In this document: positions 1-64,000 of the stretch, piece after piece | Numbering within the stretch: the first letter of the stretch is position 1 | How the letters are laid out: each line of letters opens with the position of its first letter | Assembly (NCBI GenBank): GCA_963798485.1 | Contig: CAWCTR010000014.1 | Span: 1 to 64,000 of the forward strand | DNA length: 64,000 nucleotides | Source: an uncultured delta proteobacterium | GTDB taxonomy: Bacteria; Desulfobacterota; Desulfomonilia; UBA1062 | Reading direction: 5' to 3' | Notes under the pieces: model-generated | The model's database searches: none | What the model was told of the DNA's origin: nothing | What the model saw: the letters and a program-made list of their open reading frames with translations, nothing else | Translations under genes and position numbers: made by a program

Positions 1-156
1 TATGATTCATAACTAGGGATTGTGATCAGCAATTTATCGATGAAATCAAAGATATTAGAAAATCATCTCTGTCCATATTTACCTATATGATACTATCAAA
101 AAAACTGTTCGCTATTACAAGCCCATTTATATGATGTTTTAACCAAAGTAATTTTC

Positions 157-750
157 TCAATACCCCAACTTAATATCTCTTCCATCAGGGAAAATTACTT
201 TCCCTTTTCCGCGTACATAAACATATCCTTTATCAAATAAGATAAAAGTAAGTCGATTTTGTTTGTCGCCTTCTCCTATAAATTTAAAACCATCTCGTTT
301 TACTTCCCCATTAAATCTATGGATGCTACCTCTACCAGAAAAGGTGATATTATCAGAAGAATAAGGTCCTTTATCCGTCTCAGATGGCGATAGTATGTAA
401 AACTTGTCTTGAGAGAATTCTGTATCAACGACGATATCATTTGAAAAAATCATCATCCCCCGACACCCATAAGCTATATTATAGCCTCCACCAAAAGATT
501 TTTGACTAACCATCTGTGCGTCACTTTCGACTAACTCAGGAGATCTAGGTTTTAGAGTGAACCTTCCTGACAACCCATCAACTTTTGGTTTGAATTCTTT
601 GATAATAAATAATTTGCTGTCATCTTTAGCACTAACTATTTCTTTAACTATTCTATCTTCATCATTGGGCGCAAGTTCTTCACCAAAAGAAATTCCGTAA
701 ACAGAAAGTGAAAATAAAACCATCACGAGTATAGATAACATTTTGAACAT
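157..750 (-). CDS. Secreted hypothetical protein
   Basis: 197-aa ORF with a hydrophobic N-terminal signal peptide and an AGGAG RBS upstream. The C-terminus GYVYVRGKGKVIFPDG resembles that of 8579..9148. Confidence 0.7.
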   Translation of the reverse strand: MFKMLSILVMVLFSLSVYGISFGEELAPNDEDRIVKEIVSAKDDSKLFIIKEFKPKVDGLSGRFTLKPRSPELVESDAQMVSQKSFGGGYNIAYGCRGMMIFSNDIVVDTEFSQDKFYILSPSETDKGPYSSDNITFSGRGSIHRFNGEVKRDGFKFIGEGDKQNRLTFILFDKGYVYVRGKGKVIFPDGRDIKLGY

Positions 751-1252
751 AGCCTTCTCCTTTTATCCCTGCCTGTATGGGGTTGCATCAAGATGATCAT
801 ATTTCTGTCGGGACAGGGCTCATTCGTGAATCAGGATTGATCCCTAAAATGGGAATAATAACTGGATGAAAAGGAGAGTCAATGGAGGGCTAGTCCTGCG
901 TGTCAAGACCAAGATATCTTCAGTTAATAAGATCTCCCAATCTGTATAGATTTCGTGCCACTATCGATACTCCAGGTATATAGCCTTAGTAGTATAGATA
1001 TCACCTGAGAACCTTTACTTTTTAGGCCTAGATGAAAGCGTCCATCTATTACAGAAATTTATACTATGGATACTCTCTGTTTGTATCACATACAATTGCC
1101 CCTGGTAGTAAAAACGTTGGGCATATCCCCTAATGGAAAATCGATGGCTTGGGCTTATACTTACATCAAGTCATTTTTGTGTTTCTGACAATCATTATAA
1201 TTGGTTGGGGCTTTCACCCTCCCCTTTTTCCAAGGTACGGAACTGTGTAGTT

Positions 1253-4200
1253 TCACCGCTCACCCCATATGTTCACTTGCTGTTGAAGGAATTTAATGGC
1301 TGGGCCGATGTCATTGTATTTTTTTGACTTGTCCAGTAGTTCAGCGCTGACGAATGGTGTGAATACAGGTTCAGAAGGTTTCAACAACTCAATACCTTTC
1401 AAAGAGAAAAAATCGGTTACGAAGCCCGTCTCCACATTCGGGTAGAGCCGTCTGGTGATGCTGGAAAGCGGCGCCAGGATACTCTGCAACTCTTTTGTTA
1501 ACTTTGGCACAAGGAAACTGATTAGTCCGGCGAGGGCCAACTGAAATCTATTTTCTTCATTCGGACCCTTATTATTCACTCGCTGGCGCAATACATCAAT
1601 AATTATTTGGATTAGTGAACTCGACAAGGCACCCTTAAATGAATGGTTAGCCTCGAAACAACGCTCGTAATGAAGGGAGCATATATTCCATATGAGGAGG
1701 AAAAGAGGCTTGGTGCGTATTTTTGCACACACAGGAAGGTCTAAAATATTTTTAATTTCACCTAGAAGTCGATTCACATATTCCGTGCAAACCAACTCCG
1801 AGCGAGCAATGACGAGTACTAAACGCAACGAGCCCACTTCGCCTTCATCACGGGGCCAATCAACCGGATCCGGAAGAACTTTCCACAACCTTGTGGCTAA
1901 GGCCATCTGTAGATCAGGTCGTTCCCGCCATGCGAAAGAGAGGCGACTGATTGCCTCGTTAAAATTCAACACCTGCAGATCTTCCGGCTTTATGCCCTCT
2001 ATTCTTGGTTGCATAGCCGCCCGAAGAATTTGCCCTTCGAATGAATTCGGGTCCGTAGGTGGGCGACTGCGATTAAGAACTAACCATGTCGCATTAGTCG
2101 CTAGTTGCGCAGCCGTATCACGCAGGGCTTCCTGAAAAGTGATCCGGCTAGGCTCGGGATATGCGGCAATCTCCTCACTTGAAAATGTGCAAGCATCTAG
2201 GAAATTCCCGCGGGTGATAATTCCCCGCCAGTCATCAATACTCAGGCCTGAAGGGGTTTCCACCAGCATCTTCTTCGTTTCTGGACTCATAACGCGGGAA
2301 ATCTGGCTTAAACTATAAAGAGTACCAATCCCTATAAGTAATCGCCACCATTTATCAACTCCGAGTAGTCTCTCAAGTTTTTCCAATTGGTTGGGCCATC
2401 GGCTGAGTTGCTTCAGTGTGTGATGAAAATTTTCAATGGAGCGTCTAGCGGCAATTGCCTTGTCCACCAATGTAATTGTGTTTGCCTCGTCAAGCTGCCC
2501 CAGTAGACCATCTCTGAAGTTGGGGGTGGAACGTCTATATATGCCAAACAATTCGACCAACGTACCATTGGCTAGTATCAGGCGCAGATAGCGCTCGGCC
2601 CCAATGATTTGCTCTAAACGTGTTAATAGGTCTTTATCTGTATTGCCTAGATCGCGTAAGGCAAGGTCAAGGGTACCAATGGAGCGCCCAGCAGCGATGG
2701 TCTTGTCCACCAACACAGCTGTTTTGGTCTCGTCAAGCTGCCCCAAAAGAGCCTTTTTAAAGTCACGGGTGGTATATTGAAGGACGCGAAACAGCTCGAA
2801 TAAGGTGCCATTGGCAAGTATCAGGCGCAGATAGCGCTCGGCCCCAATGATTTGCTCTAAACGTGTTAATAGGTCTTTATCTGTATTGCCTAGATCGCGT
2901 AAGGCAAGGTCAAGGGTACCAATGGAGCGCCCAGCAGCGATGGTCTTGTCCACCAACGCCGCTGTTTTGGTCTCGTCAAGCTGCCCCAGTAGAGCCTCTT
3001 TGAAGTCGGGGGTAGTATGTTGAAGGATGTGAAACAATTCAACCAAAGTGCCATTGGCAAGGATCAGGCGCAGATAGCGCTCGGCACCAATGATCTGCTC
3101 TAAACGTGTTAATAGGTCTTTATCTGTATTGCCTAGATCGCGTAAGGTAAGGTCAAGGGTACGAATGGAGCGCCCAGCAGCGATGGTCCTGTCCACCAAC
3201 GCGGCTGTTTTGGTCTCGTCAAGCTGCTTCAGAAGAGCCTTTCTGAAGTTGAGGGTTGTGTATTGTAGGATGCGAAACAGATCAACCAAAGTACCATTGG
3301 CAAGTATTAGACGCAAGAAGCGTTCAGCCCCAATGATCTGCTCCAGACTTTCTAGAAGAGCCTCATTTGCCATACCCAGTTCACGTAAGGTAAGGTTAAG
3401 GGTTCCGATGGAGCACCCAGCAGCGATGGTCTTGTCCACCAACGCGTCTGTTTTGGTCTCGTCAAGCTGCTTCAGAAGAGCCCCTTTGAAGTTGAGGGTA
3501 GTATGTTGAAGGATGCGAAACAGATCAACCAAAGTGCCATTGGCAAGTATAAGACGCAGGAAGCGTTCAGCCCCAATGATCTGCTCCAAACTTTCTAGAA
3601 GAGCCTCATTTGCCATGCCCAGTTCACGTAAGGTAAGGTTAAAGGTTCCGATGGAGCACCCAGCAGCGATGGTCTTGTCCACCAACGCGGCTGTTTTGGT
3701 CTCGTCAAGCTGCTTCAGAAGAGCCTCTCTGAAATCGGGGGTAATATGTTGAAGGATATGAAACATCTTGAATAAAGTGCCAGTTGCAAGTATCAAGCGC
3801 AGATAGCGCTCGGCCCCAATGATCTGCTCTAAACGTGTTAATAGGTCTTTATCTGTATTGCCTAGCCCGCGTAAGGCATGGTCAAGGGTACCTAAAAAGC
3901 GTCCTGCAGCGATGGTCTTGTCCACCAACGCAGCTGTTTTGGCCTCGTCAAGCTGCCCCAATAGAGCCTCTTTGAAGTCGGGGGTAGTATATTGAAGGAT
4001 GTGACACAGCTCAACCAAAGTGCCATTGGCAACTATCAGGTTCAGGAAGCCCGTAGCTCCATACTTTTTTTGCACTGTTGTAAGGGTAGTGAGATCATAT
4101 CGAGCAAGGGTCATTAGCCCTGTGCCGATATCTATTATTGCAATACTGTCCGTGTAGTTGCGCGCATCCTTAAACAGCATATGGATACGACTCTCAATAA

Positions 4201-6139
4201 AGCTTGTGTATTGTTTTATTTGGGGATGAGACACACTGGAGAGGTTTATCAGGCAGTCTTTAAGTAGTGAGAACGAGCAATCCTGAAGGTGTTTCTCAAT
4301 ACTATTTCTAATAAATTCTTCGTCGAGTATCAGTGATTTAATCTGTGCTTCAGCCATACCACTCATCAGATGGAGGCGAATATTCAGAAGAAGCTCAATT
4401 GTCCGTATCATCAATGAATTGCTGGGCGTATCGTGCGTGATGGATCTTGCGAGGTGCTTAAGGTAATTAATAAGCTCTCTTGCTGTAATCGTGACTACGG
4501 CGTCCGCAACTCGACTAGGCACAATCTCCAAGGCAAGCAAGGATCTAAAGATCAACTCTGCGATGGAGGAGTGAAGGAACTGATAACGATGTGGGCTGAA
4601 CAGTTCTGTCATGAACGGTTTTGCCCGGTTTTTCTCCCCAGGCTGCCAGCCATCTTTTAGATATGATGCTAATGGTGTCAGCTCAAATTGAGCCAGACAG
4701 GCCAACCGCTGAATAGTTGGAAGCTGGACATTTCCTCCGAAATATTGTGATCGTACAGAATTATAGAAGCGTTCATGACTTATGTTATCCAGTTCCTGGG
4801 GAGAGCCGATACCCTGTAAAATCTCATCCAGCAACAACAGATCTCCTCCTGTGATATGGTGGAGACGTTCACGCCTTTGTCTAGAAAGACCGGTGAAATC
4901 TGGCCGGAGATGTACTGTTACTGCATAGGTTCGTGCCGGGTCGGTTTTCATGTCCATTACCAATCCGTCCTGTTCAAGTTGCAACAGCCAATCCGGTGTA
5001 TCGACCAAATTTTCAGAACTGGAACTCGGCAAATCACGTAATACTAATACCAGCTTCACCAATCCCTTGGAATCTGACAATTCGGGATGAAGACGCTGCA
5101 ATAGCATACCAGTCTGTTCCAGATTCAGGTGGCAGTCGTCTAGGAGCAGCAAAGTTGGAAGGCTTTTGCGACGCTTGAGTGATTGCCAGAGTTGGGAAAA
5201 CTCGGGTTTGTCTTTGAATGTGGCGTAATAAATCCTTCGAATTGGGATTCGGAGCCTGCATGCCAGTTCCAGGCCGGTAAATGTTTTACCAGAACCGGGT
5301 AACCCACGGATTGCCAGGACTGAAGAGGTCGATAGAATTTCTTGGAAAAGCTCCTCATCCGATTCCATAACATTGATTCTCTCGTTTTGGTGCCTTTCAA
5401 AAAATCGCATAATGGGTGCATGGCGAGTTTCGCCCCAACTTACCCTAGTCCAGGGGGTGTCCAGCCAGTCGTAACGGTTACAGAAGTGCTCAGCATAAGA
5501 TCCTGAGAATAAACTCGCTACAATATCAGGTAAGCGCTGTAGGCGGGTGTCCAGGGCATGCTTATCCCAGTAGTTGACATTCACTCCGGTGCGTTGAATG
5601 AATTCATCCTTGAATCGTGTCCATTTCTCACCCCATTTTTGGTCATCTAGCGGGTGAGGGCAGCAGTACACGAAGGCATCGGGATGAGGTAGTCCAGCCT
5701 TGTCCAACCAGTCAATCTCGAACTTAGTGACCGCATCGCGGACATCGGTCCAAGAAGGCATAGCCGTCAGGTTTTTGCATTGATAGACCGTGCGAGTGCC
5801 ATCGGTCTCTACGACGATATCGACACCGTAGTCCGGTTGGCCGCTACGGCCAAAGAAGCGTGGTGAGTGACCCTCAGCGACGAGTAGCTCATAACAAAGA
5901 CGTTCAAAGCCAGCACCCATGAGCTTTGCATAAGGTAGATCAGCCAAATTCGCGACACTCGGTTCTACTCCCATATCAGAGGCGAGAGGATCAACCCTGT
6001 TCCAGATTTCGTTTGGAGAAAGCAGGGTCAATGGAGTATCAGCCAAAGTGTTGTTCATTATATGTCCTGTAAGATAACTACTGGCCAATTTGGATTTATG
6101 GATTCGGTTGGTCCTATTTTCCCAGGGATAAGGAGTCAT
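1253..6139 (-). CDS. NLR/STAND-like protein: Mrr-like PD-(D/E)xK nuclease + P-loop NTPase + tandem 81-aa helical repeats (putative anti-phage/Avs-like)
   Basis: FERLC..L...G....GRSGQPDYGVDI...VYQCK nuclease motif; Walker A GLPGSGKT; Walker B LLLLDD; 7 tandem repeats. The ORF is open to 6157; ATG 6139 has a purine-rich RBS, and a later start is possible. Confidence 0.8.
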   Translation of the reverse strand: MTPYPWENRTNRIHKSKLASSYLTGHIMNNTLADTPLTLLSPNEIWNRVDPLASDMGVEPSVANLADLPYAKLMGAGFERLCYELLVAEGHSPRFFGRSGQPDYGVDIVVETDGTRTVYQCKNLTAMPSWTDVRDAVTKFEIDWLDKAGLPHPDAFVYCCPHPLDDQKWGEKWTRFKDEFIQRTGVNVNYWDKHALDTRLQRLPDIVASLFSGSYAEHFCNRYDWLDTPWTRVSWGETRHAPIMRFFERHQNERINVMESDEELFQEILSTSSVLAIRGLPGSGKTFTGLELACRLRIPIRRIYYATFKDKPEFSQLWQSLKRRKSLPTLLLLDDCHLNLEQTGMLLQRLHPELSDSKGLVKLVLVLRDLPSSSSENLVDTPDWLLQLEQDGLVMDMKTDPARTYAVTVHLRPDFTGLSRQRRERLHHITGGDLLLLDEILQGIGSPQELDNISHERFYNSVRSQYFGGNVQLPTIQRLACLAQFELTPLASYLKDGWQPGEKNRAKPFMTELFSPHRYQFLHSSIAELIFRSLLALEIVPSRVADAVVTITARELINYLKHLARSITHDTPSNSLMIRTIELLLNIRLHLMSGMAEAQIKSLILDEEFIRNSIEKHLQDCSFSLLKDCLINLSSVSHPQIKQYTSFIESRIHMLFKDARNYTDSIAIIDIGTGLMTLARYDLTTLTTVQKKYGATGFLNLIVANGTLVELCHILQYTTPDFKEALLGQLDEAKTAALVDKTIAAGRFLGTLDHALRGLGNTDKDLLTRLEQIIGAERYLRLILATGTLFKMFHILQHITPDFREALLKQLDETKTAALVDKTIAAGCSIGTFNLTLRELGMANEALLESLEQIIGAERFLRLILANGTLVDLFRILQHTTLNFKGALLKQLDETKTDALVDKTIAAGCSIGTLNLTLRELGMANEALLESLEQIIGAERFLRLILANGTLVDLFRILQYTTLNFRKALLKQLDETKTAALVDRTIAAGRSIRTLDLTLRDLGNTDKDLLTRLEQIIGAERYLRLILANGTLVELFHILQHTTPDFKEALLGQLDETKTAALVDKTIAAGRSIGTLDLALRDLGNTDKDLLTRLEQIIGAERYLRLILANGTLFELFRVLQYTTRDFKKALLGQLDETKTAVLVDKTIAAGRSIGTLDLALRDLGNTDKDLLTRLEQIIGAERYLRLILANGTLVELFGIYRRSTPNFRDGLLGQLDEANTITLVDKAIAARRSIENFHHTLKQLSRWPNQLEKLERLLGVDKWWRLLIGIGTLYSLSQISRVMSPETKKMLVETPSGLSIDDWRGIITRGNFLDACTFSSEEIAAYPEPSRITFQEALRDTAAQLATNATWLVLNRSRPPTDPNSFEGQILRAAMQPRIEGIKPEDLQVLNFNEAISRLSFAWRERPDLQMALATRLWKVLPDPVDWPRDEGEVGSLRLVLVIARSELVCTEYVNRLLGEIKNILDLPVCAKIRTKPLFLLIWNICSLHYERCFEANHSFKGALSSSLIQIIIDVLRQRVNNKGPNEENRFQLALAGLISFLVPKLTKELQSILAPLSSITRRLYPNVETGFVTDFFSLKGIELLKPSEPVFTPFVSAELLDKSKKYNDIGPAIKFLQQQVNIWGER
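2340..4039 (-). repeat. Intragenic tandem array of 243-bp (81-aa) repeats: 6 conserved units and 1 diverged unit
   Basis: ggcgcagatagcgctcgg recurs at 2581, 2824 and 3067 (period 243). The protein unit is LILANGTL...LVDKTIAAG...LEQIIGAERYLR. Confidence 0.95.
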
Positions 6140-6657
6140 CTGCGACCCCCCCTTCACCCCATACCATAAATGGCCAATATAGTTCTAAGAAAGTGTTCTT
6201 TTATAACTGAATACTATTATACAACTTCTAACATTTATAAATCAAAATCTTCTTATTGAAGATAATTGTAGCAGGTCAGTTTGAAAACAATGAGAATATG
6301 AATGCCATTGCCGGGATATAATTCGCCAGGAGAGACTGGATAAAGGCAGGCGATGACAGATACGATCCCTATATCAAGGATGGCATCGGACAAATTGCAT
6401 ATACCGTTATCTAAGGTCAGCTTGCATTGAATATCCCCACTGGAGATCTCAGCAAGAGATTATGATGCCCAGAATACAGAGATCTATAAGAGATGCAAGA
6501 TCCTACATAATCACAAATCGCACGATCTGTACGATCACATTAAAACTAGTGCAGTTTCATCGAATGATCTGATCTCAACTTTTACAAATTAATAATGCTG
6601 AATCGCGACGAAAACAAAATTTCTTTTCTACAAACTCACCCTAGCCAACCACCAATT

Positions 6658-8517
6658 TCATTCCCCTGCCTGTGCAAGTCTTTCCTCAAATTCCGCCTGG
6701 TGCTTCTCAAGCAGGGGATGCATTTCCTCGAGCTCGGCAAAGTTTGCTTCAATAGCTTGTTCACTTTCCAGGATGGCATGGGAGATCTCAAAGATCTTTT
6801 TCCCATCCTTACTCATCGTTGCATTCTGTATCTGCGCATGCAGTTCTTTGAGGATATTCTCATGCCGCTCAATTTCGGCTTCAGCCTTGGCTATCCTTTT
6901 TTCGATAGGGCTCAACACCTTGGAACGTTCAGTGATGATCTCAGAGCGTTTCTTTCTCAATTCCTTCTTATTTATCTTGCCTTCTGCCGGATCTGACCTT
7001 ACTTCCCTTTTTGCAATCGGCTGGATTATCTCTTCATCTTCCCAGCCGCCCTTATCGAGAAATCGCTGATATCCGCCTTCAAAGATCTCGATAGAATCAT
7101 GGTAGAATATAATGAGCCTTTCGGCCAGGGCATGGAGGAACATCTCATTATGGGTAACCATAACCACTGCCCCGTCAAAGCTATCAAGGGCCGCAAGCAG
7201 GGCATCGCTGGTCTCCATGTCAAGGTGGTTGGTTGGTTCGTCAAGCAGCAGGAGATTCACCGGTGTCACTAAAAGTTTGCCCAGCATCACCCTGCTCTTC
7301 TCTCCGCCGGAGAGCACCTCTACCTTTTTTAAAGCAGAATCACCCTCGAACATTATGGCACCGCATATGTTGCGGACAGACTGCCTGTCAAGATCCACGC
7401 CTGCATAAAATATTTCATCCTCAACTGTTCGTGAATCAACAAGGGTTGTCATGTTCGTCTGCTCATAAACGCCCTTTATCGTTTTAGGATTGTAGGTGAT
7501 CTCACCCTTATTGGGGTCTAGCTGACCTGCCAACAATCTCAGCAGGGTTGTCTTCCCTTTCCCATTTGGTCCGATGATGCAAACCTTTTCTCCTGGACGT
7601 ATAACAATATTGAAGTCCTTTATGAGTTCGATTTCCGGGTTGTAGGAAAAAGATAGATCGTTGGCCTGTTGTGCGTATTTTGCATAGAAGGGTGTGCCAC
7701 GGAAAGAGAATTCCAATGTCTTGATTTTTTCCAGTTTCTCTTTCCTTTCCGTCTTACCAAGTAGCTTTATCCTTGATTGAACAAGCCCTACCAACCGGGC
7801 CTTGGCCCTGAAACGGGCTATGAACTCTTCAACCTCCTTGCGTTTGCGATCATCATTGAGGCGCGTCTTTTCATATATCTCTTCTTCCTGGGCTATCTGA
7901 TTATAGAACTTCTCGGTGTCTCCTTCTATCTTGCGCATCTTTCTGCGGTGGATACCCATGGTGTGTGTGACTATCCTATCCATAAAGGTCCGATCATGGG
8001 TAATAAGGATCAGCTCTCGCGGCCATGTATTGAGGAAGCGCTCTATCCAGCGGATGGAAGTAATGTCCAGGTAGTTGGTAGGCTCGTCCAAAAGAAGAAG
8101 GTCCGGATCCGATACAAGGACCTTTGCCAGATTGAGTCTCACCTGGAAGCCGCCGGAAAACTCGCTTGGGTGGCGTTCCATGTCGTGTACGGAGAAACCG
8201 AGCCCGGCCAGGACCTTTTCCACCTTCCAGTGCTGCTCTTTTTGGGTTTCAGAGAGGCCTTTCATACCCTCTTTGAGTACATTATCCTGTGTAAATCCAA
8301 GCTGCTGAGTAACATAGCCTATACGATAATTTTTAGGTATGAGAATGGATCCGGCATCAGGCTCATCTTCTCCGGTTATTAGACGGAGCAACGTAGTCTT
8401 ACCATGGCCATTGCGGCCCACGAGCCCCACACGTTCTTTCGGATTTATCTTGAAGCTGATCCCCTCAAAGAGCACCTGGGGTCCATAGCTCTTCCAGAGA
8501 TTATCTATGCTGATCAT
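6658..8517 (-). CDS. ABC-F family ATP-binding protein (YheS/Uup-like)
   Basis: Two ABC domains (GRNGHGKT, FSGG, LLLDEPTN; GPNGKGKT, LSGGE, LLLDEPTNH), no TM segments, C-terminal coiled coil. Confidence 0.92.
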   Translation of the reverse strand: MISIDNLWKSYGPQVLFEGISFKINPKERVGLVGRNGHGKTTLLRLITGEDEPDAGSILIPKNYRIGYVTQQLGFTQDNVLKEGMKGLSETQKEQHWKVEKVLAGLGFSVHDMERHPSEFSGGFQVRLNLAKVLVSDPDLLLLDEPTNYLDITSIRWIERFLNTWPRELILITHDRTFMDRIVTHTMGIHRRKMRKIEGDTEKFYNQIAQEEEIYEKTRLNDDRKRKEVEEFIARFRAKARLVGLVQSRIKLLGKTERKEKLEKIKTLEFSFRGTPFYAKYAQQANDLSFSYNPEIELIKDFNIVIRPGEKVCIIGPNGKGKTTLLRLLAGQLDPNKGEITYNPKTIKGVYEQTNMTTLVDSRTVEDEIFYAGVDLDRQSVRNICGAIMFEGDSALKKVEVLSGGEKSRVMLGKLLVTPVNLLLLDEPTNHLDMETSDALLAALDSFDGAVVMVTHNEMFLHALAERLIIFYHDSIEIFEGGYQRFLDKGGWEDEEIIQPIAKREVRSDPAEGKINKKELRKKRSEIITERSKVLSPIEKRIAKAEAEIERHENILKELHAQIQNATMSKDGKKIFEISHAILESEQAIEANFAELEEMHPLLEKHQAEFEERLAQAGE

Positions 8518-8578
8518 GCGCCTAGATTATATAAACATCGCCTTGCGTCAAGCGCGATCTGCCTACTATAATAAAATG

Positions 8579-9148
8579 CTATTTACAAGAATATCCGACC
8601 AGTACTTGTATGCCATCATGTCCTACAATAACACCCCGTCCACTAAAGTAAATAAGGACCCCTGCCCCCCATTCCAGTTCCAACGGGTACTCCGGATCAT
8701 CGCATGCAGCTTTATAACCCCTTCCAATATCACTTGGGGGAATTCCAATATAGGAATTATCTAAAAACCAGCTTGCATGACGATTAGGATCTGAAGGCTG
8801 CCCTTTTATCAACCATGACGGAAATGCCTTTGCAAAACTGTGATCTTGGCATCGGATAGCCTTTAATTTGGCCCTAATATTTTCTGTGTGAGTTCCATGA
8901 CGATTTTTGGCTAAATAGTTGGAGTAACCGATGACCGTACCATCTTCCTTTGCATTTTCGTAAAAAAATGTTTCCAGTCTTATTTGGGCTTGCTCAGAGA
9001 ATGGGCTGTTCGGATGTTTCTGTAAATAATACTGATATGCCTTTACCGTATCAATATTGCGGGCCTCTTCCCAATCAATATTTGTTGTTGAGCAGCCCAT
9101 GGATGCAAAAAGAATAACCAAGATTAGATTCCATCTTAGAATTGACAA
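8579..9148 (-). CDS. Lipoprotein, hypothetical
   Basis: Lipobox SMG-C; two short helical motifs (AYQYYLQKHPNS, GYSNYLAKNRHG). Confidence 0.7.
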   Translation of the reverse strand: MSILRWNLILVILFASMGCSTTNIDWEEARNIDTVKAYQYYLQKHPNSPFSEQAQIRLETFFYENAKEDGTVIGYSNYLAKNRHGTHTENIRAKLKAIRCQDHSFAKAFPSWLIKGQPSDPNRHASWFLDNSYIGIPPSDIGRGYKAACDDPEYPLELEWGAGVLIYFSGRGVIVGHDGIQVLVGYSCK

Positions 9149-9236
9149 CTTATATGACCTCCATGCTCAATACTTCATTATACATCTATTCGGTGAAAAG
9201 GACAATTCCCTGAGAACGATATTACAAAAAAAATCT

Positions 9237-10361
9237 TTATCTCAACGCAATCTGCAATATGGGCCATTTCTTGTCCATATCTTCCGGGCAGCTGATACAT
9301 CTAAAGATCCGAGTCCTGAGATTGGAAAAAATAAGGTTATGTAGCCTTAATGAACGAACATGCAAATGATGTCTTATGGTTTTCTCAAATTTCTTTCTAT
9401 TACCTTCAGTCCACCCACCTGAGTGCATAACGTCAGCAGCAAGCGACCCTTCTGCATAGCCGATAAGAAAAGATGTCTTTATGCCGCTACCGCCTCTTGC
9501 CTGGACGTGACCTAGTGCATCTCCCGCCATAACAAGGCCTTGTCGTGGGGAGAAGGGGAAGAGCATCCCCCCCATAGGGATGCATGTCTCCAGCTCATAA
9601 AAGCTCTGAGTCTTGTCCAATAGCTTCCCGAATTCTGGATGAAAATGACTGAACTCATCAAAGGACGGTTGAACGTGGTTTCCCCTCGAGGTGTCAAGTA
9701 GTATGAACTCAGCCTCACCTCCTCCACGTGGGAACATAGTCCCAACTAAAATCCCTGTGGGTTTGATATGGAAATGATACTCAAGCTGTCTTTCCTGGCC
9801 GGTATATCCTCTCACAAGACGTTTTGTTACAGCCATATCAATGCCGCTACGATCCTGTCTTATGTGATGCGAAGCAGTATCATGGCAGCCTCCACAAGAA
9901 ATAACAGTGTCTGCCAGTAACTCTTCTGCAACACCGTTCTTAGATGCCATTACTCCACTGACTCTTCCCGACTGTTCAATAAGTTCGGTGACATGGAGGC
10001 CTGTAAGGAACCTTACTCCTGAGTTTCCTGCCTGGCTTACCATCTCGTTGATAAGGTCAGGCCATGAAAAAATGATATTGGGATTTTTTATCACACGTTC
10101 TTTTTGGCATTTGCCGGTATGAGAGAAGTATCTACGCTGGTGTACCTTTCTGATAGCTATATGTTCGAAGAAACCATGACCGAGTATCTCTTCCATATGC
10201 ATATCTGCACGAATGGTCTCTCCTCTGCGGACCGAGCCCAATTTTTCCTGCTGCTCAATAACCGTAACGGCAATCCCCTTACGGGCAAGGCCTATGGAAG
10301 CACCCAGACCAGCAGGGCCTGCCCCGATAATAACTGTATTTAAGTTTGAGGTGGCGTTCAT
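9237..10361 (-). CDS. FAD-dependent oxidoreductase, geranylgeranyl-reductase-like
   Basis: IIGAGPAG Rossmann motif; GDALG...GGSGI second FAD motif. Confidence 0.8.
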   Translation of the reverse strand: MNATSNLNTVIIGAGPAGLGASIGLARKGIAVTVIEQQEKLGSVRRGETIRADMHMEEILGHGFFEHIAIRKVHQRRYFSHTGKCQKERVIKNPNIIFSWPDLINEMVSQAGNSGVRFLTGLHVTELIEQSGRVSGVMASKNGVAEELLADTVISCGGCHDTASHHIRQDRSGIDMAVTKRLVRGYTGQERQLEYHFHIKPTGILVGTMFPRGGGEAEFILLDTSRGNHVQPSFDEFSHFHPEFGKLLDKTQSFYELETCIPMGGMLFPFSPRQGLVMAGDALGHVQARGGSGIKTSFLIGYAEGSLAADVMHSGGWTEGNRKKFEKTIRHHLHVRSLRLHNLIFSNLRTRIFRCISCPEDMDKKWPILQIALR

Positions 10362-10374
10362 CTTCTCATCAGCC

Positions 10375-11466
10375 TCACCTATGACTTGCCAGCCAATTCT
10401 CAGAGCTTACAGCCTTTTTCAGGAGGGTCTTGAAGTGATCGAGACAGTTCATACGAATAAACTCATCCAGATCTTTGTAATCGGTTGAGATTGGCAATAC
10501 AGAAGCTGTTAATTCTAATTTATTAATCAGGCTTATTGCAGTACGAGTGGCATCAATTTGCCGTTCACTGCCGCCAAGTGCGAGTATGAAATGCCTTGTC
10601 CCTAAAAAGGCGGCTGTCTCTATCTGCCCGGCTTTCACCCCGCCTGTCCCAATACCGATGACAGGCTTCAATCTGGCATGGTCCAGGAGCAAGGCATCAA
10701 AGAATCCTTCTACTACAATGACCTCTTCCCGGCCCCGTGACCGGTACATGAGAAACGGTATGTCATTAAGACATGAAAAGTCGGTCAGCATACTGTAGGA
10801 GGCAGAACCATTGGCCCTGACATCCTTGTGTATCAGTCCCATGAGCCGCCCTGATGCATCTCTATATGGAATGGCAAGTCCTGGGTAATCAGGACCGCTT
10901 TCCCATATCTTGGAAAGTGCGACCTCAAGAGTGGCCTGGTTAAAATCCTGTTTGAGAAGGTCTTGCATTGTTTTGGTAAAACCGGGGTAATAACCAAGAG
11001 ACATTCCCTCGACTTCAGCCATGGCGTATCCACGGGTATAGAGATATTTAAGGACTTCCTCTCCGGGCTTTGACCATAATTGTGTGATGAATAGATCCAT
11101 GGCAGACACGAGGACCCTGGTCCGGAACAGTTCAATCTCCCATTGTTCTTCACTATAATCTCTGATGGATATTCCACAAGCACGTTCAAGTATGTTTAAT
11201 GCATCATGAAAAGAAAGACCTTCCTTTTGCCTGAGGTATTTAATCCAATCTCCCCGTTCACCACAAACAAAGCAGAAATATTCGGGTCTGTCGCCATAAA
11301 TAAGGAAGGTGGGTAACAAATCTTTATGGAAGGGGCAGCATGAAATAAAGCCGGTCCCTTTTCGCTGGAACAACCCAAGCCCACCGAAGAGCGTGTGCTG
11401 GTATTCTCTATTAATCAGGGTTGCATACATCTTCTCGATTGATGACAGCATCGTAATCCTTTTCAA
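10375..11466 (-). CDS. DnaG-like protein (CHC2 zinc finger + Toprim), probably catalytically degenerate
   Basis: CPFH...CFVC zinc finger and VVEGFFD Toprim motif are present. The DxD motif is replaced by LGGS and there is no C-terminal helicase-binding domain. Confidence 0.75.
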   Translation of the reverse strand: MKRITMLSSIEKMYATLINREYQHTLFGGLGLFQRKGTGFISCCPFHKDLLPTFLIYGDRPEYFCFVCGERGDWIKYLRQKEGLSFHDALNILERACGISIRDYSEEQWEIELFRTRVLVSAMDLFITQLWSKPGEEVLKYLYTRGYAMAEVEGMSLGYYPGFTKTMQDLLKQDFNQATLEVALSKIWESGPDYPGLAIPYRDASGRLMGLIHKDVRANGSASYSMLTDFSCLNDIPFLMYRSRGREEVIVVEGFFDALLLDHARLKPVIGIGTGGVKAGQIETAAFLGTRHFILALGGSERQIDATRTAISLINKLELTASVLPISTDYKDLDEFIRMNCLDHFKTLLKKAVSSENWLASHR

Positions 11467-11472
11467 AGAATT

Positions 11473-14400
11473 CTATTTCTCCATTCCCACCACGATTGTC
11501 CTCATACCAGGGCTTGCCACTGCGTGGTTAATATCAAGAAGATCTGCGTACTTATCAGGCATTACAAGCCCGGGCTTGATGTCGCTTAGTTGCTCAATCA
11601 TAATACCCATCCGCCCCTTAGGGTTGGACTCTTGATTCGGCGGTACTATTCTCGTTGACAGTGTCAATACGCTGGAACCCGGTAATTGAAACACTTTCAT
11701 CTCGGGCGGACTCAGTTCGATAGACTTTGCACCTTCGGGCAAAAGGACTTCGATCTTTGTATACTGTTTTAAAAAGGAGTCCCTGTACAGGGGATTTAAT
11801 CTCTCATCACTGGCCACACCCGCAATGGCCCTGGTGATGCCGGGAAGCTCAAGATAAAGGAGATCGCCCTGGCGGACTGCATAACTGGGCACTGAAACGA
11901 TGAATTCTTCAGTGGCCGGGTAAGTAATGCACGATACATTATAGGGGCTCACGGCAATAGCTGACCTGCTCACAGAAGATACGATATCCTGGAATCGCCT
12001 CCTGCGTTCCTCAGGCGACATCTCAAGGTAATCCTTGCAGAACATAGCATGCCCGGTTCCATAATAGTTTTTTTGATATGTGATAATGGCATCACCTGAA
12101 GGACTCAGGTCAATGGTAATGTTTGTCTCAGCCTTGTCCTCAAATTTCTGACTGGATGCCTGGATTGTCTCGAACTTACCTGATGACACATTCAGGGCAT
12201 TATTGCCAAAGGATGCTACCGTGCCGAGCGCTGCATACTGGTCCGTATCGCCTAAAATGATCTGTCCTTGCGGTGACGAGACCCTTACCAATACTGAGAT
12301 GAACCATGCGGCTGCGGTATGTTTTAAAAGAGGCCCCTGCAGGGATTGAAGAGGTGATACCGACGATTTCAGGATAAATTGTGGTTTTAAACCGACTGCC
12401 TTTAGCATGGCAGCCATAAGCACGGCACGGTCACTGCTGTTTCCGTACCCTGCAGCAAGGGTGGCATCTGCAGGGCTGATCCAGGTTAAGGGAAGCTGTG
12501 AGAATGGTATGTCCACCCCCTTGGTATTCTTTGCAACGTAATCCCTAATTGCAATGATCTTCCCTTCACTTGAGGAAATGTCTCTTGTTATGGTTAATGC
12601 CTTATTCCCTGCCAACTTCTGAAGAGAAGATGCCTTTTCAAACACACCAAGGACCACCTTGGCATATTCTTTCACCTCTGCTGTTGAGGCAAAAACCGAA
12701 GGCATATAACTATATCCGGGCGGCAGAAAGTCCTCATGTTTTATGGGTGGCACGCGATTTACGCTATATTCGAAAATGGCCTTGTCCCCTTGAGACCTTT
12801 TTGTCTCTTTAATGAAACCTTCTGGGAAAGGCTTCCATCCAGCATCAGAATAAAACCCATTGTCTGCCTTGGAAATGGTCAGTTCCATGCCGGATGGAAC
12901 ACTTATATGCAGCTGTTTATTCTCGATGGGGTCCTCACCTTGGAATTGACTTTCTATAAGGAATGGCCATGCATCTTTTTTACTAATGACATACTCGTAC
13001 TCAATAATACTGCCTTCCTGCAACCCGGGCAGACTCACCACCTTGACCTTGCCTGCCGGATAGCGTGGCGCCTTGCCGACCCATTCCTGGTCCATAACAT
13101 TGACTTCATTCGTGTTGATCTGTTTTGTCTGGCCGTCAGGCGAGGTCACGGAGGCCTTTTTTATCTGGATATCTTCCCACACGGGGTTAAAGGAAAAATA
13201 CAGTTCGGAGTGATCCTTTTTGCCCGCATAGGTCAAGACCTTGATCTTCTTTCTTATTGTCTGAATAATGGTGGCTTTATCGATGATATCCGTTGAGATA
13301 TCTTCATCAAGTACCACTGCATCAGGATTATATCCGGCATACCATGGCTTGCCGGATGCACTTGCCGAGAAACGGCCCAGTGCAAAAACCGGCATAAAGC
13401 GGTTTGCCTTCTCAACCTTCTTGAGGGTATCCTGAAGGCGCTTATATTGTTCAGGGGAATACTCGGTGAGCTTCATTATGAAGAGGTTCTTGCCTTTCAT
13501 GACCCCATCCCCTACTTCAAGGGACCTGAACCATGATGACCCTTCATCAACGGCTGATTCCTTAACCGGATTGCTCAGGGGTTTGCCCAGGGACCGGTCG
13601 ATGTCGATGTTCACGGTTTCGTCAATACCGCAGGCCATCTCGGTCATGAAGGTATACTTCCTCTCCTTAAGACCCATTCCTCCGATAAGGTTGTTTACCA
13701 CCCCTATGCTGTCACCAAATCTGAAGAACGGCAGCATAGTCACATCAGCGCTATGAACAGGATAATCTTTTGCGGAATATGCAAAGCTCGCCTGCAAAGG
13801 TTGCGAGGTATCCATCATATCCTCAGGTTTTATTATGAGCTCATCAAGGACGGCACCTGGCATCACCTTCATGAGCATCCTCTCGAAGTATAGTCTTCGT
13901 TCATCTTCAGATATCCTGGAGAAGTATCCTCTGTAGGCATTATCATTGATGCCATCGAAGGTGAGCGTGGTCTTACCACTTAATGTACCTGCTGAATTGA
14001 GTTTGCCTGAGGTAACTATGTGAAGCATGTTCTTATCCGCTGGCGTGATGGCACTCGTCCGGAGTGTATCGCCCTTTGGCGTTGCTACAAGGTAGCTCTG
14101 ATTGTTGAGGTATGCCGGGAACAACTCCTTGGTGTTCTCGTTTGTGGGGTCCATAAGCTGATAAGAGCCATCCTTGTCCTTTATGCAGACTATGGCATGG
14201 TTGAAGAATGGCTGTGGCACCTCAGGGTCTTTTTTCGGTCCGTTCATTATAAGGACCGGATAGGCCTTGAACCCTGCAATCCTCAACATGGCAACAAGCA
14301 GCGCTGCCTTATCGCGGCATACCCCTGCCCTGCGTTCAAAGGTCATGGACACGGCATGCGGTTCATAGCCGGGGGCCTCTGTTTCAGCTGTAATGCCAAG

Positions 14401-15387
14401 ATAGCGGACCTTTTGAGAGACCCAGAAGAAAATTGTTTCTATCTTCTGCTGTTGTCCTTTTTTCCCCTTGATCAGGCTTTTGACCATCTTGAGCATCTCA
14501 GGGGTTGTATTATCAAGATGTGGTTTCGAAAGATTCCAGTACCACCTGGAAATGGTATTCCAATCGGGAATTGTGCTTAACAGCAGCCGTTGGGCCTGGG
14601 TATACAGCGGTGGCATCTCCGGTTCCACAAATGCCTTGGGTATGTCTTTGGCAACCCACTGGTAAACGATATCACTTCCTTCGGATGTCTTCAGGAATGT
14701 CACGGTGCCGGGGATCTCATTCTTCAGCGCCATGCTTTTTAAAGGCTTGGTTTGAGGGGCAATAATCGTAAGCCGGGCGCGTATGATGGGGTCGGTTTCT
14801 TCAAAGGTAATAAAGTCGCTCCATTCATCAGCCATGCGTGTCTTGAAAAAATCATCAAAGGTTATAAAATGAACAATGTCCCCGATGTTCAGCGCCGGTA
14901 TGCTCACCTGGAGCATTTTGTCATTGGGGTCATAGATATTCGATGCCATCTGCGATGAATCAACCATGACCCGGCTGTTTTTTTCGACATCCACCTTTCG
15001 AGATGTTCCGTCAGGGGAAATGACCTCAACCAGGGTGAATTTAGTGGTATTGTAGGGCACGGAAAAGGATGAGGTGAGCGTGCGATAGCGACGTTTACCC
15101 TTTTCGGTGAGCACCTTGATATATTGCTCGTACCATTCAACATAGGTACCATCAGGGCGATATTTCACCCATGAATGCTGATCCACCACCGCTACCTCGG
15201 CATCAGGGTATTTGTCAGCTTTTACCATGGCGGCTTGAGCGATGACCGAATCCTTGTCAAGAGGGGCCCATTCAAGCGCACAGAGGTTGTTGGTTTGGGC
15301 AAAGATGAATACCAGTATCCACGCTGTCAGGATCTTGAAACATGATTGTCTGAGCATCTTCGAGATGACCCCTTTCATAAGGTACAC
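11473..15387 (-). CDS. Secreted tandem DUF3857/transglutaminase-like protein
   Basis: Signal peptide; first module has GVCRDKA, FNHAI, MDPT (Cys-His-Asp triad); second homologous module has GNSSDRA. Confidence 0.85.
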   Translation of the reverse strand: MYLMKGVISKMLRQSCFKILTAWILVFIFAQTNNLCALEWAPLDKDSVIAQAAMVKADKYPDAEVAVVDQHSWVKYRPDGTYVEWYEQYIKVLTEKGKRRYRTLTSSFSVPYNTTKFTLVEVISPDGTSRKVDVEKNSRVMVDSSQMASNIYDPNDKMLQVSIPALNIGDIVHFITFDDFFKTRMADEWSDFITFEETDPIIRARLTIIAPQTKPLKSMALKNEIPGTVTFLKTSEGSDIVYQWVAKDIPKAFVEPEMPPLYTQAQRLLLSTIPDWNTISRWYWNLSKPHLDNTTPEMLKMVKSLIKGKKGQQQKIETIFFWVSQKVRYLGITAETEAPGYEPHAVSMTFERRAGVCRDKAALLVAMLRIAGFKAYPVLIMNGPKKDPEVPQPFFNHAIVCIKDKDGSYQLMDPTNENTKELFPAYLNNQSYLVATPKGDTLRTSAITPADKNMLHIVTSGKLNSAGTLSGKTTLTFDGINDNAYRGYFSRISEDERRLYFERMLMKVMPGAVLDELIIKPEDMMDTSQPLQASFAYSAKDYPVHSADVTMLPFFRFGDSIGVVNNLIGGMGLKERKYTFMTEMACGIDETVNIDIDRSLGKPLSNPVKESAVDEGSSWFRSLEVGDGVMKGKNLFIMKLTEYSPEQYKRLQDTLKKVEKANRFMPVFALGRFSASASGKPWYAGYNPDAVVLDEDISTDIIDKATIIQTIRKKIKVLTYAGKKDHSELYFSFNPVWEDIQIKKASVTSPDGQTKQINTNEVNVMDQEWVGKAPRYPAGKVKVVSLPGLQEGSIIEYEYVISKKDAWPFLIESQFQGEDPIENKQLHISVPSGMELTISKADNGFYSDAGWKPFPEGFIKETKRSQGDKAIFEYSVNRVPPIKHEDFLPPGYSYMPSVFASTAEVKEYAKVVLGVFEKASSLQKLAGNKALTITRDISSSEGKIIAIRDYVAKNTKGVDIPFSQLPLTWISPADATLAAGYGNSSDRAVLMAAMLKAVGLKPQFILKSSVSPLQSLQGPLLKHTAAAWFISVLVRVSSPQGQIILGDTDQYAALGTVASFGNNALNVSSGKFETIQASSQKFEDKAETNITIDLSPSGDAIITYQKNYYGTGHAMFCKDYLEMSPEERRRRFQDIVSSVSRSAIAVSPYNVSCITYPATEEFIVSVPSYAVRQGDLLYLELPGITRAIAGVASDERLNPLYRDSFLKQYTKIEVLLPEGAKSIELSPPEMKVFQLPGSSVLTLSTRIVPPNQESNPKGRMGIMIEQLSDIKPGLVMPDKYADLLDINHAVASPGMRTIVVGMEK

Positions 15388-15563
15388 TTATACTTTACTT
15401 TTTCAGTCATGGCGGTTTTATGGTTTTGAACAGCACCAGAGCAGATCACAAAATACCGTTCCTGTAAATACATAATAGACCCATAATTGGTTTCTTTAGG
15501 GAAATTAAAACATGAGAACAGGAGCCCTTGACTTGTCAAATAACTAATGCTATTATTACTTAC

Positions 15564-15764
15564 ATGTCAATGGATAGAACGTTATGCGCAATCTGTGCCT
15601 GGAGAGGCGACTGCAACAAGAAGTTTATGCAGGGCAACGGCGTTCACTGCCCTGACTACACGAGAGACCTTACCATCCGGGCCGCAACAGAAGAGAAAAA
15701 AGAGGATAAGAAGCTTAAAGACAAAAAGGATAAAAAAAAATCAAGAGACATACACATTCTGTAA
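15564..15764 (+). CDS. Small Cys-rich hypothetical protein
   Basis: CAICAWRGDC...HCPDY motif and Lys-rich tail; start at ATG 15564 or 15570. Confidence 0.65.
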   Translation: MSMDRTLCAICAWRGDCNKKFMQGNGVHCPDYTRDLTIRAATEEKKEDKKLKDKKDKKKSRDIHIL

Positions 15765-15978
15765 AACTGAATCTGTGTTCTCTTATCCTTTTAGGTCTAT
15801 GCTTTTTCCTCTTGATCTTGATCTCACATAAGGAGCGTGATCTCCTTATCAGCGTTCGTTTACAATGCCAAGAGTACTCAACGTGTTCTTTTTATTAAGT
15901 AAAGGATGTTCACACGAACCGTGTAAACTATTCGGTTGTAGAGATCGTCTATAGCAGGAAAGAGATGAATACAGTTTT

Positions 15979-16358
15979 ATGAGGTTCTCACGTAAGGGCA
16001 TTCTCTCCATGATGTCCGGATTCTTCGTGTTCTTGATGGCCGCTTCTACACCTTCCTTTGCAGCTACCCAGTGGAGTGTGGGGGTTTCCGGAGGGGATGA
16101 AGGCATTCGTTCATTCAATCTTTCCATAGGTGATTATTATCATGTGCCCGAAAGAGAGGTTGTTGGTGTACATGACCGGGGAATTCAAGAAGAAGAGCTG
16201 CCGGTAGTATTCTTTACAAAAATCACCCGAAAGGTGGATGGCGTAGAGGCGATCTCAGAGATGGTGATTATAGGCACAATGATAATAACCAGAAAGACTA
16301 CAGGCATCAAGGAGAAGGCCCTGGCAGGGGTAATGGGAAGAAGTGGGATAATAACTGA
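15979..16358 (+). pseudogene. Secreted protein gene with internal deletion/frameshift
   Basis: Signal peptide and SFNLSIGDYYHVPEREV...ELPVVFF. An alternative frame from 16215 reads YKNHPKGGWRRGDLRDGD...GPGRGNGKKWDNN*, which looks like the natural C-terminus. Confidence 0.55.
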
Positions 16359-16420
16359 TCAAACCTTATTGGTTGCTTCTCCTCCCGCGATCTTTTAGGG
16401 TTATCCTCAGGAGGAAGAAC

Positions 16421-16702
16421 ATGGTTACAGCAATTATCTTTTTGAAGATTGCCCGAGAACGCATCAATGAAACGGCACAGGAACTCTCCGACATTGAAGG
16501 AATGTCGGAGGTATTTTCTGTGAGCGGCCGTTATGATCTGATTGCCATTGCCAGGGTAAAGGACAATGATGAGCTGGCAGAACTCGTAACGGGCAAGCTG
16601 CTCAAGATTGAGGGCATAACTGATTCCGAGACCATGCTCGCCTTCCGGGCATATTCAAGGCATGACCTCGAAGGCATGTTTTCTGTGGGTTTCGAGGTGT
16701 AA
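16421..16702 (+). CDS. Lrp/AsnC ligand-binding-domain protein
   Basis: AGGAGG RBS then MVTAIIFL...VFSVSGRYDLIAIA...IEGITDSETMLAF. Confidence 0.88.
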   Translation: MVTAIIFLKIARERINETAQELSDIEGMSEVFSVSGRYDLIAIARVKDNDELAELVTGKLLKIEGITDSETMLAFRAYSRHDLEGMFSVGFEV

Positions 16703-16724
16703 CAAAACCCTTAATCACTGCCCT

Positions 16725-18707
16725 CTACATCATCACCCGTATAGGCAGGATGACCATGGAGACACCCTCCCATTGGAGTCGGCGCTGCACGGCAAATGCG
16801 GTCTCGTTGTGGAGAAACCGTTGGAACATGCCCTCTTTCTGGAATACCAGCTTGCCTGCAAAGATCATGGACCTAGGGAACTCCTTTACAATTGACTCGC
16901 AGAAGGTTGTCGCGGTTTCAACCACGTCGATACCGATGTCCATGCGATAATCCGCAGGGAATCCCATCATGCGGGCGACATTAACGTATTTTTTCAGACT
17001 GTCTTCCACTGATCTCTTCAACGCCTCCATCTCGGCGATACCCTTAAATGAACCCGAATCGATCTCTCCGACAGACACAAAGATGAAATTCTTATACACA
17101 TTGGGAAAATCCCGAAAAATCGTCAGGAAAGAATGAAGCCCGAAACCGCTGTAGCCGCTCACGAGGAGAATGGCTGTCATCTCTTTGGGATCAGGGTGAT
17201 TGGTATTCATCTTGGTGCCTTCTATATGCATCCCCATGAGGATGTCGTCCAACGATCGCACCCCCTTCTTTACACTCGCATAATGACCACGGATGAGGTA
17301 ACAGAACCCGAGCAGACACGAGGTGATGAGAAGTGTTACCCACCCACCCTCTTTGAACTTGATCAGAACCGTCACGATAAGGATGGTCACACACAGGACG
17401 AATCCAATGGCATGAACGGGGAGGTGCTTCATCCAATCCGGTTCCGACTCCTTTCTCTTTATGTAGAACCTGACCATCCCGAATTGGGAAAGTGAGAAGG
17501 TGAGGAAAACATTGATGGAGTACATGACCACCAGGGCAGAAACCGAGCCCTTGGTATAGATCAGGAGCAAGATTGCGGAGATCCCCATGAGGAGTACTCC
17601 GTTCTGCATGCTGAGCCGTTCTGAGAGCGACGAGAAACGGCGTGGGAACCACTGGTCAATGGCCATGTTGGCCATTACCCTCGGCCCATCGATAAACCCG
17701 GCTTGAGCCGCCAGCATGAGGAGGGCGCCTTCGGATATGATGGTAACCATCGCGATTGTTTTTCCCAATGGCCAGTTGCCGAATACTGCATCAGCAAAGA
17801 TGGCATTCATTGTGCGTCCCTCCACGGGCTTTATGTCGAAGAATAGGTAACATATAAGGAGCCCCCCGGCCATGATCGCCAACGACAGTGCCATGTAGAG
17901 CATAGTGCGCTTACCATTAACGACTTTCGGGTCGCGTATGATCTGCATACCGTTTGAGACTGCCTCCAAACCAGTGTATGTTCCTCCACCCAGCGAAAAT
18001 CCCCTGAGGAAGAGTGCCATTATACCGACAATACCGATAGTATTCATATCGTGGGTGATATCACCGTGGAGTTCCTGGGCCAGAATTCCTGCCTTGGAGA
18101 AATGTGTCCCAAAACCGCAGACGAGCAGTAACAAATGGGTTACCAGGAAAGTTATAAATATCGGCGCTAGAGCAGTGATGGATTCTTTCACACCCCTGAG
18201 ATTCATGATCACAAGAAAGATGATGAGGACTATGACAAAGGGGAGCTTCAGCATATGGTACTGCATAGGCAGGAAGCTGAAAATGGCATCTCCACATGCG
18301 GCCAGGGAAACGGTGATGGTGAGAACATAGTCCACAAGGAGTGCACATCCGGAAACCACGCCGGCAGTCCGACCTATGGTGTGAGTGGCCACAATATATC
18401 CGCCTCCGCCGTGGGGGAAATGTTCGATGATGCGCGAGTAGGCATATGATATGATAAACACGGTCAGAGCGGTTGCAAGTGCAAGGAACAATGCCAGGTA
18501 GGTATGTGAGCACACGGCGCGGAATGCCTCTTCAGGGCCGTATGAAGATGAAGAAAGACCGTCAGCCCCCAGACCTATCCAGGCAAGCAAAGGAATGAGG
18601 CTCAATTTATGGAAGAGCGACGGTTCATTTAAGTCTCGCGGAGCCCCGAGTAAATTCCTCTTCAGCCTCAACAGCAGGGTAAGACCGTTCTGATCATGAG
18701 ATGACAT
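16725..18707 (-). CDS. kimA: APC-family permease, KimA/YdaO-like K+ transporter
   Basis: GADGLSSSSYGPEE, GGGGYIV, TGLEAVSNG motifs; about 12 TM segments plus a cytoplasmic domain; c-di-AMP riboswitch upstream. Confidence 0.82.
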   Translation of the reverse strand: MSSHDQNGLTLLLRLKRNLLGAPRDLNEPSLFHKLSLIPLLAWIGLGADGLSSSSYGPEEAFRAVCSHTYLALFLALATALTVFIISYAYSRIIEHFPHGGGGYIVATHTIGRTAGVVSGCALLVDYVLTITVSLAACGDAIFSFLPMQYHMLKLPFVIVLIIFLVIMNLRGVKESITALAPIFITFLVTHLLLLVCGFGTHFSKAGILAQELHGDITHDMNTIGIVGIMALFLRGFSLGGGTYTGLEAVSNGMQIIRDPKVVNGKRTMLYMALSLAIMAGGLLICYLFFDIKPVEGRTMNAIFADAVFGNWPLGKTIAMVTIISEGALLMLAAQAGFIDGPRVMANMAIDQWFPRRFSSLSERLSMQNGVLLMGISAILLLIYTKGSVSALVVMYSINVFLTFSLSQFGMVRFYIKRKESEPDWMKHLPVHAIGFVLCVTILIVTVLIKFKEGGWVTLLITSCLLGFCYLIRGHYASVKKGVRSLDDILMGMHIEGTKMNTNHPDPKEMTAILLVSGYSGFGLHSFLTIFRDFPNVYKNFIFVSVGEIDSGSFKGIAEMEALKRSVEDSLKKYVNVARMMGFPADYRMDIGIDVVETATTFCESIVKEFPRSMIFAGKLVFQKEGMFQRFLHNETAFAVQRRLQWEGVSMVILPIRVMM

Positions 18708-18795
18708 GGGGATTCACCAGTGAGAGAAAGGCTAAAGCAAGTTTATCAAAGGTCAGGTTAGAGCCTCGGATGTTATAACTACCATGTTCGTCCAT
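18694..18795 (-). CDS. Putative 33-aa leader ORF between the riboswitch and kimA
   Basis: GGAAGG lies 7 nt before the ATG at 18795; the ORF MDEHGSYN...VNPHVIS* overlaps the kimA start by 14 nt. Confidence 0.3.
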   Translation of the reverse strand: MDEHGSYNIRGSNLTFDKLALAFLSLVNPHVIS

Positions 18796-18800
18796 ACCAT

Positions 18801-18928
18801 ATCCTTCCAAAAACCTACGAGGTTAGCTGACGGGCTCGGGCCTGGAAGTGCCCTATCCTCTTGCCTTAGGAATACGCCCCGATTACCGGGTCCCCCGTAT
18901 CCACCGTTTCAGGCAGATTTCGGCTTCG
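18801..18928 (-). promoter_or_regulatory. c-di-AMP (ydaO-yuaA) riboswitch
   Basis: The minus strand reads GCCGAAATC...TACGGGGGACCC...CGGGGCGTATT...TAGGGC...CCCGAGCCCGTCAGCTAACCTCGTAGG...GGAAGG, matching the ydaO-yuaA consensus, directly upstream of a ydaO-like gene. Confidence 0.92.
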
Positions 18929-19228
18929 CTTGCGCTGATATAATTTGGTAGCGACTTATTGTCAATGTGCATTTATTCTTATGAGGGTAACGCTGTTAAC
19001 CTTGGTCAAATCGACCCATTTTCTAAAAATGAAATTATTGACAAGGTACCGGGAGGTTATGCACGGTGTTAGTTATTGGTTGATACTACTGGATAATTCA
19101 ATAGATGACTGAAGATTTTAACCTGAGATCAACAATTGATCTCCTGAATCATATTGAGAACAACCTTATAATATGTCCGATGAAAGGTATGTCCGAAGCT
19201 ATTCAAACCTTGACATATGCTTCTGCTT

Positions 19229-19461
19229 TTAAATCTGTCCGGATGCCATACTAACACCTAATTCAAAGGCGCTTACAATCCTCCGGAAAGACCTCGGCAT
19301 GACGTTTGGCTTTCGCTTCCTTGTCAAATATTCCCGATTCGTACTTGTCATAGTCGTCGTTCCAATAAAGCACGGGTGGAAGCGGATTCTGTCCCGTAAT
19401 ATACGGGTGTTCCTATGATCAGAGCATCAGCGTTTTTGACACGGTCGAGCACAGAGGTAAT
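19229..19461 (-). pseudogene. Flavodoxin/FMN-reductase family remnant
   Basis: Fragments ITSVLDRVKNADALIIGTPVYYGTESASTRALLER and DDYDKYESGIFDKEAKAKRHAEVFPEDCK/FELG in shifted frames; no start codon. Confidence 0.7.
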
Positions 19462-19493
19462 GTAGACCGGTCTTTCTTATACATAATTGATAA

Positions 19494-20060
19494 TTATTGC
19501 AGGATTTTGAGGATCTTCGGGTTGTCCCTTGGTGTTCTTGCTGGGATCTTTACCGGATAGCCGAGGATTATGGTTGCAACTATTGCGTAATCATCAGGAA
19601 GGCCGATCTCCTTGAGTATAGCCTGATCCTTGATAACCGAACCAAGATTAATCCAGCATGTCCCCAATCCACGATCTGCAGCAGAAAGCATTAAGTAGCT
19701 CGCAGCAAGTGTGCAGTCCACCGTGGCTGAATGAACATTGCGGAGACCTGCAATGTAGATGAGGCAAGGTGAATTGTAGAAGACATTAAATCCTTTGTCC
19801 TGAAGAATCATCTTATATCCGGCCAGAGTCGAAGTTGGGTTCCGATCTATTTCAAGGAGGATGTTTATCTTGCTCTCATCAGATAGTCTCTTCATCATGT
19901 CTTTATTTGTGATGACAATGAAAGCCCAGGGTTGCCTGTTGCCTCCGTTTGGGGCTTCGCAACCATCGGCTATGATCTCTTGGATCAAAGGTAATGGAAC
20001 ATCCATAGTCTCGAATTCCCTTATCGACCTCCTCACCTTAAAGAGTTCCCTGAAGTCCAT
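19494..20060 (-). CDS. Nitroreductase family protein
   Basis: RRSIREF, APNGGNRQPW, GLGTCWI, LGYP motifs. Confidence 0.92.
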   Translation of the reverse strand: MDFRELFKVRRSIREFETMDVPLPLIQEIIADGCEAPNGGNRQPWAFIVITNKDMMKRLSDESKINILLEIDRNPTSTLAGYKMILQDKGFNVFYNSPCLIYIAGLRNVHSATVDCTLAASYLMLSAADRGLGTCWINLGSVIKDQAILKEIGLPDDYAIVATIILGYPVKIPARTPRDNPKILKILQ

Positions 20061-20118
20061 ATTTCTTTATCCCCCTTTTTTTATGTGGATTATTATCTGC
20101 ACCTTTAATTATTATTAT

Positions 20119-20721
20119 CTAGGTATTTTCTATTTTTTTAAAAAGATCTTTAAATGTTTCGATCGGTTGTGCACCTACAATTTTATAGTGGTCATTGATG
20201 AGGAACGTCGGTACCCCTGTGAGTTTAATCCGTCTGGCTTCTTCTCTTGTTTCATCAAGCCGCCCAGCATAGCGATGCTCCATCAAGGCATGCCCCATTT
20301 CATTGATGTTCAAGCCGCAGGAAAGTGCTATTTCATTGATCGTATCTATGTTGCCTATATCTTTTAATTCTGTGAAATAAATAGGGAACACCTGTTCATG
20401 AAAGAGGTCATGCTTTCCCATGTCACGGGCAAATTCACTCGCCTCTAAGGCCATGCGGGAATTGGATAGTTTCAATAGCTGAGAGAATGTGATGCCCAGT
20501 TCCTTGCCTCTATTCATGATGTTTTCATACATCCTTATCCTATCCGTGTCAGAAAATCTTTTTGCCAAGGGTATGCCCTTAGGTGGTGTCTCGGGATGCA
20601 GTTCAAAGCTCAGCCATGTATCTTTGATGCTAAATTCCTTCTTCAAAGATTCGACAATGCCCTTGCCGATATAACAGAACGGTCAGATGTAGTCGGAAAA
20701 GATTCTCATCTCAATGCTCAT
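20119..20721 (-). CDS. DsbA/FrnE-family oxidoreductase, probable selenoprotein (UPFC)
   Basis: ATG at 20721 gives MSIEMRIFSDYI-TGA-PFCYIGK, in frame with the ORF-track protein (FELHP, GVPTF, GAQP). The TGA at 20683-20685 sits at the catalytic Cys position and a hairpin follows. Confidence 0.85.
20656..20685 (-). promoter_or_regulatory. Sec UGA codon and putative bacterial SECIS hairpin (hairpin extends to about 20651)
   Basis: UGA-N13-UCGGCAA-GGGCA-UUGUCGA: a 7-bp stem with a G-initiated loop. Confidence 0.6.
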
Positions 20722-20874
20722 TACCCGCATTCCCTCCAGTCTGAACTGTATTCCGATCCAAATCTGATCCCGAGAGATCTTGCCATTGCAACACTCTTTT
20801 CAATAATACGATTCATCATGGTTACACCACTAGAGATAACTCCAATACCAGCATTTTCAAGGGAGGAGGTGCGT

Positions 20875-20979
20875 TTCGAAGAGATGCTCGGTCATGCATC
20901 AACAGCCATGAGCGAACGATATAGCCATGTAGGACAGAACAGTATGCGCGATGCCGTGAGAAATCTTGAGCAGTCATGA
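20875..20979 (+). pseudogene. Tyrosine recombinase/integrase C-terminal remnant
   Basis: EEMLGHASTAMSERYSHV...AVRNL matches the box II LGH...Y motif; the rest of the gene is absent. Confidence 0.65.
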
Positions 20980-21261
20980 GAACAGAATCAGAAAAATAAT
21001 GTGGTCAGTATCAATAAGAATGAAAATCGGCGACGTAGCCCTACCCTCAACCTAACTTTCCACCACCCACGTAACTATACCCCATATCTCGATAAAAATG
21101 TTGGATTACTATAATCTGACATCATAAGTAATTTTCACAAAACTCATAACAAAGTCTTCGATGATGAAATTTGATTCCACTAAAAAGAAAATCAATTCCC
21201 ATATTGGATGTTTGCTGTACAAAGGTTCCTTCTAGTTATTTGAAATATTGATAGATCATGT

Positions 21262-21278
21262 TTGGCACAAATCTTGCC
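21262..21278 (+). promoter_or_regulatory. Sigma54 (-24/-12) promoter
   Basis: TGGCAC-AAATC-TTGC, about 115 bp upstream of the 902-aa gene. Confidence 0.7.
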
Positions 21279-21393
21279 GATAAATGCATTAAGACTACCA
21301 GGGGAGAAATATGTTCTCTTGGAAGTGTTCATTCATAGAATGGATGCAAATATAGTCATTGTGAGCTGAGTTTTTTTTAAGAGGAACAATTGG

Positions 21394-24102
21394 TTGATTA
21401 ATGCCATAAGGTTTTATATTTATATTATATTAATATTATGTTCTGCTTTCCTATTCACGGGAAGAGTATCCGCCGAAGAATGGGAATGGCAGAATCCACT
21501 TCCACAGGGTAACAATCTGAATGCCGTCTTAAGCATCTCAAATAATGATGTTTATGCTGTTGGGTACAATGGGACTATTATGCACTATGACGGCAATATC
21601 TGGGAAAGCATGCCCAGCGGGACCACGAATAACCTTTGCTCTATCTGGGGTATCACAAGCAACAATCTCTTCGCTGTAGGATACAATGGCACAATACTGC
21701 ATTATGATGGCAAAACCTGGGAAACCATGTCCAGTTGCACCATAAATTACCTCTGGGGAGTATGGGGTTCTTCAAACAATGACGTTTATGCTGTCGGATA
21801 TAACGGTATTATCCTTCATTATAATGGCACTGCATGGACAAATATGAACAGTGGGACAACTAGGACCTTGAGAAATATATGGGGAACATCTGTCAATAAT
21901 GTATATGTGGTTGGATATGATGGTACTATTCTCCATTTTGACGGGGCTACGTGGATTACCATGCCTACCAACGCACATAAAGATCTGTTAGGGATCTGGG
22001 GAAGCTCTGACCGAGATATCTTTGCTGTTGGTTATGATGGCACAATTATTCATTTTGATGGCAACTCATGGAACACCATGAATAGTGGGGTAAGGAAGGA
22101 TCTTCTGTGTATCTGGGGAAACTCAGCAAACGATATCTATGCAGTTGGAGATGCAAGTACGATCCTGCATTATGACGGCAACACATGGACCACTATGAAT
22201 AGTGATAGGATATCAAATCTTTATAGTATTTCTGGCAATGCAGATAGCAGTGTCTTTGCCGTAGGCGCTGGAGGCACGATCTTACGCTATGAGAATAATA
22301 CATGGGCCTCAATGACAAATGGCAAAAAAACTAATTTGTTGGGAGTGTTAGGAAACTCAAAAGATGTCATCCTTGCCGTTGGCGATGATGGTACTGTCTT
22401 GAAGTATGATGGCAATTCATGGAACTCCATGGATACAGGATCGAATAGTGCTCTGAACAGTGCCTGGATCAGTCCTGACAACGATATCTTTGCCGTTGGA
22501 TATAATGGCATGATAATGCACTACACACCCGGCATATGGAGCACAATGGAAAGTGGAACGACCTCCACCCTTATGGGAATTTGGGGGGCCTCATCGAATG
22601 ATATTTTTACAGTAGGTTCCAATGGTTTGATCTTACATTATGATGGCAGCATATGGAACTCGATAAACAGCAATACGACATCTAACCTTAATAGTATTTG
22701 GGGAACATCGAGCAGTGACCTGTTCGCTGTTGGAGAACATGGGACCATTCTTCATTTTAACGGTACCGCTTGGACCAAAATGTCAGAAAGTATTGACAAG
22801 ACTTTTGTTGACAAAACTTTGATGAGAATCTGGGGTACCTCAGCAACTGATGTTTATGCAGTCGGAGAATCAGGAACAATCCTCCACTATGACGGGAAAT
22901 CCTGGAACACCATGAACAGCGAGACATCCTCTCTCCTCAATGGAGTATGGGGAACTTCAGGCAGTGATGTTTATATCGTTGGTGAATTGGGGACAGTCCT
23001 ACACTATGATGGCAGCACATGGAGTAACATGAATAAGGGGACGAATAATTCTCTCAGCATGATTTGGGGAAGCTCACCAACCAATATCTTTGCAGTAGGA
23101 GATGCAGGGACAATTCTTCACTATAATAAAAATAATGGAGAAACACAGGCATCATTACCTTCATCGATTTCAAAACCTGATGTTTCCGTTTCTACGACAG
23201 CTCTCCCCTACGAAACCGCCCCCTTGTCACTCGCAGACAACTCGAAAGGGTCCTCATTTTCTTTAGAGAAAATTCCCAATACTGGAGCAACACTTACTCC
23301 AAATATACAGAATCAAACATCCAGCAATCCTGAATCTAAAACCGAGACCTTACCCGTTATGGAGCAATCAGATCCTGGCGCTAAAAACAAACTTGCTTCT
23401 GCCTCAGTCTCGCTGCCTCACCAGGATTATGCAGACGACAAGGACATGACAAAAATTGATAGTTCGAAAGATAGCAATGCAGGTATTGAGCCGGTTACAA
23501 TACAAGACGCACAACCTTCAAAAACCGGTGACACCATCGACCAGACTGCAACCAGCAAACTTACAATCCATGCAGAAGAGGAAACATTACCTTCCAAGAT
23601 GCATATCTCTCAGTCACCAACAGCAGAAGCTGAAAACAATCACGACGATAGCACCCCATTGAAAACTGGTATCGAAAATAATGAATCAGTCCCGATTATC
23701 TCTCAATCAAATCAGTTGAGTACCGATGACGTCCAGGAAGCCGGTGATAGAAGCAACATCACAACCGATATCTCAACATCTAAAAAAGCCCTTGATGTCT
23801 CCTTGCCTTCACCGAAGCAGATTAAAGTCCCTTTAGCTTCATACATACTTGCAAGTAATGACGGTAGTGCTCATCATGTCCTTGAAAATGGCATGTTCCC
23901 CTACAGCACAGGAACGATAAAGAAAAACAACGAATCATTGCCTAATAGTAATGTAGTTAAGAGGGAAGAAGGTGAAAAAGTCAGTTCTCAAGCTGCTTAT
24001 GCTTTGTATAATTATTTCTTCCATTTTATACCCCTCTTTGTTTTTATGTGTATCTTGTTTATCAGCATTTTCAATCTGTACAGAAGACGCATGAGCGATT
24101 GA
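21394..24102 (+). CDS. Membrane-anchored surface protein with 14 x 39-aa beta-propeller-like repeats and an S/T/P-rich stalk
   Basis: Signal peptide; repeat L..IWG.S..DVYAVG..GTILHYDG..W x14; about 290-aa low-complexity region; C-terminal TM helix followed by RRR. Confidence 0.85.
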   Translation: MINAIRFYIYIILILCSAFLFTGRVSAEEWEWQNPLPQGNNLNAVLSISNNDVYAVGYNGTIMHYDGNIWESMPSGTTNNLCSIWGITSNNLFAVGYNGTILHYDGKTWETMSSCTINYLWGVWGSSNNDVYAVGYNGIILHYNGTAWTNMNSGTTRTLRNIWGTSVNNVYVVGYDGTILHFDGATWITMPTNAHKDLLGIWGSSDRDIFAVGYDGTIIHFDGNSWNTMNSGVRKDLLCIWGNSANDIYAVGDASTILHYDGNTWTTMNSDRISNLYSISGNADSSVFAVGAGGTILRYENNTWASMTNGKKTNLLGVLGNSKDVILAVGDDGTVLKYDGNSWNSMDTGSNSALNSAWISPDNDIFAVGYNGMIMHYTPGIWSTMESGTTSTLMGIWGASSNDIFTVGSNGLILHYDGSIWNSINSNTTSNLNSIWGTSSSDLFAVGEHGTILHFNGTAWTKMSESIDKTFVDKTLMRIWGTSATDVYAVGESGTILHYDGKSWNTMNSETSSLLNGVWGTSGSDVYIVGELGTVLHYDGSTWSNMNKGTNNSLSMIWGSSPTNIFAVGDAGTILHYNKNNGETQASLPSSISKPDVSVSTTALPYETAPLSLADNSKGSSFSLEKIPNTGATLTPNIQNQTSSNPESKTETLPVMEQSDPGAKNKLASASVSLPHQDYADDKDMTKIDSSKDSNAGIEPVTIQDAQPSKTGDTIDQTATSKLTIHAEEETLPSKMHISQSPTAEAENNHDDSTPLKTGIENNESVPIISQSNQLSTDDVQEAGDRSNITTDISTSKKALDVSLPSPKQIKVPLASYILASNDGSAHHVLENGMFPYSTGTIKKNNESLPNSNVVKREEGEKVSSQAAYALYNYFFHFIPLFVFMCILFISIFNLYRRRMSD

Positions 24103-24285
24103 TTATCTCAATATCATTCTTGCGCCTAAGATGGTTCAATATTACTTGATTCAAATCGTAACAATTATATATTGTATGTTACCCATCCTTCATAGATCTC
24201 ATTAGTGATATTTCACTTGATAAATTATTTTCTAATTAGTAACATCATAATAACCATAGTTACCTATTTAGCTTGAGGTGTATAG

Positions 24286-24984
24286 ATGGATGATGAAATG
24301 ATTAAAAAGAATTTTTTGCTACGCCCCTTTTTGAAACAGTGTCTCAATGAATATTGGAACGAAATAAAAATACATAGTAACTATTCTTGGAAAAAATATA
24401 CTGCATGTCTGCTGATGATTACAGATATAAGCCTAAATGAGATATCTCAATTTACCGGCGTCTCTTATGGGCTCTTAAGAAAATGGAGATCAGAGACTCC
24501 TTTTAAACAAATGATAAATAAACATAGAGAAGAATATCTTGACCTATTTAATATATTCATCACGGACATATTAAAAACACCCTATGTAAAAGAAAATGAC
24601 ATCTTATCTTCATGGCATAATAAGCGGGAGATTTTGCTGTCGGATCCAGAAAAATTAGCTTCAACAGAAGAGATGCTAGCGAACTTGGAATCTCAAGTAG
24701 AATATGGGATAAACCCTGAACTCAATATACTCATGATGAATCTATTGTTGGATAAATACAAAGACAATGAATATGTAGTCACGTTATTTCGCTATCCCAT
24801 CATCTCCGACTTAATCGATGTCCATACAAAAAAAGGGTGCAATAATGTGTTACTACCGTTCCTTCAGATGTACATCGATTGGTGTCTTCGCCGGACACCC
24901 AACAGCTTTAATGGTCATTCTGAAAAAAAGGTACTTGCATTTACTTTGAATAAAATGAAGGAATATCTTGATGCAAACAGATAA
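24286..24984 (+). CDS. Hypothetical protein with possible N-terminal HTH
   Basis: SLNEISQFTGVSYGLLRKWR; GAGGTG RBS; AT-rich. Confidence 0.55.
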   Translation: MDDEMIKKNFLLRPFLKQCLNEYWNEIKIHSNYSWKKYTACLLMITDISLNEISQFTGVSYGLLRKWRSETPFKQMINKHREEYLDLFNIFITDILKTPYVKENDILSSWHNKREILLSDPEKLASTEEMLANLESQVEYGINPELNILMMNLLLDKYKDNEYVVTLFRYPIISDLIDVHTKKGCNNVLLPFLQMYIDWCLRRTPNSFNGHSEKKVLAFTLNKMKEYLDANR

Positions 24985-25079
24985 TGACAGCATAAATGAG
25001 TTGTTATATCACATTTCTTAATCAGAATTATGGCCTGATTCCACATAATCTTTACTAGCCTATGAACAAGATGATGTAA

Positions 25080-26543
25080 CTGGAGTTTCCTGAGTTTTCA
25101 AATTAACCCCACTCACTCCAGGAAGCTGAAGCACAGTTGGAACTCGGGATATTTTGGTTTTGCCGTCTTGTTGAATCCGGTTTTATCGGAGAAGAGGAGC
25201 TTATAGAGCCCATCAGCGATGGCATAATTGAAAAAGGTGGGGATGCCGAAGAACCTCTTGGATACGATATACACTCTCTCAACCAGCATTTTGAGTCTCA
25301 GGTTATCCCCTAAATATACTGCCGCGAAATAGCTGACGGCAAGGACAAGGACCACCATGTTCCGGATACTGGTGTAATGGCGCACCCGGATATCTTCAAG
25401 ATTGTAGCACTGCTTGATGTACCTGAAGGATTCATCGCATTTCCAGCGGGTGAGGTATATCTCAATGATTCTCCAGATGGTCTCGCGGTCCTTCAGGTGA
25501 ACCGGGCAGCTTGTCAAAAGCATCATCGGCTCCTTGCCGAACCCTTTCGCCACCACGAGAAACAACGGAGCATCATGGCCGGGTAGTTTCACCACCACGG
25601 CATTGTAGAAAACGCTTGCCTGGCGTTCTTTCCCTTCCTCATACTTGATCATGACCGCTTCATGCGGACAGGGCAAGGCCGTGGCAAGAAAGTGACAATT
25701 CTTTTTGACGCCTTTATGGATGAGATCTCTGTTCTTCTTAAGACGGATCACAAACCGCTTCGCCTTCCCCTTTTCAAGAAATTTGTCATAGAGCTTACCC
25801 CTGTCCCCTCCGCGGTCGATGGCATAGATACCTTTGCTCCCCACATGGGCGCTCACGGTGTCGATCACTTTGAAGAGCTGATCGTTCTCGCTCTTGAAAT
25901 CCTCGGCTTCCTGCGAATATGCCTCCAGGTACAACGGTATCACCTTCTTATGCTCAATGTCCGCGGCCACTCCTTTGCAGAGCCAGTACCCCTCACCAAT
26001 CTCATGTTCACTTCCATCATGTACCTTGCAGAGACACTCCATCTTCGAGGCATACTTCTTACGGATATCTCCAGGATCTATGGCTATCACCATATCATCA
26101 AGCACCTTCGTGCTCCCAAGGCGGCATATCTCATGGTTGATCGCATCCGTAAAATCCCGATCATCCAGATTCCTCGATAACCGGTCCTCCGTCTTGATCA
26201 GGGGTATGGCCTCATTCAGGCTACGACTCACACTGGACAACTTGATATCCTTCCCGGCCTGTATCCCATACACCATCTCTCGAATGAGCTTCTGCTTCGA
26301 CTTGGGTAATCCCTTGGAAATGATTCCTGAGAATCTCGTTATCTGCCCTTTTATATCCGCTGCTATCCTGGAGTTCCCGGCCATATCGTCTCCATCTCCT
26401 GTATGTGAGCTACTTTCTACCATATCAGCCGGTGAATCTCAGGAATCTTTTACGCTTAGACGTTGTTATCTTGATAAAATAAGCTTCTTACTTTATTTCA
26501 ATAGGTTATCTACTGTTCAGTGATAAAACTCAGGAAACTCCAG
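25080..26543 (-). mobile_element. IS4-family insertion sequence, copy 1 (1464 bp)
   Basis: Terminal IRs CTGGAGTTTCCTGAGTTTT / AAAACTCAGGAAACTCCAG; direct repeat GATGATGTAA at 25070-25079 and 26544-26553. Confidence 0.93.
25113..26423 (-). CDS. IS4-family DDE transposase
   Basis: IAID, AIDRGGD and the Y.TRWKCDESFRYIK (YREK-like) signature; the true start may be the second Met (MAGNSR). Confidence 0.9.
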   Translation of the reverse strand: MVESSSHTGDGDDMAGNSRIAADIKGQITRFSGIISKGLPKSKQKLIREMVYGIQAGKDIKLSSVSRSLNEAIPLIKTEDRLSRNLDDRDFTDAINHEICRLGSTKVLDDMVIAIDPGDIRKKYASKMECLCKVHDGSEHEIGEGYWLCKGVAADIEHKKVIPLYLEAYSQEAEDFKSENDQLFKVIDTVSAHVGSKGIYAIDRGGDRGKLYDKFLEKGKAKRFVIRLKKNRDLIHKGVKKNCHFLATALPCPHEAVMIKYEEGKERQASVFYNAVVVKLPGHDAPLFLVVAKGFGKEPMMLLTSCPVHLKDRETIWRIIEIYLTRWKCDESFRYIKQCYNLEDIRVRHYTSIRNMVVLVLAVSYFAAVYLGDNLRLKMLVERVYIVSKRFFGIPTFFNYAIADGLYKLLFSDKTGFNKTAKPKYPEFQLCFSFLE

Positions 26544-26676
26544 GATGATGTAACGATTGCTATAAGAAATACAAGATTACAGAACATCACAAATTACACA
26601 AGCCGTACGAGAGCATCTTCACTACTGTAGCTCTATTGTATGATCAGACCTCAACTATTCTACTATATATTTCAGC

Positions 26677-27111
26677 TTATGCTTTCATCTCATTTGCAGG
26701 TATTATCATGCTGATTGCCTCAACCGGGCACTCCAAGGCACAGAAGCTGCACCCTATGCATGCTTTCATATCCTTGAGATATGGATAACCGTGAGGATTT
26801 CTTGAGTCATATGGCAAAGAAAGGGACAGACAATTTACCGGGCACGTCTCTATACACATAGTGCATGACATGCATTTTTTGACATTCACCTCCGGCCTCA
26901 TCCACTGTGTACGTTTGATCATGGAACAGATTTGTCCATTCCGGTCAAGCACTGAAGTATGGGGGCATATCCTCCCGCAAGCACCGCACTCAATGCATAC
27001 TAAAGGATCAATCTGATGGACCATTTTATTCTCACCGGTTATGGACATAACAGGGCAGACCTTCTTGCATGCCTGACAGCCGACACACGATTGGGTAATT
27101 GAAAATGACAT
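26677..27111 (-). CDS. Polyferredoxin (four CxxCxxCxxxCP motifs)
   Basis: Four 4Fe-4S motifs; start MSFSIT after AGGAG. Confidence 0.9.
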   Translation of the reverse strand: MSFSITQSCVGCQACKKVCPVMSITGENKMVHQIDPLVCIECGACGRICPHTSVLDRNGQICSMIKRTQWMRPEVNVKKCMSCTMCIETCPVNCLSLSLPYDSRNPHGYPYLKDMKACIGCSFCALECPVEAISMIIPANEMKA

Positions 27112-27127
27112 CTCTCCTGCTCCTTTC

Positions 27128-29095
27128 TCAGCTGATCTCAATACCGAGCCTGGTCATGCACTGTTGTGTAGGCTTTCCCGTTGCCGCGTCCCACCCGAAC
27201 TGTGCCCAATAATCACTCATCATTTGCTCTATTTTTACCGTTCTTCCCTTGTTGGCGCCATGGGTCAGAGGGGCCCTTCCAAGGGCACGTTCACTGAGTT
27301 TATTTGCTTGAGGATCGATACCGTGTTTAATATTAAAAGCCTGCTTCAGGGTCTGGATACGCTCCCCGATCGTCATGTACTCTTCGGGTGACTTGTTCCA
27401 GCCTGTAGCCGCGTTAAGCCAATCAAAGGTAGGTGTCCTCTTGATGCCCAGGAAGGCGCCGAACAAGCAAAGGCCTGCGCCATTTACAACGTTCATATAC
27501 TTACTGCACACAGCGGATTCCTGTGCCTGCTTGTTACTTGCCTTATACCTGCTGCTCTTGAAGTAAAGCTGGAAAGGCAGTTTTTTCGGTATACCCCCGA
27601 CCTTTTTCCAGAGCTGGAACATCTCATAATAGAGATAAGCACCAGTGGTGTGGCGCCCAGGTGCCGGTTCCACCGAATAAGCAACTGCAAAGCCGGGGTC
27701 CATCCTCCCATCATGCATGGCGGGTTCCTGGCCTCCTGCATGAATAGTATACTTTTCCGCTCCTTTGCCGATCTTACGGGATGCCGCCTTTGTACCGTCT
27801 GCCAGGATGTCTCCGATGCCATCCCTGTTGATCATCTTTTCAATGAGTGCAATTACACCCTTCGTGTTGCCCCAGCTTAGATCGATCCCGCCTGTGTCTT
27901 CTTTGGTAAGTATACCCTTCTCATAGCACTCCATTGCAAAAGCAACTGTTGCACCCGCTGAGATGGTATCCATGCCTGCCCTGTTCAACATCTCGTTGAG
28001 GTCGAAGAGGCTCTCCATATCCTCGTTCATACACAAGCCCCCGAGTGCGAGCACCGATTCATATTCCGGTTTGTGTGTCTCCATATCTTTATCTTTACCG
28101 GGCATTGCACAAATACCGCCGCATCCCAAGGGGCAAGAATAGCAGTGGAACTTGACCTTTTCATGACTATTGATAAGGTCAGGATTGGCTGACTTTGATT
28201 TCCTCATGGGCCAGTCCTCATTACTGCCCTTCCAGTTCTTTATGGGGGAATCCCCCCATTCAGGAGACATCTGGTTCAGGCCGCCTGTCCCCCATTTACG
28301 AAGGAGCATCTTATAGATCATACCATCCATGGCCATGGCCGTGGGAAGCAGACGTAACAGCGCGCCGAGGTACCCCATCAAAGCACCCGGGCCAAGAGGA
28401 AGTTGGAACTGTACCCATTTATTGCACATTGTGCTCAGCCGATTCACTTCACTTCTATTATGAGGTCGAATCCGCTTCTTCCCATCCAACACAATCGCCT
28501 TGAGCCTCTTGGAGCCCATTACCGCACCAAGACCCGAACGTGCCGCGAGCCTTCCCTTCTCATTACTTATCCCGGATATCAAGGAGAGGCGTTCACCTGC
28601 AGTACCTATGGAAGCGATCCGAGCCCCTTCACCGAATTCTCTTTTAAGAAGCTCCTCGGTCTCTACCGTATCTTTTCTCCACAAATGCATTGCATCTCTG
28701 AGTTCAGCCCTGCCATTCTTTATATATAAGATCACAGGCTTCTCACTGATGCCTTTGAAAAAGATCCCATCATATCCACATCGTTTTATAGCAGGGGAAA
28801 AAGAGCCTCCACAGTTTGCATCCCCCCATCCACCGGTGAGCGGAGATTTCCCCACAACCATCCATCTTCCTGAGAATAGGCTCCCGGTACCGGTCAGGAG
28901 ACCTGATACGAATCCTAGAATATTATCGGGACCCAACGGATCAGCACCTGCCGGGATTCTCTTATATAAAAGATAAGAGGCCAGACCGAGTCCTGATAGA
29001 AATCTTTCATAGATCTCTTCCGGTATGATTTCTTCTTTGATAGCTCTGGTTGTCAGATCCACCATTAAGATCTTTCCCATGTAGCCTCGGTCCAT
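27128..29095 (-). CDS. aor: Aldehyde:ferredoxin oxidoreductase family protein
   Basis: GYMGKIL.VDL, KSPLTGGWG, AARSGLGAVMGSK.LK, CYSCPLGC, PEYE, GMDTIS motifs. Confidence 0.9.
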   Translation of the reverse strand: MDRGYMGKILMVDLTTRAIKEEIIPEEIYERFLSGLGLASYLLYKRIPAGADPLGPDNILGFVSGLLTGTGSLFSGRWMVVGKSPLTGGWGDANCGGSFSPAIKRCGYDGIFFKGISEKPVILYIKNGRAELRDAMHLWRKDTVETEELLKREFGEGARIASIGTAGERLSLISGISNEKGRLAARSGLGAVMGSKRLKAIVLDGKKRIRPHNRSEVNRLSTMCNKWVQFQLPLGPGALMGYLGALLRLLPTAMAMDGMIYKMLLRKWGTGGLNQMSPEWGDSPIKNWKGSNEDWPMRKSKSANPDLINSHEKVKFHCYSCPLGCGGICAMPGKDKDMETHKPEYESVLALGGLCMNEDMESLFDLNEMLNRAGMDTISAGATVAFAMECYEKGILTKEDTGGIDLSWGNTKGVIALIEKMINRDGIGDILADGTKAASRKIGKGAEKYTIHAGGQEPAMHDGRMDPGFAVAYSVEPAPGRHTTGAYLYYEMFQLWKKVGGIPKKLPFQLYFKSSRYKASNKQAQESAVCSKYMNVVNGAGLCLFGAFLGIKRTPTFDWLNAATGWNKSPEEYMTIGERIQTLKQAFNIKHGIDPQANKLSERALGRAPLTHGANKGRTVKIEQMMSDYWAQFGWDAATGKPTQQCMTRLGIEIS

Positions 29096-29162
29096 ATCTG
29101 CCCCCTCATATATTGTTATTCTTGATATGGCATGAAAGTTCCTATCCCTCAATGACTATGTA

Positions 29163-29975
29163 TCATGCCCAATTCAACGGTTTCTCCAGCGCCTTGCGGG
29201 CAAAGATAGCTGCGCCCAGGGCCCCGATGATCTGGGGGTCAACCGGCAACGAGGTTACTTCCATATTGATGATCCTGGTAAGGGCCTTGAGAAGGCCCAA
29301 ATTCTTGGCACAACCCCCGGTGACCGTTACCTGCGGCTGCATACCGATGCGCTTGAGCAGGGTGAAGCACCGCTTGGACACGGCCGTCTGGATGCCTGCG
29401 GCTATCTCTTCCGGCGGATTTTTTCTGGCCAGGAGGCTTATCACCTCGCTCTCGGCAAAGACGCTGCACTGGGCCGTGACCGGCATGATCTTCCTGGCCT
29501 TCAGAGAAAGATCCGAGAACTGTCCCAGGTCCATGCGGAATATCCTGCTCATGGCCTCGAAAAAACGCCCGGTGCCGGCCGCGCACTTGTCGTTCATGGC
29601 GAACTCAAGGACAGATCCGTCACCGTCCAGTGCAATGGCCTTTACATCTTGGCCCCCGATATCGATGATGGTCTTGATGAGAGGATTGCATGAGAAGGTG
29701 CCCATGGCATGGCAGCTGATCTCCGAGATATTCTTATCGGCAAAGGCCACCTCGTTTCTCCCGTAGCCGGTGCCCACCAGGTAGGCGATGTCCCGGTAGC
29801 TGTCCATATCCGGAACCTGGGCGCAGGCCTTCTCCAGGGCAAGCACCGAGGTCAGCTCCGGGTCGATCTCGCTCGGGACAATGGAGGAGGCAATGATGGA
29901 GCCGTTTTCATCAAGGATCACGGCCTTTCCTGTTGTAGAACCCACGTCGCATCCTCCGAAATACCTTGCTGCCAT
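29163..29975 (-). CDS. ATP-dependent activase (HgdC/BcrAD family)
   Basis: GCDVGSTTGK, GTGYGR, EISCH, DIGGQD.K, MNDKCAAGTGRF, CSVFAESE. Confidence 0.92.
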   Translation of the reverse strand: MAARYFGGCDVGSTTGKAVILDENGSIIASSIVPSEIDPELTSVLALEKACAQVPDMDSYRDIAYLVGTGYGRNEVAFADKNISEISCHAMGTFSCNPLIKTIIDIGGQDVKAIALDGDGSVLEFAMNDKCAAGTGRFFEAMSRIFRMDLGQFSDLSLKARKIMPVTAQCSVFAESEVISLLARKNPPEEIAAGIQTAVSKRCFTLLKRIGMQPQVTVTGGCAKNLGLLKALTRIINMEVTSLPVDPQIIGALGAAIFARKALEKPLNWA

Positions 29976-30012
29976 ATCTGTCTCCCTATCGTTATGGTGT
30001 CGTTAAATAATT

Positions 30013-31323
30013 TTATATATCAAGCATCCATCCCTTGCCCTGCACCTTGGCAACCACTTTTGCCGTACGTAAAAACGTGGACCGGAACGCATCGCTCATG
30101 AGGGCCTTCTTGACCGGTGAAAGTCTCATAAACCCACCGATAAATAATCTCATGAATTTCTGGGTAACACTGTGGGGGTTGTCGAAGATCTGGTTCTGGA
30201 TATTCCCCCTCTCAAGGCTCAGCAGAATTATCCTCTCGAATGTCGTTTCAGGGTGTATTACCCTGCTGCCGCGGTTTACCATCCCCATGGCATCGAGGGG
30301 GCATTTCGATGCACATACCCCGCAGCCCACACACATCCGGGCATCAACCACGGCCTTCTTTTTCTTCGGGTTTTTCGGATCATTTGCAGAAACCAGGCTT
30401 GTTGCATTGACCGGACAGAGATCCACGCATTTCCCACACCCTTTACAAAGGGCTTCATCAATAGTTGAGAGAAAGTTGGATGTAACAGCGCTGTTCATAA
30501 AGCCGAATTTGTTCGCCCCGGCCAGAAAATTACAGCAGCATTTACAGCAGTGACAAATAACCATTGGATTCCTTTGAGTATTATCAGCACAGAAGACAAG
30601 GCCAAGTTCCTTTGACCGTACAAAATTCTCCAGCATTTCAGTTTTCGATACCTCCCTGGCAAGATTATGTCTGATGGCATAGTCCGCCCCTATGCCGAGA
30701 GGGCTGCAATTTTCCAAAGGGGCGTCACATTCCTTTTCCCCATTCTGAAATTTTTCATTTCTGCATGAGCATAACCCGATGGCAAAGCGATGAGAATTCT
30801 CAATGAGAGAGGAGGCCCTTTCATAGTCAAAGAATTCAATGCTCTGGGTAGGTCTTATTGTTTCTTCCACAGGGATCACCCTCAGCACGGAAATCTGTTC
30901 ATCGTGTGAGAAATTTGCAGGGTAGAAATCATTGAAGTATTCCTGAAACAACTTTGCACAGGCCTTCTTGTCATGATTGTTGCCGGTTCTCATCATGGTG
31001 AATTCAAATAACCCGATGAGCATGGGAGATGGCATGTAGTAAAATTGACCATCGTCCTCATTGAAGAGATCCAGTACCAGGCCTTTCTTGCCCAGGCCTT
31101 CCAGGATGCCCTGCAAACGGATTTTTTCAATGCCAGTTACCTTGGCGATCCTGTCCAGAGAAGACAGGGTGTAGGGCATCTTGACCACCGCATCCGCTTC
31201 TTCAGTGGTATAGAGTTCTTTCAGGATACTGTGGAAGGTCTCGTTCCAGGGCGTTCTGACCGTGAGGTCATCAATCTTCTTTCCCAGGGTGCGATAAACG
31301 TCCGATTCATTATTATGGATCAT
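30013..31323 (-). CDS. 4Fe-4S binding protein with a Cys-rich central domain
   Basis: CSCR, ICHCCKCCC and two CxxCxxCxxxCP motifs. Confidence 0.85.
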   Translation of the reverse strand: MIHNNESDVYRTLGKKIDDLTVRTPWNETFHSILKELYTTEEADAVVKMPYTLSSLDRIAKVTGIEKIRLQGILEGLGKKGLVLDLFNEDDGQFYYMPSPMLIGLFEFTMMRTGNNHDKKACAKLFQEYFNDFYPANFSHDEQISVLRVIPVEETIRPTQSIEFFDYERASSLIENSHRFAIGLCSCRNEKFQNGEKECDAPLENCSPLGIGADYAIRHNLAREVSKTEMLENFVRSKELGLVFCADNTQRNPMVICHCCKCCCNFLAGANKFGFMNSAVTSNFLSTIDEALCKGCGKCVDLCPVNATSLVSANDPKNPKKKKAVVDARMCVGCGVCASKCPLDAMGMVNRGSRVIHPETTFERIILLSLERGNIQNQIFDNPHSVTQKFMRLFIGGFMRLSPVKKALMSDAFRSTFLRTAKVVAKVQGKGWMLDI

Positions 31324-31333
31324 ATGTCACTCC

Positions 31334-32968
31334 TTATTGATCGAGGCGCTGCGCCTTCATGACATTCTCCATGAAGAACTCTACCTGGTTCATCATGCCA
31401 TCTTTGGAAACGATGCGTGGATCGAGCAGGTCGTAATCGAGGATGAGTAACGGTATCTTCTTTTCGCGGCATTTCTCCCGCAGGATGCCGTTCATGGCCT
31501 GGCCGCTCTTGCAGCCCACGTGGTTTGCCACCCACACCATGTCGAGGTCGAACTGTCTGTACATGCGGAAGATATCGTCCAGGTAATTCTCCGCAGGACC
31601 CCTGGTGTGACGGACCATAGGACCCTGCATAATGGTGTTGGCCAGACCCCGGAGCATGGTATCAGGCGACGAGGTGTCTATGGGGGCGTGGTGGTGATAG
31701 GTCATGCTGTCATTGATGAGGGTTACACCAAAGGCACGCTCGCTCCTGTTGAAGATGTCGATGAAGTGGGGAAAGGGCGGGTTCCAGAGCACTGCCCTGT
31801 ACCGCTCGTATTTCGTGGCTGGAATCCCTGCCGCAAGGTTTTTCCGTGCCATTGCAACCAGGGACTCGAAGTGTTTTATGGATAGCTTGTGCCCGGCAAA
31901 GAGGTTGAAATGCCACATATGGCTCAGGAACACGGCCTCGGCGGCCAGCGGGGCGGGTTTCATCCGGATCATGTCCCACAGCTCCAGCTCAAGCTCCAGC
32001 ATGCGGTTGCGTCCCTCGCAGATCTCCTTCAGTTTGTCCCAGTCCATGCGGCCGGGCGTGTGTTCCTCAAGCCATGCGATCATCCCCTTCAAATCGTCGG
32101 CAAAGAGCTTATCCGCCCGTTCATTGTAAAAAATCGAGGGGACATCCAGGCGATAGATGGGCGTGCCATGCTCCCTGTGTATAAGGGCGTATGAGGCCAT
32201 GCCGGCGTCACAGGGCATATTGGAGCTTACCATGGCAATGCCCTTGGGCATATGACCCTTGAGGACCATGCCCACGGTGGCCTTGGGCAGGCTGCAGGCA
32301 TCGGGATTGATACCGGCATTTTCCGCCTCGTCTATGTATTTGAGGTCACTCTGGGCTGATAGAATCGGCAGCAGGATACCCATGGCCTCCAGTAGCCAGA
32401 CCTTCAGGCCCATGGCACGGGCGATGTCGGGCGGTACCATCTCCTCGTTTATGATGAGTCGGTCCTGGTGGTAGAACAGGTCTTCCAGGTTTTCAGCCAG
32501 CGTAACAGCAATGGTGTGTATGGTCATGCAGATGGATTCGAGGTATAACCCGCTCCGCCCCCGGGTGAGACGGCGCATCAGGCCCGTCACCTTTAAGAGG
32601 TGCAGCATCCACGGATAGCGCCAAAGTTCTCGCACAAAACCAGGCCCCCTTCTGATGACAAGTTTAGCAATACACATCCAGATGAGCAGCCAGTATTTCG
32701 CGTAGACCAGAAAATCTCCGGCAGAAAGGGCACTCATGTCATGGAAAAAAACAACCAGAGAATGTTGGAAAAAGTGCTTTACCCGGCCGGGCACGCTCCG
32801 AAGGGATAATTGGAAAAGTCCGAGATTGTCATTCCCGCGGAAGCGGGAATCCAGTCTTTTAAAAAACTTCTGGACCCCCGCCTTCGCGGGGGTGACACTC
32901 TTTTTTATGTTTTGCAATTGGGTTAAAATTATGGGTTTTGCCATAATCAGTATGTCTTTTGGTGTCAT
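31334..32968 (-). CDS. 2-hydroxyacyl-CoA dehydratase / benzoyl-CoA reductase-type subunit (HgdA/BcrB-like) with an in-frame repeat insertion
   Basis: DACSLPK, SNMPCD, DW.KL.E, HVGCK, D..DPR motifs. Confidence 0.85.
   Translation of the reverse strand: MTPKDILIMAKPIILTQLQNIKKSVTPAKAGVQKFFKRLDSRFRGNDNLGLFQLSLRSVPGRVKHFFQHSLVVFFHDMSALSAGDFLVYAKYWLLIWMCIAKLVIRRGPGFVRELWRYPWMLHLLKVTGLMRRLTRGRSGLYLESICMTIHTIAVTLAENLEDLFYHQDRLIINEEMVPPDIARAMGLKVWLLEAMGILLPILSAQSDLKYIDEAENAGINPDACSLPKATVGMVLKGHMPKGIAMVSSNMPCDAGMASYALIHREHGTPIYRLDVPSIFYNERADKLFADDLKGMIAWLEEHTPGRMDWDKLKEICEGRNRMLELELELWDMIRMKPAPLAAEAVFLSHMWHFNLFAGHKLSIKHFESLVAMARKNLAAGIPATKYERYRAVLWNPPFPHFIDIFNRSERAFGVTLINDSMTYHHHAPIDTSSPDTMLRGLANTIMQGPMVRHTRGPAENYLDDIFRMYRQFDLDMVWVANHVGCKSGQAMNGILREKCREKKIPLLILDYDLLDPRIVSKDGMMNQVEFFMENVMKAQRLDQ
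32803..32925. repeat. Palindromic REP/RPE-like miniature element inserted in frame in a CDS
   Basis: TGTCATTCCCGCGGAAGCGGGAATCCAG ... CTGGACCCCCGCCTTCGCGGGGGTGACA inverted pair, flanked by AATTGGAAAA / TTTTGCAATT; translates as VTPAKAGVQ...LDSRFRGND. Confidence 0.85.
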
Positions 32969-32990
32969 TACCTATCCTCCCGCCTGCACA

Positions 32991-34178
32991 TCATTTGCCC
33001 ATACTTTCGATAAAGGCCTGGACCCGGGTACGCTGCTGTCCTTCAGAACCCAGACGGTATTCCCGTTCCAGCTTCAGCACCGGTATCCCCTCTTTGCGCA
33101 AAGCGCTTACCATGGGCATTGCATCCACACCCCAGAGGTCGCAGAACTTGATGATCTCGATGATTACGCCGTCCACCTTGTATTCCTTTACGGTGTCTAT
33201 GATGGTTTGCAGCCTGCGATCGAAATCTTCCATCATCCGCGGGCACAAGGTCTTCTTGAAGGAATGTTCGGCAAGGGTCCTGAAGGGATCACCCTTCATC
33301 TCTATGGGCATGAGCCCGGGGATGGAGCCGGTACAGAAACGGTCCGCCACAACAAGACCGCCTTGGGACTCAATGACCCTAATGAATTCCGGGTCGTGAA
33401 GATGCCCGCCCACCACCATTAAGCGGGCTCGGTAATTGTGGGTGCCATGGAGATTTTCTATCTCTTTTTTGTAATCAAGTATTTTCGGGAGGATCAGATC
33501 CTTGGGCGATACCAGTGAAGCCATGAGCAGCCCGTGGAACTCGGTGCCGGTGATGGGCGGGTTCGGTTTTTTACGCAGCTCGCCGATTGATTGTATGACT
33601 TCTGCAAAGTTGTTCCACTCATCAATGGCCTTCATGAGAGAGCTGTCGCCCATATCCACGCCGAAGTGCGACGAGAGCCGCTCAGCGAGCATCCTGAGCT
33701 CCTCGGCCATCCAGGCAGTAGTGACCTCGTTCACCTTGCGGGGCACATCGAGAACATGGTTGAAATCGGGTTTCTTGAGGTACTCCAGGTTATCATAGAG
33801 CCGTTGCATGTGTGCACATGAGGGGACGAAGATCCACCCCTTTATCAGGTCAAACCGGTCGTCCATGGCGAATTCGAGGAGGCTGCGCACATAGGAGCAG
33901 GTGAAGTTGGAAAGATAGTTGTCTGCGATCTCGGTGCCGGCAACCCCCGGGGCCCGCAAACGTACGGGAAACAGTCTGTCTGCCATGAGGAGGGCCTCGG
34001 GCACGAAGGAGCAGGAATACCCGATGGGTATGCGCCCGTTCAGGGCAGCCTGTTCGACCAGGCTGTTCTGCGGGGTTTCAAGAAGACCTTCGAATATACG
34101 CATCGTCTTACCGGTCGTCGTCATAACACTTCCCCCGGTTCCATTACCGCAGGATGGTGGACAATGTGACTCTTTCAT
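32991..34178 (-). CDS. 2-hydroxyacyl-CoA dehydratase / Bcr-type subunit (HgdB/BcrC-like)
   Basis: IGYSCSFVPE, TCSYVRS, DRFCTG, CPRM, KFCD, R.QAF.E; alternative start at 34124. Confidence 0.88.
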   Translation of the reverse strand: MKESHCPPSCGNGTGGSVMTTTGKTMRIFEGLLETPQNSLVEQAALNGRIPIGYSCSFVPEALLMADRLFPVRLRAPGVAGTEIADNYLSNFTCSYVRSLLEFAMDDRFDLIKGWIFVPSCAHMQRLYDNLEYLKKPDFNHVLDVPRKVNEVTTAWMAEELRMLAERLSSHFGVDMGDSSLMKAIDEWNNFAEVIQSIGELRKKPNPPITGTEFHGLLMASLVSPKDLILPKILDYKKEIENLHGTHNYRARLMVVGGHLHDPEFIRVIESQGGLVVADRFCTGSIPGLMPIEMKGDPFRTLAEHSFKKTLCPRMMEDFDRRLQTIIDTVKEYKVDGVIIEIIKFCDLWGVDAMPMVSALRKEGIPVLKLEREYRLGSEGQQRTRVQAFIESMGK

Positions 34179-34945
34179 GGCAACAACCCGACCTTCTCGA
34201 GGATGTGTGCGACCTTAACAAGAGCAGGTGAGGTTTCAGGCATGCCGGTCAGCGGTTCGCCCCTGAAGTCCAACGATCTGATCAGGTCATCGTCGTCAAG
34301 CCATCCGTACATTTCAAGGTCTGTCCTGCGCCTGATGTCGTCCACCTCGGAGAGGTCCCTCACCCTGTTGAGAACGAGCCCCATGCCCTTGAAGTCAACA
34401 GCCTTCTTCTCGTTCGCAACGTGCGCTATGGTATTAGCAACGCCAAGACCTTTTACCGAGGTGTCCGACACCAGGACCAGGTGGTCCACGGTCTTCATCA
34501 CCCGCCTGTTGATCTGCTCGATGCCCGCCTCTCCGTCGATGAGCACGATATCAAACCGGCAGGCAAGGTCACCTATGATATCCTTGAGGAGGTTGTTCAC
34601 CTTGCAGAAGCAGCCTTCGTCCTCAGGCCTGCCGATGGACAGGAGGGCGTATCCGTCACGCTCATGGAGGGCATCGAAGACCTCATAGTCCAGGAGCTTG
34701 AGAGTCTCCCGGCCACCCTGGAGCCCGCCTTTCCGGATGTCTGCAACCAGTCCCTTTCTGATGTCGTCAACGGTCTTTTTCACGGTAATGCCCAGGGCCG
34801 ATGCCAGTCCCACGGCCGGGTCCGCGTCTATGGCGAGGATCTTCCGCTCGTTCCCGCCGGCCAGCAGCTTCACCATGAGGGCCGCAACAGAGGTCTTGCC
34901 GACCCCCCCCTTGCCGCACAGCGCGATGATCTTTGTATCAGTCAT
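34175..34945 (-). CDS. CooC/AcsF-type P-loop ATPase
   Basis: GKGGVGKT, IDADP, GCFC, DGEAGIEQ..R. Confidence 0.88.
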   Translation of the reverse strand: MTDTKIIALCGKGGVGKTSVAALMVKLLAGGNERKILAIDADPAVGLASALGITVKKTVDDIRKGLVADIRKGGLQGGRETLKLLDYEVFDALHERDGYALLSIGRPEDEGCFCKVNNLLKDIIGDLACRFDIVLIDGEAGIEQINRRVMKTVDHLVLVSDTSVKGLGVANTIAHVANEKKAVDFKGMGLVLNRVRDLSEVDDIRRRTDLEMYGWLDDDDLIRSLDFRGEPLTGMPETSPALVKVAHILEKVGLLP

Positions 34946-35619
34946 GCAATACCCCTCGTGGAGTTTATTTCCAGCGCTCTTTCTGTCTCCTCAAGGACAG
35001 TGACCGCCGACTCCGCATAACCATCCGCCCCGTACTTTTCTGCCAATTGCCGGTCCAGCGGGGCTCCGCCTACCATGATAACCGTCCCCGGGCACTTCTG
35101 TCTTATTGTTCTGATTATGTCCGGCATACAGACCATGGTTGTGGACATCATGGCCGACAGAGCCAGGATCTCGGCTTTATTTTCGAGAACTGCACGCCCG
35201 AACTCTTCTGCCCTCACCTGCACACCCAGATCAACAACCCGGTAACCGCATGCCCTGTATACCCCTGAAATTATGCTCTTGCCTAAATCGTGCGGGTCAC
35301 CCTCGACCACGCCTATGACGATGGTCAAAGCCCCCTTATCTCCGGCGTCTCCGAATTCAGAGAGTTTCGCCAGCCCCTGTGTCGCTGCATCGATACAGAG
35401 GAGGAATTCGGGCAAAGAGGTATGATTCGACATCAAATTCCTTCTCAGAAGGTTGAGACCATCGAGGATAGCGTGGCGCACATCTTTCGTGGAAAGACCG
35501 GAATCCATCGCTCTGGTCGTCAGCACCACGGTTTCATCCACCTGGTAAGCAGCTACCGCTGCTTCGATATTTTCCATAAGTCCAACTTCTCTCTTATCCA
35601 TCCGGGTCCCTCTTTTCAT
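34942..35619 (-). CDS. Cobalamin-binding (corrinoid) protein
   Basis: N-terminal cap helices; GDPHDLGK (DxHxxG), LSAMM.TT, VGGAP, GADGY. Confidence 0.9.
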   Translation of the reverse strand: MKRGTRMDKREVGLMENIEAAVAAYQVDETVVLTTRAMDSGLSTKDVRHAILDGLNLLRRNLMSNHTSLPEFLLCIDAATQGLAKLSEFGDAGDKGALTIVIGVVEGDPHDLGKSIISGVYRACGYRVVDLGVQVRAEEFGRAVLENKAEILALSAMMSTTMVCMPDIIRTIRQKCPGTVIMVGGAPLDRQLAEKYGADGYAESAVTVLEETERALEINSTRGIA

Positions 35620-36782
35620 CTATACACCTCTACTGCCTTGACCATGGCATATGCATTTTCAAGGGGGGCATTCTGGGGGAACTCGCAGCCGGGTGAAAGG
35701 ATATAACCCCCGCCGGGAGCGAGGTCATCGATCTGTTTCCTGCATTCCTCCATGACATCGTAAGGGGTGCCGCGCGTCAGCAGCGGGGTGTCTATCATGC
35801 CAATCAGCACAATGTGGTCTCCATAACGTTTCTTCAGCTCCTTACGGTTCGAACAGTCGTCCGGGAGGTGTGCGAAGCTTATTGCACAGGGCTCCATGCT
35901 TCGAATCTGTGCATCGAAATAAATCCCGTGACCGCAGTTGTGCACACCCACCAGGCAACCCTTTCTTCGGATTGCCGAGGCTATTTCCCGCGCAAACGGC
36001 CCCTCGATCTTTTCCCAGAGCCCCTTTGACAACCCGTTCCATGATGCGAAGAGGGTGTCGATTACAACCATAACCACCCCGACGTCGCACTGCGCTTCTG
36101 CAAATTCAATGAGCACACCCGTGATGGCTTCACACGCTGCCATGACATCCCCGGGTTGAGTAACACAGTCCTTGAAGAGTTCCTGTGTCCCTCGCATCAT
36201 GTTGAGCACACCCAACGGGCCGAAAAGAAATCCGGCTACAAACCCTTTGAGGCCTATCCTGCGAACCATTATGGATAGCGCCTTGGCATGCCCCTGCATG
36301 CGTACGGCATGCTTGAAATCAATCGGCTTGAGCTTTCTGTAATCCTCAATGTTCTTGATCACAGGGTTCGCGTAGTCGGGATGTGCGGTAGAGTTGTCCG
36401 GGTAAATAACCTTCTGTCCGAAATCGGCGGCCTCTATTGAGAGGTCCACCAGTGCGACCAAGCCGTCACCGCCGATGAGATTGAACCCGGCCAGAAAGGA
36501 CTCCGCAGCAATTACGGGGTCGGCGCAGAACTCCGCATAGGTGTTTCCGATAAGCCGTCTGCCTGCGCCGCATATTATGGGGCAGCAGGGGACACGGTCC
36601 GGCTCCTTGTGCCGGAGAGTCACCAGCATCCTCTCGAAATTTGTAAGGTTGCTGATGCGTCCCCTGGCACTGCATAAGCCCCCTGCAGCATCCAGAATGA
36701 AATCCGGCAGCAACGCGGGCGAGGGGGGTATCCCTTCAGCAAGGGTCTTGAGTGCCCTCCAAATATCCTTTGTGTCAGCCAT
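35616..36782 (-). CDS. MtaA/CmuA-type (UroD superfamily) methyltransferase
   Basis: PDRVP, DLSIEAADFG, GP......RG, H-x-C (HNCG) and PGCE zinc ligands. Confidence 0.88.
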   Translation of the reverse strand: MADTKDIWRALKTLAEGIPPSPALLPDFILDAAGGLCSARGRISNLTNFERMLVTLRHKEPDRVPCCPIICGAGRRLIGNTYAEFCADPVIAAESFLAGFNLIGGDGLVALVDLSIEAADFGQKVIYPDNSTAHPDYANPVIKNIEDYRKLKPIDFKHAVRMQGHAKALSIMVRRIGLKGFVAGFLFGPLGVLNMMRGTQELFKDCVTQPGDVMAACEAITGVLIEFAEAQCDVGVVMVVIDTLFASWNGLSKGLWEKIEGPFAREIASAIRRKGCLVGVHNCGHGIYFDAQIRSMEPCAISFAHLPDDCSNRKELKKRYGDHIVLIGMIDTPLLTRGTPYDVMEECRKQIDDLAPGGGYILSPGCEFPQNAPLENAYAMVKAVEVYR

Positions 36783-37512
36783 GCAGTGCCTCTTTTGATT
36801 TTTCCATGAGTTTATCCCTCATGCCTTTAAGTCCGTCGGCCTCATCGCACACATCCTGGTAGTCACAGCTCCCGCACTCAAAATCCATTTCCGAGGCCAT
36901 CTTGTTCATGGCAGCGATAATCTTCTCCGCAGGAACGGTGATCTCCTTGAGCCTGCGTACATCATCCGTGCTGGAGGTGAAGAAGATCACCTCCACAGCC
37001 TTCACATAGGGCCTGTCTCGAAAAAGTCTTATCAGTGATGAACCCAGGGTCCTGGCGGAGAAGCCGCGTGAGAGAGCATCGCGGCTGATCCTGCACCATT
37101 CCCTCATGTACTGGGACACCGCCCGCATCATGAACCCTTTGAGGTCGAGCTCGTAGCGGAGGAAATCCATGTCCTTGTGCCTGTCATAGGCATTGTCCTC
37201 GTCGAATCCCTCCACCCCTGCCAGCACTACCTTGCCGAAGGCCAGGCTCTTGCCCATGCACTCCGGGAAGTCCGGGCCCACCAGCGTTATCCTCCCGTCA
37301 GTGATACGTGAATGATCCCCGGTCCACAGGAGGCAGGATACGGAATCCATTTCCGGGCTGCCCAGTTCGAGTCCCATGTCCTCCTTCAGGACGATGTTCC
37401 TGCCCCCGCCTGGCGGCCACCCGTAATTCAAGGCCTCGATCCATGTCCTGCAAGAGGACCTTGTATCCACAAAGGTCCGCACCGCCTCGATGGTATGGTT
37501 AAAGAGCTCCAT
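36775..37512 (-). CDS. Stand-alone acetyl-CoA synthase (AcsB/CdhC) middle-domain-like protein with C-terminal Cys motif
   Basis: ELG.P...ITDGRITLVGPD...W.RISRDAL..GF...LG..L...VKAVEVIFFT resembles the AcsB middle domain; tail CGSCDYQDVC. Confidence 0.65.
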   Translation of the reverse strand: MELFNHTIEAVRTFVDTRSSCRTWIEALNYGWPPGGGRNIVLKEDMGLELGSPEMDSVSCLLWTGDHSRITDGRITLVGPDFPECMGKSLAFGKVVLAGVEGFDEDNAYDRHKDMDFLRYELDLKGFMMRAVSQYMREWCRISRDALSRGFSARTLGSSLIRLFRDRPYVKAVEVIFFTSSTDDVRRLKEITVPAEKIIAAMNKMASEMDFECGSCDYQDVCDEADGLKGMRDKLMEKSKEALHG

Positions 37513-37519
37513 GGGCCGG

Positions 37520-38305
37520 TCACTTCCCCTTGCCGGCAGCCTGGCGGGCAATGAGTGCCGCACCCAGGGCCCCGATGATCTGCGGGTCGGTCGCTATCTT
37601 CCTGAGCTTCACCCCCAGGGCCTCCTCAAGGGCCGCGAACATGCCGATGTTTTTTGCCACCCCTCCGGTCATGGTGATTTCGCTTTCGAGCTCTATACCC
37701 CTGGCAAGAGCAGCCACCCGGTGGGCCAGTGACTTGTGCAGCCCCGCCACGATATCGGGGAGGTTGTTGCCTGCATTGATCAGCGAGATGATCTCCGTCT
37801 CTGCGAAGACCACGCACTGGTTGGAGATGGAAAGGGGGTTCTTTGCCGTGGAGGATATTTCTCCCATATCTTCGAGATTGACCCCCATTGCCCCTGACAT
37901 CACCTCCAGGAACCTGCCCGTGCCGGATGCACACCGGTCGTTATAGGCAAAACGGATGACATTGCCGCGCTCATCCAGCCTGATGGCCTTGGCGTCCTGA
38001 CCACCGATATCGATCACCATATGTACTTCAGGCATGAGCCACTGGGCCCCTTTGCCGTGGCATATGATCTCCGACTCCACGGCATCGGCAAAGGGGATGG
38101 AGTTCCTGCCGTAGCCCGTGCCCACGCAGTATGAGATGTCTGCCAGACAAAGCCCTGCCTTATCGAGGGCCTTTTCCATCACCTCCCGGGCCGAATCCCC
38201 GGGCTCGGGCCGTGCGAATATCACGTGCGAGGCCAGTACATCGCCATTCTTCATGATGAGGGCCTTGGCGCTCAAAGAGCCGACGTCACATCCTGCGGTA
38301 AACAT
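37520..38305 (-). CDS. ATP-dependent activase (HgdC/BcrAD/BzdPQ family)
   Basis: MFTAGCDVGS, GTGYGR, DIGGQD, NDRCASGTGRF, CVVFAE; TAATG coupling to the upstream gene. Confidence 0.9.
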   Translation of the reverse strand: MFTAGCDVGSLSAKALIMKNGDVLASHVIFARPEPGDSAREVMEKALDKAGLCLADISYCVGTGYGRNSIPFADAVESEIICHGKGAQWLMPEVHMVIDIGGQDAKAIRLDERGNVIRFAYNDRCASGTGRFLEVMSGAMGVNLEDMGEISSTAKNPLSISNQCVVFAETEIISLINAGNNLPDIVAGLHKSLAHRVAALARGIELESEITMTGGVAKNIGMFAALEEALGVKLRKIATDPQIIGALGAALIARQAAGKGK

Positions 38306-39087
38306 TAATCCCCTCCCATCTTCTCTTTGGCAAATACGGCAGCCCCCAGGGCGCCCATGACCTGAGGGTCCACCCTGAGCCTGCGCATGGGCACGCCCAG
38401 CTGTTTTTCCATGGCCTCGAGCACCCCGGCGTTCTTTGCAACACCGCCAGTCATGCACACATCCTTCTCAACACCTACTGACTTGGCCAGGATCGCAATC
38501 CTGGCCGCCATGGCCTGGTTGATGCCAGAAGCCAGGTCTGCCTTTGAGGTGTTCGAGTTGAGATGCATAATGACCTCGGCCTGGGCCCAGGCCGTGCAGG
38601 TAGCAGCCAGGGTGATGGGGTTTCTGGCTTGTGCGGATAGGCTGCCAAGGTCGTCCAACTCCAGGCCGAGGAGTTTTGCCATGACCTCAAGGAACCTGCC
38701 GGTACCCGACGCGCACTTGTCATTGGTGATGAACCTGACGATGTTTCCCTTCTCATCGAGGCGGATGGCCTTGCAGTCCTGCCCTCCGATGTCGATGACG
38801 GTCCTCACCGATTGCAGGAGCCAGTGGGCGCCCTTGGCATGGCAGGCGATCTCGGAGACGGCCTTGCCCACAAAGGGTATCCGCTCCCTGCCATAACCGG
38901 TCCCTACGCAGAACCCGATGTCCTTCATGGTGAGCCCGGCAGTGCTCAATGCCATATCCATAACTTCAGGCGCGGATTTTTCAGGGTTGAAGGATGAGGG
39001 GATCAGCGCATGGCTGATGACACGAGTGTTGTTGAGGATCACCGCCTTGGTGGTCAGTGATCCCACGTCACAGCCTGCAACGATCAT
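38305..39087 (-). CDS. ATP-dependent activase (HgdC/BcrAD/BzdPQ family)
   Basis: MIVAGCDVGS, GTGYGR, DIGGQD, NDKCASGTGRF, CTAWAQ; ATGA coupling. Confidence 0.9.
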   Translation of the reverse strand: MIVAGCDVGSLTTKAVILNNTRVISHALIPSSFNPEKSAPEVMDMALSTAGLTMKDIGFCVGTGYGRERIPFVGKAVSEIACHAKGAHWLLQSVRTVIDIGGQDCKAIRLDEKGNIVRFITNDKCASGTGRFLEVMAKLLGLELDDLGSLSAQARNPITLAATCTAWAQAEVIMHLNSNTSKADLASGINQAMAARIAILAKSVGVEKDVCMTGGVAKNAGVLEAMEKQLGVPMRRLRVDPQVMGALGAAVFAKEKMGGD

Positions 39088-40490
39088 GACAAAATCCCCC
39101 TTACGTGCATGAACTCGCTGATCTTGTCCACACAGTGCTCCCATGATGCGACCCTGTCGTCGAAGGCATCGGCAAAGAGCAGCATGGTCGGCAGGCCTTC
39201 GCGCTCGCAATCGCGCTGGATAAGCTTGTTCGCGCCCCAGCTGTTGCGGCACCCCATGCTCCCTACATAGACAAGGAAGTCGGGCTTCATGATCTTCGAC
39301 ATGAAGAGGAGGTCGTCGCGCCACATTCCTTTCGCGTCATACGGCCCCCTGAGCTGTTTGACCATGGGCATGCGGGAATTGAGATCTGCCAGGGAGTCGA
39401 TCATGGTGTCAAGGGTGGAGGTGTCTATATGGTAGGTCTCGTCTTCGCGGCCCTTTGTATATTCATGGCCCTCGTTCCAGAAGTTGAATATGAGTGTAGG
39501 CAGGAGGCTGATATCCTGGGAATCGACCCATTCCCAGAACCGTGCATCCGTGGTGTAGTGGTCGATGTAGCACATGAGGAGCCGTGCCCGCTCCTTTTTC
39601 GAACCCGTGCCGGCATACCCGTGTGCTGCATTTTCACGTACGACTTTGAGCATGGACTCGAGCACGGCGGTGTATGATTTCCTGCCCGGCATGCTAAGCC
39701 TTCCGGCATAGATGAACAGGGTGAAGATGGGAGGGACCGGGCATGGTCTGAGCCTCATGAGGTCATAGAGTTCGATAGCGAGCTCATCCTGGCGTTTTTG
39801 CTCTTCGAGGAGATCTTTCAGCTTGTCCTCGTTCAGGCGTGACCCCGATTGCTCCTCGATAAAGGAGATGAGGGCCTTGTAGTCCTTGCGGTGATAGTCG
39901 TCGATCCTCTCCCCCGTGAGCTTTGAGGGAAAGTTGAGCTGGAACATGGGGAGGTCGAGGTAGGATGAAAGAAATTGGACCGCATTGCCATTCGTATCGC
40001 AGATGCCGGGAGATCCGCAGATGAGAAAATCGGGCTTCTCGGCAAGGCCTGCCAGGTACGCCCCGAACGACCCGCGCTGGGCAGAGCAGGATGTCTCGGT
40101 GAATCCCACCTCGCAGCAATAGTCCATGTACTCGGCCGTACCCTTCCTCAGTACCAGCGTACCGAATACGGTCATGATCTCCGCCCAGGCGGGCACCACG
40201 TTGTCAAAGGCGAAAAGCAGGTGTTTTGCCGAGACAAAGGTGCCGAGGCACAGCTTCTTCCCCTGATCATGCGCGGTCATGACGTCGGTGAGGTATTCGG
40301 CCGCCATCTTCATGAAGAGCACGCCTGGCTCTCCGTGCCGTAACATCGCGCCCAGGACGTTCTTGAAGTTCGGTATGACCCGTTTCAGGCCTTCATACTC
40401 TTTTTGAGTCCCGTCAAGGGATGCTGCAGCAGCACTGATTGTGGACCAGAGCATCCAGTCGTAGTTATACTCGCGCGTTTCCTTCTTCAT
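39084..40490 (-). CDS. HgdA/BcrB/BzdO-like subunit
   Basis: TSCSAQR, ICD, MGCR, D.FD.R; GAGGAGG RBS before MKKETREY. Confidence 0.85.
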   Translation of the reverse strand: MKKETREYNYDWMLWSTISAAAASLDGTQKEYEGLKRVIPNFKNVLGAMLRHGEPGVLFMKMAAEYLTDVMTAHDQGKKLCLGTFVSAKHLLFAFDNVVPAWAEIMTVFGTLVLRKGTAEYMDYCCEVGFTETSCSAQRGSFGAYLAGLAEKPDFLICGSPGICDTNGNAVQFLSSYLDLPMFQLNFPSKLTGERIDDYHRKDYKALISFIEEQSGSRLNEDKLKDLLEEQKRQDELAIELYDLMRLRPCPVPPIFTLFIYAGRLSMPGRKSYTAVLESMLKVVRENAAHGYAGTGSKKERARLLMCYIDHYTTDARFWEWVDSQDISLLPTLIFNFWNEGHEYTKGREDETYHIDTSTLDTMIDSLADLNSRMPMVKQLRGPYDAKGMWRDDLLFMSKIMKPDFLVYVGSMGCRNSWGANKLIQRDCEREGLPTMLLFADAFDDRVASWEHCVDKISEFMHVRGILS

Positions 40491-40503
40491 ACATGATACC
40501 TCC

Positions 40504-41646
40504 TCAAACTGAGATCCTCTCCATAAAAGCATCAAGGCGCATCATGATCCTGCCCGTCTCCACCAGGGGGCCGTACTCTCTCTCGAGCCGCATGCAGGGG
40601 ATGCCTGCGGCCTCGAGGTCGCGCTCAAGCACACCGTTCTCCGAACCGTGAAGGTCGCAGAAGCGCACGTTCTGAAGGATGACTCCGTCTACCGAGGCCT
40701 TGTTCACGAGGTCCATGATGTAGGAGCGCCGGTCCTTGTAATAGCCGAGCATGCGCGGGCAAATGCTGTTGTTCAGATAATGTGAAGCAAGCGTATGGAC
40801 GGGGTCTGCCTTATCATCCACCAGGTTTGCATAGGTGCGTGACCCGAAGCATACGGTGTCTGCAACGACAATGGCGCCGCCATCCTCGACCAGCCTGATG
40901 AAATCCACATCGTCATTGGCGCTCCCGATAAGCATGAGGCGCTTCTTATGGTCCGATACGGACGGCGCCTTCTCAAGAGAGGCAATGATATCTTCGAGCA
41001 TGGTTCCCCAAACCTCGCGCGGCATGGCATGGCCTGCTATGAGGATTGCCATGGCATCCGATCCCGTGATGGGAACCTCCTCATGGTACCTGAGACCGTC
41101 GAGTTTATTCAAGAGAACCCTGCCCTGGTTGTAGACCTTGATGGATTTTTTCAGTGCCTTGTCCGTGATCTTGACCTTGAAGTGTTTTTCCAGGGTGGCG
41201 ATCATATCCTTGAGCTCTTGTGCGTAAAAATCGATGCTGTAATCCACTGACTTGTGAGGTACCGAGAAGTACTCATAGTATTCCGGCAGGGTGCCCGGGT
41301 AATCTTCGCTCGCCTTTCTCCAGCACTCCTCCAGCCTGCGCATGGAGTCACAGCCGTTACTGATGATGGCGCCGTCTAAAAACGTATACGAACCCTGCCC
41401 TGCGAGCTGAAGCATGCACTTTGGCAGGCTGCAGTTTACCGGACCGAAGTATGAATCACCGATGGAGACTTTCGTGGTGCCGACACCGCGTAATCTGAAG
41501 GGAAGCAGCCCTGCGGCATGAAGGATCTCTTCGGGTATGAAGGTGCACGAGTAACCCACAACCTTGCCCCCGTCCTTCTTCCACTTCTGTATAAATTCAT
41601 TATTCAAGCCCGTTGCAGCACTTTGAAGTTTATCCATCATTTTCAT
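40504..41646 (-). CDS. HgdB/BcrC/BzdN-like subunit
   Basis: WKKDGGKVVGYSCTFIPEEILHAAG, NCSLPK, GCDSMRR, RFCDLH. Confidence 0.9.
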   Translation of the reverse strand: MKMMDKLQSAATGLNNEFIQKWKKDGGKVVGYSCTFIPEEILHAAGLLPFRLRGVGTTKVSIGDSYFGPVNCSLPKCMLQLAGQGSYTFLDGAIISNGCDSMRRLEECWRKASEDYPGTLPEYYEYFSVPHKSVDYSIDFYAQELKDMIATLEKHFKVKITDKALKKSIKVYNQGRVLLNKLDGLRYHEEVPITGSDAMAILIAGHAMPREVWGTMLEDIIASLEKAPSVSDHKKRLMLIGSANDDVDFIRLVEDGGAIVVADTVCFGSRTYANLVDDKADPVHTLASHYLNNSICPRMLGYYKDRRSYIMDLVNKASVDGVILQNVRFCDLHGSENGVLERDLEAAGIPCMRLEREYGPLVETGRIMMRLDAFMERISV

Positions 41647-41649
41647 TTC

Positions 41650-42933
41650 TCACCCCCTGCTGCCTGCGGCCAGGGCTGTCCTTAAAGACTCCATGGCCTG
41701 CTTGTGCTCCGGACTCGCATAGCCCTCATCAGGGCTTATCAGCTCACTTAAGGACTTGATGAAAAGCGGCATCACGGTTGTTGCCAGGGGCTTGATGGCA
41801 GCAACCACATCGGGGACCATCCATTGGACAGTTCTTTTGATCTCTTCGGAATCCAAGGAATCTACTACCCCGCTCAAGGTGTTGCTTACGATGTCCGGCT
41901 TGGCATCATGGATCCTGTTCGCGACCCTGCATGCAGTATTCACGAGGCCGGCTATCTCGTAGGTGTCAAGATCCGACATGCTCTCGGATACAGCCGCCTT
42001 CAGGCCATCAGGGTCGATCTCCTCGATGATGCCTAGTTTGCGGGATTGAGCTTTGATGTCGGAGGTCTTCATTGACCCAAGAGATGCCAGGCAGGATAAG
42101 GTTATTTCGGGATTGTCAGTGAGTGCCTCTGCCATGGCATTTGCTATGGCCCCCCTGTCCTGGGCGAATATGATGCGGATCTTTTTCGCCAGCTCCGGGT
42201 CCATCTCAGGGAGGCAGTCATGGAGAAAGTCAGTGAGGTAGATCTGGAACAGGGGCTTGCCGCCCTTTCCGAGCAGGAGGCTGCCGGTGTGGACCCTGCG
42301 GATGACCTCGCATACGGAATTGATGAGCTTTGCGGTGTCCGCGCCGTTGATACCCTTGATGACGGAGAGCATGATGTCTGCCAGCAGGTCGGGGCCGATT
42401 TTCTTCTCGATGGGGACCAGGATCTCTCGGGAACCTTTTATGAAGGTGTTTATAAGTGGGATGATGGTCGCAACCAGGGTACCCACCTTGGCAGGGTATT
42501 TCCAGAGCTGCTCGTTGAAAGCCTCCAGGGTCTTGATCACGTACGGGTCCGATCCTTCAACCATCTCCCTGATCTCGCCGAAGTCGGTATTCTTCAGGAA
42601 GCTGTGGATGGCATCACCGCGCGTTCCGATGCGACAGGCGGTATCAGCCGCATGGTCGGCATTGACCTTCTTCGCCCATACGGTCAGGAGCCTGCCCACA
42701 TCGGCTGATATACCTTTATTGTTCCCATTTTTGCCCGGCCGCAGGAGTCTTGACACGATCCATTTGGCGCTAGGGGCAATCCTGGCCCTGATACCACCCT
42801 TGTCCGCCCATGAGTTGATAAGGTCTTTAACGAGCTCGGCAAGTAAGGTCTTGGTGCCCGAAGCACGTATGATCTCTGTGATGATCCTGGCAGAGACCTG
42901 TGCAAGTTCATCTTTATTTTCAGTGGTATTCAT
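41650..42933 (-). CDS. All-helical hypothetical protein (paralog of 43717 and 44367)
   Basis: 427-aa ORF within the operon; shares the F.E....D/P...IP.LIN.F......L motif. Confidence 0.7.
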   Translation of the reverse strand: MNTTENKDELAQVSARIITEIIRASGTKTLLAELVKDLINSWADKGGIRARIAPSAKWIVSRLLRPGKNGNNKGISADVGRLLTVWAKKVNADHAADTACRIGTRGDAIHSFLKNTDFGEIREMVEGSDPYVIKTLEAFNEQLWKYPAKVGTLVATIIPLINTFIKGSREILVPIEKKIGPDLLADIMLSVIKGINGADTAKLINSVCEVIRRVHTGSLLLGKGGKPLFQIYLTDFLHDCLPEMDPELAKKIRIIFAQDRGAIANAMAEALTDNPEITLSCLASLGSMKTSDIKAQSRKLGIIEEIDPDGLKAAVSESMSDLDTYEIAGLVNTACRVANRIHDAKPDIVSNTLSGVVDSLDSEEIKRTVQWMVPDVVAAIKPLATTVMPLFIKSLSELISPDEGYASPEHKQAMESLRTALAAGSRG

Positions 42934-42938
42934 CCTTA

Positions 42939-43613
42939 TTAACCTCCCGAGTCATCTATTTCTGATTCAGCTCTCGCCTTTTTCCCTGCTTCAGATAAAT
43001 ACGATTCGAACATGGTGTTGCTGAGCGAAGTGAGCATGCCGATGGCCTCTTCCCGGGTAAATTTCTCCTCCATGAGAAAGCTGTGGCCGAGGTGCATGGC
43101 CATGCCTACCACTGCATAGGCCAGGGTATGGGGATTCACCTTGGCGATGATGCCGATATCCAGCCATACCTGGATGTCATCGGCCAGGTCCTGGGCGATG
43201 TCGCTGTAGTGGCGCCATACATTTCCGTCCAGTTCCTCGTCGATGCCGAAGCTGCCGCGAAGCAGGATGAGGAACTGCTGGCGGTGGCTGTTGATGTAGT
43301 CGAAATAGGCGGTATAAGTCTCATCGAGTTTTGCCAGGCGATCGATGCGATCCCATATGTTCACCGGTTCCCGGAGCTTCTTGATGCGGGCCCTGAAGTC
43401 TTCGAAATTCCGGGAGGTGAGCTGTTCGAACAGGTCTCTCTTGTCCTTGAAGTAATTATAAAAGGTGCCGGCTGACATGCCAGCAGCCTTGACGATGTCC
43501 ATGACCTGGGTGTTGTGGTACCCGTGCTGGCTGAAAAGCTCCTCAGCCGCCTCGATGATCATGTCCTTGGTGTACTGTCGTTTTTTCTCTATAAGACTAG
43601 CCATCTGTTCCAT
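42939..43613 (-). CDS. TetR/AcrR family regulator
   Basis: IIEAAEELF...GYHNT.V.DI..AAGMSAGTFYNYF..K..L. Confidence 0.93.
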   Translation of the reverse strand: MEQMASLIEKKRQYTKDMIIEAAEELFSQHGYHNTQVMDIVKAAGMSAGTFYNYFKDKRDLFEQLTSRNFEDFRARIKKLREPVNIWDRIDRLAKLDETYTAYFDYINSHRQQFLILLRGSFGIDEELDGNVWRHYSDIAQDLADDIQVWLDIGIIAKVNPHTLAYAVVGMAMHLGHSFLMEEKFTREEAIGMLTSLSNTMFESYLSEAGKKARAESEIDDSGG

Positions 43614-43636
43614 TTCCTCGCCGATAATTTAAACTG

Positions 43637-43720
43637 TGTAGGAGCGCCTTCAGGCGCGATAAGCAACGGCCGCAGCTTTAAGCCGTATCTGCTCTCCATC
43701 GCGGCTTAAGCCGCTCCTAC
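43637..43720. repeat. GTAG-type REP doublet
   Basis: TGTAGGAGCGCCTTCAGGCGCGAT ... ATCGCGGCTTAAGCCGCTCCTAC; a related copy is at 49422. Confidence 0.85.
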
Positions 43721-44370
43721 GATTTATTCAATCTTTTGCGAACCCTGCCTTTTACAAGCTGCCATGCCCACGAGATGAGGCGCCACTTCTGGTCAAGGAA
43801 TGCCCCGGCCAGGGTAAGGGAGGCCTTGCTGACCTCCGGGCCGTCGATGTTCCTGAGCACCGAAGCGATGAAGGTGCTGAAGGCCTGCGGATTGTTATGG
43901 GTTACCGCGTTGACGAACCGCGCCAGGGAGTTGATGGCCCCTGCCTTTATCTTGGGGCCTGAAGAGAGGATGAATCCCGCGGCAGCCTGCCTGAGTTCAG
44001 GTGATGCACTCCACAGGGAAGAGAGCAACTCCATCCATCTTTTTCCGCATTGTCTGGCTGCATCCTTGTCGATGTCCTCGGCCAGGCTCATGAGGAACGA
44101 TTTCAGCATCTCGGGGGGATACTTGTCTTTGAGCTGGACGGCGAGCTCAGTGAATGCACTGATCAGGGTATTGATAAGCACGGGCAGGCTGCTGATGAGG
44201 TCGAAGAAGACCTCAGGGTCCTGGCCGAGAAGGGTTTTCACCATCTGACTGCCGGTTTTGGGATCCATCTCGTTCAGGTTCACCCTGAGTATGTCCTTAA
44301 ACAGGGGAGAACGGATGAGCTCTCTCAAGATGCCTGACCTATCCCTGGTGGGTGATTCCCTATGCATCAT
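43717..44370 (-). CDS. Helical hypothetical protein
   Basis: 217 aa; clear similarity to 44367..44798; the stop codon lies within the REP. Confidence 0.7.
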   Translation of the reverse strand: MMHRESPTRDRSGILRELIRSPLFKDILRVNLNEMDPKTGSQMVKTLLGQDPEVFFDLISSLPVLINTLISAFTELAVQLKDKYPPEMLKSFLMSLAEDIDKDAARQCGKRWMELLSSLWSASPELRQAAAGFILSSGPKIKAGAINSLARFVNAVTHNNPQAFSTFIASVLRNIDGPEVSKASLTLAGAFLDQKWRLISWAWQLVKGRVRKRLNKS

Positions 44371-44798
44371 AAACCCCCCTTATCCTGGACAGACTTTCCC
44401 TCCATGGCCCTTAAGGCAACCAGGAAGACAGGTTCCAGATCCTTACCCAGGTCCCTTATTTCCGTGATGAGACGGGCAAGGGTATCCTTGTCTATGTCTT
44501 GAAGGAGCGATTCCACAAAGCCTGCAAGCAAAGGCGGTGGGAACTTCCCTCGCACCTGCACGACGAGCTCCATGCCTGCCTTGATAAAGCAATTCGCGAT
44601 AGCAGGAAGCGCCCCCACCACGGCCAGGGGCACCTCGATATCCGTGCCCAGCAATGTTCGTACGAGCTGTGGGCTGCTGTCCGGATCTATGCTCTTCAGG
44701 AAAAGGCGAAGGCTGTCTTTGAAGGCGGTCTTTGCGAAAAGCTCTTCGAGGACCCTGCTCCTGGATTCGATCAATCCTGTGTTCGTGGTTTCTTCCAT
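44367..44798 (-). CDS. Helical hypothetical protein
   Basis: 143 aa; GAGGTG RBS; paralog of the neighbouring gene. Confidence 0.7.
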   Translation of the reverse strand: MEETTNTGLIESRSRVLEELFAKTAFKDSLRLFLKSIDPDSSPQLVRTLLGTDIEVPLAVVGALPAIANCFIKAGMELVVQVRGKFPPPLLAGFVESLLQDIDKDTLARLITEIRDLGKDLEPVFLVALRAMEGKSVQDKGGL

Positions 44799-44807
44799 GG
44801 CATCACC

Positions 44808-46082
44808 TCACAGGGTTTCACAGTTGAAAAAGTATCTGGCGGCCTCCATCTGGCAGAGCTGCTTGCCGCCCATCCAGAGCTGAACGATCTTCACATCCCG
44901 CCAGTGCTTCTCGATGTCCCAGTCGCGGTCTGCACCATAGTGACCGAGCACGTCCATGGCCTTGCCGAAGCATTCGATGGCCCGGTCGGACACGAAGTCC
45001 TTGATGTTGCGGATCCTTCCCACCACGTCTTCCGAGATCAGCGGCTTGCCATAGGGCTTGTTCCTGCGGTCGCCGATCATGGCCGCCTCATGACCGAGGA
45101 TGCGGCAGATGTCGATGTCGCCGGCAATACGACCGATAATGGCGGCAATGGCATCATTTTCCTTTAAGGGACGATTGTTGTAGGTTCGGGTAGACACAAA
45201 TTCGTACAGTCTTTCATACAGGTTCAGCATGGCGCCGGTAAGGAACGAACAGCTCATGACCTGTCCGAAGGATATGAGCTGGTAAAAGGCCTCGGCGTCT
45301 TTGCCCGGACCGTGTGCCCGGTACCAGCTGGGTACGCGGACATCCTCGAACCATATATCGCCGTTCTTATCCGCAGCCATGCCCGCCTTTTCGTAGGCCC
45401 CGCCCTGGGTAACACCCGGTAAGTCGGCAGGGACAAAGATAAAGGCAAAATCCTTAGGGTCGCTGGAGCCGAGCTTGGTGGTGCATGGAACGCCGAAGAG
45501 CTTCGAGACCCCGCCGGAGTTCGTGGGCCAGAGCTTATGGCCGTTGATCACCCATTCGTCACCATCGAGGCGGGCCGTGGTGCGGATGGTTTTGCCTCCC
45601 AGCAGGCCAAGGTTCTCGATGTCAGCCCCGCCTTGTGGCTCGGTCATGGCATTGGCTGCAAACACGGCCTTCTTTGCATTGCAGAACATGGGTGCAAACT
45701 CGGCTATGAGCCGCTCGTTCTCGTAGGGCTCCACCATGATCACGAGCAGGGGCCAGAAGGTTACGGCCAGTGCCACTGCCATGCCCGTATCCGCCCTTCC
45801 GAGCTCCTCGCAGAGCATGTACCCAACCCGGAAGACATAATCTGACTTTGCCAAGCCCCAACCGCCGTACTCCTGGGGAAAGAGAGATTTTTGAAGACCC
45901 AGGTCGGCCATGAGTTTGTCAAAGGCGGGTTCTATGAAGTGGTGGTCCTTCCAGTCCTCGTCGTATTTGCGGCGCTCGGGCATGACCCATTCATCAATAT
46001 GCTTCCTGATGAGGCGCCTGAAATGCTTGTCGAAGGGGGATATGTATTCCTCGGGGCGTGAAAATTCATCGAAATGGTTCAT
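44808..46082 (-). CDS. Acyl-CoA dehydrogenase family protein
   Basis: EELGRAD, AMTEPQGGAD, WVINGHKLW.TN, I.FEDVRVP, G.YG......EKHWRD.K. Confidence 0.9.
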   Translation of the reverse strand: MNHFDEFSRPEEYISPFDKHFRRLIRKHIDEWVMPERRKYDEDWKDHHFIEPAFDKLMADLGLQKSLFPQEYGGWGLAKSDYVFRVGYMLCEELGRADTGMAVALAVTFWPLLVIMVEPYENERLIAEFAPMFCNAKKAVFAANAMTEPQGGADIENLGLLGGKTIRTTARLDGDEWVINGHKLWPTNSGGVSKLFGVPCTTKLGSSDPKDFAFIFVPADLPGVTQGGAYEKAGMAADKNGDIWFEDVRVPSWYRAHGPGKDAEAFYQLISFGQVMSCSFLTGAMLNLYERLYEFVSTRTYNNRPLKENDAIAAIIGRIAGDIDICRILGHEAAMIGDRRNKPYGKPLISEDVVGRIRNIKDFVSDRAIECFGKAMDVLGHYGADRDWDIEKHWRDVKIVQLWMGGKQLCQMEAARYFFNCETL

Positions 46083-46092
46083 GATTTCCTCC

Positions 46093-47334
46093 CTAGATCT
46101 CAGTGCAGTTGAAAAAGAAACGGGCAGTGTCCATCTTCACCGGGGCCTCGGCGCCGACGCCGCAGAGCACGGACTGTATGGTCTTCACATCCCTCCAGTG
46201 TTTTTCCACGTGCCACTCCTTGGAATATCCTGCAGAGCCCATGAGCTCCAGGCCCCGGTTCATGGCTCGAAGAACGCCCTGTTGCGCCCGGCTCCCGATC
46301 ATCTCGGCAAAGGTGAAGGTCCTTGTTATGTTGCCGCCTGACATTTCTCCAGGCCTGGCAATGATCCGGGCCAGGTCGAAGAGCAGCAACTTGGCGAGCG
46401 CGATCTCCTCTGCCACATCCGCTAGAACAGAGGCACACAGGGGATTTTCCTTCAGGGTGGTGCCGCCCTTGATGACCCGTGTTTCTCCCCAATCATTGAT
46501 CAGCTCAAAGAAGTTCACGGCAGCACCGACGCTCACGCCGCCCAGGAACAGGTTGAGCCAGATATAGAACTCCTCTACGATGCCGTCTTCCTCGATAACG
46601 TTTTCCTTGGGGACCTTAACTTCATGGAAGGTCACATCAGTGTTCACACAGGCATTCAGGCCGGTCGTCAGCAACGGTGAGCCCAGGGTAACCCCTTGTG
46701 CATCCGCCGGGACAAAGGCGATGCAGGGCGTGCCCTTTTTCCCGGCACACACAACACAGAAGAGATCGGCCATGAAGCCTGCAAACAGGGGCCTGAGACT
46801 GGTGCCCATGATGGTATATCCATCCTTTACTGCCTTTGCCTCGGCAAGGATTGCCCTGCCTTTAAATAATGGGTGCGTGGTGCCTGCTATACCGGGCCCG
46901 GCAACGATAGGGCAAGGGGTTCTGATATTACTGCCGGTATACGCACGAGCAATAGCGGTAGCGAGTTTCTTGTTAAGATGGTGTTCCATGGCGATCATGG
47001 CAAAGGCAGTGCAGGTTGCCGCTGAGAGCACACCGAGCGCGGCATCGGCCCTGCCGATCTCGGTAAGGATGGTGAGCATTCCCGCTCCATTGGAAAGGCT
47101 GTTCCATCCGAAACCACCGAGATCCGCAGGTATAACAAGTTTCTGGAGGCCGATGTCGAGGTTAAGCTTCTTCCTTTTTTCTTCGAAGAGCCTGTCGTAG
47201 TTCTCCCTGTACTCCATTCTCTTGGAGATGATCTCTTTATCAGCCCACTGCCTGACAAGGCGGACTACGCTTGCGCTTTCGTCATCAATCACCTGCCCCG
47301 GATACACAAAAAGGTCATCCACATTCCTGCTCAT
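46093..47334 (-). CDS. Acyl-CoA dehydrogenase family protein, degenerate partner subunit
   Basis: EIGRAD, VTFHEVKVP, GSAGYSKEWHVEKHWRD.K present; the TEP FAD-binding motif is absent. Confidence 0.85.
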   Translation of the reverse strand: MSRNVDDLFVYPGQVIDDESASVVRLVRQWADKEIISKRMEYRENYDRLFEEKRKKLNLDIGLQKLVIPADLGGFGWNSLSNGAGMLTILTEIGRADAALGVLSAATCTAFAMIAMEHHLNKKLATAIARAYTGSNIRTPCPIVAGPGIAGTTHPLFKGRAILAEAKAVKDGYTIMGTSLRPLFAGFMADLFCVVCAGKKGTPCIAFVPADAQGVTLGSPLLTTGLNACVNTDVTFHEVKVPKENVIEEDGIVEEFYIWLNLFLGGVSVGAAVNFFELINDWGETRVIKGGTTLKENPLCASVLADVAEEIALAKLLLFDLARIIARPGEMSGGNITRTFTFAEMIGSRAQQGVLRAMNRGLELMGSAGYSKEWHVEKHWRDVKTIQSVLCGVGAEAPVKMDTARFFFNCTEI

Positions 47335-47552
47335 AATTCCTCCACGTAGTGGTGCTGTGATAAGGTAGTATTTCCATGAATGGCTTGCTCATGCAAAAAA
47401 AAGGTGGCAGAACGGTTATGTCCCCGCACAGAATCCTCCCTTAGGCAATCAGATGCCTCTTTCAGATTAATCACAAAAACAGAGAGTTACCTTTCACCCA
47501 TTGGAGCACATGGAAAAAGGCAATCACCAATAATGAAGATTCACTATCCTGA

Positions 47553-47580
47553 ATAGTAATTATCATTACTCGCTTGTCAA
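47553..47580 (-). promoter_or_regulatory. Sigma70 promoter of the catabolic cluster with an overlapping palindrome (candidate TetR operator)
   Basis: Minus strand TTGACA-N16-TACTAT; AGTAAT-TATC-ATTACT inverted repeat at 47555-47570. Confidence 0.55.
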
Positions 47581-47665
47581 GGGAAGCAAAAAATAAATTT
47601 TTCAAGGAATGTGCATTCAGGGGTTAGCCTTGTTCAGAATACAATTCATATCAAGGTGATTATTG

Positions 47666-48349
47666 TTACGTTAAAGAGGCATTGGCGCTCTGTTGCCTTG
47701 TTATTTCCAGGGCCTTCCTGCCCTCTTCGGTGAGATACGCCTCGAACATGGCGAGAACCATCTTTATCAGGTTTTCAATGATTTCTTTGCGCGTGTACTG
47801 CTTTTCAACAAGATAGTTGTGGATAAGCTGGAGACTCATGCCGATAACGGCAGTCCCGAACATCATAGGGTCTATCCCTTCGATGACCCCCATGTTTATC
47901 CACTTCGCCAGATCTTCGCTTGCATCATAGGCGAAACCCTGAAAATATTTCCATACATTTACATCCAGGTCCGTGTCGATGCCGAAACTCCCCCTCAAGA
48001 TCATAAGGAGCTGTTGGGGGTTGTTGTCAACGTAATCAAAGACAGCGTTAAATGTCGCCAGCAGTGTCTTTGCCCTTTCCTCATGATTCCAGATATCAAC
48101 CGGCTCACGCATGAGCTTTACTGTTATCCTGAGGCTCTCGAGACTTTCCATGGTGATCTGCTCGAAGAGGTCTCTCTTGTCTTTGAAATGATTATAGAAT
48201 GTTCCGGCAGACATGCCCACAGCCTTGACAATGTCCATAACCTGGGTGTTATGGTACCCGTATTTGCTGAAAAGCTCGCATGCAGCCTCGATGATCTTTT
48301 CCTTGGTCTCTTCTCTTCTTTTATCTGATGTCTTTGCCATGTTTTCCAA
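47666..48349 (-). CDS. TetR/AcrR family regulator (paralog of 42939)
   Basis: GYHNTQVMDIVKAVGMSAGTFYNHFKDKRDLFEQ; start is TTG 48349 or ATG 48340. Confidence 0.93.
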   Translation of the reverse strand: MENMAKTSDKRREETKEKIIEAACELFSKYGYHNTQVMDIVKAVGMSAGTFYNHFKDKRDLFEQITMESLESLRITVKLMREPVDIWNHEERAKTLLATFNAVFDYVDNNPQQLLMILRGSFGIDTDLDVNVWKYFQGFAYDASEDLAKWINMGVIEGIDPMMFGTAVIGMSLQLIHNYLVEKQYTRKEIIENLIKMVLAMFEAYLTEEGRKALEITRQQSANASLT

Positions 48350-48547
48350 CTAACTCCTTGAAAGGGAAGCATAAATACATTTTATTGCGGAAGAATATGT
48401 CCTAAGGGTCAAGATGTCAAGTCAAATGCTTGTGATGATGTACTCCGTAAGGATATGGACGTCATACTTAATTCATGGTACTCACCTTCGATAGTAATAT
48501 TCAAGCTACTGCAAGCGAAGTCAAAAATTATGTGAGGAAAAAAAGCT

Positions 48548-49312
48548 ATGAGGCGCTTCAGTATTACCGTCACAGTATGTTTTATTCTTGGGTTATTTAT
48601 TGCGGTAGTTGCACCAACGGTTCTATGGTCGGCAGCCCCAATGAAAACTATTGTTATAGCAACAGATGCCACTTGGCCTCCTATGGAGATACTCGATGCC
48701 AACAAAAATATCGTCGGGTTTGACATAGACCTCTTAAATGCCGTGGCCAAAGAGGCAGGATTCAAGGTGGAGCTCAAGAACACCGCGTGGGATGACATCT
48801 TTGGCGGACTTGATCTTGGCAAATATAACGCCATCATCTCGTCGGTCACCATCACGGATGAGCGCAAAAAGAAATACGACTTCTCTTTGCCTTACATCAA
48901 TGCAGGTCAGGTGCTTGTAGTACCCAAGACCACAAAGGGCGTGAAGAAGGTCGCTGACATGAAAGGCAAAAAGATAGGAGCTCAGATCGGTACCACCGGC
49001 GCCATGGAAGTACAGAAAATCAAAACCGTCGAACTCAAGAATTATGACGAGATTGGCCAGGCCTTTGAAGACATGGCTGTGGGCAGGATCGATGGTTTAG
49101 TGTGCTACACGACTGTGGCTGCTGACTATGCATTGCAGAGGGCAGAGTACAAGGCCAAATTCATGATAGTTGGCGAGCCTTTCACCAAAGAACAGTACGG
49201 GATCGTGGTTAAGAAGGGCAACAAGCAGTTGCTCGACCTTCTCAACAAGGGCATCAAGGCAGTGCAGAAAAAAGGCTTAGACAAAGAGATTGAAAAGAAG
49301 TGGCTGAGATAG
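48548..49312 (+). CDS. Polar amino-acid ABC transporter substrate-binding protein
   Basis: Signal peptide, DATWPPME, GFDIDL, TITDERKK..DFS.PY, GAQIGTTG. Confidence 0.92.
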   Translation: MRRFSITVTVCFILGLFIAVVAPTVLWSAAPMKTIVIATDATWPPMEILDANKNIVGFDIDLLNAVAKEAGFKVELKNTAWDDIFGGLDLGKYNAIISSVTITDERKKKYDFSLPYINAGQVLVVPKTTKGVKKVADMKGKKIGAQIGTTGAMEVQKIKTVELKNYDEIGQAFEDMAVGRIDGLVCYTTVAADYALQRAEYKAKFMIVGEPFTKEQYGIVVKKGNKQLLDLLNKGIKAVQKKGLDKEIEKKWLR

Positions 49313-49421
49313 GCTTCAGAAAGAAGAAAAAGATAGAGGTATCATCCTTGAAGATGTTCACCCGAGCACTTCTTCAAGAATCCTACACATGAGCGTGCAC
49401 AGCAGTTTATGAGGCAGATCC

Positions 49422-49478
49422 TGTAGGAGCGTTTTCAGGCGTGACTGGACCGGAATCGCGGCTGAAACCGCTCCTACA
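49422..49478. repeat. GTAG-type REP doublet
   Basis: TGTAGGAGCGTTTTCAGGCGTGA ... ATCGCGGCTGAAACCGCTCCTACA. Confidence 0.85.
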
Positions 49479-49544
49479 ATATTAGGGTTACAGCTCCTAA
49501 ATCATTGACAACTCCCCAATGTGTATGCCAAAAACATCACCTGT

Positions 49545-49616
49545 GCCAGCGTAGCTCAGTGGTAGAGCAGCTGATTCGTAATCAGCAGGTCCGGGGTTCG
49601 ACCCCCCGCGCTGGCT
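49545..49616 (+). tRNA. tRNA-Thr(CGT), CCA not encoded
   Basis: GCCAGCG acceptor stem pairs with CGCTGGC; D arm TAGCTCAGTGGTAGAGC; anticodon arm GCTGA-TTCGTAA-TCAGC; T loop GGTTCGA. Confidence 0.96.
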
Positions 49617-49676
49617 TAGTATTTAAGCCAATCTATAGACAATTACACAATTCAATTTAATCTACTGGAGGTAGAG

Positions 49677-49796
49677 ATGAAGAAGCTTTTCATGCAAATT
49701 ATAGTTCTCGGCATTCTGGCTGGCGTTGGATACCTTGCTTGTAAAAAGTTTTGCAATAAGGGCAATTGTAGTTGCAGTGGCAAAAAAGAGGCTTAA
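49677..49796 (+). CDS. 39-aa single-TM Cys-rich small protein
   Basis: GGAGGT RBS; MKKLFMQIIVLGILAGVGYLACKKFCNKGNCSCSGKKEA; below the ORF-track length cutoff. Confidence 0.6.
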   Translation: MKKLFMQIIVLGILAGVGYLACKKFCNKGNCSCSGKKEA

Positions 49797-50302
49797 AACA
49801 TAAATCGTATAAGTTGACTTTCAAATCTTAAAACCAACATATCAGTTCCCACCCTCCTCACATAAAAAATCAGGCCATTTGCTGGCCTGATAAAGAGGAG
49901 GTTCTACGGGGAATGAATCTTGAAGAACCTACTATACTCATCGGCGTAAATCGGATTTGCATGAGTATCGTTATGATCACCCAAATTCTATCGCGTTCCC
50001 CATCTCCACAGAGATCCCACCATTCAAATACGAGGGTACCGGGAGGCATCCACACGATACAGCATTAGAGAGTATATCTGCATTAAATCTTGATCATGGC
50101 CGGGCGGCGATTATATTTAGAAATATACAAAAGGAGCAAAGCGTAAAGGATCACCCATTAAAAGGCCCCTGTCAATAAAAACATAGTTCACCATCGCACA
50201 TTTTTTTGCAGGTCTAACGTACAGCCAGCTTGGACCATTCCAATGATTCCTTTTCTGCGCCCTGTTTTTCGGTATTTATGGTTGCGATACGATCCGCACC
50301 AG

Positions 50303-50705
50303 GCACCCATCCGGCTTTAGACTGTACAATGAGAGGATGAGATTAGAGGAGTAGCCCTCTCAACCTGCACGTCCCTGACAGCATCTGCTGTCCCAGAAAA
50401 ATATCGGTTCCTTGCCATGTTCAATTGTGAGTTACACGATAAAAGGCTCTTCCGGCCACACCATAAAGACTCATGGCAAAGGCAGATCTGAACCATAGAA
50501 AGTTCCTCGCTGAATTCTTGTTTATATGAGAGGGGGAAACGGCGGAGCAACTACAAAAATGGTTCTTAGCCACCAAACACACAGTCTCGCCGCTTTCCCC
50601 TGCTCAGCAAAAGAGCATCTCTTCCTTGAACTCAACTCCATCCCTGAGGATATAGTAGCAGGCCCTGGCCAGCTTACTTGCTATGGTCTTGACCGCTACC
50701 ATCAT
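50303..50705 (-). mobile_element. IS110/IS1111-family remnant: transposase C-terminal tail plus structured 3' non-coding end
   Basis: 50705-50604 reads MMVAVKTIASKLARACYYILRDGVEFKEEMLFC*, typical of IS110 C-termini; followed by hairpins at 50533-50600, 50412-50479 and 50377-50392. Confidence 0.7.
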
Positions 50706-50747
50706 ATTAGACATATCATCCGAATCCGTTTGCATGAGGAGGCAATT

Positions 50748-51146
50748 GTGAAAATGCTGCATACCAAACGATTATCTTCCAACGCAATGGCTCTGCTGCT
50801 TCTCATACTATTGTTTGTTATACCCTTGCCCTCCCATGCGGCGTATGTCTACACGTATACGGGCAACCCTTTCACCGGCGGTACCTTGTCACCCCCTTGC
50901 GGAGATAATTTGATGATGCAGTTAACAGTGCAAACCCCCATTACAGCCAACTATACCGCATACATCGATGAAACTTTGTCACCCTCCGCCCTGCTGACCA
51001 TTGTTACCGGGACGGTAACTCCCTTTACCCAAACACTCTCCCTGACCAAAGTCATGATCTACGCGACAGGATCTAACGGGCAACCTACATCGTGGTACAT
51101 AGACACAGGAGGGATACCATACGGCAACGAATCCATATGGTTTTGA
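50748..51146 (+). CDS. Secreted hypothetical protein, possibly truncated
   Basis: GAGGAGG RBS with GTG start; signal peptide ending SHA-AYVYTYTGNPF; abrupt end. Confidence 0.5.
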   Translation: MKMLHTKRLSSNAMALLLLILLFVIPLPSHAAYVYTYTGNPFTGGTLSPPCGDNLMMQLTVQTPITANYTAYIDETLSPSALLTIVTGTVTPFTQTLSLTKVMIYATGSNGQPTSWYIDTGGIPYGNESIWF

Positions 51147-51195
51147 AAAACCCAACTTAGTTCGTCGCCTATGGTAGAGGATGTTACTATGAGAG

Positions 51196-53514
51196 TTAAT
51201 GATTCTCCAATAAACTATCAAAGTATTTGGTATTCCTCAAGTTGTCTAGATCATGATCTTTTTTTAGCAGATCCCAGTTATTGAAACCTTTCTTTATCGC
51301 CTTATCTAGAAAATTTCTCGACTCTTTTAATTTGTTCTGTCTGCAGGAGATACATGCTAAATTGTAATAAATCTCTGGATTTTCAGGTGTTATGCTTAGT
51401 TCTTTCATAAAATAATCAATTGTTCTATTGTATTGCCCCTTCATTGAATAATATACAGCCAAAGAGTTTAGTATCTTCAGATCATGTGGATTGTATCTCA
51501 AGACATCTTCGAGCTTTGATATGGATGCATCAATCTTTTTCATCTGAGCCGTCAAAAGGGGAAGGTATTTTTGTGCAGTGTCAAGATCTGGTCTTAGTTT
51601 CAGAGCATCAGTATACTCCCTAACAGCATCACCAATTTGATTTACGCTCATAAGAGAATAGCCAAGATTCTGGTGAATCATAGCAAGGTCTGTATAAATG
51701 TCATCGCCCCACAAATAATTAGCTAATGGATAATTCTGGACTATCTTTATAGCATCTGAGTAAACTCCGATCGCATCATTATATTTCCTTTGGGCAAGAA
51801 GGGTATTGCCGACATGGAGCTTTCCATTAATTGCCAACCTTGCCTGCAGGGAACAAAGCGGATTTGGTTCCATCGCCTTTACAATATTTTTTGCAACTTC
51901 AAGATCACCAACCGATAAGGCAAACTTCATAATATTATAAGCCTTATAAATGCCGACCTTATATATGGATCCTGCAAAGGAAGGGGTTTGTTGAGATAAA
52001 TTTATTCTATTTGATCGGAAGATGCATGCTGAAGGCCCATAGTAAACAAGCTTCCAATCTGGAGAGGTAATGAAATATTGGAGTACTGGTGTGTCATAGG
52101 AGAGGCACCATAGATCGCAATTATATTTTTTTAATAGAACTTCTATTGTTGCTTTATCTTCACTATCTTCGAATTTATTTTCTTCATCATACCATTTAGA
52201 ATATGGGAAATATCTTGCATCAATAAATATCTTTTTGTCAGGCCATAACGACCAAAGCAAATATGATCCGCAGTAGTAATCATTACCTACGTTTTGATAT
52301 GGATAATTCATATGTATAAAGCTTGATTCTTGTTTTGGACTTATATAATCAGTGTTGAATCCGATAGCTGGAATACAATAAGTCTCATATAGAGCTCGTG
52401 TAGAAAAAAATAACAAAAGGATAATTGTAATGCTATGGATAGCAATTTTCAGTGGTTTTATTATAAATAGTTCCGAATTATCCTGAGACAACTTTTTCAT
52501 TAAGTAACTAGATGAAAAGGCAAAGATAACTGCCCAAAAATATGTTGCCCTCAAGTATTTAATGTATATGATCAGGAATGATGCATTTACCAACAGCAGT
52601 GCCCAATCAGTTCTATTTCGTCTTAATTGAGCAATCATGAGAATGATAAGTATTCCTGAAGAAACTATCATGTAATCTATGAAATGCAAAGTTAATGCTT
52701 GAGGAAAAAAGATAGACTGATATTCAGCTATGGTTATCATATGTCTTCTAATTTCTTCAGGATTAACAACTAGATTATTTAATAATTGGATTGGGTATTG
52801 CATTCCATATGGCGTTATCAACAAAGCAAGGCTACTTAATATAATTGATATAAATAGGTGCTTTCTAAATCTGGAATCGAGCTGTTCTGACGACCCCAAA
52901 AGCCAATTTAATACTTCACCTGTTAAAACCAGATCCAGGAATAAGATCCCGAAAATGAAACCGCCATGAGAGTTAACCCATATCAAAATAAGTATTGGGA
53001 ATAAATAAAATAGAGGCCAAGCTTTGTCTGGTTGGGTCTTGATTCTGAGCCAAGCCCATACCATAATCGTCATCAATAAAAATGAGAAAAGTTCGGCTTT
53101 TATACGAAGCCCAGCATAGGACATGAGTATACTAGTCAGGCCTATGAAAAATATAGATGGAAAGAAGCCAGGGTGATATTTTTTAGGATATGAAAAAGCT
53201 AGCAATATGAATACCGTGATGAACAGATACCTGAGAGCATAAAGCATCTGCAGGCCTCCTGCTTTAAAAAGCAAATAAAAGAAGATCTCAGGTATCCATG
53301 CACAATAGATAGTGGTATTTTCAGCAGGTGTCCAACTGAAGATAGAATGATCAGGTATTAGCGTATGGTTTGCCAAAAAATATCGACCATAAGCGAGATG
53401 AAACCAGATATCTCCATCAGTTATAGGTTCTGCATATCTAAGAGCAATTGTAGCAAGCACTACAATTCCAAGAAGAATAAGAAATAGTTGGGTACTATAA
53501 CGATATTTACTCAT
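51196..53514 (-). CDS. Multi-TM GT-C-like membrane protein with C-terminal TPRs
   Basis: D.DIWFHL..GRY first-loop motif, W.NSHGGF, many TM segments, FIDAR, TPR motifs, YYNLAC...A...G. Confidence 0.75.
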   Translation of the reverse strand: MSKYRYSTQLFLILLGIVVLATIALRYAEPITDGDIWFHLAYGRYFLANHTLIPDHSIFSWTPAENTTIYCAWIPEIFFYLLFKAGGLQMLYALRYLFITVFILLAFSYPKKYHPGFFPSIFFIGLTSILMSYAGLRIKAELFSFLLMTIMVWAWLRIKTQPDKAWPLFYLFPILILIWVNSHGGFIFGILFLDLVLTGEVLNWLLGSSEQLDSRFRKHLFISIILSSLALLITPYGMQYPIQLLNNLVVNPEEIRRHMITIAEYQSIFFPQALTLHFIDYMIVSSGILIILMIAQLRRNRTDWALLLVNASFLIIYIKYLRATYFWAVIFAFSSSYLMKKLSQDNSELFIIKPLKIAIHSITIILLLFFSTRALYETYCIPAIGFNTDYISPKQESSFIHMNYPYQNVGNDYYCGSYLLWSLWPDKKIFIDARYFPYSKWYDEENKFEDSEDKATIEVLLKKYNCDLWCLSYDTPVLQYFITSPDWKLVYYGPSACIFRSNRINLSQQTPSFAGSIYKVGIYKAYNIMKFALSVGDLEVAKNIVKAMEPNPLCSLQARLAINGKLHVGNTLLAQRKYNDAIGVYSDAIKIVQNYPLANYLWGDDIYTDLAMIHQNLGYSLMSVNQIGDAVREYTDALKLRPDLDTAQKYLPLLTAQMKKIDASISKLEDVLRYNPHDLKILNSLAVYYSMKGQYNRTIDYFMKELSITPENPEIYYNLACISCRQNKLKESRNFLDKAIKKGFNNWDLLKKDHDLDNLRNTKYFDSLLENH

Positions 53515-53696
53515 CTTCAGCTTATAAAAATATATTGAAATAATAATAAGATATACAATTGATCCATTTTGTACAATATCGAATATTATAAACCAAAAAC
53601 GTTAACGAAAGATTGAACTTGTTTGTGTAAAATACAAACAAAATGAACTACTCCAATATCAAAAAATATTTACCGTTTCGATTTCCCTTTGTGCAC

Positions 53697-54848
53697 CTAT
53701 AGAGATCGATAAAAACCTTTGATCTTCTCAACAACATAGCTAACATCATTCTCACTCATTTCATAATACAGCGGCAGTCTGAGTAGACGGTTACTGATGT
53801 CATTGGTCACATCCATGGTACCGCTCACCCTACAATACTGCATGCCTGCTTTGGACGAATGTAGTGGCACATAGTGGAATACAGAGCATATACCTGACTT
53901 CTTCAGGTGCTCGATAAGCTTTGTCCGTTCAGCGAGTGAGTCGGATATGATGTAGAATATGTGGCCATTGCTTGCACAATTACAATCTATAAAGGGAAGT
54001 CGTATAAGCCCTTTATCTGCAATGGGCTTCAATAAGGCATAATATTGATCGAATAACGCCCTCCTCTTGGCAATGATCTGATCCGCCAGATCCATCTGAG
54101 CATAGAGGAATGCACTCACAAGCTCACTGGGTAGGTACGATGATCCGATATCCACCCAACTGTATTTATCGATCTCCCCCCTGAAGAAGCGAGCCCTATC
54201 GGTCCCTTTTTCACGGATGATCTCAGCACGCTTTATAAACTGTTCGTCATTTACTAGCAAAGCACCCCCCTCACCGCTGATGATATTCTTGGTCTCGTGG
54301 AAGCTCAAAGCCCCAAGATGCCCGATGGTGCCCAGGAATTTCCCCTTATAGGTCGACAGCAGGGCCTGAGCTGCATCCTCTACAACAAGCAGTCCGTGAT
54401 CATTGGCAATACGCATGATCTCATCCATGGCACAAGGAACACCTGCATAATGCACTGGGACGATAACTCTGGTCCTTCCTGTAATAGCATCTTCAATCTG
54501 TCTTTCATCGATGTTAAGAGTATCAGGCCTTATATCAATGAATACAGGAACTCCTCCCCTGAGAACAAAGGCATTCGCAGAAGAGACGAATGTGAATGAA
54601 GGCAAAATAATCTCATCTCCATGATTGATATCACAAAGAATAGCAGACATCTCAAGAGCAGCTGTACAGGAATGGGTGAGCAGGGCTTTTGAACAACTTA
54701 ACTTATTTTCAAGCCATGCATGACATTGTTTTGTATATTCTCCATCTCCGGCAAGATGTCCCTTGAGAACCGCCTGGGCTATATTGTATAGTTCTTTGCC
54801 TGCAATAAAAGGCTTATTGAATGGAATACAGATCCTACTGTCATCCAT
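53697..54848 (-). CDS. wecE: dTDP-4-amino-4,6-dideoxygalactose transaminase
   Basis: IPFNKP, LLTHSCTAALEM, VEDAAQA, SFHETKN..SGEGG, REKGT.R..F.RG..DKY.W. Confidence 0.92.
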   Translation of the reverse strand: MDDSRICIPFNKPFIAGKELYNIAQAVLKGHLAGDGEYTKQCHAWLENKLSCSKALLTHSCTAALEMSAILCDINHGDEIILPSFTFVSSANAFVLRGGVPVFIDIRPDTLNIDERQIEDAITGRTRVIVPVHYAGVPCAMDEIMRIANDHGLLVVEDAAQALLSTYKGKFLGTIGHLGALSFHETKNIISGEGGALLVNDEQFIKRAEIIREKGTDRARFFRGEIDKYSWVDIGSSYLPSELVSAFLYAQMDLADQIIAKRRALFDQYYALLKPIADKGLIRLPFIDCNCASNGHIFYIISDSLAERTKLIEHLKKSGICSVFHYVPLHSSKAGMQYCRVSGTMDVTNDISNRLLRLPLYYEMSENDVSYVVEKIKGFYRSL

Positions 54849-54868
54849 ATGATTCCCTATAGTTGTTC

Positions 54869-55231
54869 CTAACCTTGTGCACTGATAATTATTCCACCAA
54901 TAATACATATTATGCCAATTATCTTTGCAATGTTAATTGGCTCATGGAAAAATGTAACGCTGAATACTAGTACAAGAACAAATGACAGGCTCATGAAAGG
55001 ATATGCAAAACTCAAATCAAATTTCGTCATGGCAGCCATCCAGCACAATGCAGCAAGAAATGCTGCAAGGAATGCAGATATGATCCAAAAATTCTTAAAC
55101 ATGGTCAAGAGAAAGATCAATTTATCAAACAATTGAGCAGGTAATGGAAGTGTCTTGGTCATTTGCCACTTTATAACTAATTGACCATACACTGTGAAGA
55201 ATACCGTACCAAGTATATAAAAGTATCTCAT
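54869..55231 (-). CDS. SMR/EamA-like small membrane protein (ArnE/F-type flippase candidate)
   Basis: 4 TM segments; LSFAYPFMSL...FFHEP. Confidence 0.8.
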   Translation of the reverse strand: MRYFYILGTVFFTVYGQLVIKWQMTKTLPLPAQLFDKLIFLLTMFKNFWIISAFLAAFLAALCWMAAMTKFDLSFAYPFMSLSFVLVLVFSVTFFHEPINIAKIIGIICIIGGIIISAQG

Positions 55232-55336
55232 AGTATTTTATTAGTTAGGGATACAAAATATCCCCATTATCTATCTCATCCACATGCGTATGTATCATCC
55301 TAAAGCTCAGATACTCCATTCTTAAGTACAACAATT

Positions 55337-56089
55337 TCATACATCCATAGTATCAAACCATTTGTGTAAGGTGTAATACGAGTCATTTGGCTCGAATCCA
55401 AGACGAGACCACACTTTCTGTACCGCAACATTTGTGACTTGTGTCGAAACGACCATCTTCTCACAACCTTGTTCAATGCACCACTTCATCCCGCCAGTTA
55501 TGAGGAGTCGATAGATCCCTTTTCCCTGGAATGAAGGAGCTACGGCAAAGAGCAAACCCTCTCCTTCATCCAGGCTGTTTATCCGCATAGTCCCAAAGCC
55601 CCCGATTTTCCCATCATATTCTGCTACTAGCACTTCATCAGCAATCTTGGTTGAGAGGCACGATCGATATGCCCAATCCATATATACCTCATCGCACTTT
55701 GCCTTATCCAGTCTTTGATCTGCATGATAATGGCCTAAGTAGCCTTTGAAAGTTTCGGCGGAAATTAATTTAATAATTTTTTCCTCACCGGCTCTTAAAG
55801 GCCTGATGTTTACTTCTGGGGTATATTCAGGTGGAAGGTTCTTCTTCAGATTGCATAAATAATATATAAGAGTATCCATGAGCAGGAAACCCAGGCCTTC
55901 CATTACCTGGACAAGGTTTAACTCCTTGGTCAAGCAACGGGCTATAAGTAGTTCCACCTTATTGTCATGACAAAATCTTAAAACCTCTGCAATGTCATGA
56001 ACCTTTAGCGCTAACGCTTTTGCGGTTTTTATCCCAAAATGCTCTTCATCTATTTGAGAAAGGATAACTGAAGAATTGTCTATAGTCAT
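55337..56089 (-). CDS. GNAT acetyltransferase, WecD-like
   Basis: F.G..GHYHAD..L...Y..W, AV....QGKG, VSTQ..N...Q......GF. Confidence 0.78.
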   Translation of the reverse strand: MTIDNSSVILSQIDEEHFGIKTAKALALKVHDIAEVLRFCHDNKVELLIARCLTKELNLVQVMEGLGFLLMDTLIYYLCNLKKNLPPEYTPEVNIRPLRAGEEKIIKLISAETFKGYLGHYHADQRLDKAKCDEVYMDWAYRSCLSTKIADEVLVAEYDGKIGGFGTMRINSLDEGEGLLFAVAPSFQGKGIYRLLITGGMKWCIEQGCEKMVVSTQVTNVAVQKVWSRLGFEPNDSYYTLHKWFDTMDV

Positions 56090-57021
56090 GATTTCTCTTT
56101 GACAGACTCCCTGATCTCACGGATTACACTGCTTGGTCGGTCCATAGACCGAAAATGGACCCGGCCCAGGTATTCTCCGAAGATACCGAGCATCAGGAGT
56201 TGCACTCCTGAGAATATGGCAATAAGACATGCGAGGAAAGAAAAGCCCGGCACACTGCCCCCATGGATAAAGTAATTCCCTACTACATAGAAAAGAATAA
56301 TCAGCCCAAAGGCCGTGAACAAAAACCCAATTATGCTTGCAAGCTGCAGAGGCAAAGGGCTGAACCCTGTCATCATGTTTAAGGCATGATTTAGAAGCTT
56401 CCAGAGGGTGTAGTTCGATATCCCTGCCTTTCTTGGATCATGTCTGACAGGAACTGATGTGAAGCGTGTTGTGCCCCATGTAAGAAGTACATCCAGTGAA
56501 ACAAACGACCCTCGGTAATCGACAAAGGCATCACGCACCTGCGTACGAAATACCCTGAAGGCGCTTACCATTTGGGCTGTCCCCGCACCTATCGTTGCCT
56601 TCAACGAAGTCTTTGTGATGAATGAAGCCATATCTCTCCACAGGCCATGCTGCTGCTTTATGGGCGATCCATATACAACATCGAAGCCATTACCTAGCTT
56701 TTCTGTGAGCTTGGGGATCTCCTCTGGGGGATGTTGGAGATCGTCATCAATAGTGACAATTGTCTCAAGCCTTGCTTCTCTGATGCCGCAGAGGAGTGCA
56801 TTATGCTGTCCGTAATTCCGCATCAGATTGATGCCCCTTACCCAGGAGTGCTTATCTATGAGGGAGCATATGACCTCCCAGCTGTCATCTCTGCTTCCAT
56901 CATTAACAAGTATTAGCTCATATGAGAAATAGTACGCCGCCAAAACAGGTTCCAGCCTAGCAACGAGTTCAGAAAGAATACTGCTGCTATTATATACCGG
57001 TATGACAACAGATACATCCAT
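56086..57021 (-). CDS. GT2 glycosyltransferase, ArnC/GtrB-like (polyprenol-phosphate sugar synthase)
   Basis: VVIPVYN, VNDGSRD, RNYGQHNA, DDDLQHPPEEI, two C-terminal TM segments, GEYLGR. Confidence 0.9.
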   Translation of the reverse strand: MDVSVVIPVYNSSSILSELVARLEPVLAAYYFSYELILVNDGSRDDSWEVICSLIDKHSWVRGINLMRNYGQHNALLCGIREARLETIVTIDDDLQHPPEEIPKLTEKLGNGFDVVYGSPIKQQHGLWRDMASFITKTSLKATIGAGTAQMVSAFRVFRTQVRDAFVDYRGSFVSLDVLLTWGTTRFTSVPVRHDPRKAGISNYTLWKLLNHALNMMTGFSPLPLQLASIIGFLFTAFGLIILFYVVGNYFIHGGSVPGFSFLACLIAIFSGVQLLMLGIFGEYLGRVHFRSMDRPSSVIREIRESVKEKS

Positions 57022-57546
57022 ACTAATTGATCCCGTTAAATCTATATTGTAAGCTATATATTAACACGAATGTTTATCTAAGGATACGTGATTTCATGTA
57101 AGTGTACAAAACATACATGGGTCTACCACTTTGATAATTGCTGTATCTAAGCATAATATCCAATTACTAAGATCTTATTGGGTATTAATGCGGAGATTGT
57201 TGCTTTAAACGTTGATTGGATATCGGGCATTTTTATAGCCCAAAAATGTTACCCTATGGATTCGGGATTCACTGGGTCTCTTTTATATTTCATCCATATC
57301 ACAAAACCATTGATAACTTCGATAAAGTGCGCCACGAAGGCGCGGAGAGGTAGTCAGAAAAAACTACATTGGAGCAGCCATGCTGCATGGAAAATGAGGG
57401 GGAGGCCCCTCGGGATCGGGGTACAGGATCAGATTCCAAACCGCCTGGCGCTGCGTGGGGATAAGATCCCAGGTGGTGAGCGGTCCAGGAAAAGGCGAGG
57501 CAAGACCTCGTCACCCATTAAAAGGTTCTGTCAATGAGAAAGGTTC

Positions 57547-59010
57547 CTGGAGTTTCCTGAGTTTTATCACTGAACAGTAGATAACCTATTGAAATAAAGT
57601 AAGAAGCTTATTTTATCAAGATAACAACGTCTAAGCGTAAAAGATTCCTGAGATTCACCGGCTGATATGGTAGAAAGTAGCTCACATACAGGAGATGGAG
57701 ACGATATGGCCGGGAACTCCAGGATAGCAGCGGATATAAAAGGGCAGATAACGAGATTCTCAGGAATCATTTCCAAGGGATTACCCAAGTCGAAGCAGAA
57801 GCTCATTCGAGAGATGGTGTATGGGATACAGGCCGGGAAGGATATCAAGTTGTCCAGTGTGAGTCGTAGCCTGAATGAGGCCATGCCCCTGATCAAGACG
57901 GAGGACCGGTTATCGAGGAATCTGGATGATCGGGATTTTACGGATGCGATCAACCATGAGATATGCCGCCTTGGGAGCACGAAGGTGCTTGATGATATGG
58001 TGATAGCCATAGATCCTGGAGATATCCGTAAGAAGTATGCCTCGAAGATGGAGTGTCTCTGCAAGGTACATGATGGAAGTGAACATGAGATTGGTGAGGG
58101 GTACTGGCTCTGCAAAGGAGTGGCCGCGGACATTGAGCATAAGAAGGTGATACCGTTGTACCTGGAGGCATATTCGCAGGAAGCCGAGGATTTCAAGAGC
58201 GAGAACGATCAGCTCTTCAAAGTGATCGACACCGTGAGCTCCCATGTGGGGAGCAAAGGTATCTATGCCATCGACCGCGGAGGGGACAGGGGTAAGCTCT
58301 ATGACAAATTTCTTGAAAAGGGGAAGGCGAAGCGGTTTGTGATCCGTCTTAAGAAGAACAGAGATCTCATCCATAAAGGCGTCAAAAAGAATTGTCACTT
58401 TCTTGCCACGGCCTTGCCCTGTCCGCATGAAGCGGTCATGATCAAGTATGAGGAAGGGAAAGAACGCCAGGCAAGCGTTTTCTACAATGCCGTGGCGGTG
58501 AAACTACCCGGCCATGATGCTCCGTTGTTTCTCGTGGTGGCGAAAGGGTTCGGCAAGGAGCCGATGATGCTTTTGACAAGCTGCCCGGTTCACCTGAAGG
58601 ACCGCGAGACCATCTGGAGAATCGTTGAGATATACCTCACCCGCTGGAAATGCGATGAATCCTTCAGGTACATCAAACAGTGCTACAATCTTGAAGATAT
58701 CCGGGTGCGCCATTACACCAGCATCCGGAACATGGTGGTCCTTGTCCTTGCCGTCAGCTATTTCGCGGCAGTATATTTAGGGGATAACCTGAGACTCAAA
58801 ATGCTGGTTGAGAGAGTGTATATCGTATCCAAGAGGTTCTTCGGCATCCCCACCTTTTTCAATTATGCCATCGCTGATGGGCTCTATAAGCTCCTCTTCT
58901 CCGATAAAACCGGATTCAACAAGACGGCAAAACCAAAATATCCCGAGTTCCAACTGTGCTTCAGCTTCCTGGAGTGAGTGGGGTTAATTTGAAAACTCAG
59001 GAAACTCCAG
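57547..59010 (+). mobile_element. IS4-family insertion sequence, copy 2 (1464 bp), inverted relative to copy 1
   Basis: Same IRs as copy 1; direct repeat GAAAGGTT at 57538-57545 and 59011-59018. Confidence 0.93.
57667..58977 (+). CDS. IS4-family DDE transposase
   Basis: 436 aa; 4 substitutions versus copy 1; likely start at 57706. Confidence 0.9.
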   Translation: MVESSSHTGDGDDMAGNSRIAADIKGQITRFSGIISKGLPKSKQKLIREMVYGIQAGKDIKLSSVSRSLNEAMPLIKTEDRLSRNLDDRDFTDAINHEICRLGSTKVLDDMVIAIDPGDIRKKYASKMECLCKVHDGSEHEIGEGYWLCKGVAADIEHKKVIPLYLEAYSQEAEDFKSENDQLFKVIDTVSSHVGSKGIYAIDRGGDRGKLYDKFLEKGKAKRFVIRLKKNRDLIHKGVKKNCHFLATALPCPHEAVMIKYEEGKERQASVFYNAVAVKLPGHDAPLFLVVAKGFGKEPMMLLTSCPVHLKDRETIWRIVEIYLTRWKCDESFRYIKQCYNLEDIRVRHYTSIRNMVVLVLAVSYFAAVYLGDNLRLKMLVERVYIVSKRFFGIPTFFNYAIADGLYKLLFSDKTGFNKTAKPKYPEFQLCFSFLE

Positions 59011-59395
59011 GAAAGGTTATTATTGCTCGTTCTAACCATATGATATATCGTTATTTTTCTAATGGCATCGACATTGCAACATATTCAGAGGGCCATTACT
59101 TTATATGATAATTACTTAAGCCAATATTTTTAAAGTACTTCAGGGAAAGACCTATACAGAAAGTGAGTGGAGATTTCAGGATGGAAATTAACATAAAACT
59201 TTAGCTTTCTTGAAAAACATAGATCACGTTATATTGCACACGGTCTGATCTGAAGTGTCTTGATTCATAGGTTTCAAACCAAGATCATCATTTTCCAGGC
59301 ACCTCAAGACCGTGGCGAAATCGCAGGATCTACAGTCTTATGTAATCTTCTATGACCAAGTTATCCAGACTAGACTATCCCTAAGCCTATAGCCC

Positions 59396-59953
59396 TCAGA
59401 GTTCTTTACCCATCTGGAAGGCCTGGCCCACTACCTCACCAAGCTTGTGGTAGGTCTCTGAAGAGGTCGAATAGATCAGGGGGTCTACCAAGAGGGCATC
59501 AATCTTCTTCCCCTGCATGCAATCCTGCCGGATATATGCTTGAATGATTTCACCGATTATCAGGGTATGGCTTCCCAGATCAAGGGTATGGAGCAGCTTG
59601 CATTCAAGATTTACCGGGCAATCATCAATGAGCGGGATACGAGGGTCTTCCCCCTTGCTGATGGTAAAAATGCCGGATTTGTCCCTGTCCTTACCGGAAT
59701 AGATTCCGCAGTAATCAACTATTTTCGCCATCTTGCTCGACGGTACATTTACCGAGAAACAATGATTCGCCTCTATCCCCTTAAGGGTATGGCGGCCTTT
59801 ACGTATGGCGACCGATACCGTAGGAGGCTGGTTCGATGCTATGCCGCACCAAGCTACGGTCATGAAATTGGCCTTACCATCCACCTCCGCACCGATAAGC
59901 ACCGAGGGCATGGGGAAAAGGATCGTCCGCGGACCCTGCTTTTGCTTGTTCAT
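59396..59953 (-). CDS. Flavin reductase family protein (flavoredoxin-like)
   Basis: P.P.VLIG....GKANFMTVAW, FSVNVP, DYCG..SG...DK, ECK......GSH...IGEI. Confidence 0.88.
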   Translation of the reverse strand: MNKQKQGPRTILFPMPSVLIGAEVDGKANFMTVAWCGIASNQPPTVSVAIRKGRHTLKGIEANHCFSVNVPSSKMAKIVDYCGIYSGKDRDKSGIFTISKGEDPRIPLIDDCPVNLECKLLHTLDLGSHTLIIGEIIQAYIRQDCMQGKKIDALLVDPLIYSTSSETYHKLGEVVGQAFQMGKEL

Positions 59954-59969
59954 GTGTTGCCTCCTTTCT

Positions 59970-60452
59970 TTACGATTTATACAGCCATTCCAGGGCCTTT
60001 ATATAGACATGGTAGCTTGCCTGGATCATGGATATGATCTCTTCCTTCGTATAAAGACGGCCTTGTCCGATACCGGGGCATTGCAGCAATGCATCGTCCC
60101 AGGCGGAAACAGAGCGCATGTTCTGAAACCAGAAGGGGAAGGTCATGCACTGGATTGGCCTGACAGGATAAATGACGCAGCCGTTCTCATAGAAGATGCA
60201 CCTGCCTCCTTCCGCTTCACGTGCCGTGTAGCCGTCCTTGAAGGGGTCGATCATCCTTTCTGTGAGGACATCAATAGGTATCTCAAGATATGAGGCGATT
60301 CGCTCTGCCTCATCTGGATCTATGAATACTATGCCCGGCTCGCCGGTACAGCATATACCGCATTGGGTACACTGGAACCTGACCCCTTTGTCGAAAAAGT
60401 AACTCCTGTGCCGGAGTGAATCAATAAATCCATCCTTTTTCTTGCTCATCAT
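59970..60452 (-). CDS. YkgJ-family cysteine cluster protein
   Basis: FQCTQCGICC, CIF....C.IY..RP.QC..FPFW, CPGIG. Confidence 0.9.
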   Translation of the reverse strand: MMSKKKDGFIDSLRHRSYFFDKGVRFQCTQCGICCTGEPGIVFIDPDEAERIASYLEIPIDVLTERMIDPFKDGYTAREAEGGRCIFYENGCVIYPVRPIQCMTFPFWFQNMRSVSAWDDALLQCPGIGQGRLYTKEEIISMIQASYHVYIKALEWLYKS

Positions 60453-60641
60453 GATGTCCTAATCTTAATCATATTGTGTCAACCTTTTCATACCACAACC
60501 CTATTATTAAGTCAGGATCATTGCATTGCCTGTTTGAAAAATATAGTGCACAGACGTTATAAAATACCAAAAAAATACTTGCCATTTCATGATAATTCCT
60601 ATACCAACCAATCAGGATATCCAGAAAGGAGAGGTGCTACA

Positions 60642-60815
60642 ATGGCTTACGTAATTACTGATGAATGCATCGCCTGTGGAACTTGCATCGATGAATGTCC
60701 TGTTGAAGCTATCAGTGAGGGTGATGACAAGTACTCCATTGATCCTGAATTATGCACCGATTGCGGTGCCTGTGCGGACGCCTGCCCCACAGATGCGATA
60801 GAACCCGGGGAATAA
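60642..60815 (+). CDS. 2[4Fe-4S] ferredoxin
   Basis: MAYVITDECIACGTCIDECPV...CTDCGACADACP; GGAGAGG RBS. Confidence 0.95.
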   Translation: MAYVITDECIACGTCIDECPVEAISEGDDKYSIDPELCTDCGACADACPTDAIEPGE

Positions 60816-60830
60816 GGATACTTACATCAC

Positions 60831-60860
60831 AAGGCCCGGAGGCTGCAACCTTCGGGCCTT
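60831..60860 (+). terminator. Hairpin/terminator after the ferredoxin gene
   Basis: AAGGCCCGGAGG-CTGCAA-CCTTCGGGCCTT followed by T-rich sequence. Confidence 0.6.
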
Positions 60861-61004
60861 ACAATCTTCCTTTAATTTTTTCTTTATTATCGTTCAGATG
60901 CAGTCTTTTTTCTCTCTCACCCCGACCGAATAAGGTTCCATAGGTGCCATAAAAGCCTACTCATGAAACGCGCGGCTTGGGTTATCCGGAGAATATCGCT
61001 GCTA

Positions 61005-61295
61005 TCAGCCCTTGCTGGTGAGCTTGGCCCTCAGCACATTGGATAGGGAGAAGGTGACCACCTTTCTTGGAGAAATGGTAATCTCCTTAGCGGTCTTCGG
61101 GTTCCGGCCGCGACGTGCCGATTTTTCTCTGATCTTCCATTTACCGAATCCGGATATGCTTACCGGCTCCTTCTTTGAAAGATTCCCCTTGATGATATCG
61201 ATGAATGTCTCGATCCCATCACTGGCCTCTTTCCTGGACAGGCCTGTATTCAGAACGATCTCATCAATGATACCGCTCTTTGTGAGGGTTCCCAT
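61005..61295 (-). CDS. HU/IHF family DNA-binding protein
   Basis: LTK..I, V.ISGFGK, RRGRNPKT..EITI.PR.VV.F. Confidence 0.93.
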   Translation of the reverse strand: MGTLTKSGIIDEIVLNTGLSRKEASDGIETFIDIIKGNLSKKEPVSISGFGKWKIREKSARRGRNPKTAKEITISPRKVVTFSLSNVLRAKLTSKG

Positions 61296-61399
61296 TTGGC
61301 ACTTACCTCCTTTGTGGTCGAGAGATATCTATAACTACATAAAATTATTAATGCAGATACATGCCCATGTCAATGAAGAAAAAGACGGATTTATTCTGA

Positions 61400-62755
61400 T
61401 CAGGACAGGATCTTTAACGCTGCCTTCACATGATCTGCGGCAATGATCTTCATGGCCCTCTGTTCTGAAAGGGTATCCCTGTTGGCATCGGGAATGACAG
61501 CCTGGGTGAAGCCCATTTTCATTGCCTCACGAATGCGCGACTCCATATGGTTCACCGGCCTGAGCTCGCCGGACAGGCCGATCTCCCCGATGAATACCGT
61601 CCCTTTGGGAACAGGCTTATCAAATGCACTTGAGGCAACAGCCATGACAAGGGCAAGGTCGACTGCAGGCTCGGTGACCTTGAACCCGCCAGCAATGTTC
61701 ACCACAATGTCGGACTGGGCCAGAAAAATGCCTGCCCTTTTTTCAAGGACTGCAAGGAGGACTGCCAGGCGGGATTGGTCCGAGCCCATGGCTATCCTCC
61801 GGGGCATACTGAATGTCGTCCTGCTCACCAGGGCCTGGACCTCCACCACAAAGGCCCTGCTGCCCTCGATGGTTGCCATGACCGCGCTGCCGGGAACCTC
61901 TCCACCGAGACCATGGATAAAGATGGAGGAAGGGTCTTTCACCTCGGAAAGCCCGCCGGCCTTCATCTCGAACACCCCGATCTCGCCGCTTGTTCCGAAG
62001 CGGTTCTTTACGGTGCGCACGATACGGTATGCACCGGTATCGTCGCCCTCAAAGGTCAGCACGGTGTCCACCATGTGTTCCAGCATCTTGGGCCCGGCTA
62101 TCCAGCCATCCTTTGTCACATGGCCTACTATGAAGACACTCACCCCTTTGCCCTTGGCTATCTCCATAAGTATCCCGGCACAGTGCCTTATCTGGGATAC
62201 ACCGCCTGGAGGGGCCTCTATGGAGGATGAAAAGATCGACTGGATGGAATCGATGATGACAATATCAAAATTCATGCCCTCTATCTCATCCCTGATCCTC
62301 TCCAGGACTACCTCCGGGTATACCATGATCCCATCAGAATCAATGCCGAGCCTAAGGGCACGGATCTTCAGCTGCGGGGCCGACTCCTCACCGCTTACAT
62401 AAAGAACCCTCATGCCGTTTGCGGCAAGCCGGTGAGCCATTTGGAGCATGAGCGTGGATTTGCCGATGCCCGGATCACCACCGATAAGCACAAATGATCC
62501 GTCAACAACCCCTCCGCCGAGCACCCGGTCGAGTTCGCCGATCCCGCATGCCTTTCTGCAGGTTTCATGGGACGCAATATCTTTAAGATTGATGGGTCTT
62601 GCCTGGCCGGGACTGCGGAGACTGATGTTCTTTTCTTCCTCGATAAAGTCTTCTTCGAGGGTGTTCCAGAGGCCACACTGGTTGCATCTTCCCATAAACT
62701 GCGGGTGCGTGAATCCGCACGATGAGCAGCGAAAGATCTTTTTAGGCTTGGCCAT
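61400..62755 (-). CDS. radA: DNA repair protein RadA/Sms
   Basis: C4 zinc finger, GGDPGIGKSTL, KNRFG, Lon-like C-terminus. Confidence 0.97.
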   Translation of the reverse strand: MAKPKKIFRCSSCGFTHPQFMGRCNQCGLWNTLEEDFIEEEKNISLRSPGQARPINLKDIASHETCRKACGIGELDRVLGGGVVDGSFVLIGGDPGIGKSTLMLQMAHRLAANGMRVLYVSGEESAPQLKIRALRLGIDSDGIMVYPEVVLERIRDEIEGMNFDIVIIDSIQSIFSSSIEAPPGGVSQIRHCAGILMEIAKGKGVSVFIVGHVTKDGWIAGPKMLEHMVDTVLTFEGDDTGAYRIVRTVKNRFGTSGEIGVFEMKAGGLSEVKDPSSIFIHGLGGEVPGSAVMATIEGSRAFVVEVQALVSRTTFSMPRRIAMGSDQSRLAVLLAVLEKRAGIFLAQSDIVVNIAGGFKVTEPAVDLALVMAVASSAFDKPVPKGTVFIGEIGLSGELRPVNHMESRIREAMKMGFTQAVIPDANRDTLSEQRAMKIIAADHVKAALKILS

Positions 62756-64000
62756 TACTGCTGGGTGACCCGCAGGACCTCTTCAATGGTGGTGACCCCG
62801 TCCTCAACCTTTCGTGCACCGTCTTCCCGCAGCGTATGGAGCCCCTCGGCCACGCCCTGTTTCTTGATGATATTGGAATCAGAGGTCTTCAGAATAGTGG
62901 TCTTGATAGCATCACTAATCATAAGGATTTCATAGATACCGGTCCTGCCTTTGTAACCTGTACCGAGACATTCCTTGCATCCGGTGCCCCGCCAGAGAAA
63001 CCCTTCCCTTCCGAGCATCTCCTGGGACAGGCCGATCTCCAAGAGGGTCTCGCTTTCCGGGAAGTACTGCTGTTTGCAGATAGGGCAGATCTTTCGGGCC
63101 AGCCTCTGGGCCACAATGGCATTGACGGACGAGGTGACGAGGAATGGCTCAATGCCCATGTCTATAAGCCTTGTTATGGCGCTGGCCGAATCATTCGTAT
63201 GCAGGGTTGAAAAGACAAGGTGACCGGTGAGTGCGGCCTGGATGGCGATCTCGGCAGTCTCCAGATCGCGGATTTCCCCCACGAGGATAACATCAGGGTC
63301 CTGTCGAACTATGGAGCGAAGCCCCGAGGCAAAGGTAAGGCCGACCTTTGCGTTTACCGGTATCTGGCCGATACCCTTGAGCTGGTACTCGATAGGGTCT
63401 TCTATGGTGAGGATATTCTTGTCTGGGGAGTTGATCTTGTTGAGCATGGAATATAATGACGTCGTCTTGCCGGAACCTGTCGGCCCGGTCACCAGGATGA
63501 TGCCGTGCTCCTGTTTGATGAGGTGCTCTATGATGGCAAGGTCATCCGGATAATATCCAAGCTCTTCCAGGCCTAACAGGACTGAAGACTTATCAAGTAT
63601 CCTCATGACGACCCGCTCGCCGTTAACGGTGGGCACCGTAGAGATCCTCAGGTCTACCGAGTGGTCGCCGAGCTTGATGCCGATCCTACCGTCCTGGGGG
63701 AGGCGCTTCTCTGCGATGTTCAGGGTCGCCATAACCTTGATGCGTGATACCACTGCCGGATGGAGCCTTTTGGGGAGGCTCAGAACGTCGTGCAGGATGC
63801 CGTCCACCCTGAAACGGATCTTCATGTCATTGGGATAAGCCTCGACATGAATATCGGATGCGCGTTCCCGAAACGCCTGTACCATAACCCGGTTCACCAG
63901 GCGGATGATGGGCGCCTCGGTTTCCATGGCCGTGATGTCCTGGATGCTTTCGAGGTCCTTGAGAATCTCGTCTTCTTCCTCCTCGATATCATCCATGATG
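62755..64000 (-). CDS. gspE: Type II secretion / type IV pilus ATPase (GspE/PilB), 5' end outside the window
   Basis: [53 protein letters not shown]. Confidence 0.88.

Follow-up and report, generated by a model that had tools for sequence, protein, structure and literature searches.

The tandem array described here is probably the recombining central repeat arm, and a putative sensor, of a single-gene STAND (NLR-like, Avs-like) protein. Its nature as a recombinational mosaic is supported and its evolution is of the concerted kind seen in the repeats of fungal NLRs; nothing so far points to selection for a recognition code. The array consists of seven in-frame 243-nt (81-aa) units at positions 2345-4045 of the window (the whole 64,000-nt stretch of DNA that was analyzed), on the minus strand and within a gene at 1253-6157, which confirms the repeat array of the initial annotation; the amino-acid strings quoted there are all present as written in the unit alignment. 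The features of the gene are the following.

1253..6157, minus strand: whole gene, encoding a single-polypeptide STAND/NLR-like protein of 1,634 aa from the listed GTG start
5453..5980, minus strand: putative N-terminal Mrr-type PD-(D/E)xK nuclease domain, aa ~60-235 (from invariant family columns and Pfam matches in relatives)
4478..5410, minus strand: STAND P-loop NTPase with helical arms, aa ~250-560 (from motifs, Pfam nSTAND3 and Foldseek)
4046..4477, minus strand: helical linker, aa 561-704 (from model helices)
3803..4045, minus strand: unit 1, aa 705-785, second-half type A
3560..3802, minus strand: unit 2, aa 786-866, second-half type B
3317..3559, minus strand: unit 3, aa 867-947, second-half type B, like unit 4 over its first 69 nt and like unit 2 thereafter
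3074..3316, minus strand: unit 4, aa 948-1028, mosaic, like unit 3 to nt ~114 and like unit 5 from nt 145
2831..3073, minus strand: unit 5, aa 1029-1109, type A, equal to unit 6 from nt 117 onward
2588..2830, minus strand: unit 6, aa 1110-1190, type A
2345..2587, minus strand: unit 7, aa 1191-1271, degenerate terminal unit
1256..2344, minus strand: conserved all-helical C-terminal domain, aa 1272-1634 (~360 aa), with no assigned family (from family alignment and model)

The predicted domain order is thus Mrr-type nuclease, nSTAND3-type NTPase, linker, repeat array and helical C-terminal domain. The database copy of the protein (P0002) starts 6 codons downstream of the listed GTG and has 1,628 aa. 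In the nuclease domain E85, D113, Q126 and K128, which we take to be the catalytic motif of an Mrr-type PD-(D/E)xK nuclease, are invariant in the family alignment (28 sequences). Pfam Mrr_cat (PF04471) matches 10 of these 28 family members (best E 8.4e-6), and the window protein itself (P0001) gives no Mrr_cat match at E ≤ 1. The NTPase carries a Walker A motif, GLPGSGKT, at aa 285-292 (window 5282-5305) and a Walker B motif, LLLLDD, at aa 336-341, ending in D340/D341; residues G285, P287, G288, G290, K291 and D340 are invariant across the 28 sequences. Pfam nSTAND3 (PF20720) scores 19.2 bits in the window protein, under the cut-off of 27.2, and matches 22 of the 28 family members at E ≤ 0.01 (best E 1.6e-8). 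A structure model of the N-terminal part (aa 1-700, pLDDT 84) retrieves SAMD9, Avs4, Avs3, Avs5 and NOD2 in Foldseek at E 3.5e-10 to 3e-6, together with MalT and NLRP3 (range to E 1e-5), at low TM scores (0.2-0.34) over a multi-domain alignment. The window protein is probably an Avs-like/NLR-like (STAND) receptor-type nuclease, for which a function in immunity is suggested by analogy.

The linker HMM matches most full-length relatives, and the C-terminal domain, which includes invariant W, R, E and D residues in the family alignment, stands after the array in most of them. By eye, the end of the linker looks like the decayed second half of a repeat unit. A comparison of the C-terminal domain with the ESM Atlas gave no lead, the best score (0.78) lying below the tool's own noise level.

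The AlphaFold2 model of aa 600-1634 (mean pLDDT 90) is all-helical, with six helices per unit, and predicts that each unit is built of two three-helix ARM-like halves and that the units stack into an α-solenoid. The division into two halves of ~40 aa, proposed initially from related sequence, is borne out by this arrangement of 3+3 helices. In sequence the signal is weak (hhalign between profiles of the family, P = 0.026 over 20 columns at an offset of 44), and the claim rests on the model. Foldseek searches of the PDB with the same model return karyopherins, CAND1 and other HEAT/ARM solenoids with TM scores of only 0.1-0.25, that is, generic solenoids and no specific structural relative of the solenoid plus C-terminal domain. 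ARM and HEAT Pfam repeat models do not match the window protein, and weak Pfam matches are found to MgtE_N in 2 of the 28 family members and to FliG_C in 1 of the 28.

TRF reports a single array at 2434-4040, with a period of 243, 6.6 copies, 84% matches and zero indels. Units 1-6 share 76.5-92.2% identity in DNA and 65-91% in protein (mean ~78% aa). Unit 7 has ~58% nt identity to the other units and is closest to the terminal unit of a different member of the family (62%).

Homologous recombination between units that pair out of place shapes the array, and its description in the initial annotation as a recombinational mosaic is upheld by maximum chi-square tests and by a comparison of shifted registers. 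The two types of second half are real, with 22 informative sites (nt 145-243) setting units 1, 4, 5 and 6 apart from units 2 and 3, and so is the proposed chimera: unit 4 is like unit 3 to ~nt 114 and like unit 5 from nt 145, with a maximum chi-square of 25.4 that 0 of 2000 permutations reach. Breakpoints between the DNA-aligned units also support mosaicism in unit 3 (like unit 4, then like unit 2; 0 of 2000 permutations) and in unit 5 (p = 0.002), these being results on seven triplets picked by eye, three of which were not significant. When the register is shifted by 120 nt, the second half of unit 2 plus the first half of unit 3 is 94.2% identical to the second half of unit 3 plus the first half of unit 4. 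This pair is the most similar of all, and the chimerism of unit 4 is therefore ascribed to an out-of-register tandem duplication. Units 5 and 6, for which more than 130 shared bases had been noted, match in register without a difference for 141 nt, of which 127 lie inside the units and 14 extend into the unit that follows. Across nt 82-243, the identity of units 2 and 3 is 96-100%. The middle of the unit (codons ~28-48, helix D) is its most conserved part, shows the lowest synonymous diversity (pS 0.097 in the per-helix counts of the window array) and holds the mapped breakpoints. Through these exchanges helix B/C and helix E/F segments are re-assorted, generating mosaic units such as unit 4, as well as gains and losses of whole units.

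The 81-aa repeat is uncommon, with 164 clusters found in a search of 1.84 billion representatives, and is confined essentially to the Mrr-nSTAND3 STAND family, in which 65 full-architecture proteins have 0-8 units and P0039 has 15. A unit pair of at least 80% identity is present in 32 of the 87 proteins with at least two units. Concerted evolution within the family is supported by the nearest neighbors of internal and last units. All six near-identical units of the window protein have their nearest unit in the same protein, and family-wide this holds for 47 of 78 internal units. The last units have their nearest neighbor in another protein in 22 of 30 cases, and 19 of those 22 neighbors are themselves last units. 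Internal units are homogenized within each protein, and the terminal unit escapes, staying orthologous across proteins. The best match to the window gene among the genome contigs searched has 55% identity, and the 90% cluster of the window protein contains no other sequence; the window holds no second copy of the gene, and exchange with a paralogue was not seen.

Changes in unit number are also found between alleles. P0020 and P0185, alleles of one relative (99.9% identical), agree in 1433 of 1434 residues apart from one extra 81-aa unit, and the single residue change is the one expected after a crossover that joins units 4 and 5 of the longer allele. The length difference matches an unequal crossover of one unit. 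In the alleles of cluster 3, the same two substitutions are present in two adjacent units.

The initial annotation placed much of the variation in two stretches of the unit. Positions 11-19 (helix B) and 50-57 (helix E) are indeed enriched, with 14 of 17 positions varying compared with 37 of 81 overall (hypergeometric p = 0.0007, for stretches chosen post hoc) and with 36% of pairwise amino-acid differences against 21% expected. However, positions 22-30 and 63-71 are equally variable, and the observation is confirmed in part. Near-identical units in 54 other family members vary most at positions 55, 18, 15, 19 and 60, and the variability of positions in these relatives correlates with the profile of the window array (Spearman 0.48, p = 7e-6). 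Both in the window array and in these relatives, most differences between near-identical units affect hydrophilic sites, namely 15, 18 and 19 in helix B and 55, 56 and 60 in helix E, the solvent exposure of variable positions being judged from helical periodicity and hydropathy only. In textbook ARM proteins, the ligand groove is lined by helices other than the middle ones of the triads. Should helices B and E occupy that middle place in the ARM-like halves, this would count against their reading as a recognition surface.

It is possible, if somewhat unlikely, that this variation is a neutral by-product. The solenoid would then be a spacer or scaffold between the NTPase and the C-terminal domain, the latter being the real recognition module (an assignment that suits its invariant W, R, E and D residues), and the differences between units would reflect drift at exposed positions, with unequal recombination altering the unit number and homogenizing the units without functional effect. 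Within-protein variability does follow between-protein entropy (rho 0.75) and hydrophilicity (rho -0.48), unit number varies from 0 to 8 while the N- and C-terminal modules stay the same, and omega lies below 1 in the codon tests set out below. Strongly conserved polar sites (E73, 0.03; R49, 0.11; K43, 0.12) nevertheless stand beside positions 55, 18 and 15, which differ in 61-72% of near-identical unit pairs, and the variation is therefore position-specific and does not simply involve all exposed residues. Drift also accords poorly with allelic differences between near-identical proteins, 11 of 15 such sites being located inside arrays compared with 4.3 expected, and with an allelic double change at positions 55 and 56.

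A strong regime of the HET-E type appears distinctly unlikely. Under such a regime, positive selection would diversify a few positions on two helices, and these would make up a recognition code, spelled out repeat by repeat, that shuffling deals out afresh. Pairwise dN/dS between units (Nei-Gojobori) is 0.18-0.47, and the hypervariable (HV) set has an omega of 0.60 in the window when compared with the non-HV positions. The per-site dN/dS check proposed with the initial annotation gave no site above 1, the maximum being 0.93 in a pooled per-codon minimum-change count over seven arrays, which has low power and is not recombination-aware. Helix B has a pN/pS of 0.37 (0.14-0.43 over four arrays), with high synonymous divergence and no non-synonymous excess (N:S 37:31, Fisher p = 0.59). 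Helix E comes closest to what such a regime would produce: its pN/pS reaches 2.63 among units 1, 4, 5 and 6 of the window (Sd 2, Nd 10) and 1.21 in locus L011, and the recurrence of positions 55, 18, 15, 19 and 60 in the 54 relatives, the allelic double change at 55 and 56 and the re-assortment of helix B/C with helix E/F in mosaic units point the same way. However, over four arrays the value for helix E ranges from 0.12 to 1.21, two of them giving 0.35 and 0.12, and its N:S of 42:24 against 162:160 elsewhere (Fisher p = 0.058) stays under the neutral expectation of ~3:1. Change in helix E is close to neutral, with only a marginal excess of non-synonymous substitutions. Apart from helix E in two small subsets, omega exceeds 1 in none of the pairwise, HV-set, per-codon, per-helix and Fisher tests, and diversifying selection of the HET-E type, as envisaged initially, was not found. 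The codon data are compatible with relaxed constraint on exposed residues combined with recombination.

That the order, number or mosaicism of the units was created by wrong resolution of near-identical repeats is very improbable. Arrays of this family do cause difficulties in assembly: at 3 of 13 loci (L005, L007 and L010) a contig end cuts into the homologue, and the array is frame-broken in L006, where TRF found none despite unit-like ORFs in several frames. Long stretches are also shared by units 5 and 6 and by units 2 and 3. However, the reading frame is unbroken and free of indels throughout its 1,701 nt, no two units are the same (nt identity of 92% at most), the same protein is on record from a 507,721-nt contig, similar arrays with a decayed terminal unit are present in dozens of independent assemblies and the structure model is confident throughout.

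A recombining repeat arm in a STAND receptor can be compared with several known systems. Sensors of Avs3 and Avs4 are made of divergent TPR-like repeats. Like the window protein, Avs3 and Avs4 (PDB 8dgc, 8dgf) combine an N-terminal Mrr-like nuclease effector, a STAND NTPase and a large α-helical repeat sensor, and they match the N-terminal 700-aa model in Foldseek at E 1.9e-7 and 8.4e-10, respectively. By contrast, no match is found at the sequence level: PADLOC-DB 2.0 defense models gave no Avs match to the window protein and three weak ones (IetA, the best, MkoA and PDC-M58A; E 0.0098-0.034), and searching the PDB with a profile of the family gave generic P-loop matches only, at E of at least 0.0017. 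The putative sensor also differs from that of Avs proteins in consisting of near-identical 81-aa tandem units and a separate conserved C-terminal domain. STANDs of the Avs5/SAMD9 type (SIR2-nSTAND3-repeat sensor) have the same Pfam NTPase family as the relatives of the window protein, nSTAND3 (PF20720) being reported for PaAvs5 (10.1101/2025.07.08.663546), and SAMD9 and EfAvs5 are among the top Foldseek matches of the N-terminal model. Unlike in Avs5, the effector here is predicted to be a nuclease and not SIR2, and the repeat is of a different type, with high internal conservation.

Fungal NLRs (HET-E, HET-D and the NWD family, with WD, ANK or TPR repeats) resemble the window protein in being STAND receptors whose tandem repeats are nearly identical and evolve in concert, in having mosaic units, in allelic polymorphism in repeat number (here in a relative) and in variation centered on few positions per repeat (PMC4986451, PMC10197012). 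The fold is different, the modeled 81-aa unit being a six-helix ARM-like double repeat, and internal identity is lower here (mean ~78% aa) than in the fungal repeats (~85%), for which positive selection, tested and not found here, is a defining result. The window array (65-91% in protein) is nevertheless comparable to the tandem repeats of ~80-90% identity that mark the fungal type. The initial idea of a bacterial analogue of shuffling NLRs stands with regard to the STAND protein, the mosaic, concerted evolution, a copy number of 0-15, the one-unit polymorphism of a relative and the same helix B/E sites in 54 members, and falls short on diversifying selection. A preprint suggests that repeats of bacterial NLRs, where internal identity is 80-90%, could diversify in the fungal style (Dyrka et al., 2020). 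It deals with WD and TPR repeats on NACHT/NB-ARC proteins of filamentous bacteria, whereas here an nSTAND3 protein has another effector and an undescribed repeat, and evidence of unit loss by crossover is available at the level of alleles. Our literature search found no paper that describes the 81-aa repeat or any nSTAND3-Mrr family whose repeats are conserved internally. The main text of a 2026 survey of STAND proteins mentions nSTAND and Mrr once each, and a search of its supplementary material (for one family accession, nSTAND3 and Mrr) was empty, a result that does not imply absence.

No defense island was found around the window gene, whose neighbors are housekeeping and anaerobic-metabolism genes. 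Defense-like neighbors are present at 3 of 11 related loci scanned: in L003 a TIR (CAP12/Pycsar) gene adjoins the homologue, in L005 IrrE, a 5-hmdU kinase and MazG are located near it, and in L011 Uma2. The other 8 loci show none. By analogy with Avs proteins, the solenoid and C-terminal domain may together form the sensor, which would bind a phage or other foreign protein. Binding would release an NTPase-driven oligomerization that activates the nuclease, leading to abortive infection, and the number of units and the exposed residues of helices B and E may tune what the sensor binds.

Bacterial STAND/Avs receptors are thought to recognize conserved phage protein folds via large helical sensors, and the array bears on the question of how such sensors gain new specificities. 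A more ambitious proposal, which we regard as unlikely, is that of an undescribed family of Avs-like nuclease receptors in which recombination re-deals cassettes of the 81-aa repeat, with positions 15, 18, 19, 55 and 60 acting as a modular code for retargeting to new phage proteins; if true, the shuffling of repeats known from HET-E would have its equivalent in prokaryotes. The family offers a tractable case, with a short, regular and confidently modeled repeat, natural alleles with a length difference of a single unit and few recurrently variable positions. If the unit number or the variable positions set the range of triggers, the repeat-shuffling route of fungal NLRs would also exist in prokaryotic immunity, and the array would be a designable scaffold for retargeting. 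If not, it would be a clean bacterial example of tandem repeats in a coding sequence that evolve in concert, and would carry no adaptive interpretation.

The repeat array is contained in a minus-strand ORF (window 1253-6157) that encodes a protein of 1,634 aa (P0001). Tandem Repeats Finder places it at 2434-4040 (period 243, 6.6 copies, 84% matches, 0 indels) as a single array, and no further repeat copies were found elsewhere in the 64-kb window. Dividing the protein at each occurrence of the recurrent motif L(R/N)LI(L/V)A(N/T)GTL yields seven in-frame 81-aa units (aa 705-1271, window 2345-4045), numbered from the 4045 end. Units 1-6 share 76.5-92.2% identity in DNA and 65-91% in protein, whereas unit 7 shares only ~58% and 44-48%, respectively, with the others. 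Two plus-strand ORFs that overlie the array (3090-3509 and 3513-3752) are repeats of one another, as expected of antisense shadows, and no support for them was found.

The remainder of the protein combines a nuclease, a STAND NTPase and a C-terminal domain. The Walker A motif (GLPGSGKT) occupies aa 285-292; the aspartates of Walker B do not vary across the family. The Pfam domain nSTAND3 scores 19.2 bits in P0001, below the 27.2-bit cut-off, and matches 22 of 28 relatives (best 1.6e-8); Mrr_cat matches 10 of the 28 (best 8.4e-6). Four further residues (E85, D113, Q126 and K128) are likewise invariant, and presumably fit a D...QxK active site of the Mrr type. The model of aa 1-700 (pLDDT 84) matches SAMD9, Avs4, Avs3, Avs5, NOD2, MalT and NLRP3 (E 3.5e-10 to 1e-5), and the PADLOC defence models gave no match to the protein. 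The C-terminal domain, 360 aa long, is conserved and helical, without family assignment.

AlphaFold2, run on aa 600-1634 with 25 relatives, gives an all-helical model (mean pLDDT 90) in which each 81-aa unit forms six helices.

Helices of the 81-aa unit in the AlphaFold2 model (unit positions)
Helix A: positions 78-81 plus 1-7
Helix B: positions 10-19
Helix C: positions 22-30
Helix D: positions 34-47
Helix E: positions 54-64
Helix F: positions 66-76

The unit is thus modelled as two ARM-like, three-helix halves of ~40 aa each. The initial annotation had proposed two related halves of this size; the model agrees, while sequence support is weak (hhalign P=0.026). Foldseek retrieves only generic HEAT/ARM solenoids (karyopherins, CAND1) at TM 0.1-0.25.

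All the strings on which the initial annotation based its mosaic are present in the units, and its recombinational reading is borne out. Second halves fall into two types (units 1, 4, 5, 6 versus 2, 3), separated by 22 parsimony-informative sites at nt 145-243. Unit 4, claimed as a chimera, is unit 3-like to ~nt 114 and unit 5-like from nt 145 (maximum chi-square 25.4, reached by 0 of 2000 site permutations). Unit 3 is also a mosaic, resembling unit 4 until nt 69 and unit 2 thereafter (0/2000 permutations), as is unit 5 (p=0.002); three of the seven triplets tried, picked by eye and non-exhaustive, were non-significant. Units 5 and 6, said to share more than 130 bases, are identical from nt 117 to the unit end and for 14 nt further, a run of 141 nt. 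When the array was re-cut 120 nt out of phase, the closest pair of segments in any register (94.2% identity) was the second half of unit 2 plus the first half of unit 3 against the second half of unit 3 plus the first half of unit 4. The best explanation of unit 4 is therefore a single tandem duplication, or unequal crossover, with mid-unit boundaries; no additional exchange of unit 3 with unit 5 is needed. Synonymous diversity is lowest in mid-unit (pS 0.097 in helix D, 0 at codons 31-33, against 0.41-0.45 for helices A, B and F), so the middle is the best-homogenised stretch and likely the homology tract for recombination.

A word-based search with aa 1-700 recovered 37 proteins from many phyla at 29-67% identity (the window's own record excepted), all of which bear the 81-aa repeat in one to eight matched stretches. 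A 31-unit profile searched against 1.84 billion representatives retrieved only 164 proteins at E<=0.001. The full nuclease-STAND-linker-C-terminal layout occurs in 65 of 172 proteins (including the window's own under another start), with 0-8 units each; a few proteins have STAND and repeats without the Mrr-like N-terminus, one of them with 15 units. This protein, P0039 (1,995 aa), has the most units of the family, some pairs being 100% identical; the HMM search detected neither the Mrr-like N-terminus nor the conserved C-terminal domain, and its Pfam matches are spurious repeat matches only.

Strong conservation between units is a repeated feature of the family: among 87 proteins with two or more units, 32 contain a pair at least 80% identical and 16 a pair reaching 90%. 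All six conserved units of the window have their nearest relative in the same protein, and that of unit 7 is another protein's last unit (62%). Over proteins with three or more units, the nearest neighbour of internal units lies within their own protein in 47 of 78 cases, whereas that of last units lies in a different protein in 22 of 30, and 19 of these 22 neighbours are themselves last units. Such a homogenised interior with a spared edge is the classical signature of unequal crossing-over.

Alleles were compared in six multi-member clusters at 90% identity; the cluster of the window's own gene is a single sequence, and these comparisons come from relatives. P0020 (1,434 aa) and P0185 (1,515 aa) are exactly one 81-aa unit apart and, with the extra unit removed, differ at 1 residue in 1,434. 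That residue is the sole second-half position at which the longer allele's units 4 and 5 differ; the shorter allele is therefore the expected product of a crossover between these units. In a second cluster two alleles are distinguished by a pair of substitutions that recurs in two neighbouring units, which are otherwise identical. In a third, a double change at unit positions 55 and 56 sets one allele apart from the remaining four. In the four clusters with equal-length alleles, 11 of 15 variant sites fall within the arrays, where 4.3 would be expected (binomial p=0.0005); these sites are non-independent events.

The two windows in which variation was said to concentrate, corresponding on the model to helix B and to a loop plus the start of helix E, are indeed enriched: 14 of their 17 positions are variable, compared with 37 of 81 in the whole unit (p=0.0007, a generous value given that the windows were selected after the data were seen). 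They account for 36% of the amino-acid differences between unit pairs, where 21% would be expected, but variation is not confined to them, positions 22-30 and 63-71 being equally variable. Unit pairs at least 65% identical were compared in 54 other proteins. Differences are most frequent there at positions 55 (72% of pairs), 18 and 15 (61% each), 19 (50%) and 60 (46%), all hydrophilic and on helices B and E, and the profile correlates with that of the window (rho 0.48, p=7e-6). The polar residues E73, R49 and K43 are strongly conserved across unit pairs despite their polarity. Unit variability also correlates with between-protein entropy (rho 0.75) and hydrophilicity (rho -0.48), which counts against a special meaning of the variable positions, and the array may be a drifting spacer rather than a specificity determinant.

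Diversifying selection is not shown by the codon data: pairwise dN/dS among units 1-6 is 0.18-0.47, and the per-codon omega reaches at most 0.93 with seven arrays pooled. In the window, omega is 0.60 at 21 family-defined variable positions and 0.21 at the remainder. Helix E has a pN/pS of 0.94 in the window, and of 1.21, 0.35 and 0.12 in the related loci L011, L010 and L003; its pooled N:S ratio is 42:24 versus 162:160 for the rest (p=0.058). For helix B the pooled ratio is 37:31 (p=0.59) and the window's pN/pS 0.37 (pS 0.41). These counts are low-powered and ignore recombination. Amino-acid differences in helix B are accompanied by old synonymous divergence. The codon data are therefore consistent with a core under purifying selection, exposed helix faces that change near-neutrally, and recombination.

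The gene's surroundings are not a defence island. The neighbours of the gene encode an ABC-F ATPase, lipoproteins, a DnaG-type zinc-finger protein and a transglutaminase-like protein, with benzoyl-CoA-reductase/2-hydroxyacyl-CoA-dehydratase-type genes farther along. A long same-strand metabolic cluster (27128-42933, minus strand) encodes an aldehyde:ferredoxin oxidoreductase, three BcrAD/BadFG-type ATPases, four HgdB/D-type dehydratase subunits, a B12-binding protein, a URO-D-like methyltransferase and a CdhC-like protein, and suggests an anaerobe whose metabolism involves aromatic compounds or hydroxyacyl-CoA. A 1,466-bp element in two inverted copies, 99.6% identical (~25080-26545, minus; ~57545-59010, plus), resembles an insertion sequence that occurs in two copies; the 436-aa ORF in each has no Pfam match at E<=1e-6. 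A 902-aa ORF (21394-24102, plus) with a signal-like N-terminus contains ~12 repeats of 39 aa (117 nt) of the form YAVGxxGTILHYDGxxW, detected as two TRF arrays (69-73% matches); it has no Pfam match and is possibly an undescribed beta-propeller-type repeat protein.

Neighbours were scanned at 11 of 13 related loci; three had defence- or phage-like neighbours, a Uma2 nuclease gene in one case, and none were found at the other eight. At L003 (Planctomycetota MAG), a 227-aa CAP12/Pycsar-type TIR-domain gene (2712-3395, plus; E 5.7e-34) shares its last 4 nt with the beginning of the STAND homologue (ORF from 3392), and the two may form an operon. At L005 (Ca. Thiodiazotropha endolucinida), genes for an IrrE/M78 peptidase, a 5-hmdU DNA kinase and a MazG C-terminal domain protein (3015-6469, plus), phage-type DNA hypermodification genes, lie directly upstream of the homologue. 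The homologue's repeat region at L006 (Blastocatellia MAG, ~7000-13600) is divided among at least 6 ORFs that overlap in different frames. All of these contain a unit-like stretch, but TRF detects no array; this is either a decayed gene or poor repeat assembly. The homologue reaches the contig end inside or just past the array at three of the 13 loci (L005, L007, L010), which suggests that arrays often break short-read assemblies.

Taken together, the solenoid of this nuclease-STAND protein consists of near-identical units, which are gained, lost and re-assorted through homologous recombination within the conserved mid-unit stretch. Mrr-like nucleases and nSTAND3 NTPases are already known in Avs proteins. 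By analogy with these, the solenoid and C-terminal domain would sense a foreign protein, upon which the NTPase would oligomerise and the nuclease become activated. Earlier reports describe diversification by shuffling of fungal NLR repeats of high internal conservation (PMC4986451, PMC10197012), and a 2020 preprint suggests that the same may hold for WD and TPR repeats of bacterial NLRs. The idea of repeat shuffling is thus already in print; no paper was found on the 81-aa repeat or its nuclease-STAND family, and the family was not found in the supplements of a 2026 STAND survey, which does not prove its absence there. For this family, the number of units and the residues of helices B and E may set specificity.
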